A DNA stretch of 56,384 nt, from NCBI GenBank assembly GCA_003697105.1, contig RFFQ01000169.1, positions 1 through 56,384 on the forward strand. The letters are read 5' to 3'. Shown here one piece after another: positions 1 to 56,384 of the stretch. The notes under the pieces were generated by a model. The model had not been told where the DNA came from. It was given only the letters and a program-made list of their open reading frames with translations, and did no database searches. How positions within the stretch are numbered: position 1 is the stretch's first letter; the number at the start of each line of letters is the position of its first letter. This DNA is from Gemmatimonadota bacterium (GTDB taxonomy: Bacteria > 4572-55 > J002). Made by a program: the position numbers and the translations under genes.

Positions 1-1026
1 ACTCCCGCCATTATCGGTGGAGAGTTCCACGCGCGTACCGGCAGGGCTAATCAGATAAATATCGAGGTCGGCATCATAGCTGTGGGTCAAACTGATGGTG
101 ACATCCGCATCGAGGAGTGTCCCCGCGTTGGAAACGGTGATGGTACTTGTTGTGACCGTGCCGCGATCGGGTCCAATGGGTTTGGGTAAATCCGCGGCGC
201 TATTTTCTCCCACAAACGTAAAATTCCAGAAGGTACTATCGCTAATACCGGCGAAATAGTTGCCACTCCCGTCATCAAATGCGGAGTTCGCGATCAGGAC
301 ATAATAACCGGTATAATCAAAATCGGCAGGATTGATTGTCACTTGAGTGCCGGCAATGGTCACGCGGGCATCTGTGCTGGGGAATTGCTCAAACAAAACC
401 CCACCGGATTCATAAATACTGATGTTACCCCCTTGCGCTACCGGCGCCCGATCAAAATTGATGATTAAGTCTGTGCTTTTATTACTATTGAGGTCATTAT
501 CTGGCGGGTTCAAACCGGTTAAGCCGGGTGCGGTGGTTTGGGTAATGTCCAATGACCAGCTATTGAGAGTTCCACTATCGAGGTTGTACACATCTGTGAT
601 TTCCAACGTCCATGTACCTTGGATAGACCAACCATCCAGTAAACTCAGCGAGCCTTCCGGTTGGTAGGTGCCGGTAAAAGGCGGGCTACCGGCAGTAATG
701 GGTGTTCCCGCTTCATCATCAAAAACAGTATTGATATAGTTGTTACCCGAACCCCCGTTTTGCATGGAAAGTTCAATACTAACACCGTAGGGATTGATCA
801 GCTTGATTTCTAAATCCTCATCGTACGTGTGGTTGAGATTGATTGTCACATTGACATCGGTAATCATCGCACTATCGGCGATGGTGATGGTACTTGTTGT
901 GATTGTCCCCGCATTGGGACCAATTGATTTGGGGACATCCGTCGAGGTATAGGTCACGGCAGATACCCCCCCCGGTACAACGAGAAAAAAGCACCACACG
1001 AATAAAAACGTACCTATTGCCTTCAT
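1..1026 (-). CDS. Secreted surface protein with repeated proprotein-convertase P-domains and an Ig-like (Big_5/SbsA-type) domain; 3' end runs off the window
   Basis: Absent from the ORF track because no stop lies in the window. Manual translation from ATG 1026 is open to position 1: signal peptide MKAIGTFLFVWCFFLVVPGGVSA, P-domain (DVNVTINLNHTYDEDLEIKLINP...GTWTLEITD...GTLNSWSL), Ig-like unit (LNPPDND...LIINFDR...VTINP...YYVLIANSAFDDGSGNYFAGI...WNFT), then a second P-domain (DADVTISLTHSYDADLDIYLISPAGTRVELS). Confidence 0.85.
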   Translation of the reverse strand, partial: MKAIGTFLFVWCFFLVVPGGVSAVTYTSTDVPKSIGPNAGTITTSTITIADSAMITDVNVTINLNHTYDEDLEIKLINPYGVSIELSMQNGGSGNNYINTVFDDEAGTPITAGSPPFTGTYQPEGSLSLLDGWSIQGTWTLEITDVYNLDSGTLNSWSLDITQTTAPGLTGLNPPDNDLNSNKSTDLIINFDRAPVAQGGNISIYESGGVLFEQFPSTDARVTIAGTQVTINPADFDYTGYYVLIANSAFDDGSGNYFAGISDSTFWNFTFVGENSAADLPKPIGPDRGTVTTSTITVSNAGTLLDADVTISLTHSYDADLDIYLISPAGTRVELSTDNGGS

Positions 1027-1156
1027 GAACACCTCGATTCTAGAATGGGAAATTGGGGAGAAATGCAGAAATGTGGCGGGATTGAGGCGATGTGTATCTC
1101 GGTTGTAATAAAGATAGGAATAATACAGAGGTCACTGCATCTAAAATGCTATCGGT

Positions 1157-1426
1157 TCAAATATTTACTTGTACCATCAATCCAAAACCACATAATTCCG
1201 CTAAAATTTCTTTGACTTCAGCCTGTACCTCCTCGGGTACATCCCTACAGATCGTCTGAATATGATCGATAATTTCAGTTTCCGTACGGTTTTGGGTGCA
1301 AAAATCCCAGATGAATGCCGCCGTCTGATTCAACGTGTATAGGGTCTGCTGTTCCGATTGGTACAATAGGCGATCTGACGAAAGGTTTTTTTCCTGAACG
1401 TGCGGATTTCGGATAAATGTGGTCAT
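1157..1426 (-). CDS. Stand-alone PqqD/RRE-family protein
   Basis: 89 aa; LYTLNQTAAFIWDFC...TEIIDHI...EVKEILAELCGFGLM fits the PqqD winged-helix signature LN.TG..IW.L.DG...DV..FL..L...GL. Confidence 0.8.
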   Translation of the reverse strand: MTTFIRNPHVQEKNLSSDRLLYQSEQQTLYTLNQTAAFIWDFCTQNRTETEIIDHIQTICRDVPEEVQAEVKEILAELCGFGLMVQVNI

Positions 1427-1451
1427 GTACTGGCATCCAATTAACTGTCAT

Positions 1452-1895
1452 TCAGACGATTTGGATTAAATGTGTCGCCTCCAACTCCTGAATGAATCGG
1501 TTCACATCACGGCGGCATTCTTCAACAGAGCAATGGTAGTATTGGGCGACTATGTGCGTAATTTGTTCTGGTGAATGTTGCCCATCACACAAGCTCCAAA
1601 TCAATTTGCCAGTTTGATTGAGTTGATACTCCTGACCGTGCAGCGACATTACCCGGAACGTATCCGCACCCAACTCAATTCCATATTTTAAGGGACGCGC
1701 GATACTCGAAAGACCCATGACGCGCCGTAGCCAATTCATACCGTTGTAGAACATCCATTGGTGGTACACAAAGCACACCAATCCCAGCCGCACGCCCCAC
1801 CGCCCGATGTATTTGAGAGCACCCCGACGGGTTACCGGATGTTGGGAAACGTGTATCCATTTTTTGAATAGGTTATCATATATCATGATCCACAA
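1452..1895 (-). CDS. PqqD/RRE-family protein with N-terminal twin-arginine-like motif and hydrophobic segment
   Basis: C-terminal YQLNQTGKLIWSLCDGQHS...DVNRFIQELEATHLI (PqqD); N-terminal TRRGALK followed by GVRLGLVCFVY; alternative start ATG 1886. Confidence 0.8.
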   Translation of the reverse strand: MWIMIYDNLFKKWIHVSQHPVTRRGALKYIGRWGVRLGLVCFVYHQWMFYNGMNWLRRVMGLSSIARPLKYGIELGADTFRVMSLHGQEYQLNQTGKLIWSLCDGQHSPEQITHIVAQYYHCSVEECRRDVNRFIQELEATHLIQIV

Positions 1896-1896
1896 T

Positions 1897-2643
1897 TTAT
1901 AACAGGGTTAAGGTATAAATCAAGGTAAATACAGATGATACTAGACTAGCCACCACCGCCCAATCTTGCCACCCCGAAATATGATAACCAGACCCTCGTC
2001 CTTTGGGTACATAGATCGTATCGGTTTCAAGAATAACAATATCTTCTGCCATATTGCCTTTTTCAAAAATGGCTTTGACATCCACTTCAAGGGTTTGGTA
2101 ATGGTCTTCTGTTTTACGTAAAATAATACACTTTGAGGCGGCATTATCGGTTAAGCCGCCCGCTTCTGCCAAATAGTGAGAAACACGATTTCCCTCTACA
2201 TAATTATATTGGCCCGAATACTTGACCTCACCCATAACAGGGATTCGCGTTCGTTGGGCACGGTTATATTCCTGAAATTTTCCCAAACTTACGGAAATAA
2301 TAGGGTCTTTATAATATTTTCGAAATCGTTGTTCCAATTCCTGGGCGACCGCTTCTAACGTTAATCCTTTTACCGGTACCGTACCCACAAGGGGGTACGA
2401 AATCGTCCCGTTTGGTAGAACAACCGCTTCTTGCGAGAGATCGGGTCTGCCATAAAACGATATTTTCAGTACGTCATTGGGTCCAATCACATACCCCGGT
2501 GGCGGGAAATTAGCCGAATCGCGAACTGTCGGACGATTAAAGCCGTCCTGCGCCATGGATGGAGCCGGTATGCCTACTGTAATGGTAAAGAACAAGACCG
2601 TTAAACATAACATGTGTACATGCAAACAAGAAGCGGTTTTCAT
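1897..2643 (-). CDS. Polysaccharide biosynthesis/export protein (Wza/KpsD-like, Poly_export + SLBB)
   Basis: YVIGPNDVLKISFYG...PNGTISYPLVGTVPVKGLT (Poly_export), VMGEVKYSGQY...LAEAGGLT and DTIYVPK (SLBB), C-terminal hydrophobic helix, N-terminal signal peptide; start placed at ATG 2643 (track starts at 2673). Confidence 0.85.
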   Translation of the reverse strand: MKTASCLHVHMLCLTVLFFTITVGIPAPSMAQDGFNRPTVRDSANFPPPGYVIGPNDVLKISFYGRPDLSQEAVVLPNGTISYPLVGTVPVKGLTLEAVAQELEQRFRKYYKDPIISVSLGKFQEYNRAQRTRIPVMGEVKYSGQYNYVEGNRVSHYLAEAGGLTDNAASKCIILRKTEDHYQTLEVDVKAIFEKGNMAEDIVILETDTIYVPKGRGSGYHISGWQDWAVVASLVSSVFTLIYTLTLL

Positions 2644-2996
2644 GAAACATCCCCAACAGGCAAAAATGTGCAATATGCGATGGTAACTGGTAACATTCGG
2701 TGTTTATGCTGGCTGTATCATATGGAAATATAGGTTTTTATATGATCAACAAAAAGCGTACCACCTGAAGTTGATCGGAAAAGCCCATCTTTATAGAACG
2801 TCTTGTCGGGGTAAAATTCAAAGTGTGTTATAAATACCCTAATACTGTAGGGCTACCACCACGCAAAGCGTCTAATTCTATAAAAAATCTGATTCAGATA
2901 GGCGGATTAGGTTTGTAAAAGCAACTTTTTCATAAGTTATGTTAAGGTGTCGCCGGTATTACCCAGAGGTTGTCGAACCTTTTGGGTTCGTTTCAA

Positions 2997-3986
<990 letters not shown>

Positions 3987-4000
3987 AGAATTAACCCCGG

Positions 4001-5023
4001 TTATGATTCCGAAAGTTCAACGGTTTTTTTGGTTTTTGCGGACTGGTAAATCGCATCCACAATCCGCATGACTTCTAGGGCTTCTTCGCCGTTACACATG
4101 GGGGGTGTTCCACTCCGAACATGGTCGATAAAGTAAATCAACTCCTTTTCATAGGATTGTTTATAAACATGTCCCGGTGAGGCCTCGATGGAAGGTGTTA
4201 AATTGACCAAACTATCGTGCATTTCTTTATGAATGCGCAATGGATTCAGCAATGCGCCGCCATGTGTCCCAAAGACATTCAGATAATGGAAATCTTTATC
4301 ACCGAGCAATCCCCACGTTACTTCCACGTTCATGGTGACATCATTTTCAAACCGGATCAATGCCACGGCGGAATCTTCCACGGTTTGTTGGTACACTTTA
4401 GAATGAAATGCGGCGGTTACGCTTTCCACTTTAGGCGCGCCGATGAGCCAACGTCCTAAATCTAGCATGGGCACACCTAAATCCATAAAAACGCCACCTC
4501 CCGCGGTGGTGCGGTGCGATTGCCATGACTCTAAAAAGCTCAGTTTCGGGCGCAACCAGCCTGTTTTTACGTAAAAAATATCGCCCAGTTCTTTTTGCTC
4601 CATGAATTTTTTTAGCAATTGGGCATCTTCCCGAAAGCGATTATTGTACCCCACCATCAATATTTTGCCGGTAGATTGGCTGGCGTCCAAAACTTGTTCT
4701 GTCTCTGCTGCATTTCGCCCCAGCGGGCGTTCGCACAACACGTGTTTACCCGCATTTAAGGCAGAAATAGCAATTTCGGCATGCAGATGGTTGGGGGTAC
4801 AGATGTCCACCGCATCCAGATCGGGTAACTTGACTAAATCGGTATAATCGGTAAAAACATGGGTAACGGCGTATTTCTCTGCCAGTTTTTGAACCTTTGC
4901 CTGATCGGGATCACAGATCGCGGTAATCTCAACGCCATCTAAACGTTGATATGCTGGCAGGTGAGCAATCTGAGCCACTGCTCCCGTCCCGATCACACCT
5001 ATTTTAATGGGTTTGTCACTCAT
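4001..5023 (-). CDS. Gfo/Idh/MocA family oxidoreductase
   Basis: IGVIGTG Rossmann motif, [26 protein letters not shown]. Confidence 0.93.
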
Positions 5024-5055
5024 GGAAGACCTTTCCTTGAAATGGCTTTAAAAGT

Positions 5056-6471
5056 TTAAATTCCAGCAAGTTGTTGGGCACTTGCCAACAGTTCGGTTAC
5101 GCGTTCTGGGGAGGTTGCTTCGGCATAAAGTCGCAACACCGGTTCTGTACCGGATGGGCGAAACAGCAACCAGCTATCATCCGCCATGGTAAACTTGATA
5201 CCGTCAAAATCATCAATTTGGACGACAGGAACACCGTTGATGTCTGCCGGCGGATTCGTTTGTAATTTCGGCACCACCCCGGCTTTAATCGCATCCGCAC
5301 AGTGGGCATCAATCCGGTCATAATAAAATCGACCAAATTCAGCCCAAACATCCGCTAAAATGAGGTCAAGCGGTTTGCCCTCGATTTCGATCAATTCCAA
5401 CAGGAGTAATCCGGCCAGAAGGCCATCTCGTTCGGGGATATGCCCTTTGAAACCGATCCCCCCGCTTTCTTCTCCACCGATCACAATGTCGCGGTGACGC
5501 ATGTGTTCGCAGATATATTTGAACCCGACCGGTGTCACAAGCACTTCCCGATTATATTTTTGGGCGATTTTGTTGATCAGTTGGGTGCTACTGATGGTCT
5601 TGACAATGTCCCCCGGCAATCGTCGATGTTTAATCAGATGGAGGGTCAGCAGGGCAAACACCTGATGCGGATTGATAAAATTGCCCTGCCGGTCTACCAC
5701 ACCAATGCGATCGGCGTCACCATCGGTTGCCAGACCAATATCTGCCTTCTCCTGCCGGGTACGTGCCATCAGAGGTTGTAAATTTCGGGCAATGGGTTCG
5801 GGGTCTCGCCCGCCAAAATAGGCATCGCGTTCCCCAGCAATCGTAAGGACGGTATATGGTAATCCATCCAGCAGGCGGGCGGTGTAGTTCAGCCCTGCAC
5901 CGTGCATGGAGTCCACCACAATTTTACCGGATCGACCGGAATTCCTACCAAGTGTTACCATGCGGCGGCAAAAATCCACATACGGCGGGGAAAAATCCGT
6001 GATCTCAATAACATGCTCGGCACATGCGGTGTCAAATGCCAGTCGCTGGGGGGGGTGTTGGTACAAGCGTCGTTCAATGGCGCGAGTCGTCTCTGTATCT
6101 GCTGAGCCACCAAAATACGGTTTAAACTTAAATCCGTTAAAGGGGTAAGGGTTGTGGCTCGCCGTGATCAAAATCCCGGCACCCGCGTTAAGATAGGGCA
6201 CCATGTAGGAGATCACCGGGGTCGGAACCACTGCATCCGAGAGCTTGACCGGAATGTGATTCCCTGCCAGAACTTCCGCCGCCGCACGCGCAAATTGTTC
6301 TCCCATAAAGCGATTATCATAGCCAACCAACACACCTTTTTCTGCCAATTCGGGGTGATCCTCCCGGAGATAATCGGCAACGGCTTGTGTGACGATCCGC
6401 ACGTTATCAAAGGTAAAATCTTCGGCAATAATACCACGCCAACCATCGGTACCAAATTTAATTTTTGTCAC
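5056..6471 (-). CDS. Phosphoglucomutase/phosphomannomutase family protein
   Basis: FGTDGWRG, catalytic TASHNP, metal-binding DGDADR, GEESG, RPSGTEP. Confidence 0.95.
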   Translation of the reverse strand: MTKIKFGTDGWRGIIAEDFTFDNVRIVTQAVADYLREDHPELAEKGVLVGYDNRFMGEQFARAAAEVLAGNHIPVKLSDAVVPTPVISYMVPYLNAGAGILITASHNPYPFNGFKFKPYFGGSADTETTRAIERRLYQHPPQRLAFDTACAEHVIEITDFSPPYVDFCRRMVTLGRNSGRSGKIVVDSMHGAGLNYTARLLDGLPYTVLTIAGERDAYFGGRDPEPIARNLQPLMARTRQEKADIGLATDGDADRIGVVDRQGNFINPHQVFALLTLHLIKHRRLPGDIVKTISSTQLINKIAQKYNREVLVTPVGFKYICEHMRHRDIVIGGEESGGIGFKGHIPERDGLLAGLLLLELIEIEGKPLDLILADVWAEFGRFYYDRIDAHCADAIKAGVVPKLQTNPPADINGVPVVQIDDFDGIKFTMADDSWLLFRPSGTEPVLRLYAEATSPERVTELLASAQQLAGI

Positions 6472-6475
6472 AAGG

Positions 6476-7885
6476 CTACCTTTTGTGTTGTTCGAGTTTC
6501 AAAATAGAGGTGGTTTGGGGTCGAATTTTCGCCCACTCGGCAATTTCATGCCCGGCCACCCATAACATGGCATCTCCGGCGAAAATTAGTGGAATAGCAT
6601 CCCGCATTAAGCGGGGCACTTTAGCGTCAATTAGGTACTTTTTTAATCGTTTCGGTTGCTCCAGCCCCAACGGTTGAAAACGGTCACCTGCCCGGCGGGA
6701 ACGCACCAGCAACACATCACCGGCGGATCGAATCCGTACCGCCTCCCAATCAAAGTAAGCCTGATTGGGGTCGTGCCGGCTGAAATCATCCGTAAATTGA
6801 GCCCGGGGGATAACCTCTGCCCGCAACGTGACCTCTCCCCACCGAACCGAACCGGGAACGGTGAACTGAACCGTCCTGGTATCCGGCAAGGTTTCGTTAA
6901 AATCCGTATCCAAAACCAATCGAGATGCTTCACGTAGGGCAACGATTCCGGCTGGAAGATGAAGCTGTTGCCCCGAGCGATTTGCCAAAGCGAGCACTAA
7001 ACACGCTTCAATATGGTGGAACGTCAAGGCTTGTAAATGATCCGCCAACTGCGAAATTGCCTGATATATCAAGCGACGCTGAATCGCTATATCATATGTT
7101 ACAAAAGTAGGAAGATCAATATAAATCTGGTGGGCCGTGACGGGAATTATACAGGCTTGGGCGGCTTCTGCGGTTAACCGGCTCAGCAGATCATTTTCGG
7201 CACGGAACAACTCTGCCAGTTGTGCCAAATGGGGTTTTAACGCCGGGTTTGCCTGTTCGTGTAAAAACGGAAATATCGTGTGCCGGACGTGGTTGCGAAA
7301 ATAATCGGTTTTAGCGTTGGAGGAATCTTCCCGGTACGCTAACTGACGGTCTTGCAGATATTGCACCAGCGACGCGCGGGACTGGTTCAACAACGGGCGG
7401 ATGTATGGGTCTCGTCGAGGGGCTATACCGCTTAATCCTCGCAATCCTGAACCGCGCAAAAAGCGCATTAACACCGTTTCGGCTTGATCATCGGCGGTGT
7501 GTCCCGTCGCGATTTTAGTTGCCTGACATGCTTGCGCCACTTCTTCAAAAATCGCGTAGCGGGCTTGCCGGGCAATCTCTTGCACAGACCCTTTTTCGGA
7601 GGCGATTCGCGCGCTAATACCGGCAGTTTGAAGGGTCACCGGCAGTGCATACTGATCCGCTAATTGCCGGACAAATTGCGCATCGGCATCGGATTCCGTA
7701 CCGCGGAGTTGGTGATTGACATGAACAATCTGAAGGGAAAGATCAAGTTGGGGGCGTAACCGGTAGAGTATGTCCAGCAAACAAACAGAGTCTAACCCAC
7801 CGGAAACGGCAACCAGTACCCGATCTTGAGGACCCAGTAACTGGTGGCGCTCAATATAGCGCAGTACAGAGGATAGCATGGGCAA
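6476..7885 (-). CDS. tilS: tRNA(Ile)-lysidine synthase
   Basis: PP-loop AVSGGLDS, HVNHQLRG, ARQARY, GHTADDQAET, IRPLL, EDSSN, C-terminal KRLKKYLIDAKVPR domain; start TTG 7885 or ATG 7879. Confidence 0.95.
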   Translation of the reverse strand: MPMLSSVLRYIERHQLLGPQDRVLVAVSGGLDSVCLLDILYRLRPQLDLSLQIVHVNHQLRGTESDADAQFVRQLADQYALPVTLQTAGISARIASEKGSVQEIARQARYAIFEEVAQACQATKIATGHTADDQAETVLMRFLRGSGLRGLSGIAPRRDPYIRPLLNQSRASLVQYLQDRQLAYREDSSNAKTDYFRNHVRHTIFPFLHEQANPALKPHLAQLAELFRAENDLLSRLTAEAAQACIIPVTAHQIYIDLPTFVTYDIAIQRRLIYQAISQLADHLQALTFHHIEACLVLALANRSGQQLHLPAGIVALREASRLVLDTDFNETLPDTRTVQFTVPGSVRWGEVTLRAEVIPRAQFTDDFSRHDPNQAYFDWEAVRIRSAGDVLLVRSRRAGDRFQPLGLEQPKRLKKYLIDAKVPRLMRDAIPLIFAGDAMLWVAGHEIAEWAKIRPQTTSILKLEQHKR

Positions 7886-7920
7886 AATAAAAAACCTCGA
7901 TTCGAGGCGGAATCGAGGTT
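7884..7920 (-). terminator. Intrinsic terminator downstream of the tRNA pair, abutting the tilS start
   Basis: Minus strand AACCTCGATTC-CGCCTC-GAATCGAGGTT followed by TTTTATTTT: 11-bp stem plus U-tract. Confidence 0.75.
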
Positions 7921-7932
7921 CACTGGCAAAGT

Positions 7933-8009
7933 TGGTAGCGGTGGAGGGACTCGAACCCCCGACACGCGGATTATGATTCCGCTGCTCTAACCAGCTGAGC
8001 TACACCGCC
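7933..8009 (-). tRNA. tRNA-Met (CAT), elongator type
   Basis: GGCGGTGTAGCTCAGCTGGTTAGAGCAGCGGAATCATAATCCGCGTGTCGGGGGTTCGAGTCCCTCCACCGCTACCA: 77 nt, cloverleaf, CAT anticodon, encoded CCA; acceptor stem resembles elongator Met. Confidence 0.9.
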
Positions 8010-8071
8010 AGTTGAAATCGGCTCAAAAATAAAAATAAGTTTGATGAATTTCATCAAACCTAACGGAAATA

Positions 8072-8148
<77 letters not shown>

Positions 8149-8169
8149 TCCTTTTTTCAAGCGAGTGGG

Positions 8170-8198
8170 AATATATGTATAACCAAGGCAGGTGTCAA
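8170..8198 (-). promoter_or_regulatory. Sigma70-type promoter of the tRNA operon
   Basis: Minus strand TTGACA-17 nt-TATATT followed by GC-rich discriminator CCCACTCGC, about 20 nt upstream of tRNA-fMet. Confidence 0.85.
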
Positions 8199-8372
8199 GG
8201 GTTTTTTCCGTTTTATTTAACGAACATGTGATTTGAGAGGCGGAAGAGGGCCAGATAAAATTCCGAAGCTGTGGTGTCACCGGAAAAACCGTCGATTTTT
8301 TATGCGGATCGTATTATATTGTGCGCCGACGACAACATCTACTCATATCAACCATGAAGGAGCCGGAGGTTT

Positions 8373-10811
8373 ATGGCAACACGAAAAAGCAGATCACGGG
8401 TATTAAAACTCAAATCTATTACATTACGCTATGAAGATGTCATTCGAGATTACCGTTGTGCAATTAAGAGCCGGGAAGCCAGTCTGTTAGGGCGAAAAGA
8501 AGTCATGGGCGGTAAGGCAAAATTTGGTATTTTTGGTGATGGGAAAGAAGTCCCCCAACTTGCCGCCGCGCACTCCTTCCGCAAAGGGGATTTTCGGGCA
8601 GGCTATTACCGCGACCAAACGTTCATGTTGGCGTTGGGGGTGGTTTCATTCCATGAATATTTTGCCCAGTTGTACGCCCATGCGGATGTAAATGCCGAAC
8701 CGGCGACTGCCGGACGGTCTATGAATGCCCATTTTGCCACACGATTGCTCAATCCCGATGGGACTTGGAAGGAACTCACCGAAATGTATAATTCCGCTGC
8801 CGACCTCTCGCCGACGGGTTCCCAGATGCCCAAGTTGGTCGGTCTGGCGTATGCGTCCAAATTGTATCGCCATGTGCCGGAACTCAGCACCTTTACCCAA
8901 TTCTCCAAAAATGGAAATGAAATCGCATGGGGAATGATCGGTAATGCCTCTTGTGCGGAAGGCATGTTTTGGGAATCTATCAATGCGATTGGCGTCCTCA
9001 AGTCTCCGGCGATTATCTCTATTTGGGATGACCACTACGGAATTTCGGTGCGAAATGAGCATCAAGTTACCAAAGAGGATATTTACGAACTCCTCAAAGG
9101 ATTCCAATGCAAACGAAGCACTATCCCTTATGATGGATTCGAGATTTACACCGTCAAAGGATGGGATTATCCCAAATTGGTAGAAACGTATGCCAAAGTT
9201 GCCCAAGCCGTCCGTAAAGACCACCATCCCGCCATTATTCACGTGGACGAAATCACCCAACCGCAGGGGCACTCGACCTCCGGCAGCCATGAGCGGTACA
9301 AATCCCGTGAACGGCTGGAATGGGAAAAAGAATTTGATTGTATTAAAAAAATGCGAGAGTGGATGATCGATAAAGGCATCGCCACTCTTGAAGAATTGGA
9401 GCAATGGGAAGAGGAAGACCGTGCCGAGGTGCGCCGCATTCGAGATGAAGCGTGGGAAGCCTTTATCACCCCAATTCAGCAGGAAAAAAAGACGGTCATC
9501 GACCTGTTTGACCAGATCGCGGCAGAATCGACTACCAAACCCGCCTTGGAACCCATCAAAACCACATTAGATAAAGTACCTGTATTGGGGCGTAAGCATT
9601 TGATGTCTGCGATTCAACAAGTGCTAATTGCCACCCGGCAGGAACCCCATCTGCCGGCACGGCAACGCCTCATTGACTGGAAACGCCAACAAGATGTTCT
9701 CAATACGGATCGCTATAGCTCACATCTTTACAGCGAATCGGAACGTTCCGCACTGAAAATTCCTGAAGTTAAGCCGGTCTATTCCGAAAAGTCGAAAATG
9801 AAAAACGGCTTTGAAATTCTCAATATCTGTTTTGATAAGATGTTGGAGCGTCATGATCGTCTGATTGCCTTTGGGGAAGATGTGGGCGAGTTGGGAGGTG
9901 TCAATCAGGGATTTCGGGGATTGCAAGATAAATATGGATTGTTGCGCGTCTCAGATACCGGTATCCGGGAATGCACCATTATCGGGCAGGCAATTGGGAT
10001 GGCGATGCGCGGCTTACGCCCTCTGGCAGAAATTCAATATCTGGATTACATTTTGTATGGCTTACAATTGATGTCCGATGACCTGGCGACGTTACATTGG
10101 CGCACCAAGGGTGGCCAAAAAGCACCCGTCATCATCCGCACGCGAGGGCACCGGCTGGAAGGAATTTGGCATGCGGGCTCACCCTTAGCGGGAATTCTGA
10201 ACCTAGTACGTGGAATACATGTCCTTGTCCCCCGTAATATGGTGCAAGCCGCCGGATTTTATAACACCTTGCTAGCATCCGATGACCCGGGTCTGGTGAT
10301 TGAGGTGCTCAATGGGTATCGATTAAAAGAACGCCTGCCCGATAATATCGGTGAATTCACTTTGCCGTTAGGTGTCCCTGAAGTGCTACGGCAGGGTACA
10401 GATGTCACCCTGGTGACGTATGGCGCCTGTTGCCGGTTAGCATTGGAAGCCGCAGAACGGTTGGCACAAGTGGATATCGAGGTCGAAGTGATTGATGTGC
10501 AAAGTCTGCTACCGTTTGATCTCAAGGGAATCATCGTGGAATCTCTGAAAAAAACCAACCGGATCCTCTTTTTGGATGAAGATGTCCCGGGCGGGACAAC
10601 GGCGTATATGATGCAGGAAGTTCTGGAAAAACAGGATGGGTATCACTGGCTAGATTCCAAGCCACGTACTCTTCCGGCAAAGCCGCACCGCCCGGCGTAT
10701 GGCTCCGATGGTGATTATTTCTCCAAACCGAACGTAGAAGATATTTTCCGGGAAATCTACCAGATGATGCACGAGTTTTCGCCGGCAGATTACCCCCTAT
10801 TTTTGGACTAA
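8373..10811 (+). CDS. Fused 2-oxoacid (probably branched-chain) dehydrogenase E1 alpha/beta
   Basis: GKAKFGIFGDGKE, GYYRDQT, GNASCAEG, GHSTSGSH, then transketolase-type FGEDVG, DTGIRE, AEIQYLDY, DEDVPGG; SD GGAGG. Confidence 0.92.
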   Translation: MATRKSRSRVLKLKSITLRYEDVIRDYRCAIKSREASLLGRKEVMGGKAKFGIFGDGKEVPQLAAAHSFRKGDFRAGYYRDQTFMLALGVVSFHEYFAQLYAHADVNAEPATAGRSMNAHFATRLLNPDGTWKELTEMYNSAADLSPTGSQMPKLVGLAYASKLYRHVPELSTFTQFSKNGNEIAWGMIGNASCAEGMFWESINAIGVLKSPAIISIWDDHYGISVRNEHQVTKEDIYELLKGFQCKRSTIPYDGFEIYTVKGWDYPKLVETYAKVAQAVRKDHHPAIIHVDEITQPQGHSTSGSHERYKSRERLEWEKEFDCIKKMREWMIDKGIATLEELEQWEEEDRAEVRRIRDEAWEAFITPIQQEKKTVIDLFDQIAAESTTKPALEPIKTTLDKVPVLGRKHLMSAIQQVLIATRQEPHLPARQRLIDWKRQQDVLNTDRYSSHLYSESERSALKIPEVKPVYSEKSKMKNGFEILNICFDKMLERHDRLIAFGEDVGELGGVNQGFRGLQDKYGLLRVSDTGIRECTIIGQAIGMAMRGLRPLAEIQYLDYILYGLQLMSDDLATLHWRTKGGQKAPVIIRTRGHRLEGIWHAGSPLAGILNLVRGIHVLVPRNMVQAAGFYNTLLASDDPGLVIEVLNGYRLKERLPDNIGEFTLPLGVPEVLRQGTDVTLVTYGACCRLALEAAERLAQVDIEVEVIDVQSLLPFDLKGIIVESLKKTNRILFLDEDVPGGTTAYMMQEVLEKQDGYHWLDSKPRTLPAKPHRPAYGSDGDYFSKPNVEDIFREIYQMMHEFSPADYPLFLD

Positions 10812-10902
10812 TTGCCCCTGAGGAACGATTCGGTTTCGCGAGTCTCAAACATCTCAGTATTATGTTTAACCCTAAAACCCTAAATATTTATGGAGGTTTA
10901 CA

Positions 10903-11640
10903 ATGAAGTACATTTTACGTACCATCCCCCTAATAATCGTACTGGTATTTACCCTCGGTGCAAAACACGATCAATTGATTAAAGATATGGTCAAATTTGA
11001 CAAAGCCTATGTCCCTGCACTGGTTTTTACCAATCAAAACAATGTTGCAAGTGCTAAAAAAGCAATGCACGCCTTGCAAACAGCGTGGCAGTCTTTCAAA
11101 TCCACTTACTACACTTATACTATCAATGATCCGTTGTGGCAGACCAATTTGGACGAGATTGAATTGCGGTTGAACAAAGCCCAAGAGATGATCGACGGCG
11201 GAAATCTGACCGTCGCCCATAATATGCTGGAAGCCGTGCGCTGGTCATTCCAGCAGTTGCGCGCGCGGAACCAGATCGATTATCTGATGGACGATTTCAC
11301 GATGTACCACGATTATATGACCCAAATGGCGACCTTGGGTGCCAAAAGTGACCTTAGCGATACCGATTTAGCAGATTTGGAAAACGGGTTGTTCCCCCAA
11401 GCGGATCAATTATGGCAGAAAATCGAAGACCGGACTCAAGATGCGAAACAATTTGGGATGAGTAGCGACGAGTTTGTCCAATTTGAAAATCTGATAAAAA
11501 CACAACGTGCCAGTTTAGACCAACTGCAACAGGCGATAAAAAATAAAAATAAAGCCCAAATCAAAACGGCTACCCAGCAACTAAAACCAAATTTTGCAAA
11601 ATTATTTATGCTGTTTGGCAACTTTGATGGCTTGCAATAA
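10903..11640 (+). CDS. Hypothetical secreted, predicted all-alpha protein
   Basis: 245 aa, signal peptide MKYILRTIPLIIVLVFTLGA, amphipathic helices, SD GGAGG. Confidence 0.75.
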   Translation: MKYILRTIPLIIVLVFTLGAKHDQLIKDMVKFDKAYVPALVFTNQNNVASAKKAMHALQTAWQSFKSTYYTYTINDPLWQTNLDEIELRLNKAQEMIDGGNLTVAHNMLEAVRWSFQQLRARNQIDYLMDDFTMYHDYMTQMATLGAKSDLSDTDLADLENGLFPQADQLWQKIEDRTQDAKQFGMSSDEFVQFENLIKTQRASLDQLQQAIKNKNKAQIKTATQQLKPNFAKLFMLFGNFDGLQ

Positions 11641-11678
11641 ATTTTTAATTTTTAATTTCTCATTCTGGAGGAGGACTT

Positions 11679-13070
11679 ATGGATTATCGGATTGAAACGG
11701 ATACAATGGGTGAGGTAAAAGTCCCGAAAGACAAATACTACGGGGCTCAAACCGCCCGCTCGTTGATGAATTTTAAGATTGGGAATGACCATTTCCCGCG
11801 GGAAATGATCCGGGCGCTTGGTATTTTGAAGAAAGCCGCGGCGCTAACAAATAACGAACTGGGTACGCTCCCGGATGACAAAGCAACCTTGATCATTCAA
11901 GCGGCGGAAGAAGTAATCGAGGGAAAATTAGATGAACATTTTCCATTGGTCGTCTGGCAGACCGGTTCCGGTACGCAAACCAACATGAATACTAACGAAG
12001 TCATCGCGAATCGTGCCATTGAACTTGCTGGTGGTGAATTAGGTAGTAAAACACCCATCCATCCCAACGATGATGTCAATAAGGCACAATCCTCCAATGA
12101 TACGTTTCCCACCGCAATGCATATCGCCGCTGCAGAACAAATCCACCACTATCTGATTCCACGTGTACAAAAGTTGCGTGATACACTTCATGATAAGGCA
12201 GAAGCCTTTAACGATATTGTCAAAATTGGGCGAACCCACCTGATGGATGCCGTACCCCTGACGTTGGGGCAGGAATTTTCAGGGTACGTTCAACAGTTGG
12301 ATAATGCCATTTATCGCCTTAAATTTGCCCTCGATGGATTATATGACCTCGCTTTGGGGGGTACTGCCGTTGGAACCGGCTTAAATACCCACCCCGAATT
12401 TGCGGAGAAAGCCGCCGCGCATATAGCGAAAATTACAGGTTTGCCGTTCCGTTCCGCACCCAACAAATTTGAAGCCCTCGCGGCGCACGACGCCATCGTT
12501 TTTGCGAGCGGGGCACTAAAAACCCTTGCCGCTGCCATGATGAAAATTGCCAATGATGTCCGCTGGTTGGCATCCGGTCCTCGCTGTGGGTTGGGCGAAT
12601 TGATCATCCCTGCCAATGAACCGGGCAGTTCCATCATGCCGGGTAAAGTCAACCCAACCCAATCCGAAGCCGTGACAATGGTCTGTGCCCAGGTGATGGG
12701 TAATGATGCCGCTATCAATATCGCCGGTGCCTCCGGAAATTTTGAGCTGAATGTCTTCAAGCCAGTGATGATCTTCAATCTGCTCAATTCGGTGCGGTTA
12801 CTCGCGGATGCGTGCGAGTCGTTCAATGACCATTGTGCTGTGGGTATTGAACCTAATCGGGAAAAAATCGACTACTTTTTAAATAACTCGCTGATGCTGG
12901 TTACGGCACTCAACCCCCATATCGGTTATGATAACGCGGCAAAGATCGCTAAAAAAGCCCATGCTGACGGCTCCACATTGAAAGAAGCCGCCATTGAATT
13001 GGGTATTTTGACCGCCGAGCAGTTTGATGAATGGGTTCAGCCGGCAGAAATGACCCACCCTAAAAAATAA
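11679..13070 (+). CDS. fumC: Fumarate hydratase class II
   Basis: [33 protein letters not shown], signature [15 protein letters not shown]. Confidence 0.98.
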
Positions 13071-13089
13071 CACCCATACATCCGAGCAC

Positions 13090-13124
13090 AAAAAAGCCCG
13101 CATCTGGTAAAGATGCGGGCTTTT
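13090..13124. terminator. Bidirectional intrinsic terminator between convergent genes
   Basis: AAAAAAGCCCGCATCT-GGTAA-AGATGCGGGCTTTT. Confidence 0.9.
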
Positions 13125-13148
13125 CTAATGGTAGAGGGATCAAAACCG

Positions 13149-14762
13149 TTAGCGGAGTAGCATCATTGTTTTGGAGCGCGCGTGATGAGGGGTTTCCAAA
13201 CGGTAAATGTACAATCCGCTACTCATTGCTTGCCCCTGTGAATTTGTCCCATCCCAGATAAGGTGGTATGATCCTGCTGGTTGGTTCGATAACGTCCATT
13301 GCCGCACCAATCGTCCCGCAATATCATAAATGGTGAGCGACACTTCACCCGCCTGCGCTATATCATATTGAATCGTCGTCTTGGGGTTGAACGGATTGGG
13401 TACATTTTGATATAAAATCACCTGTGACGGAACGGTCAGCGAGGCGATCTCAGGTTCAACAGCGACGATATCTGTTTCCTGTCGGGTGATGGTCAAAATG
13501 ATGGGGTTGAGCAGATTTTCCATGTACATTTCTGCCACCGCCGGACTTTGATTTGCCGGAAGAGCGTAAAACTGTGTTCCTAAGCCAAACGTACCTGTAC
13601 CAAATTGGGAGACCTGAATACCGGTATCCCCGTAGGACGCACCATCCCCGGTATCAACACTGCCATCACCGGTGCCACCGTTGGCGTTATCATAATAGTA
13701 AAAATCAACGTTGCCCAGACCGGAATCAAACTGGAACAACTGCATCAATGAACCCTGATTACTACTGCCCAAGGCATAACCGGAGCCGTCTGGAATATCC
13801 ACTTCAGGGTCATCGGGTTCACCATCAATCAACACCGAATCCGCGTGACTGGATAGATGCATCCAACTGCCAATCTGATTTTCGTTAAAATCGACCGAGA
13901 CCCGCAGATGTTCCAATCCGATCTCCGCCGGATCGACATCAATGGCATCATCTGCTTGACCGAGATATCGCTCATAGATGATAAACTCCATATCAAACTC
14001 CATCGGGAAGTCGTCGGCAATTTCGATCTGACCTTGTGCCTGACGGATTACGCGGATCGGACCATCCACGACCTGGATTGAGGTTACTTCGATTTGGTCT
14101 TCGGTGACTTCATACTCAAACGGGGGAAAGGGGGGCGGCAGGATGGCAATCGCACCCCTCATGCGAAACTTGACCCGGTCAATCATGTCCGTGCCGGTAC
14201 CCCCACCCGCTTCGGTGATCGCTAAATCTTCCAGCGTGGGACCATTGGCAAAGCCGATGGTAAGATATTCACTAGAAAAGACATCGGTACCGGCATCATA
14301 GCTAACATAATCTTCGGTAAATTCGATCTCCAATGTTTCAGAGCGATAAAGATAGACCCACCCTGCTTCATCTGGGTGAGCACCATCCGTAACTTGTATC
14401 TCAAAACGTGGGTTATCCAAGGCACCTTGTTCCATCAACCAGCGGTCTTCAGGGGCTCGATCACCGGCATCTTTTGCCATAAACACTAATTCATCATTCG
14501 GGTCAACCAACCCGTTATCGGGGTCAAAATACGACCCAGTGGAATCACTCACTTCATCATATTGGAACGGTATTTGATGCCAGGTACTATCAGAATTGTC
14601 AAATCGATAGAGGAAAAACTCATCGGCCGGAGCATCGTAAATTTCGGTAAAACTCTCCATCCAGAGCACAATTGGCTCAAATTCCCGGTCTAGTTGATTT
14701 TCTTGTGCTAAAAGGGGGGATACTGCCCATAACAACCCCCAAACCAAGATAAAACGTTTCAT
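13149..14762 (-). CDS. Acidic secreted protein with C-terminal FlgD-Ig/T9SS type-A-like sorting domain
   Basis: Start reassigned to ATG 14762 (SD AGGAGG; signal peptide MKRFILVWGLLWAVSPLLA); C-terminus QNVPNPFNPKTTIQYD...IYDIAGRLVR...WDGTN...SGLYIYRL...KTMMLLR. Confidence 0.85.
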   Translation of the reverse strand: MKRFILVWGLLWAVSPLLAQENQLDREFEPIVLWMESFTEIYDAPADEFFLYRFDNSDSTWHQIPFQYDEVSDSTGSYFDPDNGLVDPNDELVFMAKDAGDRAPEDRWLMEQGALDNPRFEIQVTDGAHPDEAGWVYLYRSETLEIEFTEDYVSYDAGTDVFSSEYLTIGFANGPTLEDLAITEAGGGTGTDMIDRVKFRMRGAIAILPPPFPPFEYEVTEDQIEVTSIQVVDGPIRVIRQAQGQIEIADDFPMEFDMEFIIYERYLGQADDAIDVDPAEIGLEHLRVSVDFNENQIGSWMHLSSHADSVLIDGEPDDPEVDIPDGSGYALGSSNQGSLMQLFQFDSGLGNVDFYYYDNANGGTGDGSVDTGDGASYGDTGIQVSQFGTGTFGLGTQFYALPANQSPAVAEMYMENLLNPIILTITRQETDIVAVEPEIASLTVPSQVILYQNVPNPFNPKTTIQYDIAQAGEVSLTIYDIAGRLVRQWTLSNQPAGSYHLIWDGTNSQGQAMSSGLYIYRLETPHHARSKTMMLLR

Positions 14763-14824
14763 TTTGCCTCCTGTGGGTGAAAGGTGTTGGTGAGAATGGA
14801 TGGTATATACGGGATTTTGGAACC

Positions 14825-16486
14825 TTACTTCCATAAATCCCGAAAGAATTGGTATATTTTAAACGGCAATGTTCGGCGTACGCGAATGGCAAAATCTTCT
14901 AGTGTTTGGGCATGGTCACGTAAGGCACTCACTTGTTGCTCAAGCTCCTCAATGCGGCTCTCATAGCGGCGGATTTTAGCCTGAATTTGGCGCTGGTAAG
15001 CGACATGATCCATCCCAGTAATCAGATGGCGATGTTTTTCAAACGCATACCCCAACCAATAATCTCGTTTGGGCGAATTATCGTGCGCATACGCACCTTG
15101 TCGATCTGTGAAGATACGATATTCGGATGTGACGACTCGCAGGTGTTGAAAATCAAATTTACGCGAAACCCGCACCCAAAAATCCCAGTCGTCATAGATG
15201 TCAATATCTTCAGAAAAATTAGGCACATGTTGCAAAATTACGTTGGAAAACATAACACACATGATGGGTGTCAGATTTTCAAATAGCATCGCCGAGCGGT
15301 CAAAATCGTTGCTGAAAATCACTTTTTTTTCTTTAAGCCGGTAATCCCCGGATTCTGTATCCCGCTCGTAAAAGGCACAGCAGGTGTCCGTGTAAGCAAC
15401 TTCGAGATCATGGTGTTCCAAAAAATCGACCAAAATTTCGCAATGCTCCGGGTACAACAGGTCATCATCATCTAAAAACATAAGATATTTACCCCTGGCA
15501 TGTTTCAGCCCACTGGAAGCCGCCTTTGCCTCGCCACCGCTTTTTTCGTGCGTGACCAAACGTATCTCCAGAGCGGGACGAAACGTTTCCAGAAGATCGT
15601 CAATAGGGTTACCACCGTCATTGACAATAACCACCTCGATCTGAGAGTAAGTCTGATTGACAATGCTTTGCAGCGCTTCTGCCAATAAATGAGGGCGATT
15701 TTTGGTACGGACGATGATCGACACTTGAGGACCTGTTTTAACCTTGTGAATCACATCCACCTGTTGTTGTTGCAAATAGACCTGCGCCAACGAGGGATAA
15801 TGATCCATGGCGGTATTCACTGCCCAAAACGCTTCCGCATAGCGGTATTTATCCTGAATTAAGCTGAGAGTGCGATATTCGTTCAATCCCAAAATCCGTT
15901 CATAATGATTTTCAGCCAATTGGCTCGGAAAGGCTTGTAACGCTCGTTTTTTCCGGTCAATTACAGACGTGATATCAATCAGGGTGTTGGGTCGGATAGG
16001 CGTCAAGGTTTCATAGAACCAGATGTGAACCGGGAAGCTCAGTTGGGAGGCCGTTTCCCAAACCAGATGGGCTGTTGTTCGGTGATCCGGATGGATTTCG
16101 GTTGGAGCGGGACAGAGTACCAATTGGGGTTGGAAGGTATAAAAGCATTCCAAACAGCGTTCGATCAATTCGGTGGTGATATGTAAAGATTCGCACCGGT
16201 AGTCCCAAAATTCCACATCGGTTGTACCCAGAATTTGTGCCGCCGCCCGGAGTTCATTCTGCCGTATCTGCACATACTCTTGGGGGTCATATCGCTTGGA
16301 GAAATCTCCGGTACGACCATCGGTCACATTGATGATTTTCACCGGATTACCGGCTTGGGTCAGCAAGGTAATGGTACCCCCACAGCCAATTGTTTCGTCA
16401 TCGGCGTGGGGGGCAAAAACCAATACCCGTTGACCCACCGGAATTTTGGTCACTTCAAACGCAATAATATCCCGTTCCTTAATCAT
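14825..16486 (-). CDS. PIG-L/LmbE-family deacetylase fused to a GT2 glycosyltransferase
   Basis: N-half APHADDE, TDG and HPDH motifs; C-half VSIIVRTKNR, VNDGG, FLDDDD, DDWDFW; C-terminal coiled coil. Confidence 0.9.
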   Translation of the reverse strand: MIKERDIIAFEVTKIPVGQRVLVFAPHADDETIGCGGTITLLTQAGNPVKIINVTDGRTGDFSKRYDPQEYVQIRQNELRAAAQILGTTDVEFWDYRCESLHITTELIERCLECFYTFQPQLVLCPAPTEIHPDHRTTAHLVWETASQLSFPVHIWFYETLTPIRPNTLIDITSVIDRKKRALQAFPSQLAENHYERILGLNEYRTLSLIQDKYRYAEAFWAVNTAMDHYPSLAQVYLQQQQVDVIHKVKTGPQVSIIVRTKNRPHLLAEALQSIVNQTYSQIEVVIVNDGGNPIDDLLETFRPALEIRLVTHEKSGGEAKAASSGLKHARGKYLMFLDDDDLLYPEHCEILVDFLEHHDLEVAYTDTCCAFYERDTESGDYRLKEKKVIFSNDFDRSAMLFENLTPIMCVMFSNVILQHVPNFSEDIDIYDDWDFWVRVSRKFDFQHLRVVTSEYRIFTDRQGAYAHDNSPKRDYWLGYAFEKHRHLITGMDHVAYQRQIQAKIRRYESRIEELEQQVSALRDHAQTLEDFAIRVRRTLPFKIYQFFRDLWK

Positions 16487-16529
16487 GATTCATTTATTTG
16501 AGGAAGGCAAAAGGGGGTCTGGTTCTGGG

Positions 16530-16958
16530 TTATAACGCTTTGGCATGATAGCGGGCATAGATCAAGGTTCGACCCAGCAACTCTTTGGCAAACAAAAGGG
16601 TATCCAAATCTTCCGAGAGCGCTTTGCCAATGTCCAACAACTGTTTTGCCCTACCTAAATTTAGATTCATTGGTTCCAGGCGCAAAAGTGCATCACTATT
16701 GGGTTGGCCGAGCAAGAGTTCATCCATACGAGCCGCTGTTTCGCGTTCGGCGCGTGTTCCGTTATGCTTTTTCCAGACCACAAACGTAATAAAGGCATAC
16801 ACCCCGTTCTGCTGTAAGACACCCAGAGCTTTGGTGATCACGTTTTCCACATCTCCCCCTCGAAAGCGGTACTTTTGCATGGCGGGTTTGAGACCATCAG
16901 CCAGACGTTGGGCATAATCCACGCAGTAAAAATCCAGATTTTCAATAGTTGTGTTCAT
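16530..16958 (-). CDS. cmr5: CRISPR type III small subunit Cmr5/Cas11 (III-C-like)
   Basis: 142 aa, helical; ENVITKALGVLQQNGVYAF and DLDTLLFAKELLGRTLIYARYHAKA match recalled III-C small subunits; directly follows cmr4. Confidence 0.75.
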   Translation of the reverse strand: MNTTIENLDFYCVDYAQRLADGLKPAMQKYRFRGGDVENVITKALGVLQQNGVYAFITFVVWKKHNGTRAERETAARMDELLLGQPNSDALLRLEPMNLNLGRAKQLLDIGKALSEDLDTLLFAKELLGRTLIYARYHAKAL

Positions 16959-16971
16959 GGTATTTCCTCTT

Positions 16972-17937
16972 TTAGGATTCCAGATTCAAAAATAGCGTGC
17001 GACCCATCCCCCGGGAAGTCATCCCTCCCAGACCGAGATATTCGGTTGCTCGCATTCCCTGTTCAACGTTTTTTTGAATCCATTGGTAGTCATATTCTAA
17101 TCGTTTCCCCCCAATCTCAAAATTACGCGGGTCTTTATAAATCGCTTGAAAATAGAAGATCGTCGTGCGGGGCACGGCCTCATAATTGAATAATGCACCT
17201 TTTTTGGCGGCACCAATGTGCGGGTCAATCGCCACCGACGTGCGAATTTCCATGTTGTTATTGACCACATGACCAAATAACTTATCGGTCACTAGGACGG
17301 TATGGCTCAGGAGTTCATCCGGTACACCATATTCTTTCAAGGCTGCCTGTCCTGAGGGTGTTAGCGGATGGTCCGTTGAAGTCACATTGAGCAGAATCCA
17401 CCCCAGATTGATCTTATCGTTTCGGACAGGGGTTTGAATGTGATTTCGCTCAGGGTTGATCTGAATGTGCAGTTGATCCGGTTGCAAGATATTGGCGTTA
17501 ACCAAGCTATTAAGTCCGTTGAGCGATACGACCCAGACCGGCCCATTCATGGAATGAACCGGAAAAAAGAGGATTTGTCCATCCATAAACTGTACCAAGC
17601 TGGTGAAGCCAATCTTCTCATCTTGGGTGAAACCGTAGGTGACACAAACAGGACAATCGGCTTGCCCACAATGGTCGGTGTGTTCTTCCCCTGTTTTGCC
17701 GGCACAACTGGCAAATTTACCTGGTTTGGTCTCCCGTAAGAATTTTTCCGGAAAGTACATGGCGGTGTAACTCCGGCACGTTCCGGCAAGAGTGGTTGCC
17801 GGAAATTTGGGTAAATTCGTATTGGGGTCCCGCACAACCGTATTATCCACAATTCCTAGTTCTTTGGTATGGGAGCCAATATGAATGGGATCGAGTGCCA
17901 TTGCAAAATACCATTTGGCAACATAGGGTGTTGTCAC
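16972..17937 (-). CDS. cmr4: CRISPR type III RAMP Cmr4 (Cas7 group)
   Basis: ALDPIHIGS...LGIVDNTVVRD...LPKFPATTLAG, FFPVHSMNGPVWV, EIRTSVAIDP..GAA..GALFNYEAVP, G-rich loop LGLGGMTSRGMG; Cys cluster SCAG...HCGQADCPVC. Confidence 0.92.
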   Translation of the reverse strand: MTTPYVAKWYFAMALDPIHIGSHTKELGIVDNTVVRDPNTNLPKFPATTLAGTCRSYTAMYFPEKFLRETKPGKFASCAGKTGEEHTDHCGQADCPVCVTYGFTQDEKIGFTSLVQFMDGQILFFPVHSMNGPVWVVSLNGLNSLVNANILQPDQLHIQINPERNHIQTPVRNDKINLGWILLNVTSTDHPLTPSGQAALKEYGVPDELLSHTVLVTDKLFGHVVNNNMEIRTSVAIDPHIGAAKKGALFNYEAVPRTTIFYFQAIYKDPRNFEIGGKRLEYDYQWIQKNVEQGMRATEYLGLGGMTSRGMGRTLFLNLES

Positions 17938-17951
17938 AGTTCAGGTCCTTT

Positions 17952-19055
17952 CTAAAGGTGTCTTACTACAGTTTTGATAACTTGATTGAGTTCATTGAAA
18001 TCCCCGAAGGTTTGCCAGCCGGAGGCTGGAGTTGAGGTGTGCTTTATTGCTTGCAGTTGTGCTTGCCAACTTCCTCCCCCGGAATGTTGTTGGGGTGGGG
18101 CTGAGAGTTCAATCTGAAGCCCGGACATTCCAAATTTCCCAGTTACCACCGGTGGAAGATTACCTTTCTTGCGGACAAACGATATGCTGGTCTGGCCAAA
18201 CCCTTTGCTTTTCTTGGCGGAAAAGCCGTAAACCGTCAAGGTGGACCGGATGATCTTATTCAGCATTTGGAGGTCTTCCTTGACTTCCGCTTTGACCTGC
18301 TTCGGGGACTGAGAAATCAGATCAAATGGGAAATAGAGCAGGCTGAAATAGCCGCAGGCACCTTTTGGAGCAACTTCTAGCATCACCGGAACCGTCCCCG
18401 CTTTGGTTTTGCGATCATGGGGATTTATCACCTGTAAATCAATTGCATCAAAAAAAGTAGGATACGTGCGCAATCGCCCCCGCCGTCCCCACTTTTCGGC
18501 GTCTGGATCATCATCTTTTTTGGCATCCCCAAATAGCCGGTTGATCACCGCCGCCGGATACCCCATCAAGGATGCTACTGCCCGCAGATGCCCTTTCCAA
18601 GCAGACGGACGTACCATTGGCAGTTTAAAGACCGGGTCTTTGGTAATCGGATTGTCATGAATATAAAATGGCGTGTCATCTCCGCTGGTGTAGGGACGGA
18701 TCAATCGAAATTGAAACTGCAAAAAGAACGAATACGGCGGTAAGGATTGAATATCCACCGATGGCGGATAAATACCCAGTTGATCCAAACGGTTTAAGTA
18801 TGGTTCGATCAACTCTGCGGTATAGCTATTTTTGCCTCGGTTGTAATGAAGTAAGCTTTTGTAGCCCCCACCATACTTAAAATGACCATTTTTAGCAAAT
18901 TCTTTGGCATCAGCAATGACGGATTGCGCTAGCAGGTTTACGCGGGTATAAATATCGGTCAATTCCGTATAGGGCGCCCGGCGGTCATCGCCCACAATTC
19001 GTCGTACATCGCTTTCCCGAATACAAGGATATTCGGCATATAGATCATAACCCAT
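17952..19055 (-). CDS. cmr6: CRISPR type III RAMP Cmr6-like (Cas7 group, III-C-like)
   Basis: Start ATG 19055 with SD AGGAGGT, overlapping the cmr1 stop; SFFLQFQFRLIRPYTSGDD.PFYIHDNP..KDPVFKLPMV.PSAWKGHLR, GRLRTYPTFF, VINPHDRKT.AG, YGFSAKKSKGFG. Confidence 0.8.
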   Translation of the reverse strand: MGYDLYAEYPCIRESDVRRIVGDDRRAPYTELTDIYTRVNLLAQSVIADAKEFAKNGHFKYGGGYKSLLHYNRGKNSYTAELIEPYLNRLDQLGIYPPSVDIQSLPPYSFFLQFQFRLIRPYTSGDDTPFYIHDNPITKDPVFKLPMVRPSAWKGHLRAVASLMGYPAAVINRLFGDAKKDDDPDAEKWGRRGRLRTYPTFFDAIDLQVINPHDRKTKAGTVPVMLEVAPKGACGYFSLLYFPFDLISQSPKQVKAEVKEDLQMLNKIIRSTLTVYGFSAKKSKGFGQTSISFVRKKGNLPPVVTGKFGMSGLQIELSAPPQQHSGGGSWQAQLQAIKHTSTPASGWQTFGDFNELNQVIKTVVRHL

Positions 19056-19938
19056 GAAGCACCTCCTTACCGGTTTTAGTACCGCGGACACCCAGATCAT
19101 TTAGTTTTTTCAACACAACAGTCAACATCGCATCATCCGTAGTGTAGCCCCAAATTCGGGCGGCACCGCGTTCCCTAAACGAAAATACTTTTTTGCTAAT
19201 TCCCCGCCGTCCGGCAAGAAACCCTGTTGGGTCAATCTTGAGGAGATCGTTAATCTGTTGCTGGTTAATCCAGTAGCCGGACTTAAAAAAGAAGTGATCC
19301 AACCGTGGATATTCTTTCGGGGTCTGCGTGAGCCGGTTACGGATATTCTCCGATTGAGTGATGATCTGATTGAGATACGCCTCAACGGCGTTTCGGTCCA
19401 AACCGGCAGGAAGTTCGGGCAAGGATGAGATTTTGACCAGACCGAAATCAGGCATTTTGGGGGGTTTTTTGGTCGTCTGCCCGCCAATGGAGCCCCACTT
19501 ATCAATTAAGGTCAATGTTTTTTGCCACAACCAAAGCTCTTCCGCACGTAGGGGGCGCACGAACACAAATTGCAACTGAAATTGTTCTCCGCCCCGACGG
19601 GAAAGCCGGGTCTGTTTTGCATTTCCCTGACTATCGGTAATCAACAGCCGAAATTTACTGCTGTAACCGGTACAGCCAAATACCCGGCAAACCGGACAGA
19701 CATCTTTAAGCCCAGCCTCTAGGCTGTTTGTTTGGGAATACGCTTCTTCGTCAAAGATACACGAGTCATTACTGGTTGGGTCGCACGCAAACCCGCCCAG
19801 CCCACGAACAAGCGATTCATACCACCAGCGGATACTACCGACAATAGCGGTTTCTTGAATCTCATTACTCCGCCGGTCAATATCGCCTGTCCATAAAGGT
19901 GTCAAGGTTTTGAGTTGAATTTGGAGGATATTTTCCAC
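19045..19938 (-). CDS. cmr1: CRISPR type III RAMP Cmr1
   Basis: LKTLTPLWTG, ETAIVGSIRWWYESLVRGLGG.ACDPT, CPVCRVFGCTG...KFRL, WGSIGGQT; GTG start with SD AAAGGAG. Confidence 0.9.
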   Translation of the reverse strand: MENILQIQLKTLTPLWTGDIDRRSNEIQETAIVGSIRWWYESLVRGLGGFACDPTSNDSCIFDEEAYSQTNSLEAGLKDVCPVCRVFGCTGYSSKFRLLITDSQGNAKQTRLSRRGGEQFQLQFVFVRPLRAEELWLWQKTLTLIDKWGSIGGQTTKKPPKMPDFGLVKISSLPELPAGLDRNAVEAYLNQIITQSENIRNRLTQTPKEYPRLDHFFFKSGYWINQQQINDLLKIDPTGFLAGRRGISKKVFSFRERGAARIWGYTTDDAMLTVVLKKLNDLGVRGTKTGKEVLHGL

Positions 19939-20007
19939 ATAAACTCCTTTCGGTATGAGGTGAATGGAGCAAGAGGATTCGTTGCTACAATCGGGGTATA
20001 AATCCGG

Positions 20008-21180
20008 TTATATTGACAATTCCTGAATAAATTCAGCGGCTTCAATCACCGGCGCTAGCTCTTCCGATCGAATAAGATAACCGTATAATCCCATTCCGCG
20101 TTGAAATAGCGGATTAATCGGCTGATGGTGCATGATCATTGTGGAATAGGTTGCCATAATTTCATCATGCGTATGGCGATAGGGCTTATTTGCTTTGCGT
20201 CCCGCATAGCATGTGTAATATTTTCGCTCATAATGGGGAGTCAAAAAGGTATTATGTACCACAATGTGTGCCCATTCGCGGTAGATATCTATATCACAGG
20301 CGAAATTGAACATATCCGTCGTCAATCCCCCCGGTGGACGGCGATTGATTTCCATAGCAACCGGCGGTTGATCCGCACCAAAATAGAAAAATTCCAGGTG
20401 GAAAAAACTCTCTCGCAACTGAAACGCCTGAACGCATTTCATCCCAAACTCAACTACATTCTCTGGAATATGCCGTAACGAATAATAATAATGATTTGCA
20501 TCTGTATTCACTGTTTCGAGTGGGCTAGGATGATATTTATGTGAAGTATAAAACACCACTTGCCCATTCTGATCGACTAACCCATCAAAGGTGAGAATAT
20601 CCGCTTCAATAAAATCTTCCAAAAGGTAATCTACTTCGGGTTTGGTTTCAAAAAATGACTGCAACTGGGATTCATCTTCAATTTTGTAGATGTGTTGTGC
20701 CCCAACCCCCTGATCCGGCTTGGCGATCACGGGATAACCGGTCGCCTCGATAAACGCTCGTGCCGATGCTTCATCGGTAACCCGCGTACCGGGGGCAACC
20801 GGAATTCCTGCCGATTCAAACACCGCACGCATTTTGGATTTAGACTTAAACCGGTGTAATTCCGTGACGTTTAAACCCGGTATGTTAAAATCCGTCCGGA
20901 TTCTGGCATCTGTTTGCAACCAATGTTCATTATGGGATTCAAACCGGTCAAGCTTACCATATTTGTGGGTAAAATAGCCACATGCTCGCAAAATTTCATC
21001 GTAATGTTCCATATTGCCCACTTGATAATATTCGGTCAGACCCTCGTGGCTCAGGTCGTGGGGGAGTTGGTGATGTGGAACATCTGCAATGCCAAGCACG
21101 TTAACACCCAGTTCTTTTAAACGGATGCTAAATAAACGAAAATTTTGCGGGAAATGGGGTGATAAATAGACAAAATTCAT
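20008..21180 (-). CDS. ATP-grasp domain protein (carboxylate-amine ligase-like)
   Basis: FVYLSPHFP, KSKMR, IAKPDQGVGA, LLEDFI, FFHLEFF, EINRRPPGG. Confidence 0.85.
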   Translation of the reverse strand: MNFVYLSPHFPQNFRLFSIRLKELGVNVLGIADVPHHQLPHDLSHEGLTEYYQVGNMEHYDEILRACGYFTHKYGKLDRFESHNEHWLQTDARIRTDFNIPGLNVTELHRFKSKSKMRAVFESAGIPVAPGTRVTDEASARAFIEATGYPVIAKPDQGVGAQHIYKIEDESQLQSFFETKPEVDYLLEDFIEADILTFDGLVDQNGQVVFYTSHKYHPSPLETVNTDANHYYYSLRHIPENVVEFGMKCVQAFQLRESFFHLEFFYFGADQPPVAMEINRRPPGGLTTDMFNFACDIDIYREWAHIVVHNTFLTPHYERKYYTCYAGRKANKPYRHTHDEIMATYSTMIMHHQPINPLFQRGMGLYGYLIRSEELAPVIEAAEFIQELSI

Positions 21181-21308
21181 AATTTCGACTCCTATACAGA
21201 TACAAATGCCTTTTTTTCACTAGCAAAATACGGTATAATACCTTCATGCAAGTTACAATAAAATTATCTTTGTGAAAAGGCAACCTTTTTATTGGGTACC
21301 ATCGAAAA

Positions 21309-22574
21309 ATGAACCTAATTCTCTGGATTTTCAGTGGTTTACTTTTACTAAAGCTCGCTGTCGAATTGGGTCTGAACATTCTCAACCGGCAAGAGACGCT
21401 ACGCCATGCGGGTCAAATTCCTCCAGCGTTTCAAGCGGTGATGGATGAAGAGACATACCAAAAAGCAGTGGCTTACACCCTTGCCAAAAATCGTTTTGGG
21501 CAATTTCAGCTTATTTTTCATACCGTCATTCTGGCAACTGTTATTCTAAGCGGTGTTTTGCCCGATTTATTTGATGTGACGCGTGCCTTTCTCGGCGATT
21601 CGATCTGGGCACAGGGGATGTACCTGGTGGGGGTAGGGTTTATCCTCATGATTCCTTCCATTCCGCTAGACCTATGGTCCACATTCAAACTGGAACAGCG
21701 GTTTGGTTTTAATACCACTACATTTAAGCTCTGGCTCGCCGATCAGATTAAAGGATTACTCGTGGGTTTTGCTATCGGTTATCCGCTGGTTTGTCTTACC
21801 CTAAAACTGGTTGATTGGGTGGGTGATAGTTGGTGGCTTTGGGCGTTTGGAATTATGGTTGGTTTTCAATTATTGATGATGATTCTCTATCCCAAGTTGA
21901 TCTTACCACTATTTAATAAACTCTCTCCGTTGCCCGAAGGCGAGCTGAAAACTCAATTGATGGCGCTTGCCGACCGCACCGGATTCCGGGCGAAAACGAT
22001 TCAGGTCATGGATGGGAGTAAGCGTTCCACCCATTCCAACGCTTTTTTTACCGGTTTTAGCCGCTGGCGCCGAATTGTGTTATTTGATACCCTGATCGAA
22101 CAACTCTCCCCCGCCGAACTGGAAGCGGTGCTGGCTCATGAAATCGGACATTATAAAAAAGGGCACGTTCCTAAGATGTTGGCAATTTCTATCGTTTTTG
22201 AGTTTATCGGATTTGCCCTGATTGCCCATTTAGCCCAAAGCGGCTGGTTTTACGGGGCATTTGGGTTTGCCCTCAGTGATGGGCTGGCACCGGTCTTTTT
22301 GTTGTTCTCTTTATTAAGCGGCTTAGTGACATTCTGGTTTACCCCGCTCTTTACCTCTCTTTCCCGTAAACATGAATACGAAGCAGACGCTTTCGCGCGT
22401 GAGGCAATCCACAGCGCAGAACCCATGATCAGCGCCTTGCGTAAACTGAGTGAAAAAAACCTGAGCAACTTGACCCCGCACCCTTGGTTTAGCCGCTTTT
22501 ATTACAGCCATCCCACGTTGCTCGAACGGGAAACTGCCCTACGCCAAGACGCCAAACCTCCAAATCCGGTATAA
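21309..22574 (+). CDS. Ste24-type M48 integral membrane metallopeptidase
   Basis: Multiple TM helices, DGSKRS..NAFFTG, zinc motif AHEIGH, EYEAD, YSHPTL. Confidence 0.95.
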   Translation: MNLILWIFSGLLLLKLAVELGLNILNRQETLRHAGQIPPAFQAVMDEETYQKAVAYTLAKNRFGQFQLIFHTVILATVILSGVLPDLFDVTRAFLGDSIWAQGMYLVGVGFILMIPSIPLDLWSTFKLEQRFGFNTTTFKLWLADQIKGLLVGFAIGYPLVCLTLKLVDWVGDSWWLWAFGIMVGFQLLMMILYPKLILPLFNKLSPLPEGELKTQLMALADRTGFRAKTIQVMDGSKRSTHSNAFFTGFSRWRRIVLFDTLIEQLSPAELEAVLAHEIGHYKKGHVPKMLAISIVFEFIGFALIAHLAQSGWFYGAFGFALSDGLAPVFLLFSLLSGLVTFWFTPLFTSLSRKHEYEADAFAREAIHSAEPMISALRKLSEKNLSNLTPHPWFSRFYYSHPTLLERETALRQDAKPPNPV

Positions 22575-22745
22575 TATTTGATATTATGAAACGATATGAA
22601 CGAAATTTGGCTCATCAACACAGAATCAAAAAGAACAAACTATAAATAGAATTAGCATGTTAGCGCCCTTAGGGGTTGAGAACGCTTGTGATAACTCGGT
22701 GTAGTGTTTTACCTGCATTTCGCCTTATTTATGAGGAGATTACTC

Positions 22746-23909
22746 ATGACGACAAACGGACGGGCGGACATTTTAATCGTTGACGACCAACCCAAAACAT
22801 TACGATTATTAACAACGATGCTAGAAAAACAGGGGTTTCGTGTCCGCACGGCTATCGATGGAGATGTTGCCTTAGAAGCGGTGGCGAACCAACTACCAGA
22901 CTTGATCTTATTGGATATTATGATGCCCAACATGAATGGCTATGAGGTGTGCCAAAAATTACGAGCCGCCGAGGCAACACAAAATATTCCGATTATTTTC
23001 CTCAGTGCCATCACCAATACGGAAGACATCGTTAAAGCATTTACTGCCGGAGGAAATGATTATGTGAGCAAACCCTTTCAAGCTCAAGAAGTCCTTGCTC
23101 GGGTGGAAACGCATCTGGAACTGCGAAAAATGGAACAAGAACTCAAGCACAAAAATATGTTGCTGGAACAGGAATTAATGGAACGCCGTGCGGCAGAAAT
23201 TGCTTTGCGCGAAGCCTTGATGCGGGAAAAAGAACTCAGCCGCCTTAAATCTCAATTCTTAACAATGGTTTCCCATGAATTCCGAACCCCCTTGACCGTC
23301 ATCCAATCCTCTGCAGAACTGTTTGCCACCTATCATCATCGACTCAACGAAGATGAACGCGCCCATCAACTGGAAAATATAAGACAAAGTATCAAGACAA
23401 TTACCACCCTGTTGGATAATTCATTATTACTCAATTATGCCGAGTCAAATATATTGCCCTACCACCCGGTAGCCGTAGATGTAGTCCGATTTTGTAAAAA
23501 ATTAGTAGAAGAAATCAACAATTTAAATCCGAAGCGCACTATTCATTTCAGTCACGAACCCGCCCGGATCCATGTTGAAATAGACCCCCAACTGACCCGC
23601 TATATCTTACTGAATGTGCTGAATAATGCCATCAAATATTCCCCAGTGACCTGTCCCATCATGTTAGAAGTACACCGCTACAATGGGAACGTTCAATTTC
23701 GGGTAGAAGATCAGGGAATCGGTATTCCGGCAAACGATCTCGTCCATCTATTTGAACCTTTTTTCCGGGCAAAAAATGTGGGAGAGACCGCCGGATTGGG
23801 CATCGGTCTCTCCGTTGCTAAATTGGCAATAGACCTCCATCAGGGCACCATCCAGATCGATAGTCAGGAAAACAGGGGTACCACTATCACTATTACCTTA
23901 CCCGCCTAA
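22746..23909 (+). CDS. Hybrid response regulator receiver-histidine kinase
   Basis: REC (ILIVDD, DLILLDIMMP, KPF), H-box SHEFRTPL, N-box NNAIKYS, DQGIGI, GLGIGL; start ATG 22746 with SD GAGGAG. Confidence 0.93.
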   Translation: MTTNGRADILIVDDQPKTLRLLTTMLEKQGFRVRTAIDGDVALEAVANQLPDLILLDIMMPNMNGYEVCQKLRAAEATQNIPIIFLSAITNTEDIVKAFTAGGNDYVSKPFQAQEVLARVETHLELRKMEQELKHKNMLLEQELMERRAAEIALREALMREKELSRLKSQFLTMVSHEFRTPLTVIQSSAELFATYHHRLNEDERAHQLENIRQSIKTITTLLDNSLLLNYAESNILPYHPVAVDVVRFCKKLVEEINNLNPKRTIHFSHEPARIHVEIDPQLTRYILLNVLNNAIKYSPVTCPIMLEVHRYNGNVQFRVEDQGIGIPANDLVHLFEPFFRAKNVGETAGLGIGLSVAKLAIDLHQGTIQIDSQENRGTTITITLPA

Positions 23910-23927
23910 AACACACTAGAAAGCCAT

Positions 23928-25568
23928 GTGATGACTGCGTCCAATACTGATATTTTAATCGTTGACGACCAACCCGCCAACCTCAACTTGCTTACCAGCA
24001 TCTTGACCGAACAGGGTTACACCACCCGTCTTGCTCTTGATGGAGAAATCGCACTTCGCATGGCACGCCACCAACCCCCCGATATTATTCTCCTTGATAT
24101 TCTCATGCCTGTCATGGATGGTTTAATGGTCTGCCAGAAGCTCAAAGCCGACCCGGCGCTACAAGCCATCCCCGTTATTTTCCTGAGCGCCGTTGCCGAT
24201 ACCTCCAAAATTGCGAAAGGTTTTGCCTGTGGCGGGGTGGATTACATCACCAAACCCTTTCGCGTCGGTGAAGTGCTTGCCCGAATTGAAACTCATTTGA
24301 AAATGAGTCGTATCACCCGTGATTTGGAGGCAAAAAATAGAGCACTAGAACAGGCAAACCAACATTTGCAGGAACTTGCCCAACAACTGAAACAGAGCCA
24401 ACATGAATTTGAGGCGATCTTCAATAATGCCGTTGTGGGCATTGCCCTGAGTGCTCCCGATGGCACGTTTGAACGGGCAAATCCCCGCTGGCTGGAAATG
24501 TTGGGCTATGATGCCGATGAATTAAACCAACTGACACTCGATATGATTACCCATGAAAAAGATCGGGAAACAAGTAGCATGTATATCCGCCGGGTGCAAT
24601 TGGGTGAACTCGTCCAGTATCGGTTTGAAAAACGGTTTGTTCGCAAAGATGGCTCTGAATTTTGGGGCGATATTGCCGTCGCCGCGATTACGGATGATGC
24701 CGGAAATTTATGCCATTTAGTCGCGGCATTAACCGACATCACCCGCCGAAAAATCGCCGAACAAGAGCTAAAAGCCTTCAATGCCAAATTGGAGAAAAAG
24801 GTGGTGGAACGAACGGTTGAACTCCAACACGCTTTGGAACGGGAAAAAGAGATCAACGACCTCAAAAGCCGTTTTATCACCAGTGTTTCCCATGAGTTCC
24901 GCACACCATTGACGATCATTCAAACTGGTGCTGAAATTTTGTACCGGTATAAAGAGTCGCTCAACCCCGAACGCGAAGCCCAGCATTTGCAATCTATCCT
25001 CAAACAAGTGCAACACATGAACTGCCTTCTGGAAGACGTGCTTAATGTCGGGCAGATTGAACGCGATGGTTGGGCATTCAACCCGTATGAAATCCGCCTA
25101 AAAGTATTCCTAGAACAATTTCGGATGGAATACCACGCTGGTGGCGATGCAAATCGGATTGAATTCCATTATCACGGCACGGATAGCGTGGCAATCATGG
25201 ATGAAAAGATGGTACGATTGATCTTAAATAACCTGATCGACAACGCCCTCAAATATTCACCGCCAGACCGCCCGGTACACGTGGAATTATACCATCGCCC
25301 AGAAGCCGTGACCTTCACCGTTCGGGATCACGGGATCGGTATCCCTGCTGACGATCAAAAATATATATTCACTCCTTTTTTCCGTGCCAAAAACGTGGAA
25401 CATATTCAAGGAACGGGCGTCGGCCTGACCATTGTCAACCATGCCGTTCATCTCCATCAAGGAGACATCCAGATCACCAGCGAACTGGATCAGGGTACCA
25501 CGGTTACCGTCACCTTTCCTCAAAAGTCACCATCACGGGCTGCCGAACCCACCACCACAGAAGATTAA
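23928..25568 (+). CDS. Hybrid REC-PAS-histidine kinase
   Basis: REC, PAS/PAC (FNNAVVGIA, ANPRWLEMLGY, RKDGSEFWG, DITRRK), SHEFRTPL, DNALKYS, GTGVGL. Confidence 0.93.
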   Translation: MMTASNTDILIVDDQPANLNLLTSILTEQGYTTRLALDGEIALRMARHQPPDIILLDILMPVMDGLMVCQKLKADPALQAIPVIFLSAVADTSKIAKGFACGGVDYITKPFRVGEVLARIETHLKMSRITRDLEAKNRALEQANQHLQELAQQLKQSQHEFEAIFNNAVVGIALSAPDGTFERANPRWLEMLGYDADELNQLTLDMITHEKDRETSSMYIRRVQLGELVQYRFEKRFVRKDGSEFWGDIAVAAITDDAGNLCHLVAALTDITRRKIAEQELKAFNAKLEKKVVERTVELQHALEREKEINDLKSRFITSVSHEFRTPLTIIQTGAEILYRYKESLNPEREAQHLQSILKQVQHMNCLLEDVLNVGQIERDGWAFNPYEIRLKVFLEQFRMEYHAGGDANRIEFHYHGTDSVAIMDEKMVRLILNNLIDNALKYSPPDRPVHVELYHRPEAVTFTVRDHGIGIPADDQKYIFTPFFRAKNVEHIQGTGVGLTIVNHAVHLHQGDIQITSELDQGTTVTVTFPQKSPSRAAEPTTTED

Positions 25569-25780
25569 GGGGTCGTTGAGGTGCTCGCCCGGTGACCCTG
25601 ATCCACACCCAACTAAAAGTTTACTTAAACTTTTGTTTGCTAGATTGGTCAAAACTCACAGAACCGCGATTCACGTGGATTTATCCACCAACTTAAAGCT
25701 TGATTTATGGGTTTCCCTCTGTTATGATGCAAACAATTCCAATTTTAACAACCCCTTTTCTAAGAACCAGCCCCGATGCC

Positions 25781-28700
25781 ATGGACAACCTCTTACCCCA
25801 TTTTATTCAAGATCGGTTTCTGCACGATGACTATACTGGCAGTTTCCCGGCATTAACCCTTTTTTCCGATATTTCCGGCTTTACTCGCATGACCGAATCC
25901 CTGATGCGACAGGGTGATGAAGGGGCAGAAATTCTCTCCGCTATTCTGAATCGTATTTTTGACCCGATGGTTGATGCCGTCCATGCACATGGAGGATTTG
26001 TCGCCACATTTGCCGGCGATGCCTTTACCGCTATTTTTCCCCTCGATGGTAGCGGCGTTCCAGAACACGTTCTGGCGTGCATCCATGAATTCCAGCAACT
26101 TTTCCGGTTACACGGGATTCAACATACCCCGTTCGGTAATTATAGTCTGAAGTTGAAGATAGGGCTTTCCGCCGGTGAGGTGCAGTGGGGTATTTTAGGT
26201 GACCAGAAAAAGGCGTTTTTCTTCCGGGGAGAGGGGATTTCCGGATGTGTGTACGCCGAACATTATGCCGAAAAAAATCAGATTATCGCGGATCAACATG
26301 CGCTACGCCATTTACCGGCGAATTATCTTCACATACACCCCCTCACCGATGGGATGTATGCCCGCCTTGAATTTAAGCGTCTCCCAGAGACCCTAGCGGA
26401 CACCCCCCGGGAGTTCCCTCAGCTCTCTGCGGAGGTAATTGCTCAATTCTTCCCCCCCGTCTTGACCCATTATACCGGTAGTGGGGAATTCCGCAACGTG
26501 GTGCCACTCTTTTTAGCTTTTGATGGGCTTTCCACTCATACCGAATTAAATTTATTTGTCACAATCCTGATCGAACAGGTGGATGCCTTTTCCGGCTATC
26601 TTAACAAGCTGGATTTCGGGGATAAAGGTAATATCGCCCTCTGTGTGTGGGGTGCGCCGGTTGCCTTTGAGGATAACATCGGACGGGCATTAGATTTTAT
26701 CCTAACCTTGAACGAAATCATTGCCCAAACACCGGCACTAAATCATGTAAAACTACGTACCGGCATCACCTATGGCGTTGCGTTTGCCGGAATTGTGGGG
26801 GGAGCAAAACGGAGCGAATATACCGTACTCGGTGATACCGTCAATCTCGCCGCCCGGCTGATGGTGAATGCCCCCGCCGGTGAAATCTGGATTTCTGAAT
26901 CGATCTTTCGTCCGGCACACCGGCGCTACGAGATGGATTTTTTAGGCAAATTGCACTTTAAGGGGAAATCAGACCCATTGCCGGTCTTTCGGCTGCTCTC
27001 CAAAAAGCACATTCAGGCGATGCGGTATGCCGGCAATTTTGTGGGGCGCTCCGCGGAATTAAAACAGGCGCTACAACTCTTACAGCCGCTAGATCAGGGT
27101 CAATTTGGCGGGATTTTATACATCTATGGGGAAGCGGGTGTGGGGAAGTCTCGCTTTGTTTATGAACTACAACAACGAACGCCCCATGTTCGCTGGGTTC
27201 TGCTACCATGTGATGGCATTTTGCGCAAAGCCTTCAACCCGTTCAATCACTTTTTGATGCGCTTTTTTGACCAGCACACCGGTGCCGACCCCGCTGAAAA
27301 TCAGATGCATTTTGAAGCCCAATTTCAAGCATTGATCGACCAAACCCAATCACCCGGAATTCGAGCGGAATTGAATCGATTAAAATCGATCTTGGCCGGA
27401 TTTTTAGGGATCGAGTACCCGGATTCACTCTACCAGCGGCTAGACCCCAAATTGCGGTATGAAAACACGTTATATGCCTTCCGGGAGGTCTTTCGTGCCT
27501 TGAGCGAGTCCCAACCGTTAATTCTGGAAGTGGAGGACCTTCACTGGATCGACGAAGATTCCCTGAAGGCATTCCAGATTATCACGCGCGGTTTAAAAGA
27601 TAGACCTGCCTTAGTGCTGGTTGTCAGCCGATACCGCGATGATGGCTCCAAACCGCGCTTGGAAACCAAAACAAAATGGGTGGAGATCGACCTAAACACC
27701 CTCTCAGATGACGGTATTTTGGAGATCGCCGAAGAGCGTTTGCAAGGCACGGTTTCGGGCAAATTGTACGAAGTGCTGAAGCTCCGGACACAAGGTAACC
27801 CGTTTTTCATTGAACAAACCGTGCTCTACTTTCAGGATAGTGAAATTATCCGGCAAGATGAAAATGGTACGTGGGATATTGTCAAATCGGAGGCGGTACT
27901 ACCGGCAACGGTGAACGACCTGCTGGTTGCCCGAATCGATCGCCTCCCGCCGGAATTGAAGGAAGCCGTGCAAATAGCCGCGGTGCTTGGCCAGGAGTTT
28001 GATGTGGTGATTCTGCTGGAAATGCTGCGGCAACGCCACTATCAATGGAGCGCACAAACGTTGGAAAATCAATTGTTAGCCGGTCAGGAGAATAATGTCT
28101 GGTTGATCCTCACGCAGGATCGGAAAGGTCTGTTTGTCCATGCCTTATTGCGCGATGCCGTTTACCGGATCCAACTCCGCACCCGCTTAAAACAGATTCA
28201 TGCCCTCGCGGCAGCAACTATTGAACGCTTGTATGCCGCAGACCAACACACCTATGCCGATTTAGCCTACCATTACCAACAAGCTGAAAACCTCGATAAA
28301 GCCTTAGAATATTTGGAAAAAGCCGGTCTGTTTGCAAAGGAAAATTTTCAGCATGAGAGAGCAATTGAATTTTTCAGTGATTATAATCACTTGGTGTTGC
28401 AGAAACTCGGGTACTCCCCCGAAAACATAGATGAACTCCGCATTTCCTCAGAGAATCGGTATTTCATCGAACGGTATGTCACCGTCCTGAATGAGATTCA
28501 AATTTCTCTTCGGGCGACCGGGCGTTGGGATGAATTAAAAACGGCGGCAGAACGGCAACTAAAATTGGCTAAGAAATTGGAGATACCCGAAAAGCTTTCC
28601 GAAGCGTACACTGAATTAGGTACTTTCTATATGCTTACCGGTGATTATCAAACGGCAATGACCTATTTTGAAACCGCATTACGCCACCGTAAAATTATAA

Positions 28701-29452
28701 ACACCTTACAAAATATGGGTAATATCTACGCCTGGACCGGCCAATTGGATAAGGCTATGAAATGCTTTGAAGATATTCTCAATACCGGTAAAGCCAGCCA
28801 GAATAAAAAGCATATGGCGGCCGCATTTTCAGGAATGGGTATTCTTTACGATCAAATGGGAAGAACCGAAGAGGCGATGGATTACTATCGTAAAAGCTTA
28901 GCTATATTCACCGATTTAAATGATAAGTCTCAAATCGCGCTGATTGTGGGCAATATGGGGGTTGCACATCATTACAATGGGAATTTACAGCAAGCACTAG
29001 AGTGCTACCAAAAAAAATTAGAGATCAGCCGGGAAATCGGTGATAAAATGGAAATTGCGGTGGCTTTGAGCAATATTGGCATCGTTTACTATGAATGGAA
29101 AATGTACCAACAAGCGATGAATTATCATTTGCAAGCATTAGTCATCGCCGAAGAAATCGGCAATAAACGGGGACAAGTTGATGTGTACACCAATATTGCC
29201 AATACTTATAAAGCACAAAAGATTTATCGTAAAGCCGAAAGTTACTACAAAAAAGCAATCTCTATTGCCCGTGACCTTAATCTAAAATATCAACTGGCTG
29301 AAAGTTTAACCGAATACGCTGAAATTCTAATCCATAATGAACAACTTCCGTTGGCAAAAGACTTTCTGGAAGAAGGTCTTGCATTAGCGCAGGAGATTGG
29401 CTATCAAACTTATGTCGAAAAAGCCGAACAACTTAAAAATAGTATTTCCTAA
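25781..29452 (+). CDS. Class III adenylate/guanylate cyclase (two cyclase domains) - AAA/STAND NTPase - TPR protein
   Basis: FSDISGFT and FAGDA (domain 1), DFGDKG and GDTVNLAARL (domain 2), Walker A GEAGVGKS, Walker B LEVEDLHWID, GNPFFIE, C-terminal TPRs; start likely ATG 25781. Confidence 0.92.
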   Translation: MDNLLPHFIQDRFLHDDYTGSFPALTLFSDISGFTRMTESLMRQGDEGAEILSAILNRIFDPMVDAVHAHGGFVATFAGDAFTAIFPLDGSGVPEHVLACIHEFQQLFRLHGIQHTPFGNYSLKLKIGLSAGEVQWGILGDQKKAFFFRGEGISGCVYAEHYAEKNQIIADQHALRHLPANYLHIHPLTDGMYARLEFKRLPETLADTPREFPQLSAEVIAQFFPPVLTHYTGSGEFRNVVPLFLAFDGLSTHTELNLFVTILIEQVDAFSGYLNKLDFGDKGNIALCVWGAPVAFEDNIGRALDFILTLNEIIAQTPALNHVKLRTGITYGVAFAGIVGGAKRSEYTVLGDTVNLAARLMVNAPAGEIWISESIFRPAHRRYEMDFLGKLHFKGKSDPLPVFRLLSKKHIQAMRYAGNFVGRSAELKQALQLLQPLDQGQFGGILYIYGEAGVGKSRFVYELQQRTPHVRWVLLPCDGILRKAFNPFNHFLMRFFDQHTGADPAENQMHFEAQFQALIDQTQSPGIRAELNRLKSILAGFLGIEYPDSLYQRLDPKLRYENTLYAFREVFRALSESQPLILEVEDLHWIDEDSLKAFQIITRGLKDRPALVLVVSRYRDDGSKPRLETKTKWVEIDLNTLSDDGILEIAEERLQGTVSGKLYEVLKLRTQGNPFFIEQTVLYFQDSEIIRQDENGTWDIVKSEAVLPATVNDLLVARIDRLPPELKEAVQIAAVLGQEFDVVILLEMLRQRHYQWSAQTLENQLLAGQENNVWLILTQDRKGLFVHALLRDAVYRIQLRTRLKQIHALAAATIERLYAADQHTYADLAYHYQQAENLDKALEYLEKAGLFAKENFQHERAIEFFSDYNHLVLQKLGYSPENIDELRISSENRYFIERYVTVLNEIQISLRATGRWDELKTAAERQLKLAKKLEIPEKLSEAYTELGTFYMLTGDYQTAMTYFETALRHRKIINTLQNMGNIYAWTGQLDKAMKCFEDILNTGKASQNKKHMAAAFSGMGILYDQMGRTEEAMDYYRKSLAIFTDLNDKSQIALIVGNMGVAHHYNGNLQQALECYQKKLEISREIGDKMEIAVALSNIGIVYYEWKMYQQAMNYHLQALVIAEEIGNKRGQVDVYTNIANTYKAQKIYRKAESYYKKAISIARDLNLKYQLAESLTEYAEILIHNEQLPLAKDFLEEGLALAQEIGYQTYVEKAEQLKNSIS

Positions 29453-29512
29453 GCGAGGGGAAGGTAGTAAATCCGTCCAGTGTTTTAACCCTTTTTTCAG
29501 GAGGAGATCATC

Positions 29513-32500
29513 ATGTTGATCCGCTTAAATTTAATTTTTAGCCTCATTGTTTTGCTATTCACTACCAGCGTTGCAGAGACATTATTTGAGGTGAAAGATG
29601 AAGCCGGACAACCCATTTTCGCCGTGACTTCGGAAGGGATTATTGTGCGAAATGCGGCAGGGGATACACTTATGAAAGTGGATAATTCCCAAATTTTAAT
29701 GGTGATTGATCAAGGTTCAGAAGATGGACGTGCACCGGCGCGGAGTTTTGCTATCGGACAAGGGTCGAGTTTGAATCGCGAAGGGGAAATCAATGATTTG
29801 ATCATGACTGTCAGTGATGATGAAGTGCGTATTAATTTGCGTGAAAGTGGGGTAGAGCGGGCACCGGCGCGGAGTTTTGCTATTGGGCAAGGGTCCAGTT
29901 TAAATCGGGAGGATAATGCCGAATTTTTCACCCTTTCCCCGGACTCCGTTGCGGATATTATCATTGATGAGCCGCGGATGGTCTGGTATCCGCAGCGGGA
30001 AGCCTTTCGCGTCGGGCGGGTTATGATCGAACATCCCGATAGCGTCGGTTTCAATTCCACCGGCACGGGCTACCATGCGCTGGCAATTGGAAATTTTTCA
30101 CAATCAATGGGATACGAAACCGTGGCACGCGGTGACTTTTCCACGGCTATCGGGCGGGAAAGTGTCGCTCAGGCGAATAATTCGTTTGCATTTGGTCAGG
30201 AAGCTCAAGCCTTAAAGCAGGGTTCATTTGCCTTGGGGTTTAATGCCACTGCCGATGCCCGTAACTCCTTTGCGTTGGGGCAGGATGCGTATACCCAAGG
30301 GGTCAATACGGTTGCGCTGGGGTTTGGGGCGACAGCGGTGGGACGGAATTCCTTTGCTCAAGGGCGTAATGCCACCTCCGCTGGGCTTAGCTCTTTTGCT
30401 TTAGGGGATAGCAGTTTTTCAACCGGCAGTAATTCGTTTGCCATTGGGCGTAAATGTTTTGCCGGTGGTCAGATTGAAGCCGACGATCCGGCAGCAAATA
30501 CATTTGCCATCGGGTTTGACTCTTATGCTGGCGGATTGGGTTCATTTGCGCTGGGGAGTAGTGTGGGGGCGGAAGGTGCCAGTGCGTTTGCTCTGGGTTT
30601 TGAATCCTATGCGGGCGGGGTCGGTTCGTTCGTTTTAGGTACTCATTCCGGGGCAAATGGGGAAAATTCGTTTGCCTTAGGTTTTGAGAATGGCGCGGAG
30701 GGACGGAGTTCTTTTGCCTTGGGCGAACGTTCAAATGCTGCTGGCGAAGGTGCCTATGCCATCGGTTCTGGTGTGTCCGCCGAGGGCAATAACTCATACG
30801 CTATTGGACAAAACTGTGTCGCGGGATATTTTGTCACCGCTGAAGGGGATACCATTCGCGGCGAAAACTCCTTTTCTATTGGGGCAGAATCGTATGCCGG
30901 TGGGGTTGGTTCCTATGCCCTCGGTACCCGTTCTGCTGCTGCCGGGGCAAATTCCTTTGCGTTAGGGTTTGAGAATGTCGCGGCGGGTATCAGTTCTTTT
31001 GCCATTGGGGATCATGCTGTATCCGAAGGAGAAGGCGCCTACGCCATCGGGTCACATGCCAGCACTTACGGCTCCGGTTCATACGCACTGGGCGATAGCT
31101 CCCAATCCACGGGAAGTAATTCCTTTGCTATTGGCAAAAATTGTGTCGCGGGTGGACGAATTGCAAACGGGGTATTTTCCGCGAATACGTTTGCGATTGG
31201 CTTCAGTTCTGATGCCAGCGGTGCTGGATCATTTGCGATTGGGAGTGAATCGGAAGCAAGCGGCGCGAGTTCGTTCGCCATCGGGTTGCAGAGTTCCTCT
31301 CGCGGCGCCAATTCCTTTGCCCTCGGTGCGGAAGCGGTCGCGGATGGGTTGGGTTCATACGCCATCGGTTCTAACGCTGTTGCAGAGCGGCAATCTGCCT
31401 ATGCGCTGGGTTCAAATACCTATGCCTCGGGGACAGGGTCTTTTGGAATCGGATTTGACGCGGCGGCCGTCGGCGAAAATGCGCTGGCACTCGGGCGAGA
31501 TGTGGTCGCTTTTAGCCAAAGTGCGGTGGCGTTCGGTGAATCCTGTTTATCGACCGGAATTAACTCTTTTGCTATCGGAAATCTGTGTATTGCGGGAGGG
31601 GATACCGCTAATGGTAACCGAGATTTTGCCGCAAATTCCTTTGCCATTGGGCGAGAATGCCGCGCCGCCGGTGAGGGTTCTTTTGCCATTGGGAATCAAG
31701 CCATTGCGACCGGGCTTAATTCATTCGCGCTGGGGCATGGCTCTGAATCTCGGGGAAGTAGTTCGTTTGCCTTAGGAATTGGCACTTATGCGGATAACTT
31801 TGGGGCGATGGCAACCGGTTTTCAATCCGAAGCGACCGGAAATGTTGCCAACGCTTTTGGGGCATATACCAGTGCCAGCGGGGAGGTGTCCACTGCCATG
31901 GGGTTTGGTGTTTCTACGGCGGGACATGCCGGAGCATTTATTTATGGTGACTATAGTCGTTTTCGGATCGAACTAGATGAAGAAGGGAATCCGTATGCCG
32001 TCCCATCTGACACCCTAGAGGCAGAGTGGGATAATCAATTTATGGTACGGGCTACCGGCGGCGTAAAGTTCATCAGTGGCTATACCGTCGTGGGTGATAC
32101 TGCGATTGGTGTCGTTCTGCCGCGCAATGAGGGGCAATGGCAGATGATTTCCGACCGAAATCGGAAAGAAAACTTTCAGGATGAAAACCCGGCGGAAATT
32201 CTGCAAAAAGTAGCTCAATTACCAGTACAAAGCTGGAATTACAAAGGGCAAGACCCCACCAAACGCCACGTCGGTGTGACGGCGCAAGATTTCTATGAAG
32301 CGTTTCGTATCGGCGTCAGTGACACTACCCTTTCCGCAATGGATGTTGCCGGTATCAACATGCTTGCCATTCAGGCATTGGAAGACCGTACTGCCGAATT
32401 GATGAAGGCGCAAGCGGAAAATGAAGAACTCCGTGCCGAACTCCACCAACTGAAATCCCAAATGCAAGCGTTTGAACATCAACTGCATCAGTTGCAAGCC

Positions 32501-32545
32501 GCCGTTGAAAGCACCACAACACCCGCGGTGGCACGTGTCAAATAA
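29513..32545 (+). CDS. Secreted trimeric fibre/adhesin with YadA-head-like repeats and C-terminal S74 intramolecular chaperone
   Basis: Signal peptide, about 40 14-residue x9-SFA[I/L]G repeats, ISDRNRKENF...WNYK...HVGVTAQDF (S74), terminal coiled coil; SD AGGAG. Confidence 0.88.
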   Translation: MLIRLNLIFSLIVLLFTTSVAETLFEVKDEAGQPIFAVTSEGIIVRNAAGDTLMKVDNSQILMVIDQGSEDGRAPARSFAIGQGSSLNREGEINDLIMTVSDDEVRINLRESGVERAPARSFAIGQGSSLNREDNAEFFTLSPDSVADIIIDEPRMVWYPQREAFRVGRVMIEHPDSVGFNSTGTGYHALAIGNFSQSMGYETVARGDFSTAIGRESVAQANNSFAFGQEAQALKQGSFALGFNATADARNSFALGQDAYTQGVNTVALGFGATAVGRNSFAQGRNATSAGLSSFALGDSSFSTGSNSFAIGRKCFAGGQIEADDPAANTFAIGFDSYAGGLGSFALGSSVGAEGASAFALGFESYAGGVGSFVLGTHSGANGENSFALGFENGAEGRSSFALGERSNAAGEGAYAIGSGVSAEGNNSYAIGQNCVAGYFVTAEGDTIRGENSFSIGAESYAGGVGSYALGTRSAAAGANSFALGFENVAAGISSFAIGDHAVSEGEGAYAIGSHASTYGSGSYALGDSSQSTGSNSFAIGKNCVAGGRIANGVFSANTFAIGFSSDASGAGSFAIGSESEASGASSFAIGLQSSSRGANSFALGAEAVADGLGSYAIGSNAVAERQSAYALGSNTYASGTGSFGIGFDAAAVGENALALGRDVVAFSQSAVAFGESCLSTGINSFAIGNLCIAGGDTANGNRDFAANSFAIGRECRAAGEGSFAIGNQAIATGLNSFALGHGSESRGSSSFALGIGTYADNFGAMATGFQSEATGNVANAFGAYTSASGEVSTAMGFGVSTAGHAGAFIYGDYSRFRIELDEEGNPYAVPSDTLEAEWDNQFMVRATGGVKFISGYTVVGDTAIGVVLPRNEGQWQMISDRNRKENFQDENPAEILQKVAQLPVQSWNYKGQDPTKRHVGVTAQDFYEAFRIGVSDTTLSAMDVAGINMLAIQALEDRTAELMKAQAENEELRAELHQLKSQMQAFEHQLHQLQAAVESTTTPAVARVK
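29729..29911 (+). repeat. Internal 54-bp direct repeat encoding RAPARSFAIGQGSSLNRE twice
   Basis: Copies at 29729-29782 and 29858-29911 (129 nt apart), identical peptide with synonymous differences. Confidence 0.9.
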
Positions 32546-32577
32546 GTGTTGATTCTATCTCGATTTGCACTATATTT

Positions 32578-32621
32578 AGCCACAGATGTTGTTTAGACTT
32601 GGCATCTGTGGCTCTCTTTTT
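32578..32621 (+). terminator. Intrinsic terminator after the adhesin gene
   Basis: AGCCACAGATG...CATCTGTGGCT stem followed by CTCTTTTT. Confidence 0.7.
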
Positions 32622-32646
32622 GTCCTTATCCTGGATGGAATCTAGC

Positions 32647-33654
32647 ATGGAAAATTACCAACACCACGCCGAGCATTTCAAAGCCACCTTTGAACGCATT
32701 GAGCAGGAATTGGGCAAGGTGATTGTTGGGCAACGTGCCATTATCCGGCAGGTATTGCTCGCGCTATTTGTGCGAGGTAACGTCTTGCTGGAAGGCGTGC
32801 CGGGGTTGGGTAAAACCCTACTGGTGCGCTCCTTGGCGCAAGTGATGGATTTACAGTTTTCCCGGATTCAATTCACCCCTGATTTGATGCCAGCGGATAT
32901 TCTCGGCACCAATATCGTTGAGGAAAATGAACGGGGTCAGCGGTTTTTCCGCTTCCAACATGGGCCCATTTTCGCCAATCTGATTTTGGCAGATGAGATC
33001 AATCGCGCCACGCCTAAAACACAATCTGCCTTATTAGAAGCCATGCAAGAGCACAGTGTCACGGTGGCAGGGGAAGTCCGCCAACTCGATGAACCGTTTT
33101 TTGTCTTAGCGACTCAAAACCCACTGGAAATGGAGGGTACATACCCCTTGCCAGAAGCGCAACTGGATCGCTTTCTCTTCAAAATTCAAGTGACGTTTCC
33201 CAGCCATGCAGAACTGAGTGAGATCATCGACCGTACCACGACCGGACACCAACCCACGCTGGAAAAAGTCACTTCGGCGACAGAATTGATTGCCTTACAA
33301 CGTCTCGTTCCGTTAGTACCCATTGCCAACCACGTTAAAGATTATGCCTTGCGGTTGGTCCTGGCGACTCATCCGGAGCAGGCGGACAGTCCGGAAATTA
33401 CCAAACAGTACATTCGCTACGGCTCAAGTCCCCGTGGAGTGCAAGCGATCATTCTTGCCGCTAAAGCACTTGCTCTATTGGATGACCGTTACAATGTCAG
33501 TTTTGATGATATTCAGGCGGTGTTTCATCCGGCGTTGCGCCACCGGCTGATCCGGAATTTTGAAGGTGAAGCTGAAGGTATTTTGCCAGATACCATCCTA
33601 GACCAAATTTTAACTGCTATCCCCACCGATTCTCTCCTCACAAACGAGACGTAG
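32647..33654 (+). CDS. MoxR family AAA+ ATPase
   Basis: LLEGVPGLGKT, RIQFTPDLMPADI, LADEINRATPKTQSALLEAM, ATQNP.E.EGTYPLPEAQLDRF; start likely ATG 32647. Confidence 0.96.
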   Translation: MENYQHHAEHFKATFERIEQELGKVIVGQRAIIRQVLLALFVRGNVLLEGVPGLGKTLLVRSLAQVMDLQFSRIQFTPDLMPADILGTNIVEENERGQRFFRFQHGPIFANLILADEINRATPKTQSALLEAMQEHSVTVAGEVRQLDEPFFVLATQNPLEMEGTYPLPEAQLDRFLFKIQVTFPSHAELSEIIDRTTTGHQPTLEKVTSATELIALQRLVPLVPIANHVKDYALRLVLATHPEQADSPEITKQYIRYGSSPRGVQAIILAAKALALLDDRYNVSFDDIQAVFHPALRHRLIRNFEGEAEGILPDTILDQILTAIPTDSLLTNET

Positions 33655-33656
33655 TC

Positions 33657-35414
33657 ATGTCACCGCGCTCCAACGGATTCCCAAACGAACAGGTCGAACT
33701 CCATCACCGCGTCCGTGCCTTGATGATCTTCCGGTTAATCGTGATGACCGGCTTACTGGTCATTGGTATTTTAATCCTTGATAAAGGGGATTTCCCGTAT
33801 GCGTTGGGCCCCATTTACGGTATTATCATCGCCGGTTACGTGTTGACCCTTATTTATTGGATTCTACTAGAGTTACGGATATCCTACTTTTGGTTACTTT
33901 ATACCCAGTTGTTCATTGATGCCGTACTTCAGACCGGTTTGGTGCATTTTTCGGGTGGGATTACCAGCCAATACATCATTTTATACCCGTTGATCATCCT
34001 TGCCGGCAGTATTTTTTATCAGGTTTCCGGGGGGTTGATCATTTGTACCTGGTCATCTATTCTGTTTTCCCTCGCAATCTGGCTGGAGTACACCGGACGC
34101 CTACCACAGGTCATCCGTGATGAAGAGGCGCGTTATATCTCCGGTAGTATGGTTTTTCTGCGGGTGTATCTGCATATCTGTTTTTTCTATCTGATTGCTT
34201 TTTTAGGGGGATTTCTCTCCGAGCGTGCGGAACGGAAACGCCGCGAAGCGTTGCAAGCCACAACCGAACTCCAACGGGTGCGTCTCAACACGGACGACAT
34301 TCTGCGCAATATGAGCAGTGGCTTGATCACCATTGATGAACAAGGACGGTTGGTTTCTTTCAATCGTGCCGCCGCCCGAATTTTAGGATGCCCCTATGAG
34401 GAAAATTACACCGGACGCGATTGCATGGAATTATTTGACCGCCATTTGCGCGAATTTGGAACACGTTTGATTCGAGTCCTTCATGAGGGGATTTTGCATG
34501 ACAGCTATGAATTGATGATTCTCCCTCCCGGGGCATCGACCTATCGCCCCATTGGCGTCAAAACGACCCTGTTGACCGAAACCGATGGGCAAAAACGGGG
34601 GGTTATTGCCTTGTTTGAAGACCTAACCGATCAAAAACGGTTGGAAGAACGAATTCGGCGTTCCGACCGGTTGGCGGCGGTGGGACGTCTCTCTGCCGGG
34701 ATCGCTCATGAAATCCGCAACCCGTTAGCCTCCATTAGCGGTGCGGTACAGATGCTGAAAGACGAATTAAAATTGGAAGATGATAACCTAAGATTGTTAA
34801 ATTTAGTAGTTCGCGAGTCCGACCGTTTGAATGGGATTATTGGCAACTTTCTCTATTTTTCTCGCCTTGAAACGGCTACCGAGATGCGCGACATCCATTT
34901 ACAGCGACTAATGGACGATCTATTTTTTCTGATTAAAAATCGCCCTGATGTGGTGGAACATGAACACGAGTTGGAATACGAAATTAACATTGATGCTGAC
35001 CTGATTGTTTACGGCAATCTGGACCAATTGGAACAGTTGTTCCTAAATCTCTGTTTAAATGCGTTACAAGCGATGGACTACGCTGGGCAGATACGTATCA
35101 CCGCCTATCAGGATGATTTGGAATGGGTGGTTATCCACTTTTCAGATACCGGTAAAGGGATCGCCCCCGATCAAATGGATAAAATTTTTGACCCCTTTTA
35201 TACCAATCGTCGTGGAGGTACCGGATTAGGCTTGGCGATTGTAAGCCGCATTATCGAAAACCATCGCGGTGAAATTCGGGTAGAAAGCACGCCCCATCGA
35301 GGTACGACATTTGTGTTACGTCTGCCGAGCACTCCTCCCACCACGATTGGACGTCCGCAGCACAGCGTATCTTCATCCGCTTCAACCGTACCGACCCCAA
35401 CATCACCGGTGTAA
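33657..35414 (+). CDS. PilS-like membrane PAS sensor histidine kinase
   Basis: About 6 N-terminal TM helices (FRLIVMT, HFSGGITS), PAS, AHEIRNPL, QLFLNLCLNA, DTGKGI, GGTGLGL. Confidence 0.88.
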   Translation: MSPRSNGFPNEQVELHHRVRALMIFRLIVMTGLLVIGILILDKGDFPYALGPIYGIIIAGYVLTLIYWILLELRISYFWLLYTQLFIDAVLQTGLVHFSGGITSQYIILYPLIILAGSIFYQVSGGLIICTWSSILFSLAIWLEYTGRLPQVIRDEEARYISGSMVFLRVYLHICFFYLIAFLGGFLSERAERKRREALQATTELQRVRLNTDDILRNMSSGLITIDEQGRLVSFNRAAARILGCPYEENYTGRDCMELFDRHLREFGTRLIRVLHEGILHDSYELMILPPGASTYRPIGVKTTLLTETDGQKRGVIALFEDLTDQKRLEERIRRSDRLAAVGRLSAGIAHEIRNPLASISGAVQMLKDELKLEDDNLRLLNLVVRESDRLNGIIGNFLYFSRLETATEMRDIHLQRLMDDLFFLIKNRPDVVEHEHELEYEINIDADLIVYGNLDQLEQLFLNLCLNALQAMDYAGQIRITAYQDDLEWVVIHFSDTGKGIAPDQMDKIFDPFYTNRRGGTGLGLAIVSRIIENHRGEIRVESTPHRGTTFVLRLPSTPPTTIGRPQHSVSSSASTVPTPTSPV

Positions 35415-35636
35415 AATTATCACCCTCATTTCATCTCCGGTTCGATGGATATGGTGACGGTATTTGCCGTAATAACCTCCCTCAATCAGAGATTTTATTC
35501 TCAACATGTTACAGCAAGATCCGCCTTTCCAACCGGACACCATCGTTTGACGTGTCTTCTCTGAGTTCCCCGTTTACCTCCGAAGAGAACATCCGAACCG
35601 TTTTACCGGCACCGTGGAAGCACCGTGTTTTTTCGC

Positions 35637-35665
35637 TTGACTCTCCTTCTAAAAGGTGGTATCAT
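35637..35665 (+). promoter_or_regulatory. Sigma70-type promoter with extended -10 upstream of the intein-like gene
   Basis: TTGACT-17 nt-TATCAT, preceded by TGn. Confidence 0.7.
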
Positions 35666-35728
35666 TTAAAGCAAAACATGAAGTGAACTTATTTTTATCG
35701 TTTTTTATGAGATAGTTACCACAAACAA

Positions 35729-37024
35729 ATGTACGCTTTTGGAAGCGATCTTTTCGGGCAGCCAGCTCATAGTTTACAGATCGAGTTAGCCCTTCCTGAA
35801 CGACCCGGCGTTGCACTTCCGGCAGAGGCAGTAAGTGCCGCTAGCCATGTAATTCAAGTGAAGAATGGGGTTTGGAATCCGTTGCACGACATTTACCATA
35901 CCTCTCGTCAAGATTGGCTCGTTTTGGGATTAAATGAGACTCATAAAGTGGCACCCGCGCGGATATATACCATCCAACACGCTCAAAAAGGGCGGTTGTA
36001 CCGGCTGGTGACCCGGCGCGGGCGGGAATTAGTTGCTACCGAAAATGTCCGGTTGCTTACACCCACCGGCTGGACGGCATTAAAACTATTGAAACGAGGT
36101 GCGTTCATTGCGAGTTTACGCCATATTCCGTTTCGATTAACTCGCAGTTTATACCATCACCAACTGATTTTGCTGGGGTATCTTCTGAGTGATGCTACGG
36201 CATTGTCTGAGGACAAAATCACGTTTTCCGCCCGGCAAAAAAGCCATGTTGAGGATTTCACACACCATATTCATCAATTTGAGCACACCCACGTTGAAAT
36301 TGAAGGTTGGCACGGTCGAGAAGCCGTTATTCTGACTGCCACGCATGAATTACCTCATATTTCCGCCCTGATCGAGTGGGTTGACCAATTAGGTCTCGTC
36401 TCCGAAAAGCAACTTCCAAAGCTGGTGTTTACGTTGTCACACACCGATGTTGCCTTGCTGATGGGGCGGTTGTGGTCTGTCTGCGGCAAGGTTGTCCTAG
36501 ATGCCAATAAAACGATCTTTTTCACGACATCGACGCGGTTGGCTCGCCAACTTCAGCATCTACTGCTCCGGTTTGGCATTATCAGCAAATTGGAGACAAC
36601 CCGCCGGCAGTCTCGTTTGGTGGTTTCGGGGTCCTATTATCTTCATCGATTTTACCAGACCTTTACCCGGTTTTTATTAGGCACAGTTTCCCGAAATCTG
36701 AAAAAATGGTACCGGCGCCAACGAGTAACCAACGGCACCACATTTCTGGAAACAGACCCCATTCCCACAGCACTTCTGCCCACGGATGACCCGGCAATGA
36801 GCACGATTGGGGATCAACAGCAGTATATTCAACGTCGCCGCCTGTACCAACTGTACCAACGCCATCCGGCAATAGAACTTAAAACGATTATCGAATCCGA
36901 TATTTACTGGGATCGGGTTCGCTCCACGAAACCGGACCCATCTCCATTTCGGGAGTCTATAAAACTTGTGACATCCGATGCGGTGGCAGTGAATGACCTG
37001 ATCGTCAAATTTGGACACACGTAA
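35729..37024 (+). CDS. Stand-alone intein-derived protein (Hint + LAGLIDADG domains), predicted splicing-inactive
   Basis: Block B-like RLYRLVTRRGRELVATENVRLLTPTGW, LAGLIDADG-like LLGYLLSDA and LMGRLWSVCG, block H-like TSTRLARQLQHLLLRFGIIS, block F/G-like SDIYWDRV...AVNDLIVKF; no extein sequence. Confidence 0.82.
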   Translation: MYAFGSDLFGQPAHSLQIELALPERPGVALPAEAVSAASHVIQVKNGVWNPLHDIYHTSRQDWLVLGLNETHKVAPARIYTIQHAQKGRLYRLVTRRGRELVATENVRLLTPTGWTALKLLKRGAFIASLRHIPFRLTRSLYHHQLILLGYLLSDATALSEDKITFSARQKSHVEDFTHHIHQFEHTHVEIEGWHGREAVILTATHELPHISALIEWVDQLGLVSEKQLPKLVFTLSHTDVALLMGRLWSVCGKVVLDANKTIFFTTSTRLARQLQHLLLRFGIISKLETTRRQSRLVVSGSYYLHRFYQTFTRFLLGTVSRNLKKWYRRQRVTNGTTFLETDPIPTALLPTDDPAMSTIGDQQQYIQRRRLYQLYQRHPAIELKTIIESDIYWDRVRSTKPDPSPFRESIKLVTSDAVAVNDLIVKFGHT

Positions 37025-37080
37025 CCATTTCATCGCAAATGATGTTTATCTTTCGTACATTCAATAATACCGGAGGAAAT

Positions 37081-38007
37081 ATGATGACACACCGGAGCAT
37101 TTATGTGATCGGTTTATGGGTGGGGATGATGCTGATCGGCGGTTTTACGACATCCAGTGTTGCCGCAGAGCGCTATGGCTATGAACCCCAACGGGTAGTG
37201 GATGCCCCGACTGCCGGCATGATTGACCGGGATCGACTTTCGCTCTCTACCCGCACGTATGATGGTGGCGGTACGATGGTTTTTCTGATGTACGGTATTA
37301 AAGCCGGCAAAACTCAGGCATTTGCCGTCGGCTTTTCCGTGGGAGCAGATAGTTTGGTCGGAAATGGCTCCATGAAAGCCCGCTTTAATGTTCAGGCAAA
37401 ATTTCGATTCTGGAACGAGGAGCATGATACGTGGAAACCGGCTTTGGCTGTCGGGCTGGATATGCAAGGTTACGGACCCTACAGCGAAGAGTACGAGCGG
37501 TACCAGTATAAATCCAAAGGCTTATATGGGGTTGTCAGTAAAAATTGGCATTTGGGTTACCTGAACGATTCCAACTTCTCCTTTGGAAATTTGGGTTTAC
37601 ATTTTGGTCTGAATTATGCATTTGAACAACGTAAAGATGAAGAAACCGGTTTCAATGCCTTTTGGGGGTTTGATAAAGTCCTGTGGGAACGTAGTGTAAT
37701 CATTAAAGACCCGTGCACCGACCGCTCCACTCGGGTTTCCCAACCGGTAGTGGAACTCATGGGCGAGTATGATTTTGGTCTAAACGATGATCGCCCCGAT
37801 GGACGATTCGGTGAACCGGGCCGGCAAGGGTACCTCAATGCCGGATTGCGCGTTTTTCTCTTTTCGCGCTGGGAACCGGAGATGTCCCAGTTAAAACCCT
37901 CCTTGATCCTTGAATTATACGCCCGCAATCTCAACAAAAATAACGGTGATGTCAGCCGGGAGTTTGGCTTGAGTTTTCAGACAGATTTACAGTTTCGGAT
38001 CAACTAA
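37081..38007 (+). CDS. Putative outer-membrane beta-barrel protein (YjbH-like domain)
   Basis: SD GGAGG before ATG 37081, signal peptide, VDAPTAG motif, alternating beta-strands ([30 protein letters not shown]). Confidence 0.7.
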
Positions 38008-38057
38008 ATGGGGGCAACTCACTCCGATCCGCGGGTGATCGTACTGCAAACTTTTTG

Positions 38058-38086
38058 TTGACATTCGATCTGAGATGTGATAGTAT
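38058..38086 (+). promoter_or_regulatory. Sigma70-type promoter immediately upstream of accA
   Basis: TTGACA-17 nt-TAGTAT with TGn extension; ATG lies only 10 nt after the -10 box. Confidence 0.78.
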
Positions 38087-38096
38087 TCCTTCCACT

Positions 38097-39056
38097 ATGA
38101 GCGAATTTATACTGGATTTTGAGCGTCCCATTTTGGAGCTCGAACGCAAAATTGATGACTTGCGCGGCTTCGCCGAAACGGAGAATCTTGAGTTTACCGA
38201 TGAGATTCAAACGTTAGAGGAAAAGTGCCTCCGGCTGAAAGAGGAAATTTATTCCAATCTGACCCGTTGGCAGCGGGTTCAGCTTGCCCGGCATCCCAAA
38301 CGTCCTTACGCCCTAGATTATATTCATGCCATGCTTACGGATTTTGTGGAATTGCATGGTGACCGTAATTTTGCCGATGATAAAGCGATTGTGGGCGGTC
38401 TCGCAAAACTTGAGGGCCAACCGATTGTGGTTATTGGGCAACAAAAAGGGCGGGACACCAAAGAAAATCTAGTCCGTAATTTTGGTATGCCTCACCCGGA
38501 AGGCTATCGCAAAGCCTTACGGCTGATGAATCTTGCCGCTAAATTCAACCGGCCTATCTTATGTTTAGTTGATACCCCGGGCGCGTATCCCGGTATTGGC
38601 GCGGAAGAACGGGGACAGGCGGAAGCTATCGCCCGTAATTTGCGAGAAATGGCAACCCTTCCCGTGCCGATTATTGTAGTAGTGATTGGGGAAGGTGCCA
38701 GTGGCGGCGCGCTTGGTATTGGCGTCGGTGACCGGATTTTGATGTTGGATAACACCTGGTTCTCGGTGATTTCCCCGGAAGGATGTGCGGCAATTCTCTG
38801 GCGCAGTGCCGAAGAACGCGAACGTGCCGCCGAAGCCCTGAAACTTGCCCCGCAAGACCTGCTGGAATTGGGCATCATTGATGAGATTGTCCCAGAACCG
38901 CTGGGCGGTGCCCACCGCGATCCACAAAAAACAGCGCAAAATTTGAAAAACCGGTTGGTTGCGATCTTTAATGAACTGCAACAGCTATCCTGTGATGATT
39001 TAATTGATCAGCGCATCCAAAAATATGAAAAAATGGGTGTTTTTATTGAAGAATAG
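38097..39056 (+). CDS. accA: Acetyl-CoA carboxylase carboxyltransferase alpha subunit
   Basis: [65 protein letters not shown]; start ATG 38097. Confidence 0.98.
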
Positions 39057-39086
39057 TTCCTCCGGCGATTAAAGGAGGGGATTGAC

Positions 39087-40265
39087 GTGGCACTACAAGG
39101 CGACTTAAAAGATTTTCATCTCAATGACATTATCCAGCTAATCCATATGGGGAAGCAGACCGGTGCGATCCATATTGATACGGCTACAGCACATGGAGTG
39201 ATCTATTTTGAGGACGGTGAAGCCGTTCATGCCACCATTGGAGATCAAGCCACGGGAGAAAGAGCGGTCTTCCAGATTTTGCACTGGCTTGAAGGAGAAT
39301 TCACCTTTTTGCCCAATCAGACGACGACCGAACGATCCATCTCCATGAACGTCCAGAATCTGGTGATGGAAGGCACCCGCCAAATCGATGAGTGGGAACG
39401 GCTACGCGATCTCATCCCCTCACTGGATATTGTTGTGAAGTTTAACAGTGACCCGGGGAGCAGTACGCAGGACATCAATTTACATCCCAAAGAGTGGAAA
39501 GTGCTCTCCCTTGTCAATGGGTTACGGAGCGTGCGGGAGATTGCCGCTCAATGTGGCCTCTCTGAATTTGAAACGTGTAAGACATTGTACGGGTTGATCT
39601 CATCCGGTCTGTTGGCAGTGGTCAAGGATGCTCCGGTAAAACCTGCCGAACCGGTGACGATCACCGATAATGCTCCGGCAGCAACACAAACCCCGCCTTC
39701 ACCGGCTAAACGAGCCATCCCATCTGATCAAGACCCTTCAAAATCAAGTATCTGGAATATCTTTGGTATTGGGGGCGCAAAAAAAGAAAAAGAGCGTGAA
39801 AAACGAGAGTCCGCCGTTGATATTCCACCAGAGCAATTGCAACGAATTCGGAACGATGACTCGCCGCCGCAACTGGAAGCCATGGAAACCTTTATCAATG
39901 CGCTCCTTGATGACTACGAAACGCCAAAAGGGCTTTTCCCCGCGGTTAAATTCTCAATGCCGCTTGCCCAACGCATCCGTAAATACGAGCAAAAATTCCC
40001 AGCGATGAAGTACGTCCTTGTAAAAGATGGTCGAATTGATACCCTTTATGCCGAATCTCAAGTGCAAAGTGGGGGAGCAGAACAACAGGATATTCTGTTT
40101 GGCTTAGGTGACATCGCTCAAGATTTGCTTGAAGATGCTAAAAAGAGTTTGACGCCACGCTCTGCAGTGAGCCGCTACAATGCCACCTTTGACCGAATAT
40201 TTAAAGACCATTTTGATATTCGCGCTTTGGAACTCGGCGCATTTATCAAAAAAGCCAGCCCATGA
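39087..40265 (+). CDS. DUF4388 (PATAN-like) domain protein with wHTH-like middle and unknown C-terminal domain
   Basis: MALQGDLKDFHLNDIIQLI...TG.I...G.IYFEDG..VHA...GEF.F; EWKVLSLVNG.RSVREIA. Confidence 0.8.
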   Translation: MALQGDLKDFHLNDIIQLIHMGKQTGAIHIDTATAHGVIYFEDGEAVHATIGDQATGERAVFQILHWLEGEFTFLPNQTTTERSISMNVQNLVMEGTRQIDEWERLRDLIPSLDIVVKFNSDPGSSTQDINLHPKEWKVLSLVNGLRSVREIAAQCGLSEFETCKTLYGLISSGLLAVVKDAPVKPAEPVTITDNAPAATQTPPSPAKRAIPSDQDPSKSSIWNIFGIGGAKKEKEREKRESAVDIPPEQLQRIRNDDSPPQLEAMETFINALLDDYETPKGLFPAVKFSMPLAQRIRKYEQKFPAMKYVLVKDGRIDTLYAESQVQSGGAEQQDILFGLGDIAQDLLEDAKKSLTPRSAVSRYNATFDRIFKDHFDIRALELGAFIKKASP

Positions 40266-40666
40266 TCGCCCAGATTCATGTCCGTGTCCGTTATGCGGAA
40301 ACCGACCAGATGGGGATCGTTTACCACGCAAATTATTTTCAATGGTTTGAAATGGGACGTACCCATCTCCTGCGGGAAGCTGGTCTCCCATACAAAGACC
40401 TTGAACTCGCCGGATTTCGCTTGCCCGTTTTAGAAGCTCATTGCAAATACCTCAAACCTGCCCATTATGATGACCTGCTCCGCATTGAATCTACCTTGCA
40501 TGAAGTGCAGCGGGCGAGTTTGATTATCAATTATACCCTCTTTAACGCAGAGACGGAAACCATGCTGGCAACTGGATATACCAAACACGGTGTTATCAAT
40601 CAAGAGGGTAAACTCACCCGCATTCCCCCCATACTCAAAACCGCTTTAGATAACGCCCGGTTGTGA
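40262..40666 (+). CDS. YbgC/FadM-family acyl-CoA thioesterase (hotdog fold)
   Basis: RVRYAETDQMGIVYHANYFQWFEMGR; ATGA overlap with the upstream gene. Confidence 0.93.
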   Translation: MIAQIHVRVRYAETDQMGIVYHANYFQWFEMGRTHLLREAGLPYKDLELAGFRLPVLEAHCKYLKPAHYDDLLRIESTLHEVQRASLIINYTLFNAETETMLATGYTKHGVINQEGKLTRIPPILKTALDNARL

Positions 40667-40717
40667 TTGTCCTCATCCTCTTCCGGGACGTGTGATTTTT
40701 TCGATATTACTTTTTGC

Positions 40718-40745
40718 TTGACGATGCTGAATATTTCCCTATTTT
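40718..40745 (+). promoter_or_regulatory. Possible sigma70 promoter for the C25 gene
   Basis: TTGACG-16 nt-TATTTT in the intergenic region. Confidence 0.4.
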
Positions 40746-40913
40746 TATCAATCCATAAAGGTTTTCCCCACCCTTAGGTCATCCTGAAACCCCCCTAAAG
40801 CCGGAATGCTCGCCTTCACGGCTTCAAGATTATTCTCCCCAAAAAGACTGCTTAATCTGCTCGACACACCCGGTCGAGATTATCTTCAAATTTCCTTTAA
40901 GGAGGTTCTAATA

Positions 40914-43900
40914 ATGCGACTTGTGATGGCTATCACGTTGTCAGTATTGATCGGTTTTATTGGTTTTGCCTATGCGGATTGGGTTGCTATCCACGAATCT
41001 ATACCGTCTGCCACTGAGATTCAGGTGGTACAGTCCGATCTGGGCGGTTCGCACCTGCGAATCGAACTTTCTGGGGTAGAACGTGGAACAACAATCCGTA
41101 ATGGTGTGACATACACCACCCTTGATATTCCGCATGCCACCCGTCTTGCTCAGCCCGGCGCGCCGGATGTGCCTATGCTCTCCACGTGGGTTGCTGTTCC
41201 CCCTCAAGCCCGGGTAGAGGTACGTGTACGCACCGGTGATTATGAAACCCTAACCGGAGTGGATATTGCCCCCTATAGTGATGACCCGCTGGATCCCACG
41301 ATGCATTTTGTGGATGAAATGCTGTATGCCGAAAACCACTTTTTCCCCGCCGAACATGTAATTACCGGTAAACCGCAAGTCATGCGGGATGTCCGGTTTG
41401 TACCGGTTCAAATTCTGCCGGTACAAGTCAATCCGGTCACGCGGGAGGTTCGTCTTTATTCCAATATGGAAATTGAGATCGTTACCATCGGAACAGATGG
41501 TGTGAACCCGAAGACTTCCGTGTCACCGTACCCCTCTCGCGCCTTTGAACAGGTGTATCGCAGCCGGATAGTCAATTATGAGCACCTAAAACCATTTCTG
41601 TTTTCCAATTTACGGGAAGCCCCAGAAGGACTGAATTTGCTTATTATCAGTCCAGATAATTTAGCCGGTGCTTTAGGACCCTACACGGAATGGAAGAATA
41701 AAAAAGGCATTCGTACCTACGTCGCCCCTTTTGCCGAAACGGGAAACACAAGCACTCAAATTAAAGCCTACATTCAAGAATTGTATGATGACCCCGCGAC
41801 ACGTCCCGAATATCTTCTGTTTATTGGGGATGCGAATGTTTGCCCCGCATGGACCTCGACGGGCTATCTTTCGGATAATCCTTACGCTTTTTTGGAAGGT
41901 AATGATGAAGTACTGGATGCCTTCACCGGGCGGTTCCCTTGCGAACCTTCCCCATTGTCGCTGTTGACGATGGTCAACCGGACTCTGGAATATGAACAAA
42001 ATCCAGTAAATGATGGCTCCAACTGGAACAAAGATGCCGTGATGATCTGCCCGCAAGCCTCCTCCATGGAAACCAAATTTGAACATGTAACTCAAGAACT
42101 GCTGATCGATATTGGAGAGTATGATGAGATCAACGAGTATCGATCCGAAGGGCACACCGGTGAAGTTCATAGTAATATTAATGATGGCCGGGCATTTTTA
42201 AACTTCCGTGGCTACATCAGCAATTACGGGATCGATATGAACGCCATTGATCCTGATGGAAAATACCCCTTTGTGACGTGGTTGACCTGCGGGCAGTGTC
42301 GGTATAACAATAATGATTTCTGTGTTCGATGGTTGCGGGATGGGAGTTCCACCGACCCCGAAGGCGCCATTGGGTCTGTCGCCGGTTCGCAAGTTACCAA
42401 TCCACCGGAGTACGCTCGCCGCCGCGATGCGCTTGACCTTGGTATGTACAAAGCCATTTTTGAGGAAAATATTCGGGAGATGGGCGAGTTGCTCCTCTGG
42501 GGTAAAGAATACGTCAAAGAAGTCTATCCCCTGCCGGATATTTACACCGAAGACACCTACAACCATTTTTCCCTGATGGGCGACCCCACCTGCGCTATCT
42601 GGACGGAAACCCCGCTTTCAATGAATGTCGATTATATGCCGGTTATACCGCTGGGTACATTTGAATTTCCGGTACACGTTTTAGACGCCGAAGGCGAACC
42701 TGTTCCAGATGCGCTGATCTCGTTGACCCGGGTGGATGAGGACATCTACTTTAAGGCATATACTGATGAAAACGGGGAAGCCACGCTGGAACTAACTATC
42801 GATGACCTCGGCTTGTATGATTTTATTATCACCGCGGATAATAATTTGCCCTTGATTACCACCGTCGAGGCAGTGCCGGGTATGGCATTTGAAGGCTATG
42901 TCACCGATGCCATTACCGGTGCTGGCGTTCCGGCGGATGTGTTTATTGAAGGCGGCTACCATACCACCGCCCGGGTAACGGATGGATTTTACCGGCTCTA
43001 CGTGGCAGAAGCAGGAAGTTATCAACTGCAAGCGCAACGCTGGGGGTATGAAGATTACATCTCCCAGACCTTCACCATTGCCGAAAATGAAACGCTTCAT
43101 GTCGATATTGTCATGAATCCATTCGATACCGGTGTGATCGAAGGGTATGTTTATGATTTGGTGGATCGCCCGGTGGAAAATGCCGTGATCACGGCAATCC
43201 AAGAAGTCGAACAACCGCCGGTGTACACTGATGAAAACGGCTTCTATTCCATTACTTGCCCCGGCGGGTACACGTATAATGTGCGGGTGGAACACGAAAC
43301 GTTTGTGACCCAAGAGTCCTCGGTCACGGTGGAGGTCGATGACACATCAACGCTGGATTTTCATGATCTGGTCTTAATGGCAAATTTTGAGACCGACACG
43401 GATGATTTTTATCGCGGGTCGGGTCCATATCAGTGGCAACGAGGCATCCCGGGGGGCGAGGGTGCTCCAGAAGCGTATCTGGGTGAAAATGTATGGGCAA
43501 CTCGTCTTAATGGAAATTACATCGGTAATGTCCGTTCGTATCTCTACAGCCCTGTTTATTATATTTTAGACGACCCGCAAAATGAGCACCTCTCCTTTTA
43601 TCATTGGTACGAAACAAACGATGTGGATTTTCACGATGGTGGCCGGGTGCAAATTCGGGTGGAACCCAGCGATGAGTGGGAAACCATCGAGCCCATCGGT
43701 GGCTATCCCGTTGCTTATGTGCTGGCATTCAACGGTCCCGGTTTTTGTGGTACGATTGATGATTGGGAACAAGTGACGTTCGACCTCAGTATGTACGAGG
43801 GACAAAATGTGCAGTTTCGCTTTGAATTCCGCTCGGTAGTCCCAAATGATGAAACCCGCCTCGGTTGGTATCTGGATAATATGGTGATTTACGGCGCGCG

Positions 43901-45008
43901 GGATTACCTCGGTGGAGATGGATTTCGCGTCGCGGGAGCGATCCACTATGGCGGGTGGATGAACCCCGTCCCCAATGCCATGTTGGAGATGGGAGACGCA
44001 ACCACAATGAGCGATACCGAAGGTCAATATCAGTTTGAGGGAATGCCCGCCGGTAATTATACCTTAACTGCCTCAAAAACAGATGACATTACGGGAATTT
44101 CCGCATTTGATGCCGCCCGAATTGCCCAATATTCTGCCGGTAGTTACGATTTTGATGCCTATCAGGTGATCGCGGCGGATGTGACCGGAGATGGTAGTGT
44201 GAGCCCCTTTGATGCCGCTCGGGTTGCCCAATTTTCGGCGGGATCAAATCATAACTCGCAAACGGGAACGTGGGCATTCATACCGGAAATGTATCAGTAC
44301 ACACCCTTGAATGAGCACATGCTGGATCAGAACTTCAATGCCATCTTGATGGGTGAAGTCACCGGTAATTGGGCTCCAGAAGCGCAATTCAGAATGAAAA
44401 ATGACGAATTCGGGATTGCAGCAACTACGGAAGTTAGACGAATTGGTAATCAGTTGCAACTAACTGATTTTACAGATGATGTGCTGGCATTCCAGTTTAC
44501 TGTTCAAGCGAACCAATTGCCACCCGTCTCCCTGCCGGAGGGTGCGACAGATTGGCACCTGCTGGTGCAACAACAAACCGAAACCCGTTGGGAAATCGTT
44601 GCTTATGGCATGACCCCCCTTTCCACAACGGAAATACTCCACTTTGAAAATGCCGCATCCCTAGAAATTGTTAATGGACAAATCAACGAGACACCCGCCA
44701 AAGTGATCTCAACCCCTAATGTGCCGCAACATTTTGCGTTGCATGCGGCGTATCCCAATCCGTTTAACCCCAAAACAACGCTGGCATTTGATCTGCCGCA
44801 AGTAAGCCATATCCGTCTGAATATCTACGATGTCAGCGGGCATTTGGTGCGTACACTGGTCAACAGCCAACAAGACGCCGGTTACCATCAGGTGGAATGG
44901 AACGGCACCGATGACCAGAATCAAGTGGTTCGTTCTGGGGTTTATGTTTACCGGTTAGAAACCGACACCGGTTTTAATGCGACGGAATCAATGGTTCTGC
45001 TGAAATAA
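40914..45008 (+). CDS. Gingipain-like C25 family protein: propeptide, C25 domain, CarboxypepD_reg-like repeats, beta-sandwich, dockerin-like domain, FlgD-Ig/T9SS-like C-terminal domain
   Basis: Start ATG 40914 (SD AAGGAGG); propeptide GAPDVPMLS, C25 motifs EWKNKKG, YLLFIGD, SDNPY, GRFP, LMGDP; dockerin-like ISAFDAARIAQ...ADVTGDGSVSPFDAARVAQ; C-terminus YPNPFNP...SGVYVYRL...MVLLK. Confidence 0.88.
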   Translation: MRLVMAITLSVLIGFIGFAYADWVAIHESIPSATEIQVVQSDLGGSHLRIELSGVERGTTIRNGVTYTTLDIPHATRLAQPGAPDVPMLSTWVAVPPQARVEVRVRTGDYETLTGVDIAPYSDDPLDPTMHFVDEMLYAENHFFPAEHVITGKPQVMRDVRFVPVQILPVQVNPVTREVRLYSNMEIEIVTIGTDGVNPKTSVSPYPSRAFEQVYRSRIVNYEHLKPFLFSNLREAPEGLNLLIISPDNLAGALGPYTEWKNKKGIRTYVAPFAETGNTSTQIKAYIQELYDDPATRPEYLLFIGDANVCPAWTSTGYLSDNPYAFLEGNDEVLDAFTGRFPCEPSPLSLLTMVNRTLEYEQNPVNDGSNWNKDAVMICPQASSMETKFEHVTQELLIDIGEYDEINEYRSEGHTGEVHSNINDGRAFLNFRGYISNYGIDMNAIDPDGKYPFVTWLTCGQCRYNNNDFCVRWLRDGSSTDPEGAIGSVAGSQVTNPPEYARRRDALDLGMYKAIFEENIREMGELLLWGKEYVKEVYPLPDIYTEDTYNHFSLMGDPTCAIWTETPLSMNVDYMPVIPLGTFEFPVHVLDAEGEPVPDALISLTRVDEDIYFKAYTDENGEATLELTIDDLGLYDFIITADNNLPLITTVEAVPGMAFEGYVTDAITGAGVPADVFIEGGYHTTARVTDGFYRLYVAEAGSYQLQAQRWGYEDYISQTFTIAENETLHVDIVMNPFDTGVIEGYVYDLVDRPVENAVITAIQEVEQPPVYTDENGFYSITCPGGYTYNVRVEHETFVTQESSVTVEVDDTSTLDFHDLVLMANFETDTDDFYRGSGPYQWQRGIPGGEGAPEAYLGENVWATRLNGNYIGNVRSYLYSPVYYILDDPQNEHLSFYHWYETNDVDFHDGGRVQIRVEPSDEWETIEPIGGYPVAYVLAFNGPGFCGTIDDWEQVTFDLSMYEGQNVQFRFEFRSVVPNDETRLGWYLDNMVIYGARDYLGGDGFRVAGAIHYGGWMNPVPNAMLEMGDATTMSDTEGQYQFEGMPAGNYTLTASKTDDITGISAFDAARIAQYSAGSYDFDAYQVIAADVTGDGSVSPFDAARVAQFSAGSNHNSQTGTWAFIPEMYQYTPLNEHMLDQNFNAILMGEVTGNWAPEAQFRMKNDEFGIAATTEVRRIGNQLQLTDFTDDVLAFQFTVQANQLPPVSLPEGATDWHLLVQQQTETRWEIVAYGMTPLSTTEILHFENAASLEIVNGQINETPAKVISTPNVPQHFALHAAYPNPFNPKTTLAFDLPQVSHIRLNIYDVSGHLVRTLVNSQQDAGYHQVEWNGTDDQNQVVRSGVYVYRLETDTGFNATESMVLLK

Positions 45009-45040
45009 GGACTCATCCAGCATAGATGAGTTTGGCGAAT

Positions 45041-45078
45041 ATTCCCTATCACCCGAGTGGGTGGTAGGGAATTTTTTT
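45041..45078 (+). terminator. Intrinsic terminator after the C25 gene
   Basis: ATTCCCTATCACC-CGAGTG-GGTGGTAGGGAAT followed by TTTTTT. Confidence 0.85.
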
Positions 45079-45093
45079 AACTCGTTAATATTA

Positions 45094-45122
45094 TTGACAT
45101 TTTTAAGGTTATCTGGTAAACT
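45094..45122 (+). promoter_or_regulatory. Sigma70-type promoter for the protease pair
   Basis: TTGACA-17 nt-TAAACT with TGn extension. Confidence 0.75.
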
Positions 45123-45240
45123 CTTCGATTAAGGTCTGTTTGGGGATGCAAGTCGAGGGCTGGCTGGCGTCAAAAACCCAACGGGGGAATTTCTCAACTA
45201 TCTTTTTATTCACCTCTTTTATTCGAAAGGAGAGCGCATT

Positions 45241-46734
45241 ATGCCTACTTTCATTAAGCTGTTTATCACAGTTGGGCTTGCCATGTTACTGAGCATACCG
45301 GTTGCGTCTGCCCAAATTTCAATACCGGATATGTTGGAAGGTGTCTTACCGGCAGTTGTTACCGTGGCTATTAAATCTTCGGATGTGACGATGCAACCGT
45401 TTGGTTTTGCTTCCGGTACCGCCGAGATCGCTTACGAACGGGTATTAGACCTTTCTAATGCCCATAGTTCTGGGTCAGGATTTGTAATTGATCGGGGCGG
45501 CAAAAAATATGTGATCACCAATGCTCATGTGGTCCAAAATGCGGTCGGTGAGGGGTCGATTGTGGTGTACAGCATCGATCAAAGCGAATATACCATGAAG
45601 ATCGTCGGGGGAGATTCCTTTTACGACGTTGCGGTACTTGAATTTGTGGACCCCCAACCGGGCAAAGAGATCAAGACCATTCACTTCCGCGAGGGAGAGG
45701 TTCGCATTGGGGAAACCGTTTTTGCCATCGGGAATCCCTTAGGAGAATATCCTTACACCGTGACCAACGGTATTATCGGGGGAAAAAATCGCTTACTGGA
45801 TGGGATGACCGCTAAATACGGGTATCTGCAAAGTTCGGCGACGGTCATTTGGGGCAATAGCGGCGGTCCGTTGGTGGATGTTCGTGGTAATGTTGTCGGG
45901 ATTAACACCCGTATTGGAATTAAAGAGATGGAAACACAGGCGTTCATCCAGCCGCAACTTAACTTTGCTTTGGAAGCCGGTGTCGCGTCACGGATTGTCA
46001 ATGATATTATTACCAATAACGGGCGGGTGCGCCGGGCATATTTGGGCTTAGTGCTCTCGCAAAGTTACACCGACCAGTGTGATTTCTTCGGAAACTGCGT
46101 TTGGACGGAACAAGATGAACTGCCGGTACTGACCGGTTTTATCCCCGGTTCACCGGCATCCGCGGCATTTTCGGATGATCAAATTGGATTTCCGGTAGGG
46201 GCGATCAACGGGGTCCGTATTCGCAATATTGAAGAAGCTTTAGGCGAACTGGAACAGGTTCGCCCGGGAGCGAACGTGGAAATCGGTTTAGACCTCGCGG
46301 GTAAGATCATCCCTGTAACCTTCAAAACAGAAGAACTCACCGAAGCAAATTTAGCGACTCTTGCCACCTATACCTTTCAAGAATACGGTGGTATGCAACT
46401 CACCGAAACTGGGGGAACGGTTGAAATCAATGAGCTGGGGATCGATCTGGACGTATTGATGCAACTTTTTGGCATTGAATCCGAAGGCGAAGGTTTTGTA
46501 CCGGTAGAAGACGCCGGTGACGTGGGCAATACAATTTTAGCCGCCGGAATTGTCGTTGATAACAACGTTTCCGTTTGGCGTATCAGTTCCATTAAGGATT
46601 TAGGTGTGGCGACCCGCTTGGCGGCAATCAACGGGTTTGTGGATTACGTTTTGCCCACGGCGGATGATGTCTCCGTACAGCGTATCTGGTTTTCCGGTGA
46701 TGAGACGGTTCAGCAGAAATTGCTTCTGTATTAA
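45241..46734 (+). CDS. Secreted trypsin-like (S1C/HtrA-like) serine protease with PDZ-like and extra C-terminal domain
   Basis: Signal peptide, GSGF, triad TNAHVV / DVAVL / GNSGGPL, AIGNPLG, RAYLG then a PDZ-like segment. Confidence 0.9.
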   Translation: MPTFIKLFITVGLAMLLSIPVASAQISIPDMLEGVLPAVVTVAIKSSDVTMQPFGFASGTAEIAYERVLDLSNAHSSGSGFVIDRGGKKYVITNAHVVQNAVGEGSIVVYSIDQSEYTMKIVGGDSFYDVAVLEFVDPQPGKEIKTIHFREGEVRIGETVFAIGNPLGEYPYTVTNGIIGGKNRLLDGMTAKYGYLQSSATVIWGNSGGPLVDVRGNVVGINTRIGIKEMETQAFIQPQLNFALEAGVASRIVNDIITNNGRVRRAYLGLVLSQSYTDQCDFFGNCVWTEQDELPVLTGFIPGSPASAAFSDDQIGFPVGAINGVRIRNIEEALGELEQVRPGANVEIGLDLAGKIIPVTFKTEELTEANLATLATYTFQEYGGMQLTETGGTVEINELGIDLDVLMQLFGIESEGEGFVPVEDAGDVGNTILAAGIVVDNNVSVWRISSIKDLGVATRLAAINGFVDYVLPTADDVSVQRIWFSGDETVQQKLLLY

Positions 46735-46744
46735 TTCCGATGGG

Positions 46745-46777
46745 GCGATGGCGGGTTGAACCGTCATCGCTTATTTT
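46745..46777 (+). terminator. Terminator-like hairpin between the two protease genes
   Basis: GCGATGGCGG-GTTGAA-CCGTCATCGC followed by TTATTTT. Confidence 0.55.
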
Positions 46778-46789
46778 ACTTCCTTTTGC

Positions 46790-48442
46790 ATGAGTAAAAT
46801 TATGAGATTTTCGACTATTCTGATCGCGTGGGTTGTGTGTGTGGGTTGGGTTTCGTCGCTTCCGGCGGAGGCGTACCTCTCGGCAGCTCATCCCAAATAC
46901 AAAGTGGTGAAGGGTGTTTATGATGATCTCGTGCGCGCCATCGGGGATGGGCGCTCTGCTCCGGTGTTGCGGATGTCAAACAATGTTAAGGTAGCGGTAT
47001 TTTGGCCCGACCGGAACATGATTGAGGTGGAAGAAGCGGTGTATGACCTCTGTACCCGCTTGGGAGCAGATTCGCTCAATGCTCTCGCGGCGATTTTAGG
47101 GCATGAATTGGCTCATTTTTATAAAGATCACAAGTGGGTCAACGAGTTTGGCAATGCGTTTGCCGATCTTCACGCCGGCAAAACGGTGAAGTCCGCCGGA
47201 CCCGTCGAGCGGGTCAAAAGTGAAATTGAAGCAGATTACTTTGGCGGCTTTTATGGCTATCTGGCGGGTTACAACACGTTGGGAGTCACCCCGCGGATGC
47301 TAGATTCTGTTTACACCCATTACAACCTCGGAGAAAATCTGTTGGGGTATCCTTCCCTCCCAGACCGGCAGGAGATTGCCACCCGTTCTGAAACTGAATT
47401 GCGGCAGATGATTCCGGTATTTGAAGCCGCCAATCAACTAATGCTTGTGGGACGTTACGAAGAAGCGGCTCGCTGTTTTGACCACATTGCCCAATCATTC
47501 CCAAGCCGCGAAATTTTGAATAATGCCGGTGTTGCCCGCGCACTGGAAGCCCTCACCCTATTTGATGAAGGAGAACTCCCATTTGTCTATCCCTTTGTGA
47601 TGGATGCGGATACTCGCTTGCGGGGAGTGAAACCCCATGAGATACGCGCCGGTTTCGCAGAAACCAAGGAAGAACGACGTACCCGCCTTTTGGAAGAAGC
47701 CAAAGACCGGTTTGAAAGCGCCCGCGAACGGGACCCCAATTATGCCACGGCACAGGTCAATCTTGCTGCGGTGTACCATCTACTCGGTGACCCGGATATG
47801 GGTCAGGTATGGGCAACCAAAGCCGCCCGCAACGCCCTGAAACAAAACGAAATGGGCACACTGGCAAATGCCCTTATTGTACAAGGTATCATCCATGCCG
47901 CACAAGATGAAACCGATGAAGCTCTTGCCGTCTTGAACGAGGCAAAAACCCATAATGAACCGCTGGCAACGATCAATTTAGCCCGTTTGCAACCCAATGA
48001 GAATTTTGGATTTGTGCCGGAAATAGGTGAAGAAAAACGCTCGATTAAAGCAGAAACCATTGCCGGGCACCACACGATTGAGATCGAAATCATGGACCCG
48101 CCGGATGTCACCGTAGAACTCCCCGCATGGGGCGAACATCTACCTGCCATGACTATCTACACCCGCCAAACGCCTGAATGGGAAGGCTTATTCATCGATT
48201 TTGACGGGGAAAACTACTACTTTTTCCTGAAAACCCCCAAAAATTACCCCCAACATACCGCACGCGGGATTCAAATTGGCGACCCCCTCAGCCAACTTCA
48301 AACAACGTATGGCAATGCCAGCCGGATTGTGACGGCACGGCAAGGTACATACCACATTTACGAAAAAACAAAGATCATTTTTGATTTGGATGAGGCTGAG
48401 CATGTGCGCGGCTGGACACTGTTCCGGTTTGATGTGTATTGA
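46790..48442 (+). CDS. Secreted M48-like zinc metalloprotease with TPR repeats and a C-terminal domain
   Basis: Signal peptide, AILGHELAH (HExxH), EIEADYFG, YPSLPDR, TPR helices. Confidence 0.78.
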   Translation: MSKIMRFSTILIAWVVCVGWVSSLPAEAYLSAAHPKYKVVKGVYDDLVRAIGDGRSAPVLRMSNNVKVAVFWPDRNMIEVEEAVYDLCTRLGADSLNALAAILGHELAHFYKDHKWVNEFGNAFADLHAGKTVKSAGPVERVKSEIEADYFGGFYGYLAGYNTLGVTPRMLDSVYTHYNLGENLLGYPSLPDRQEIATRSETELRQMIPVFEAANQLMLVGRYEEAARCFDHIAQSFPSREILNNAGVARALEALTLFDEGELPFVYPFVMDADTRLRGVKPHEIRAGFAETKEERRTRLLEEAKDRFESARERDPNYATAQVNLAAVYHLLGDPDMGQVWATKAARNALKQNEMGTLANALIVQGIIHAAQDETDEALAVLNEAKTHNEPLATINLARLQPNENFGFVPEIGEEKRSIKAETIAGHHTIEIEIMDPPDVTVELPAWGEHLPAMTIYTRQTPEWEGLFIDFDGENYYFFLKTPKNYPQHTARGIQIGDPLSQLQTTYGNASRIVTARQGTYHIYEKTKIIFDLDEAEHVRGWTLFRFDVY

Positions 48443-48461
48443 ACGTTACCAGAAAAATAAG

Positions 48462-48490
48462 ACCTGACCGTTTTTCAAAAACGGTCAGGT
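48462..48490. repeat. Perfect 14-bp inverted repeat between convergent genes (terminator or REP-like element)
   Basis: ACCTGACCGTTTTT-C-AAAAACGGTCAGGT. Confidence 0.8.
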
Positions 48491-48519
48491 TGCGGTCACT
48501 TCTGCCCTTTACGCCCCCG

Positions 48520-49389
48520 TTACTGGGTACTCAACGTGATGAGTATCACGCCTGCCACCATGATTACCGCCCCCACCAACCGTTGTTTTAGTCCCTTTTC
48601 CCCCAAGATCAATCCACCGTAGAGCACGCTCAAAATCACGCTGGCTCGCTTAATCGAAATCACATACGCCACTAATGTTAATTGGATGGCAGACATCTGG
48701 CAAATGAGGGTCAAACCGCTCAAAACCCCAATCGGAATCAACAGCGTGAGGTAATACGGTTGGGTCAGTTGCCGGATCGAACCGGTGCGAAAGGTCAAAG
48801 GGAAAATGGCTAGCCCCATCAGGATGCTGATACTGGTTGACCAGAAGACCGGTGAGGAGTTCTGTACTCCCACTTTATCGAAGGTCGCAGAAATACTGAA
48901 CAATATGGCGACCAGTAGCATCCAACGGCAGCCGGGATCACTCACGATGGCACGGAGTGGTGCCCCTATATCCCGGCCGGGTTGCCGGTTGAGAAGATAA
49001 GCTCCACTCACAATCAACAATACGCCCATCAAACCAGTACGAGTGGGGAATTCACCCACCACAAGCGGTGCGGTCAACAATAAAAACAGCGGTGTAAAGG
49101 TGATCATCGGCGCTGCGAGGGATAAATCCGAGGCATGGAGTGCCTTCATGTAAAGAATGATCGCCAGCACATTGCAGAAACCGCTAACGACAAACGCACG
49201 CCAAAACGGGGGATGGATGTTCGGAATGCCATCGACCCAGAGGGTAGGTATCAGCAACACGAGAGCAAATACATTGTGTGACCATGCCGCCAGATAGGGA
49301 TGCACGTCACGGAGGAGGCTCCGCTTGCTGAAGAGGTCTTTGAGGGAATTGAAAACAGCGGTCAAAAGGGCAAAAATAAGCCAGAGCAT
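48520..49389 (-). CDS. DMT/EamA family transporter
   Basis: About 10 TM helices in two EamA repeats (KALHASDLSLAAP, YVISIKRASV, GEKGLKQRL); real start ATG 49389 overlaps the mraY stop (TGATG). Confidence 0.9.
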   Translation of the reverse strand: MLWLIFALLTAVFNSLKDLFSKRSLLRDVHPYLAAWSHNVFALVLLIPTLWVDGIPNIHPPFWRAFVVSGFCNVLAIILYMKALHASDLSLAAPMITFTPLFLLLTAPLVVGEFPTRTGLMGVLLIVSGAYLLNRQPGRDIGAPLRAIVSDPGCRWMLLVAILFSISATFDKVGVQNSSPVFWSTSISILMGLAIFPLTFRTGSIRQLTQPYYLTLLIPIGVLSGLTLICQMSAIQLTLVAYVISIKRASVILSVLYGGLILGEKGLKQRLVGAVIMVAGVILITLSTQ

Positions 49390-50516
49390 CAACGCAGTTT
49401 GATGGTTGTGAGCGCGATCAGTGCCAGCATGGCGGCCACAATCCAAAATCGCACCACGACTTTGGTCTCTTCCCAGCCAAGCTTTTCAAAATGATGGTGT
49501 AACGGCGCCATCAGAAAGACACGCTTCCCTTCACCGAGCCGTTTTTTCGTCCATTTAAAATAGCTGACCTGAATCATCACCGAGAGCGCCTCTGCCACAA
49601 AAACGCCACCAATAATCACCAGCAATAGTTCGTTTTTGGTAAGGACGGCGAGTGTTCCCAAAGCACCACCTATCGCCAGAGAGCCGGTATCCCCCATAAA
49701 AATTTGCGCCGGGTGGGCATTGTACCATAAAAACCCTAAGCATGCCCCTACCATCGCCCCGCAAAAGATGGTCAATTCGCCAATATCGGGGATATACGGC
49801 AAGTTCAAGTATTCCGTGAAAATGCGATGCCCGCTGATGTATGCTAAGGTCGCAAATGCCGCCGTGGGAAATATCGCCACACCGGTTGCCAATCCATCCA
49901 GCCCATCGGTTAGATTGACGGCGTTGGATGCGCCCGTGACGACTAAAATAACAAAGGGGATAAATAAAAGCCCTAACGGGATGAAATGCTCCTTAAAGAA
50001 CGGAAAGGTGAGAATCGAGGCATGTTCCGTTACGCCGGATGCCAGTTCTACCACATAATGCGGGTTCAGATAGAGATATACCCCCAATAAGCCGCCCATG
50101 ACAATCTGCCCAATCAGTTTGTATCGTGCCACCAAACCTTTGGGATGTTTTTTGATCACTTTTAAGTAGTCATCCATAAAGCCGATCATACCCAAAAAGA
50201 GCATCGTGACGACGGTCAGGATGATGTAGCTATTTGTGACATCCGCCCAAAGGAGGGTTGGTAGAACGGTTGCCAGAATGATCAAGATCCCGCCCATGGT
50301 GGGGGTACCTTGCTTTTTCAGATGGGTTTCGGGACCTTCTTCTCGAATCACTTGCCCAATTTGGAACAGGGTAAACATGCGGATCAGCATGGGTCCAAAG
50401 ATAAAGCAGATTAACAACGCCGTAACCGCCGCATACGCCGCCCGAAAGGTGATATATTTAAAGACATTAAAAACAAAGAAATAATCGCGCAGAGGATAGA
50501 AGAGGTGATAAAACAT
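49389..50516 (-). CDS. mraY: Phospho-N-acetylmuramoyl-pentapeptide transferase
   Basis: KQGTPTMGG, GFMDDYLK, SNAVNLTDGLDGLA, PAQIFMGDTGSL, MAPLHHHFE. Confidence 0.98.
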   Translation of the reverse strand: MFYHLFYPLRDYFFVFNVFKYITFRAAYAAVTALLICFIFGPMLIRMFTLFQIGQVIREEGPETHLKKQGTPTMGGILIILATVLPTLLWADVTNSYIILTVVTMLFLGMIGFMDDYLKVIKKHPKGLVARYKLIGQIVMGGLLGVYLYLNPHYVVELASGVTEHASILTFPFFKEHFIPLGLLFIPFVILVVTGASNAVNLTDGLDGLATGVAIFPTAAFATLAYISGHRIFTEYLNLPYIPDIGELTIFCGAMVGACLGFLWYNAHPAQIFMGDTGSLAIGGALGTLAVLTKNELLLVIIGGVFVAEALSVMIQVSYFKWTKKRLGEGKRVFLMAPLHHHFEKLGWEETKVVVRFWIVAAMLALIALTTIKLR

Positions 50517-50546
50517 AACGGTCCGGTAATTGGCTGGGTTAAGTTG

Positions 50547-53500
50547 TTATTGGGGTTTATACTGGATCGCCAGCAAGGTTATATCGTCAAAACTCTCGGT
50601 GTTGCCTTGAAATTTGCGCAACTCACTCAGAATTTTTTCGGTTAGGTCTGCGGCGGAGCGGTGCCCGTGTTTTTCAACCAATTGGGTCAGGCGGCGCAAG
50701 CCGAACATTTGGCCTTGGGCGTTGCGTAGCTCCGTGACGCCATCGGTGTACAGCAAGACGGTGTCGCCGGGTTCAAGGGTTATCTGTTCTTCATTTAGAT
50801 AGGGTGATATGTCCTCAATGATACCCAGCATCAAGCCATTGGCACGGCGGCGCTCTACCTGTCGCGTTTGGGCATGGTAGATGATCAGATGCTCCTGCCC
50901 GGCACCGGTGTAATGTAAGGTGTGGCTGGAACTCTTCCAGTGGAGCAGTAACATCGTTAAAAAGCGGCTGTTTTCCATATCGGGATGGAGCAATCGGTTG
51001 ACCTCCACCAGAATATCTTTGGTTGACTGGTGGGTCTGAATCAATGGGCGTAACAGTGTTCGTGCCATCGCCATTACGAGCCCCGCCGGTACACCTTTCC
51101 CAGAGACATCTCCAATGCAGAGGTACAGCTCATCCGGCTGACCGGTGGTAATATAATCAAAGTAGTCGCCGCCGACCTCTTTTGCCGGTACCATGACGCC
51201 GTGTACATCCAGCCGGTCAATTTGGGGCACCTGTTTGGGCAACAACCCCATTTGGATTTGGCTGGCAATCGCAAACTCCTGCTCCAGACGCTCCTTGATG
51301 GCGACATCTTCGTACAAACGGGCGTTTTCAATGGCGATGGACGCCTGCCCCGCAAGGGTTTCGATCAGGGTTAAATCTTCCACCGTAAATTCTTTACTAA
51401 CCAAATGGCTGTCCAGATAGACAATACCGATAATCCGATCTTTGGCTTTGAGGGGGACACACAAAATACTCTGTAATTTGAGGTCGGCGATGCTACTGAA
51501 GGAATCTTCGTGCTCCCGTAAGCTATTGATTCGCTTGGCAATACCCGATTTGAGAACACTTTGAGGGATACTCCGGCTGATCCGGAATTCTCCGGCTTCC
51601 AGCCGGTTGCCCCATTCGTCTCGGGCGGTTTTGAAGGTTAATTCACCATTTTCCAACAGCATTAAAAAGCCTCGCTGGGCACCGGTAATTTCCAGCATTT
51701 TATCAATGAGTAGTTCCAGTAGGTCATCCAGATCCAGAACCGAGGTGAGGGCTTTACCGATTTCGTATAATTTGGTAATCTCATTATTGAGCCGTTCGGT
51801 ATTCCGGCGGTCGGTCGCCACGCGCTCGTACAAACGGGCATTCTCAATTGCGACAGCCGCTTGGTCTGCCAAGGATTGGAAAAATTCCAATGTTTGGAGC
51901 ATAAAATCATCTTCAATAATTTGATTATCCACATACAGTGCTCCGATCAAGCGGTCTTGGACGTACATCGGAGCGACCATGATTGTCCGAATATTCTCTT
52001 CGATCACCGCCGGATCGGCTTGATATAACGTCTCTTTAGACGCATCATGGGTGTGGACGGTTTCACCGGTTTCGAGTAGCCGCTCAATTGCCACGTGGGA
52101 AATCCGAAATCGTTGGTAATCATCAATTTCATGGTTCATCCGGTAGGCAATTTCCGTATGCCAACGCCGGTTTTCATCAAACAATAACACACATGCTCGC
52201 TCTGCCTTGGTAATTTCGACGGTCATCTGCATGACTTTGTGCATCAGATCGTCAAAATCTAGCGTAGAATTAATGGTACGGCTGGCATTAAAGAGTAACC
52301 GGAAACGGCGACGCTCACGTTCCAGCGTGTCAATTTTGCCTTCTGCCTCCTGATGAAGCATGAAAAGATCATGCAAAATTTCCTCAAATTTGGATTCCTT
52401 TTTGCGGAATGTACTGGCGCCCTCCACAATTTTATCAATTTCCGCCTGTGAGAGCTTGCCACGCTCTTCGCTGATCTGATATTCCAGAAACTGAATATCT
52501 TGCGAGAGTTGCATTGCGCGGTCATGCATCTTGTAGGCTTGCTGTAATGTTTCATCGACCAACGATGCGCCTAAAAATTCCATCAATTGAGAGGCATTTT
52601 TGTATTCATTCAATGCCAGACCGGTGTTTTCCTGCCGGAAATAGACCCGCCCAATTTCATGATGTATCTGCCACACCATCGGGAACATCCGTAGCTCTTC
52701 TGCCATTTGATTCGCTAATTGGAGTGAATCTAAGGCAGATGTCGGGTCTTCCATGAGTGAACCTGCGGTAAACAACCGGAAAATACGCAACACTTTGGAA
52801 TCCAATTGGTTTTCAATGGCTTCAACCTGATTGAGCGTCACAATCGCCGCCGCGGTATTGCCCTGTTCATGTTGGATTTGCGCCATGTCCAGCAGTACTC
52901 TTGCCCGATGATACGGATCGCCCATTTCACCAAACTGTTCTAGGGCTTGTTGAAAATACATCGCCGCATATTCATGCGCTTTCTGAAGATATGCGGCGCG
53001 CCCAAACAGAGCCGCTGCTTGTGCAGAAAGGGGTTTAAGCTGGTGCGTTTCGGCACGTTCCATCACATTTTGCGCAATTCCCATCCCGCGTTCAATCGCG
53101 CCCAAATCCAGATACAACGCTGCCAGATACACTTCACCGGTTAATTCCAGCCAGATGTAACCGATTTGCTGGGACAGCTCGATTCCTGTTTTCAACCGGA
53201 ATTCCGCATCCTGATAGGCGCCCCGCAGATGGTCTAAGCGAGCCAATCCGTAGGATGCCTCCGCCTGAATTACCGGAATACTGAGCTTTTCACCGACCGA
53301 GAGACTTTGCAACCAGCCGTGTTCCGCGGATTCAAAGTCACCTTGAACAAAATAAATTTCACCTAAGTTATTGAGGAGGTTTGCTTTGCCATGGAAATTT
53401 CCCACCCGATCGAGAATTTCACTGCCCCGTTGGTAGCAATCCAGCGCATACGAGTACTCTCCCCGGGTGGTATAGAGTAACCCCAAATTATTGTACGATG

Positions 53501-56165
53501 CTGCCATTCGTTGCACATCCGCGGATTCTTCCCGAAGTTTCAGCGCTTGCTGAAAATAGGTGATGGTTTTTTCATAATCCCCTAATTTATCATACAAAAT
53601 ACCGTATGCGTTCAGGGCGGTTGATCTGGAAGGAGGGTCATCTCCGGCGAGTTCGAGCGCGCGTTCCGCCGCTTGGCGGGCTTCCTCTACGCGCCCCAAT
53701 TTCAGATAGACCGTGGAGCGATAAGCACTCACCCGAGATTGGCCTACCCGGTCTGCTTGCTGGTGGAGCATCTCATCCAGTTTATCGTACACCGCCAGTA
53801 CGTTATCGAAATCACCTAAGTGATTATAAATGCTAGCCTTTTGGAACAAAACGGCGGGGGAGGGATTTCCCAACTGTTCAAATGTGGAAAGTGCGCGATC
53901 AAACTCACCCAAATTCTCGTATAAATTCCCTAATTTCCGGCACAGGTTTTCCCGCAGGTCTGCTTGACCCACATCTAAGATACTGAGCGCCGTCATGTAG
54001 AACGAGATTGCCTTTTCATTGGCATATAATCGCTCGGCGCGTTCACCGGCACGGATGGCATAAATACCGGTTTTGACCCGATCCCCAGCATTGGCAAAGT
54101 GATACGCCAATTCTTCTGCATTTTCGACCACCATTTTACTGGACTGTGTTTCCAGCATGGTGCCGATCAATTTATGGAGATGCTGGCGGCGACGGCGGGG
54201 TAAGTTTTCGTACAAATATTTACGGATGCCATCGTGGGCAATGATGTAGCGCACCTCGGCCCCTTTTTCCCGTTGGATAAGATGGTCTGTGTACAGTTTT
54301 TCCAGCACCACCGGCAATTCCATATCCCCGACAACGTGCATCAACATATCGGCCGTGGCTGGTTTGTTGAGCACCGCCATGACTTCCAGCACATAAGTGG
54401 CAAACTCGCTCATTTTAGCTAATTTACGCTCGACCAGCACCGCGATACTTTGCGGAATGTCCACTTCAAAGAGTTCATCCACATCGGCATATAGAATCCC
54501 ATCCTTGTGATAGATCAGGTCATTTTCCGCTAAAGATTTCATGACTTCTTGAATCAATAGCGGGTTTCCGTTGGTTTCCTGTGTGATCTTTTCCACGAAA
54601 TCCGACGGGGGGCGATTTGTGCCAAACATGGAAGTAATGAGGTTAGAAACATCCTCATTGGTAAAGGGTTTTAATTCTATGAATTGGGTATAGTTTTGCT
54701 GGCGAAACTCATCTAACGCATTGGAGAGTAATTTGTTTTCAATGTCCGTCTCCCGGAAATTGATACACAATAGCAAATTACCTTGTGTTCGTTCTGCCAG
54801 CGTTTTGAGAAGTTCGACGGAGACACTATCTGCCCAATGAAATTGGTTCACCACCAATACCAAGGGGCGTTTTGCGCTAAATTCGATCAAAAAATCAACC
54901 ACACTATCGATCAAGGTGATAATTTCGGTAGTCGTCTCCTGTTCCGGTAGGGAGACCGGTATATCGGGGACTAATTTGACCAGTTGGGGGGCGTAAGCCT
55001 GCAAAAGTTCGGGTGTTTTGGTAAAAAATTCCGACCGGACCACACCGGAGAGAATCTCGATAAACGGTTGGGCGATAAGGGCGCCATCTTTATAACAATT
55101 ACCTTGATAAAAATCCACCTGATTCAGTTGGCAATGAATCCGAAATTCCCGTATCAGGCGGTCTTTACCCATGCCGGCTCCTCCTGAAATCAGCACGAGC
55201 GGTTGGGCACAAATACCGTTGACGACATCTGTCAGGGATTGTTTCAATAGGGTCAACTCATTTTCGCGTTCTACAAACCGCCCACTCAGGATGTAACTAC
55301 GCCTGGTTTCCGTAGTTTCCAGATCAAATTCTTGTTGGGTCAATTCATTGATTGCCTGAATGATTTCATTGGCACTGGCGTACCGGTCATTTGGGTTTTT
55401 GGCTAACAGTTTAAGGATAATTCGCTCTAACCCTTCCGGGATGCGCAGATCCACTCGCCGGGGGGAGGGGGGCGGTTGTTCCACGTGCTTTTTTAAGATT
55501 TCCGCGGAATGTTTACCGGTGAACGGAAGGGTACCGGTGACAATGCGGTACAATACCACGCCAAGCGAATATAAATCGGCGCGCTGGTCAATTCGTTCCC
55601 GACGGATCATCTCTGGGGCAATAAAATAAATGGTACCACGTACCGTACCGGTGTCTTGTTTGGTTTGAAGTTCCTGTGCCAACCCAAAATCCATCAGTTT
55701 GACACGCACCGGCTCCGTTTCCGAATAGAGGATGTTACTCGGTTTTATATCATAGTGGATCATGCCGCGTGAATGGATGTACTCCAGAGCGCGGCAAATT
55801 TGGACGACAATTGCGTAAAATATATCGTAATTGAGGTCTTCCAGTTTGTGGGTCCCTTTTCCACCGCGCAGGTCACGCAGGTCTTTCCCGTGGAAATATT
55901 CCATGGTAAAAAAGCATTCACCATTTTCCGTGGTGCTATAATCGTACACCTCCGCCAGATTGGGATGGTGAAGTTCCGCCATCGCCCGAAATTCATTCTT
56001 GAACCGGTGGATCGTCTTCGCTTCCGCCACTTCCGGACGGATCATTTTTAGGGCTTTTTGCTGGTGGTCTTGGAAGACATCTTCCACTAAATAAACGGTA
56101 CTCATCCCGCCCGAACCCAGCGTTTTGACCACTTGATACCGGTTGGCTATTAGATTATCATACAT
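50547..56165 (-). CDS. Multidomain signalling protein: Ser/Thr kinase - STAND/AAA-like - TPR - 2xGAF - PP2C (SpoIIE) phosphatase
   Basis: LGSGGMS, ALK, HYDIKPSN, DFG, APE (kinase); GGAGMGKD, GNPLLIQE (STAND-like); TPRs; two GAFs ending AIENARLYE; VGGDYFD, GDVSGKG, YTDGV, DDIT (PP2C). Confidence 0.93.
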   Translation of the reverse strand: MYDNLIANRYQVVKTLGSGGMSTVYLVEDVFQDHQQKALKMIRPEVAEAKTIHRFKNEFRAMAELHHPNLAEVYDYSTTENGECFFTMEYFHGKDLRDLRGGKGTHKLEDLNYDIFYAIVVQICRALEYIHSRGMIHYDIKPSNILYSETEPVRVKLMDFGLAQELQTKQDTGTVRGTIYFIAPEMIRRERIDQRADLYSLGVVLYRIVTGTLPFTGKHSAEILKKHVEQPPPSPRRVDLRIPEGLERIILKLLAKNPNDRYASANEIIQAINELTQQEFDLETTETRRSYILSGRFVERENELTLLKQSLTDVVNGICAQPLVLISGGAGMGKDRLIREFRIHCQLNQVDFYQGNCYKDGALIAQPFIEILSGVVRSEFFTKTPELLQAYAPQLVKLVPDIPVSLPEQETTTEIITLIDSVVDFLIEFSAKRPLVLVVNQFHWADSVSVELLKTLAERTQGNLLLCINFRETDIENKLLSNALDEFRQQNYTQFIELKPFTNEDVSNLITSMFGTNRPPSDFVEKITQETNGNPLLIQEVMKSLAENDLIYHKDGILYADVDELFEVDIPQSIAVLVERKLAKMSEFATYVLEVMAVLNKPATADMLMHVVGDMELPVVLEKLYTDHLIQREKGAEVRYIIAHDGIRKYLYENLPRRRRQHLHKLIGTMLETQSSKMVVENAEELAYHFANAGDRVKTGIYAIRAGERAERLYANEKAISFYMTALSILDVGQADLRENLCRKLGNLYENLGEFDRALSTFEQLGNPSPAVLFQKASIYNHLGDFDNVLAVYDKLDEMLHQQADRVGQSRVSAYRSTVYLKLGRVEEARQAAERALELAGDDPPSRSTALNAYGILYDKLGDYEKTITYFQQALKLREESADVQRMAASYNNLGLLYTTRGEYSYALDCYQRGSEILDRVGNFHGKANLLNNLGEIYFVQGDFESAEHGWLQSLSVGEKLSIPVIQAEASYGLARLDHLRGAYQDAEFRLKTGIELSQQIGYIWLELTGEVYLAALYLDLGAIERGMGIAQNVMERAETHQLKPLSAQAAALFGRAAYLQKAHEYAAMYFQQALEQFGEMGDPYHRARVLLDMAQIQHEQGNTAAAIVTLNQVEAIENQLDSKVLRIFRLFTAGSLMEDPTSALDSLQLANQMAEELRMFPMVWQIHHEIGRVYFRQENTGLALNEYKNASQLMEFLGASLVDETLQQAYKMHDRAMQLSQDIQFLEYQISEERGKLSQAEIDKIVEGASTFRKKESKFEEILHDLFMLHQEAEGKIDTLERERRRFRLLFNASRTINSTLDFDDLMHKVMQMTVEITKAERACVLLFDENRRWHTEIAYRMNHEIDDYQRFRISHVAIERLLETGETVHTHDASKETLYQADPAVIEENIRTIMVAPMYVQDRLIGALYVDNQIIEDDFMLQTLEFFQSLADQAAVAIENARLYERVATDRRNTERLNNEITKLYEIGKALTSVLDLDDLLELLIDKMLEITGAQRGFLMLLENGELTFKTARDEWGNRLEAGEFRISRSIPQSVLKSGIAKRINSLREHEDSFSSIADLKLQSILCVPLKAKDRIIGIVYLDSHLVSKEFTVEDLTLIETLAGQASIAIENARLYEDVAIKERLEQEFAIASQIQMGLLPKQVPQIDRLDVHGVMVPAKEVGGDYFDYITTGQPDELYLCIGDVSGKGVPAGLVMAMARTLLRPLIQTHQSTKDILVEVNRLLHPDMENSRFLTMLLLHWKSSSHTLHYTGAGQEHLIIYHAQTRQVERRRANGLMLGIIEDISPYLNEEQITLEPGDTVLLYTDGVTELRNAQGQMFGLRRLTQLVEKHGHRSAADLTEKILSELRKFQGNTESFDDITLLAIQYKPQ

Positions 56166-56384
56166 AGGATTATGTGCTTATGTGAAAGGGTAAATAATTC
56201 GCCCAGAGGCATTACGACGTTAATTCAGAATTGCCCCACGAAGGACTGCCTGAGCTTACCGAATGGAAGCCTTTGTGGCTGACCGGGAATAAAAATCATT
56301 CCGTTCAAACCAAACGGGGAGATATGCCGGTCATTGTGTTGTTCAGTCATATACGAGTCGGTGAATCCATGACGTATCCCGACC

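What the first reader, a model, noticed from the sequence alone, without database searches (positions are those of the whole stretch)
16530..19938. Cas10-less, Cas5-less type III-C-like module: intact cmr1-cmr6-cmr4-cmr5 backbone with no nearby array
Seen: four contiguous, uninterrupted genes with SD sites and tight junctions (cmr1/cmr6 overlap 11 nt, cmr6-cmr4 gap 14 nt, cmr4-cmr5 gap 13 nt, 43 nt to the next unrelated gene). There is no room for, or remnant of, other cas genes, and no repeat-spacer array or cas6/cas1/cas2 in the 56 kb window. Established: subtype III-C loci are ordered cmr1-cmr6-cas10(Csx11)-cmr4-cmr5-cmr3, and Cas10 with Cmr3/Cas5 forms the base that binds the crRNA 5' handle. 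Inference: the two missing genes are exactly that base, and they come from two non-adjacent positions, which looks more like modular loss or relocation than random decay. What is left is a Cas7/Cas11 filament. It could be a split locus, an interchangeable backbone for a base encoded elsewhere, or a repurposed RNA-binding/RNase complex that cannot make cOA or cut DNA.
Basis: partly seen in the sequence, partly recalled or inferred. Interest (0 to 1): 0.85.

Follow-up and report, generated by a model that had tools for sequence, protein, structure and literature searches.

The report
Type III CRISPR backbone without Cas10/Cas5
Four intact CRISPR genes (cmr1, cmr6, cmr4, cmr5) stand alone here without the two subunits normally needed to hold the guide RNA, and the same stripped-down cassette is conserved in many other bacteria, so it looks like a working, previously undescribed reduced form of a type III CRISPR machine.

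Summary
No csx11/cas10, cmr3, cas6, cas1 or array lies in the window.

This is not local decay. Of 65 related genome loci that hold both cmr6 and cmr4, 51 have the canonical III-C order with Csx11 and Cmr3. The 14 closest have exactly this four-gene cassette, and 19 metagenome contigs show it too. Cas10-less Cmr4 and Cmr6 each form one clade nested inside III-C (support 99 and 100).

All four genes are under purifying selection (dN/dS 0.03-0.20), the Cmr4 catalytic Asp is kept in 15 of 15, and no csx11 or cmr3 remnant survives.

A "split III-C" is not supported. Csx11 and Cmr3 occur elsewhere in only 3 of 14 carrier genomes, and three carriers show no other cas gene. This genome does hold a III-D locus, a contig-broken III-B locus and a Cas6-Cas4/1-Cas2 array, which could supply crRNAs.

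Best reading: a Cas10/Cas5-independent Cmr4-Cmr5 filament capped by Cmr1/Cmr6 that binds a guide RNA and cuts target RNA, with no cOA signalling and no DNase. The evolutionary part is solid; the mechanism is inferred. The scan earlier noted a III-B-derived analogue on other DNA.

The parts
19045..19938 (-). cmr1 (297 aa, GTG start, SD AAAGGAG). [quoted passage not shown] Carries the CxxC...CPxC zinc cluster.
   Evidence: PF03787 4.3e-18. TIGR01894 59.4 bits, cut-off 28.65. PADLOC Cmr1 III-B/III-C 1.2e-14. AlphaFold2 model pLDDT 91.5; its best PDB matches are Cmr1 of A. fulgidus (9l7c_A, 4l6u) and P. furiosus (4w8x), not a Cas5.
17952..19055 (-). cmr6 (367 aa from the ATG at 19055 behind GGAGG; overlaps the cmr1 stop by 11 nt). 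Cas7-like RAMP core at about residues 102-291, with an N-terminal helical region of about 100 aa and a C-terminal tail. Both extensions are shared with canonical III-C Cmr6.
   Evidence: PADLOC Cmr6 PDLC00988 3.7e-65 and PDLC01535 1.6e-62. PF03787 4.3e-07. Model pLDDT 86.6; the core matches Csm3/Cas7 chains. 263 homologues at E<=1e-5.
16972..17937 (-). cmr4 (321 aa, GTG start). Backbone Cas7 and target-RNA nuclease. The predicted catalytic Asp31 is the codon at 17847-17845, and His19 is conserved.
   Evidence: TIGR02580 100 bits, cut-off 87. PADLOC Cmr4 3.5e-34. The alignment to P. furiosus Cmr4 (4wnz, 4rdp, 4w8w) puts D31 on D26 and H19 on H15. The Asp is kept in 15 of 15 Cas10-less and 46 of 46 Csx11-linked Cmr4.
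16530..16958 (-). cmr5 (142 aa). Cas11 small subunit.
   Evidence: No Pfam or NCBIfam hit. PADLOC Cmr5 PDLC01471 (labelled CAS-III-C) 2.7e-28 and PDLC00984 5.7e-28. Homologues follow cmr4 in the related loci.

Best explanation
The four genes belong to a conserved, monophyletic offshoot of subtype III-C that lost both the large subunit (Csx11-type Cas10) and the Cas5 subunit (Cmr3) once, and has since been kept as a self-contained cassette.

Inferred mechanism: several Cmr4 and Cmr5 copies form the usual double helical filament on a guide RNA, and Cmr1 and Cmr6 cap it and capture target RNA. Cmr4 cuts the bound target at 6-nt steps through Asp31. Without Cas10 there is no cyclic-oligoadenylate or SAM-AMP signalling and no HD DNase, so the output is RNA binding and cleavage only.

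The cassette has no array, Cas6 or adaptation genes, so guides must come in trans. In this genome the likely source is the Cas6-Cas4/Cas1-Cas2 array on contig C156, whose repeat ends in the standard 8-nt tag ATTGAAAC.

Shown: anatomy, clade, selection, retained catalytic residue, absence of Csx11 and Cmr3. Inferred: assembly without a Cas10-Cas5 foot, the guide source, and RNA cleavage.
For: 1. The genes are intact and operon-like, with family matches.
2. The cassette recurs. Of 80 genome loci, 65 hold both cmr6 and cmr4. The cmr6-to-cmr4 gap is -59 to 625 nt in 14 and 2577-5992 nt in 51. The 14 are exactly those with Cmr6 of at least 301 bits to the window, all others scoring 233 bits or less. 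A further 19 of 80 metagenome loci show cmr6 directly followed by cmr4. The 35 loci (window and L114 included) give 30 distinct Cmr6 at 99% identity and 12 at 70%.
3. There was one origin. Cas10-less Cmr4 (15 of 61 rows) form one clade with SH-aLRT 99, nested in III-C. Cmr6 (31 of 126 rows) form one side of a branch with support 100.
4. The cassette is maintained. dN/dS is 0.032-0.202 in 31 gene comparisons over 8 close pairs. The catalytic Asp is kept in 15 of 15.
5. The excision was clean. No Csx11 or Cmr3 remnant appears in 14 loci plus the window, while controls L029 and L030 hit at 1e-107 to 1e-273.
6. It is not a split III-C. This genome has 0 matches for Csx11, Cmr2 and III-C Cmr3. Among carriers, Csx11 occurs in 3 of 14 and III-C Cmr3 strongly in 3 of 14.
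7. A guide source exists here: Cas6, Cas4-Cas1, Cas2 and three repeats at the edge of C156.
8. Precedents from papers. T. thermophilus Csm lacking Cas10 keeps its stoichiometry (PMC5256923, passages read). Subtype III-E works without cas10, and most III-C loci lack arrays (PMC12669027, passages read).
Against: [quoted passage not shown] Loading a crRNA without the foot therefore has no precedent among multi-subunit effectors.
- I found no compensating domain. The four proteins differ from canonical III-C subunits only by 0 to 4 fixed substitutions each and 6-10-column blocks, and Cmr1 is if anything shorter, median 294.5 against 375 aa. The Cmr1 model is a Cmr1, not a Cas5.
- Three carrier genomes (G042, G043, G052; 4.0, 5.0 and 5.8 Mb) show no other RAMP, Csx11, Cmr2, Csm1, Cmr3, Cas1, Cas2 or Cas6. 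crRNAs may not exist there.
- All carriers are MAGs of untold completeness, and arrays are often unassembled.
- This genome's III-B locus is cut by contig ends: cmr1 at the end of C13 and cmr6 at the start of C153. A Cmr2-Cmr3 pair probably exists but is not assembled.
- TIGR02578 missed the III-D Cas10 of this genome and hit RNase Y instead. The Cas10 negatives are therefore weak, and the absence of other RAMPs is the better proxy.
- One metagenome locus (L107) has cmr4 in three pieces.
Confidence: 0.5

Rival explanations
1. CRISPR-independent, domesticated complex. The Cas7-Cas11 filament no longer uses crRNAs. It binds cellular or other non-CRISPR RNAs, with or without a dedicated guide, and acts in host RNA metabolism or regulation.
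For: - Every flank is housekeeping and differs between lineages: miaA, GFO/IDH oxidoreductase, GT4 glycosyltransferases, aminotransferase plus radical SAM, RelA/SpoT. In the window the flanks are ATP-grasp, PIG-L/GT2, fumarase and PGM.
- No neighbour family is shared beyond close kin.
- No CRISPR-like repeats occur in 194 kb plus 202 kb of carrier loci.
- Three carriers (G042, G043, G052) show no other cas gene of the kinds searched.
- dN/dS is low and the clade is deep, with subclades that follow Chloroflexota lineages.
Against: - The catalytic Asp and the target-capture subunits Cmr1 and Cmr6 are kept exactly as in immune III-C.
- 8 of 14 carriers do have Cas1 and 8 of 14 have further RAMP loci. 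This genome has two other type III loci and an array.
- Absence in MAGs is weak evidence.
- No candidate non-CRISPR guide RNA was found near the cassette.
Confidence: 0.28
2. Trans-complemented backbone. The cassette supplies an alternative Cmr4/5/6/1 backbone that docks onto a Cas10-Cas5 base encoded by another type III locus (III-B, III-C or III-D) in the same cell.
For: This genome has a complete III-D locus with Cas10 and Csx10/Cas5 on C145. It also has a III-B locus whose middle, where cmr2-cmr3 would lie, falls in an assembly gap between C13 and C153. Three carriers (G047, G049, G051) have a full or partial III-C with Csx11 and Cmr3 elsewhere. Cmr2 and Cmr3 are needed for crRNA loading in P. 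furiosus (PMC4215187).
Against: 10 of 14 carriers have no III-C-type Cmr3 and 11 of 14 have no Csx11. In six of the 14, the only RAMP matches are the cassette's own. The loss is ancient and the cassette is conserved as a unit whatever co-resident systems are present. III-B and III-D bases are distant from III-C subunits; that the interfaces are incompatible is my inference and was not tested.
Confidence: 0.15
3. Non-functional remnant of a III-C operon on its way to decay.
For: Two essential subunits are missing. One metagenome locus (L107) has a fragmented cmr4.
Against: All four ORFs are intact in the window and in 14 of 14 genome loci (L027 is cut by its contig end after cmr4). dN/dS is 0.03-0.20. 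The catalytic residue is kept. The architecture is identical across 12 clusters at 70% Cmr6 identity.
Confidence: 0.04
4. Assembly artefact: a chimeric join at the cmr6-cmr4 and cmr5 junctions deleted csx11 and cmr3 in silico.
For: The genome is a 199-contig MAG.
Against: Independent contigs of two runs bridge the whole cassette without joints. The same junctions occur in 14 genome and 19 metagenome assemblies.
Confidence: 0.01

Closest known systems
Subtype III-C CRISPR-Cas effector module (cmr1-cmr6-csx11/cas10-cmr4-cmr5-cmr3)
   Same: All four proteins are III-C-type. Cmr5 best matches the PADLOC III-C model. Cmr4 and Cmr6 nest inside III-C trees. Gene order and orientation are identical apart from the two missing genes. 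Like most III-C loci, it has no array or adaptation genes (PMC12669027, Extended Data Fig. 2 legend).
   Different: It lacks the subtype's signature Csx11-type Cas10 and the Cas5 subunit Cmr3, in every member of the clade. It therefore has no HD nuclease and no large-subunit/Cas5 foot for the crRNA 5' tag.
Subtype III-E (Cas7-11e / gRAMP, Craspase)
   Same: It is the only type III subtype that the 2025 classification lists as lacking cas10 (PMC12669027). It also lacks Cas5, is built of Cas7 and Cas11 modules only, and targets RNA.
   Different: III-E is a single fused polypeptide derived from III-D2 and is linked to the TPR-CHAT protease. Here there are four separate genes of III-C descent and no conserved partner gene. 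The NCBIfam gRAMP model gives only 16.3 bits against a cut-off of 700.
Reduced type III derivatives III-G, III-H, III-I and type VII
   Same: The trend is the same: reductive evolution with loss of cOA signalling and often of arrays, with crRNAs presumed to be recruited in trans (PMC12669027, section 7).
   Different: All of those keep a Cas10 or a Cas10 remnant (Cas14 C-terminal domain in type VII, diverged Cas10 in III-I), and III-G, III-H and type VII keep a Cas5. This cassette has neither.
Cas10-less III-B-derived cassette with a cold-shock-domain-Cmr6 fusion
   Same: It is a four-gene Cmr1/Cmr4/Cmr5/Cmr6 set without cas10, cmr3, array or adaptation genes, conserved in several contigs.
   Different: The lineage differs (III-B, CSD-Cmr6 fusion, different gene order), and that genome is reported to have lost the Cmr4 cutting residue. 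Here the Asp is kept. I did not check that note.

Membership tests
Subtype III-C CRISPR-Cas | Csx11-type Cas10 large subunit encoded between cmr6 and cmr4 | tested here: not met
   The gap between cmr6 and cmr4 is 14 nt. TIGR02682 gives 0 matches in the genome. The Csx11 profile against the six-frame window gives nothing, while controls hit. By contrast, 48 of 48 large ORFs from canonical relatives match TIGR02682.
Subtype III-C CRISPR-Cas | Cmr3 (Cas5) after cmr5 | tested here: not met
   An unrelated PIG-L/GT2 gene starts 43 nt after cmr5. The Cmr3 profile A3 gives 0 matches in the genome and none in the window. In canonical relatives, 35 of 36 ORFs after cmr5 are Cmr3.
Subtype III-C CRISPR-Cas | III-C-type Cmr1, Cmr6, Cmr4 and Cmr5 in the order cmr1-cmr6-...-cmr4-cmr5 | tested here: met
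   The trees place Cmr4 and Cmr6 inside III-C. The order matches 51 canonical loci.
Type III CRISPR-Cas (type level) | Signature gene cas10 in the effector module | tested here: not met
   No Cas10 of the Csx11, Cmr2 or Csm1 kind lies in the window or beside the cassette. The only Cas10 assembled in the genome belongs to the III-D locus on C145.
Cmr4 (TIGR02580 equivalog), target-RNA nuclease | Score above the curated cut-off, and the catalytic Asp equivalent to P. furiosus Cmr4 D26 | tested here: met
   100 bits against a cut-off of 87. D31 aligns with D26 of 4wnz and is conserved in 15 of 15 clade members. That D26 is the catalytic residue is recalled from the literature and was not read here.
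Subtype III-E (Cas7-11e) | Single fused Cas7x4-Cas11 polypeptide with an associated TPR-CHAT protease | tested here: not met
   There are four separate ORFs. NF041225 gives 16.3 bits against a cut-off of 700. No conserved neighbour exists.
CRISPR-Cas locus in the strict sense | Adjacent CRISPR array and/or adaptation genes | tested here: not met
   There is none in the 56-kb window and none in 34 related Cas10-less loci totalling 396 kb. This is also usual for canonical III-C (PMC12669027).
Functional crRNP (crRNA-guided RNase) | Binds processed crRNA and cleaves complementary RNA | not testable with these tools
   This needs pull-down with RNA sequencing and cleavage assays. No RNA run holds the stretch.

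The most novel reading that the evidence does not exclude
The cassette is a type III backbone that has left CRISPR immunity altogether. It would be a free-standing Cmr4-Cmr5 filament with Cmr1/Cmr6 caps that needs no Cas10, no Cas5, no Cas6 and no array. It would load non-CRISPR RNA (or a still unseen guide) and act as a sequence-directed RNA-binding/RNase machine in host RNA metabolism. That would explain why it sits among housekeeping genes and persists in genomes with no other cas gene detected.
Probability: 0.28. Interest if true: 0.9.

Novelty: new variant of a known kind. Interest (0 to 1): 0.76.

Why it matters
Every multi-subunit class 1 effector described so far keeps a Cas5 and a large subunit or its remnant. 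The 2025 classification names only the fused III-E effector as lacking cas10 (PMC12669027, passages and section 7 part 2 read; supplements closed). A conserved, selected, unfused Cas7/Cas11 set without either subunit would show one of two things. Either a type III backbone can load and use a guide without the 5'-tag-binding foot, or type III backbones get domesticated for non-immune RNA work.

It would also define a compact RNA-only, signalling-free type III effector of about 1,130 aa of unique sequence in four small proteins. The question is directly testable by co-expression. Together with the III-B-derived analogue noted earlier in this scan, it suggests that loss of Cas10 and Cas5 is a recurrent evolutionary route.

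Tried and rejected
- Split III-C locus: rejected.
- Decay remnant: rejected.
- Misassembly: rejected.
- Hidden Cas5 disguised as Cmr1: rejected, because the model matches Cmr1 structures.
- Compensating new domain in any of the four proteins: none found.
- Conserved partner gene: none. miaA follows cmr5 only in 9 closely related Thermoflexales-like loci.
- Remnant of csx11 in the 625-nt cmr6-cmr4 spacer of L023: none.
- Empty-site comparison in the two same-class genomes (G001, G002): the flanking genes are only 27-32% identical, so there is no usable synteny.
- Close relatives: 0 of 40 relatives searched hold a Cmr6 homologue. The lineage is poorly sampled.
- Expression: no RNA holder is listed among the sequencing runs.
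- A TIGR02578 hit on C165 turned out to be RNase Y.
- Direct repeats flagged in L020, L027, L028, L087 and L111 are tandem or coding repeats without unique spacers, not CRISPR arrays.
- Literature: five full-text searches and passages of PMC12669027, PMC10910872 and PMC6546367 gave no description of a Cas10-less III-C derivative. Supplementary files, which hold the locus catalogues, could not be read.
- Complex prediction was not used. A pass for textbook Cmr subunit pairs would not have changed my odds.
- (regex scan) timed out and was replaced by blastn. One search returned no answer and was rerun with a faster aligner.
- The careful tree did not finish, so the quick IQ-TREE tree is reported.

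Full report
**Observation.**
- cmr1 runs 19938-19045, with a GTG start and AAAGGAG upstream.
- cmr6 runs 19055-17952. Its ATG lies behind GGAGG and overlaps the cmr1 stop by 11 nt.
- cmr4 runs 17937-16972, after a 14-nt gap.
- cmr5 runs 16958-16530, after a 13-nt gap.
- A PIG-L/GT2 fusion gene starts 43 nt further on, and an ATP-grasp gene ends 69 nt upstream of cmr1.

Family assignments are clear.
- Cmr1: TIGR01894, 59.4 bits against a cut-off of 28.65.
- Cmr4: TIGR02580, 100 bits against a cut-off of 87.
- Cmr6: PADLOC PDLC00988, 3.7e-65.
- Cmr5: PADLOC PDLC01471, a model labelled CAS-III-C, 2.7e-28.

The rest of the window is ordinary chromosome: fumarase, phosphoglucomutase, an E1 dehydrogenase, histidine kinases and secreted proteins. 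It contains no CRISPR-like repeat and no cas1 or cas6. Independent contigs from two runs of a hot-spring metagenome study bridge the whole cassette without joints.

**The rest of this genome.** The assembly has 199 contigs, 4.18 Mb and 96.85% completeness. It gave no match to Csx11, to Cmr2 or to a profile of 36 III-C Cmr3 sequences. It does carry other CRISPR parts.
- A complete III-D locus on C145, with Cas10, Csx10/Cas5, Csm2, several Csm3 and Csx19.
- A III-B locus broken by the assembly. WYL, Csx1 and the N-terminus of a Cmr1 lie at the end of C13, and the C-terminus of a Cmr6 lies at the start of C153.
- On the 3.7-kb contig C156, Cas6, a Cas4-Cas1 fusion, Cas2 and three copies of a 36-nt repeat at the contig edge. 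In reverse complement the repeat ends in ATTGAAAC.

So crRNAs with a standard 8-nt tag are probably available in the cell. An unassembled III-B Cmr2-Cmr3 pair cannot be excluded.

**Relatives.** The organism's own lineage is barely sampled, and 0 of 40 relatives searched had a Cmr6 homologue. A database search with Cmr6 found 263 proteins at E<=1e-5. A profile scan of one genome per GTDB species returned 80 loci.

I called ORFs in these loci and labelled them with the window's four proteins.
- 65 of the 80 loci contain both cmr6 and cmr4.
- In 51 of them the two genes are 2577-5992 nt apart.
- In 14 they are -59 to 625 nt apart.
- The other 15 loci are cut by contig ends.

The 14 short-gap loci are exactly the 14 best Cmr6 matches, at 301-338 bits, while all others score 233 bits or less. 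They come from Anaerolineae, Anaerolineales, Thermoflexales/Thermoflexus, Caldilinea and unclassified MAGs.

For the long-gap loci, I tested 48 of the 51. The other three (L045, L068, L088) had no single ORF above 700 aa in the gap. All 48 ORFs match TIGR02682 Csx11. Of 36 ORFs that follow cmr5 in canonical loci, 35 match PADLOC Cmr3.

A metagenome scan added 19 loci in which cmr6 is directly followed by cmr4. It added one more, L114, that is cut after cmr6 but is of the same kind. Every other informative metagenome locus had csx11 after cmr6. Together with the window, these are 35 loci: 30 distinct Cmr6 at 99% identity, 24 at 95% and 12 at 70%.

**One loss, then maintenance.**
- In a Cmr4 tree (61 rows, quick IQ-TREE, LG+C20), the 15 Cas10-less sequences form one clade with SH-aLRT 99. 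The clade nests within Csx11-linked Cmr4. Its sister, at support 84, is a Nitrospirota/Brocadia/Desulfonema group.
- A FastTree of 126 Cmr6 rows puts all 31 Cas10-less rows on one side of a branch with support 100.
- The window sits on a long branch (0.82 and 0.70) at the base of the clade.
- Profiles of Csx11 and Cmr3 find no remnant in the six-frame translations of the 14 loci (up to 10 kb of flank each) or of the window. Two canonical controls score 1e-107 to 1e-273.
- Nei-Gojobori dN/dS in eight close pairs is 0.032-0.202 for all four genes, over 31 comparisons.
- The Cmr4 Asp that aligns with P. furiosus Cmr4 D26 is D31 here. It is present in 15 of 15 Cas10-less and 46 of 46 canonical Cmr4, as is His19.
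- One metagenome locus (L107) has cmr4 in three pieces.

**Nothing obviously replaces the missing foot.**
- Against canonical III-C subunits, the clade shows 0 to 4 fixed substitutions per protein and only 6-10-column blocks of its own. Cmr1 is shorter, with a median of 294.5 against 375 aa.
- The AlphaFold2 model of Cmr1 (pLDDT 91.5) best matches solved Cmr1 subunits (9l7c_A, 4l6u, 4w8x) and not a Cas5.
- The Cmr6 model (pLDDT 86.6) has a Csm3/Cas7-like core.

**Context and co-occurrence.** Downstream and upstream genes differ between lineages and are housekeeping: miaA, a GFO/IDH oxidoreductase, GT4 glycosyltransferases, an aminotransferase with radical-SAM enzymes, and RelA/SpoT. Clustering all flanking ORFs of the 34 loci plus the window found no family shared beyond close kin. 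The largest group is miaA in 9 Thermoflexales-like loci. No CRISPR-like array lies in 194 kb plus 202 kb of these loci, and the flagged repeats are tandem or coding repeats.

Across the 14 carrier genomes (G041-G054):
- Csx11 was found in 3, one of them above the cut-off.
- III-C Cmr3 was found strongly in the same 3, and weakly in G054.
- Cas1 was found in 8.
- RAMP matches beyond the cassette's own were found in 8.

Six genomes show only the cassette's own RAMPs (G041, G042, G043, G046, G052, G053).
- Cmr2 was absent in all 6.
- Csm1 was strong only in G053. The weak hits in G041 and G046 cover only the N-terminal stretch of the model, the same stretch that hit RNase Y in this genome.
- G042, G043, G046 and G052 have no Cas1.

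Among the six genomes without Cas1, Cas2 was absent in all 6 and Cas6 was present only in G049.

Thus G042, G043 and G052 (4.0, 5.0 and 5.8 Mb) show no cas gene other than the cassette. The same holds for the small 1.9-Mb G046, apart from that weak hit.

Two caveats apply. TIGR02578 also failed to detect this genome's own III-D Cas10, so the absence of other RAMPs is the stronger evidence.

**Mechanism.** In P. furiosus, Cmr4-Cmr5 form the backbone, Cmr2-Cmr3 the 5' foot and Cmr1-Cmr6 the 3' cap. [quoted passage not shown] T. thermophilus Csm without Cas10 keeps its stoichiometry (PMC5256923, passages). III-E shows that a type III effector can work with neither Cas10 nor Cas5 (PMC12669027).

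I therefore rank the readings as follows.
1. An autonomous guide-RNA-loaded Cmr4-Cmr5 filament capped by Cmr1/Cmr6 that cleaves target RNA through D31, borrows crRNAs in trans, and has no signalling and no DNase (0.50).
2. The same complex domesticated for non-CRISPR RNA (0.28).
3. A backbone that docks on a Cas10-Cas5 base from another locus (0.15).
4. A decaying remnant (0.04).
5. An assembly artefact (0.01).

The evolutionary statement is shown: a monophyletic, selected, Cas10- and Cas5-less offshoot of III-C. Assembly, guide source and cleavage are inferred.

**Comparison and novelty.** The cassette works most like the backbone of III-C. In lacking both Cas10 and Cas5 it resembles III-E, but it is unfused and of III-C rather than III-D descent. 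It fails the defining tests of III-C (no Csx11, no Cmr3) and of type III at type level (no cas10).

The 2025 classification states that III-E is the subtype lacking cas10 and that III-I has a diverged Cas10. Its main text describes no Cas10-less III-C derivative (passages and section 7 part 2 read). Altae-Tran et al. 2023 (passages) and Shah et al. 2018 (passages) do not mention one either. Five full-text searches found none. Supplementary catalogues were closed, so such loci may be listed there as partial.

I did not verify it, but it suggests that the route is recurrent.

I rate this a new variant of a known kind, of high interest. It challenges the rule that multi-subunit class 1 effectors need a Cas5 and a large subunit, and it is directly testable.

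Noticed in passing
G000 contig C145, about 53-61 kb (L011:7000-17000): A complete subtype III-D locus: a 734-aa Cas10, a short RAMP, Csx10/Cas5, Csm2, three Csm3-like Cas7 proteins and Csx19, followed by an unannotated 303-aa ORF and a 511-aa P-loop protein. TIGR02578 does not detect this Cas10.
   Followed up: partly
G000 contig C13 end (L013:216-3120) and contig C153 start (L012:3-962): A III-B locus split by the assembly. A WYL regulator, a Csx1 CARF-HEPN protein and the first 177 aa of a Cmr1 run off C13, and the last 319 aa of a Cmr6 open C153. The cmr2-cmr5 middle is missing from the assembly.
   Followed up: partly
G000 contig C156 (L014:1-3694): Cas6 (I-D-like model), a Cas4-Cas1 fusion (547 aa), Cas2 and three 36-nt repeats at the contig edge. 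It is the only array, Cas1 and Cas6 found in the genome.
   Followed up: partly
window 18654-18656 (Cmr6 residue D134, motif FYIHDN): III-C Cmr6 carries an acidic residue in an H-[DE]-N-P-x-x-K-D motif that looks by eye like the Cmr4 catalytic V-D-N-x-x-x-R-D loop. It is E in 28 and D in 1 (the window) of the 31 Cas10-less Cmr6 of 240 aa or more. Cmr6 might therefore be a second cutting subunit. This was not aligned structurally.
   Followed up: no
L019, L022, L024, L026, L098, L101, L103, L115, L117 (gene after cmr5): In the Thermoflexales-like subclade, miaA (tRNA isopentenyltransferase, PF01715 at about 1e-79) starts about 30 nt inside the end of cmr5, so the two are probably co-transcribed. 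These nine loci are close kin, so this may be a single event.
   Followed up: partly
L023:11033-11657: The second-deepest member of the clade has a 625-nt spacer between cmr6 and cmr4, holding only a 92-aa and a 96-aa ORF and no detectable csx11 remnant.
   Followed up: partly
L020:6538-6685 and 7780-8072: Tandem 49-nt and 95-nt palindrome-rich repeats lie just downstream of cmr5 in one Anaerolineae MAG. They have no unique spacers, so they are not a CRISPR array.
   Followed up: partly
window 29513-32545: A 1010-aa protein with YadA-head repeats and a C-terminal Peptidase_S74 (endosialidase chaperone) domain. It sits in the most GC-rich and GC-skewed stretch of the window, with GC 0.54 and skew 0.167.
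   Followed up: no
window 25700-29452 and 50547-56165: Two very large STAND-like signalling proteins: adenylate cyclase-AAA_16-TPR (1250 aa), and Ser/Thr kinase-AAA_16-TPR-GAF-GAF-SpoIIE phosphatase (1872 aa).
   Followed up: no
window 40806-45008 and 13149-14834: A gingipain-like Peptidase_C25 protein (1400 aa) and a 561-aa protein both end in FlgD_ig/T9SS-type sorting domains. This points to a type IX secretion system. I read that as a sign that the host is not a Chloroflexota and that the cassette crossed phyla, but this is inference only.
   Followed up: no
G049 (L024 and L031), G047, G051: Three carrier genomes hold both the Cas10-less cassette and a separate Csx11/Cmr3-bearing III-C locus. 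The two forms can therefore coexist.
   Followed up: partly

What the first reader, a model, noticed from the sequence alone, without database searches (positions are those of the whole stretch)
35729..37024. Free-standing, splicing-dead intein with its own promoter: candidate domesticated Hint-LAGLIDADG protein
Seen: the whole ORF follows the layout of a full-length DnaB/DnaE-type bacterial intein, but with only a ~33-aa N-terminal leader and 3 residues after block G. Established splicing residues appear systematically replaced: block A Cys1 to Ala (AVSAASHV vs CLxGDTxV), block B TxxH to TENV, block F VYD to SIK, terminal His-Asn to Lys-Phe, and no +1 Cys/Ser/Thr. LAGLIDADG motif 1 keeps its Asp (LLGYLLSDA) while motif 2 has lost it (LWSVCG vs LWATDG). 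The frame is nevertheless open for 431 codons, the protein is very basic, and a TTGACT-17-TATCAT promoter precedes it. Inference: an exapted intein acting as a DNA-binding regulator or nickase, analogous to WhiA (domesticated LAGLIDADG) or yeast HO. Alternatively it could protect a homing site from a related active intein.
Basis: partly seen in the sequence, partly recalled or inferred. Interest (0 to 1): 0.82.

Follow-up and report, generated by a model that had tools for sequence, protein, structure and literature searches.

The report
Stand-alone splicing-dead intein gene in a bacterium
A hot-spring bacterium carries a complete intein (self-splicing protein insert plus homing endonuclease) as a separate gene with no host protein and no splicing residues, resembling the ancestry of yeast HO, though its present use is unproven.

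Summary
ORF 35729..37024 (+, 431 aa) is homologous end to end to full-length DnaB/DnaE-type inteins. It sits in a 437-codon open frame with a 33-aa disordered leader and 3 residues after block G. No extein remnant was found. Against 86 aligned inteins, A:1, B:10, F:4, F:13, G:6, G:7 and +1 are all replaced, and only Thr B:7 is kept. LAGLIDADG motif 1 keeps its Asp; motif 2 has Cys.

The decay is uneven. Non-catalytic conserved columns are kept 28 of 36 in the endonuclease domain, like working inteins, but only 9 of 21 in Hint-C, below every relative. Together with the open frame and host-like codon use, this argues for selection on the protein after it left its host gene.

It is a singleton. 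No relative exceeds 32% identity among 1.84 billion representatives, and none occurs in the 2 other genomes of its phylum. dN/dS and expression could not be tested.

Best reading (0.5): a retained, non-splicing DNA-binding protein that at most nicks DNA. Rivals are a decaying relic or a selfish stand-alone endonuclease. This scan noted two similar phage cases before.

The parts
35613..35635 (+). Terminator-like hairpin plus T-run, about 200 nt after the histidine-kinase stop codon and directly before the promoter-like site
   Evidence: stem 35613-35627, 5 pairs, followed by TTTTTT. This is a consensus scan only; 4 such sites were found against 3.6 expected.
35637..35665 (+). Sigma-70-like promoter match, TTGACT-17-TATCAT, with a TG extension
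   Evidence: 10 of 12 positions match. The region-wide count is not above shuffles (3 against 4.2). It would give a 5' UTR of about 60 nt. There is no SD-like 4-mer at -20..-4; about 47.5% of 1692 long ORFs in this genome have one.
35729..37024 (+). Whole ORF, 431 aa plus stop: an extein-less intein homolog
   Evidence: AlphaFold2 with an 87-row alignment gives pLDDT 90.9 and pTM 0.90. Foldseek's best match is 7qss, the TliVMA intein with endonuclease, E 3.8e-21, TM 0.67.
35729..35827 (+). N-terminal leader, aa 1-33, with no detectable homology
   Evidence: pLDDT is below 50 for residues 1-24. No DnaB or DnaE extein similarity: tblastn best E 1.9 for the genome's own DnaB, and DnaE-fragment queries match only from about aa 33 onward.
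35828..36133 (+). Hint N-terminal subdomain (blocks A and B), aa 34-135. A34 replaces Cys1; T104 is kept; V107 replaces His B:10
   Evidence: It keeps 18 of 27 non-catalytic conserved columns (relatives' mean 0.80).
36134..36733 (+). LAGLIDADG (dodecapeptide) endonuclease domain, aa 136-335. Motif 1 keeps its Asp (D155, codon 36191-36193). Motif 2 has Cys (C252, codon 36482-36484). The conserved Lys K227 is kept
   Evidence: Pfam LAGLIDADG_3 E 2.1e-9.. It keeps 28 of 36 non-catalytic conserved columns (0.78), equal to the relatives' mean of 0.79.
36734..36883 (+). Linker or helical region between the endonuclease domain and Hint-C, aa 336-385. It holds the population variant P344S (36758 C>T)
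   Evidence: It keeps 4 of 5 conserved columns.
36884..37012 (+). Hint C-terminal subdomain (blocks F and G), aa 386-428. S410 replaces Asp F:4, D417 replaces His F:13, and K427-F428 replace His-Asn. This is the most degenerate part
   Evidence: It keeps 9 of 21 non-catalytic conserved columns (0.43), below the lowest of 83 relatives (0.57).
37013..37024 (+). Three-residue tail Gly-His-Thr plus the stop codon. There is no +1 nucleophile and no C-extein
   Evidence: The next gene (a barrel-like protein, with a GGAGGA site before ATG 37081) follows within 57 nt.

Best explanation
The gene is a former DnaB/DnaE-type intein that left its host gene and now stands alone in the chromosome. It is made as a 49-kDa basic protein that cannot splice or self-cleave. 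What has been kept is the fold, and above all the LAGLIDADG endonuclease module.

Its most likely activity is sequence-specific DNA binding through the LAGLIDADG saddle, with the Hint-derived part as a scaffold or accessory DNA-contact domain. One of the two catalytic acids is replaced (D252 to C), and the Gly after the first acid is Ala. It therefore probably no longer makes double-strand breaks and at most nicks one strand.

Shown: the architecture, the loss of exteins and of the splicing residues, the uneven conservation, and the singleton status. Inferred: that it is expressed, that it binds DNA, and that the host uses it.
For: 1. **Full-length intein homology and fold.** The ESM Atlas's own single-sequence model has pTM 0.85.
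2. **No exteins.** The open frame is 437 codons. No DnaB or DnaE remnant lies in the flanks. By contrast, 53 of 53 intein matches in 178 genomes of another phylum lie in open frames of 657-2213 aa.
3. **Splicing residues gone.** Seven of eight catalytic or assisting splicing positions, as listed in PMC4031507, are replaced.
4. **Replacement is selective.** Among columns >=90% conserved in relatives, catalytic ones are kept 0 of 6 and the others 19 of 25 (Fisher p 0.0013).
5. **Conservation differs by domain.** Endonuclease domain 28 of 36 kept (relatives' mean 0.79); Hint-C 9 of 21 kept (below all 83 relatives).
6. **The frame is open despite this divergence.** In point-substitution simulations, only 2 of 3000 runs stayed stop-free when 12 of 30 invariant codons had changed. 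With 5-6 of 24 non-catalytic invariant codons changed, 1.2-2.8% stayed stop-free.
7. **Codon use reads in frame and GC1/2/3 match the genome**.
8. **The arrangement is real.** Independent Logan contigs of two runs show the same layout, and identical pieces occur in runs of two other studies.
9. **No mobile-element genes within about 12 kb**.
Against: - No ortholog exists anywhere: best non-self identity is 29-32% among 1.84e9 representatives. Nothing was found in the 2 other genomes of the phylum, nor by pattern scans of genome and metagenome contigs. Conservation over time is therefore untested.
- It has the longest terminal branch in the tree (1.98 against a median of 0.64 and a maximum of 1.46). 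This could equally mean relaxed constraint.
- Its coding score is only at the 3.6th percentile of the genome's long ORFs.
- The single population variant in the ORF is non-synonymous (P344S).
- There is no SD-like site.
- The promoter is only a consensus match.
- The alignment rows were chosen by similarity to the query, which may flatter the endonuclease domain.
- The AlphaFold2 confidence comes from an alignment of real inteins; the single-sequence run failed (pLDDT 35).
Confidence: 0.5

Rival explanations
1. Decaying relic. An intein, or a fragment of an intein-bearing dnaB or dnaE gene, landed here by illegitimate recombination or ectopic homing. It has no function and simply has not yet acquired a stop codon.
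For: It is a singleton with no ortholog. It has the longest branch in the tree. Its coding score is low for this genome (3.6th percentile). One of the two endonuclease acids is lost. The only population variant is non-synonymous. This fits the degeneration phase of the homing cycle (established model, recalled).
Against: Neutral decay should hit all conserved columns alike. Instead, catalytic columns are kept 0 of 6, other conserved columns 19 of 25, and the endonuclease domain is kept at the level of working inteins. Staying stop-free is improbable at this divergence (2 of 3000 runs, or 1.2-2.8% under the milder assumption; indels ignored). Codon use and GC3 are host-like.
Confidence: 0.22
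2. Selfish stand-alone homing endonuclease gene derived from an intein, like yeast WHO elements. It would still cut or nick a target, such as the copy-less allele of this intergenic site or dnaE/dnaB, and spread by repair.
For: The endonuclease domain is conserved as in working inteins. D155 and K227 are kept. The gene has an intergenic position with its own promoter-like site. WHO and HO show that extein-less intein derivatives can be active endonucleases (PMC7282813: abstract and section 6 read). Its nearest clade in the tree is the DnaE inteins (support 0.83), and dnaE is missing from this assembly.
Against: The motif-2 acid is Cys, where 82 of 86 relatives have Asp. There is one copy in the genome. 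No related copy occurs in the other 2 genomes of the phylum or in any database. No flanking repeats or duplicated target fragments were found. No mobile genes lie nearby.
Confidence: 0.18
3. It still splices or self-cleaves by a non-canonical (class 2 or class 3, Ala1) mechanism.
For: [quoted passage not shown]
Against: Class 2 needs Cys+1, His B:10, Asp F:4 and Asn G:7. Class 3 needs Cys F:4 and a +1 nucleophile (PMC4031507 passages). Here these positions are G429, V107, S410 and F428. There is nothing to ligate: 33 aa on one side and 3 aa on the other.
Confidence: 0.02
4. Assembly or binning artefact: a chimeric contig joins an intein from another organism to this chromosome.
For: The source is a metagenome-assembled genome of 199 contigs.
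Against: Logan's independent contigs of two runs span the ORF together with both neighbours: a 7760-nt record covers 33600-39100 with 4 differences, and a 9313-nt record covers 35459-39100. These runs may be the source samples. GC and codon-position GC match the genome.
Confidence: 0.02

Closest known systems
Canonical class 1 inteins with a LAGLIDADG endonuclease in DnaB and DnaE (sequence relatives P0035, P0036, P0039 and others; Ssp DnaB mini-intein 1mi8/6fre; structural match TliVMA intein 7qss, PI-PfuI 1dq3, PI-SceI 1vde)
   Same: Same domain order (Hint-N, two-motif LAGLIDADG domain, Hint-C). Same conserved structural residues: G47, G114-W115, K227, P230, the QHLLLRFG block, W394-D395, N422-D423. 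Same predicted fold.
   Different: It is not embedded in a host protein. All nucleophiles and all assisting residues except Thr B:7 are replaced. The motif-2 Asp is Cys. Identity is at most 32%, and it has the longest branch in the tree.
Yeast HO endonuclease and WHO elements (PMC7282813)
   Same: They are independently transcribed, extein-less genes derived from an intein. They do not splice, and the C-terminal splicing motif is degenerate or missing.
   Different: HO and WHO carry a C-terminal zinc-finger domain and are active endonucleases of budding yeasts. This ORF ends 3 residues after block G, has no zinc finger, is bacterial, and has lost one catalytic acid. There is no sequence kinship beyond the shared intein ancestry.
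WhiA/DUF199 (3hyi, 8dy9), a bacterial transcription factor derived from a LAGLIDADG endonuclease
   Same: A LAGLIDADG scaffold that has lost catalytic residues and serves for DNA binding. It appears among the Foldseek matches (E about 1e-5 to 1e-6).
   Different: WhiA has no Hint domain and has a C-terminal helix-turn-helix. No WhiA Pfam family was listed for this ORF at E up to 10. WhiA is widely conserved, whereas this is a singleton.
Bacterial intein-like (BIL) domains
   Same: They are Hint-fold domains in bacteria that lack the +1 nucleophile (PMC4031507 passages).
   Different: From recall: BILs have no endonuclease domain, sit inside larger, often secreted proteins, and still cleave. 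This ORF has the endonuclease domain and stands alone.
Stand-alone dead inteins in phage genomes noted earlier by this scan (e1-6027456, e1-1991752)
   Same: The same phenomenon as described there: an extein-less intein homolog with catalytic residues lost.
   Different: Those are in phage genomes. This one lies among housekeeping and signalling genes of a bacterial chromosome. No sequence likeness was found. Those notes were not checked here.

Membership tests
Intein (protein-splicing element, class 1) | Encoded in frame inside a host protein (N- and C-exteins) | tested here: not met
   The open frame is 437 codons, with a 33-aa leader and a 3-aa tail. No DnaB or DnaE extein similarity lies in the flanks.
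Intein (protein-splicing element, class 1) | Cys or Ser at A:1 and Cys, Ser or Thr at +1 as nucleophiles | tested here: not met
   This ORF has A34 and G429. Relatives have C 75 and S 1 at A:1, and S 60, T 22 and C 1 at +1, out of 86.
Intein (protein-splicing element, class 1) | C-terminal Asn G:7 with His G:6, His B:10 and Asp F:4 as assisting residues | tested here: not met
   This ORF has F428, K427, V107 and S410. Relatives have N 83, H 81, H 82 and D 83 of 86. His F:13 is D417 here (H in 66 of 86). Only Thr B:7 is kept.
Intein (protein-splicing element, class 1) | Hint fold and sequence homology to inteins | tested here: met
   NCBIfam E 5.8e-35. phmmer E 2.4e-34. The model matches intein structures. 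Pfam Intein_splicing scores 25.8 bits, below its 35.8 cut-off.
Class 2 / class 3 inteins | Ala1 compensated by Cys+1 attack (class 2) or Cys at F:4 (class 3), plus Asn G:7 | tested here: not met
   This ORF has G429, S410 and F428. Definitions come from PMC4031507 passages.
Double-motif LAGLIDADG homing endonuclease | Profile match to the family | tested here: met
   Pfam LAGLIDADG_3 scores 38 bits against a cut-off of 22.5. In the genome search it scores 39.2 bits.
Double-motif LAGLIDADG homing endonuclease | One acidic catalytic residue at the end of each of the two motifs | tested here: not met
   Motif 1 keeps D155. Motif 2 has C252, where 82 of 86 relatives have Asp.
Double-motif LAGLIDADG homing endonuclease | Site-specific DNA cleavage | not testable with these tools
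   Needs an in vitro cleavage or nicking assay.
HO / WHO family | Extein-less, independently expressed intein derivative | tested here: inconclusive
   Being extein-less is met. Independent expression rests only on a promoter-like match.
HO / WHO family | C-terminal zinc-finger domain (Cys-X-X-Cys repeats) | tested here: not met
   The ORF ends 3 residues after block G and has no such domain. The feature is as stated in PMC7282813, section 6.
WhiA | LAGLIDADG_WhiA plus C-terminal HTH_WhiA domains, no Hint domain | tested here: not met
   No WhiA family is listed in the Pfam scan at E up to 10. A Hint domain is present.

The most novel reading that the evidence does not exclude
This would be a bacterial counterpart of yeast HO: an intein that escaped from a replication gene and was taken over by the host as a site-specific DNA-binding regulator or nickase. 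The splicing half would be reduced to a scaffold. It would be the first such domestication of a whole intein seen in a bacterial chromosome.
Probability: 0.35. Interest if true: 0.8.

Novelty: new variant of a known kind. Interest (0 to 1): 0.55.

Why it matters
Inteins are treated as strictly parasitic inserts that survive only because splicing keeps the host protein alive. The one well-studied case of a whole intein leaving its host gene and gaining a cellular role is yeast HO and its WHO relatives.

A bacterial gene with the complete intein architecture, no host protein, every splicing residue replaced, and an endonuclease module as well kept as in working inteins suggests the same route is open in prokaryotes.

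If the protein binds or nicks a defined site, it gives two things. One is a natural example of how a selfish element becomes a host DNA-binding factor. The other is a splicing-inert intein scaffold that protein engineers could use.

If it is only a relic, it still documents the escape step itself, which is rarely caught.

Tried and rejected
- **Single-sequence AlphaFold2** gave no usable model (pLDDT 35.4). It was replaced by the run with alignment A2.
- **First residue-mapping scripts.** mis-indexed the block B residue, and its local alignments did not reach the termini. The pairwise glocal mapping was unreliable at the C-terminus. From it I use only His B:10 in 168 of 181 sequences, as a rough check. 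All counts come from alignment A2.
- **Synteny.** The kinase's orthologs in the 2 class-mates (42% identity) are followed by an IF-2B-family gene. The barrel gene's weak homolog in G001 lies in another context. No empty site can be defined.
- **Flanking repeats or target duplications:** only short chance-level repeats.
- **Rfam:** nothing except one sub-threshold match at E 0.18.
- **Leader as extein remnant.** The leader's 'ERPGV' resembles the DnaB P-loop 'GRPSMGK'. I considered it as a remnant of an N-extein and dropped it: tblastn of the genome's own DnaB on the region gives best E 1.9.
- **Tail as extein remnant.** The tail 'GHT' against the DnaE C-extein start 'SHA' is too short to weigh.
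- **Expression:** no RNA holder listed.
- **Other runs.** Runs X3 and X4 hold only short identical pieces (247 and 222 nt), so there is no divergent allele to compare.
- **Phage records:** 2 hits, both inside terminase genes.
- **ESM Atlas feature search** lists clusters of 291-456-aa 'Intein/homing endonuclease' proteins in Actinomycetota and viruses. These are leads that stand-alone forms may exist elsewhere. They could be gene fragments, and I could not fetch them.
- **Literature.** None of the 25 listed of 87 papers held the phrases 'free-standing intein', 'domesticated intein' or 'extein-less'; their matches were for 'intein-like'. No paper held 'standalone intein', 'stand-alone intein', 'intein remnant', 'degenerate intein', 'inteins without exteins' or 'orphan intein'. 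These are exact-phrase searches of an open-access library only. Supplements were not consulted.
Full report
**What is there**

The + strand carries an ORF at 35729..37024 of 431 codons. The frame is open for only 437 codons, so no longer protein can be read.

Its product matches intein-bearing replication proteins:
- NCBIfam's intein-containing DnaB model, E 5.8e-35, over the model's intein part.
- Pfam LAGLIDADG_3 above its cut-off. Pfam Intein_splicing below its cut-off (25.8 against 35.8 bits).
- Solved Ssp and Npu DnaB mini-inteins by sequence (names).

An exhaustive HMMER search of 1.84 billion representatives gave 1227 hits at E<=1e-3. Apart from the protein itself, the best reach 29-32% identity (E 2.4e-34). 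Of the 149 other listed hits, almost all are 560-2000-aa host proteins. I read 10 sequences, including 7 of the 9 shorter than 520 aa. All were DnaB or DnaE proteins or fragments with extein sequence and canonical junctions.

With an 87-row alignment, AlphaFold2 gives pLDDT 90.9 and pTM 0.90, with residues 1-24 disordered. Foldseek's best matches are full-length inteins with endonucleases: TliVMA 7qss (E 3.8e-21, TM 0.67), PI-PfuI and PI-SceI. LAGLIDADG enzymes and WhiA rank lower. That model leans on the alignment, and the single-sequence run failed. However, the ESM Atlas's own single-sequence model of this exact protein has pTM 0.85 and aligns to intein-bearing DnaB clusters at TM about 0.84.

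**It stands alone**
- tblastn of the genome's own DnaB on 35301-37200 gives nothing better than E 1.9.
- DnaE fragments with inteins match the assembly only at this ORF, and only with their intein parts.
- Logan's independent contigs of two runs of a hot-spring metagenome span the ORF with both neighbours. Those runs may be the source samples. Two runs of other studies hold identical 247-nt and 222-nt pieces.
- As a baseline, I searched 178 genomes of another phylum with this protein. All 53 matches, in 42 genomes, lie in open frames of 657-2213 aa.

**It cannot splice**

The catalytic and assisting positions are those listed by Mills, Johnson and Perler (PMC4031507; passages only). The table compares this ORF with the 86 relatives of alignment A2.

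| Position | Relatives (of 86) | This ORF |
|---|---|---|
| A:1 | Cys 75, Ser 1, gap 10 | Ala34 |
| B:7 | Thr 70 | Thr104 (kept) |
| B:10 | His 82 | Val107 |
| F:4 | Asp 83 | Ser410 |
| F:13 | His 66 | Asp417 |
| G:6 | His 81 | Lys427 |
| G:7 | Asn 83 | Phe428 |
| +1 | Ser 60, Thr 22, Cys 1 | Gly429 |

The Ala1 classes are excluded too. Class 2 needs Cys+1, His B:10, Asp F:4 and Asn G:7. Class 3 needs Cys F:4.

In the endonuclease domain, motif 1 keeps its acid (D155; relatives D 49, E 31), although the following Gly (84 of 86) is Ala. Motif 2 has Cys252 where 82 of 86 have Asp. The conserved Lys227 is kept.

**Is it a relic or a kept protein?**

No ortholog exists, so dN/dS is impossible:
- Nothing in the 2 other genomes of its phylum.
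- Among 60 other genomes sampled, only two ordinary inteins, in 915-aa and 965-aa frames.
- Nothing in pattern scans of genome and metagenome contigs.
- The 90% cluster holds only a one-residue variant.

I therefore used internal evidence.

1. *Selective replacement.* Among columns at least 90% conserved in relatives, the catalytic ones are kept 0 of 6 and the rest 19 of 25 (Fisher p 0.0013). Relatives keep 96.5% of these columns on average and this protein 61%.
2. *Conservation by domain, non-catalytic conserved columns*:

| Domain | Kept by this ORF | Relatives |
|---|---|---|
| Hint-N | 18 of 27 (0.67) | mean 0.80 |
| Endonuclease | 28 of 36 (0.78) | mean 0.79 |
| Linker | 4 of 5 (0.80) | mean 0.85 |
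| Hint-C | 9 of 21 (0.43) | mean 0.79, minimum 0.57 |

   This is the reverse of what is usual in inteins, where splicing is indispensable and the endonuclease decays (established view, recalled).
3. *Open frame.* I simulated point substitutions on the ORF until as many invariant codons had changed as observed. The frame stayed stop-free in 2 of 3000 runs (12 of 30 codons changed). Under the milder assumption (5-6 of 24 non-catalytic codons changed), it stayed open in 1.2-2.8% of runs. Indels were ignored.
4. *Codon use.* Codon usage reads strongly in frame (+0.25 per codon, against -0.63 and -0.52 in the other frames). GC at the three codon positions is within 1 SD of the genome's long ORFs. 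The score itself is low for the genome, at the 3.6th percentile.

Points on the other side:
- Its terminal branch is the longest of 85 in the tree (1.98, against a median of 0.64 and a maximum of 1.46).
- The only variant in the population is non-synonymous (P344S, in a variable column).
- The start has no SD-like site, as is true for roughly half of the genome's long ORFs.
- The rows of A2 were picked by likeness to the query, mostly over residues 89-295. This may flatter the endonuclease domain.

**Origin**

The top sequence hits are DnaB inteins, at both the P-loop and the RESG|SIEQD sites. The ML tree puts the protein beside a clade of 20 DnaE inteins with support 0.83. With so long a branch, I leave the host gene unresolved.

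In this 96.85%-complete assembly:
- dnaB (500-aa frame, both insertion sites uninterrupted) and recA (351-aa frame) have no intein.
- No other sequence matches the intein or LAGLIDADG_3 profiles above noise.
- dnaE is not in the assembly at all. It is present and intein-less in G001 (junction YGFNK|AHA) and not found in G002. A resident dnaE intein in the real genome therefore cannot be excluded.
- No protein above 32% identity exists in the databases, which include assemblies of the source runs.

**Surroundings**

The ORF lies in a run of same-strand genes:
- MoxR-type ATPase.
- PAS histidine kinase (stop at 35414).
- The ORF.
- A barrel-like protein of no Pfam family.
- accA.
- A DUF4388 protein.

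Signalling, adhesin and protease genes lie further out. No integrase, transposase or phage gene occurs within about 12 kb.

A terminator-like hairpin (35613-35635) is followed directly by TTGACT-17-TATCAT (35637-35665). Such matches are no more frequent here than in shuffles. No terminator-like site separates the ORF from the barrel gene.

**Reading**

The descriptive part is secure: this is an extein-less, splicing-dead, full-length intein homolog in a bacterial chromosome.

For function I commit to a retained DNA-binding protein. It would use the LAGLIDADG saddle and be unable to make double-strand breaks because one catalytic acid is gone; it might nick. Confidence is 0.5.

| Rival | Confidence |
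|---|---|
| Relic still open | 0.22 |
| Selfish stand-alone endonuclease of the WHO kind | 0.18 |
| Non-canonical splicing | 0.02 |
| Assembly artefact | 0.02 |

**Comparison with the known**

It works most like yeast HO and WHO. According to Coughlan et al., these have no exteins, do not splice and lack motif G (PMC7282813; abstract, section 6 and passages read). It is not a member of that family: there is no zinc finger and no special sequence kinship, and it is bacterial.

It resembles WhiA in principle, as a LAGLIDADG scaffold turned DNA binder. Unlike WhiA, it keeps the Hint domain and lacks the HTH.

It fails the defining tests of an intein on exteins, nucleophiles and Asn, while keeping intein homology and fold.

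My phrase searches of the open-access library found no description of such a gene in bacteria. That is weak evidence of absence.

This scan has noted two extein-less dead inteins in phage genomes before (not checked here). The ESM Atlas lists clusters of 291-456-aa 'intein/homing endonuclease' proteins that may be further cases or mere fragments. I therefore rate it a new variant of a known kind, not a new category.

Noticed in passing
whole assembly G000; G001:C160 (L028); G002: No DNA polymerase III alpha (dnaE or polC; PF07733) is found in this 96.85%-complete assembly. Neither the profile, nor DnaE fragments, nor the class-mate's DnaE finds it. It is also not found in G002 (93% complete). 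G001 has an intein-less dnaE. An essential gene missing from 2 of 3 assemblies of the phylum may point to an assembly-breaking feature in it.
   Followed up: partly
window 38055-39056: The accA ORF as listed starts at TTG 38055, but a TTGACA-17-TAGTAT promoter-like site (38058-38086) lies inside its first codons. The Pfam match begins at residue 20. The real start is probably a downstream ATG ('MSEFILDF...').
   Followed up: no
window 37039-38007 (likely start ATG 37081 after GGAGGA): A 308-322-aa protein with a signal-peptide-like N-terminus and no Pfam family. Its only relative found (31-39% identity) is in G001, next to a weak FadL/TodX-like gene. It is probably an outer-membrane barrel of an undescribed family.
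   Followed up: partly
window 29513-32545: A 1010-aa protein with YadA-head repeats and a Peptidase_S74 (endosialidase chaperone) domain. Its region has raised GC (0.53-0.57) and a strong positive GC skew compared with the neighbours.
   Followed up: no
window 23928-48442: All 12 long, non-nested ORFs in this 24-kb stretch lie on the + strand.
   Followed up: no
L016 (G002:C47:42217-43896) and many kinase paralogs in G001/G002: Several histidine-kinase matches in the two class-mates, including the ortholog of the neighbouring kinase in G002, carry a single in-frame TGA within the match.
   Followed up: no
window 33668, 34433, 34888, 37451: The window differs from the Logan contigs of both source-study runs at four positions in the neighbouring genes: two synonymous, plus R411H in the kinase and V124A in the barrel protein.
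   Followed up: partly
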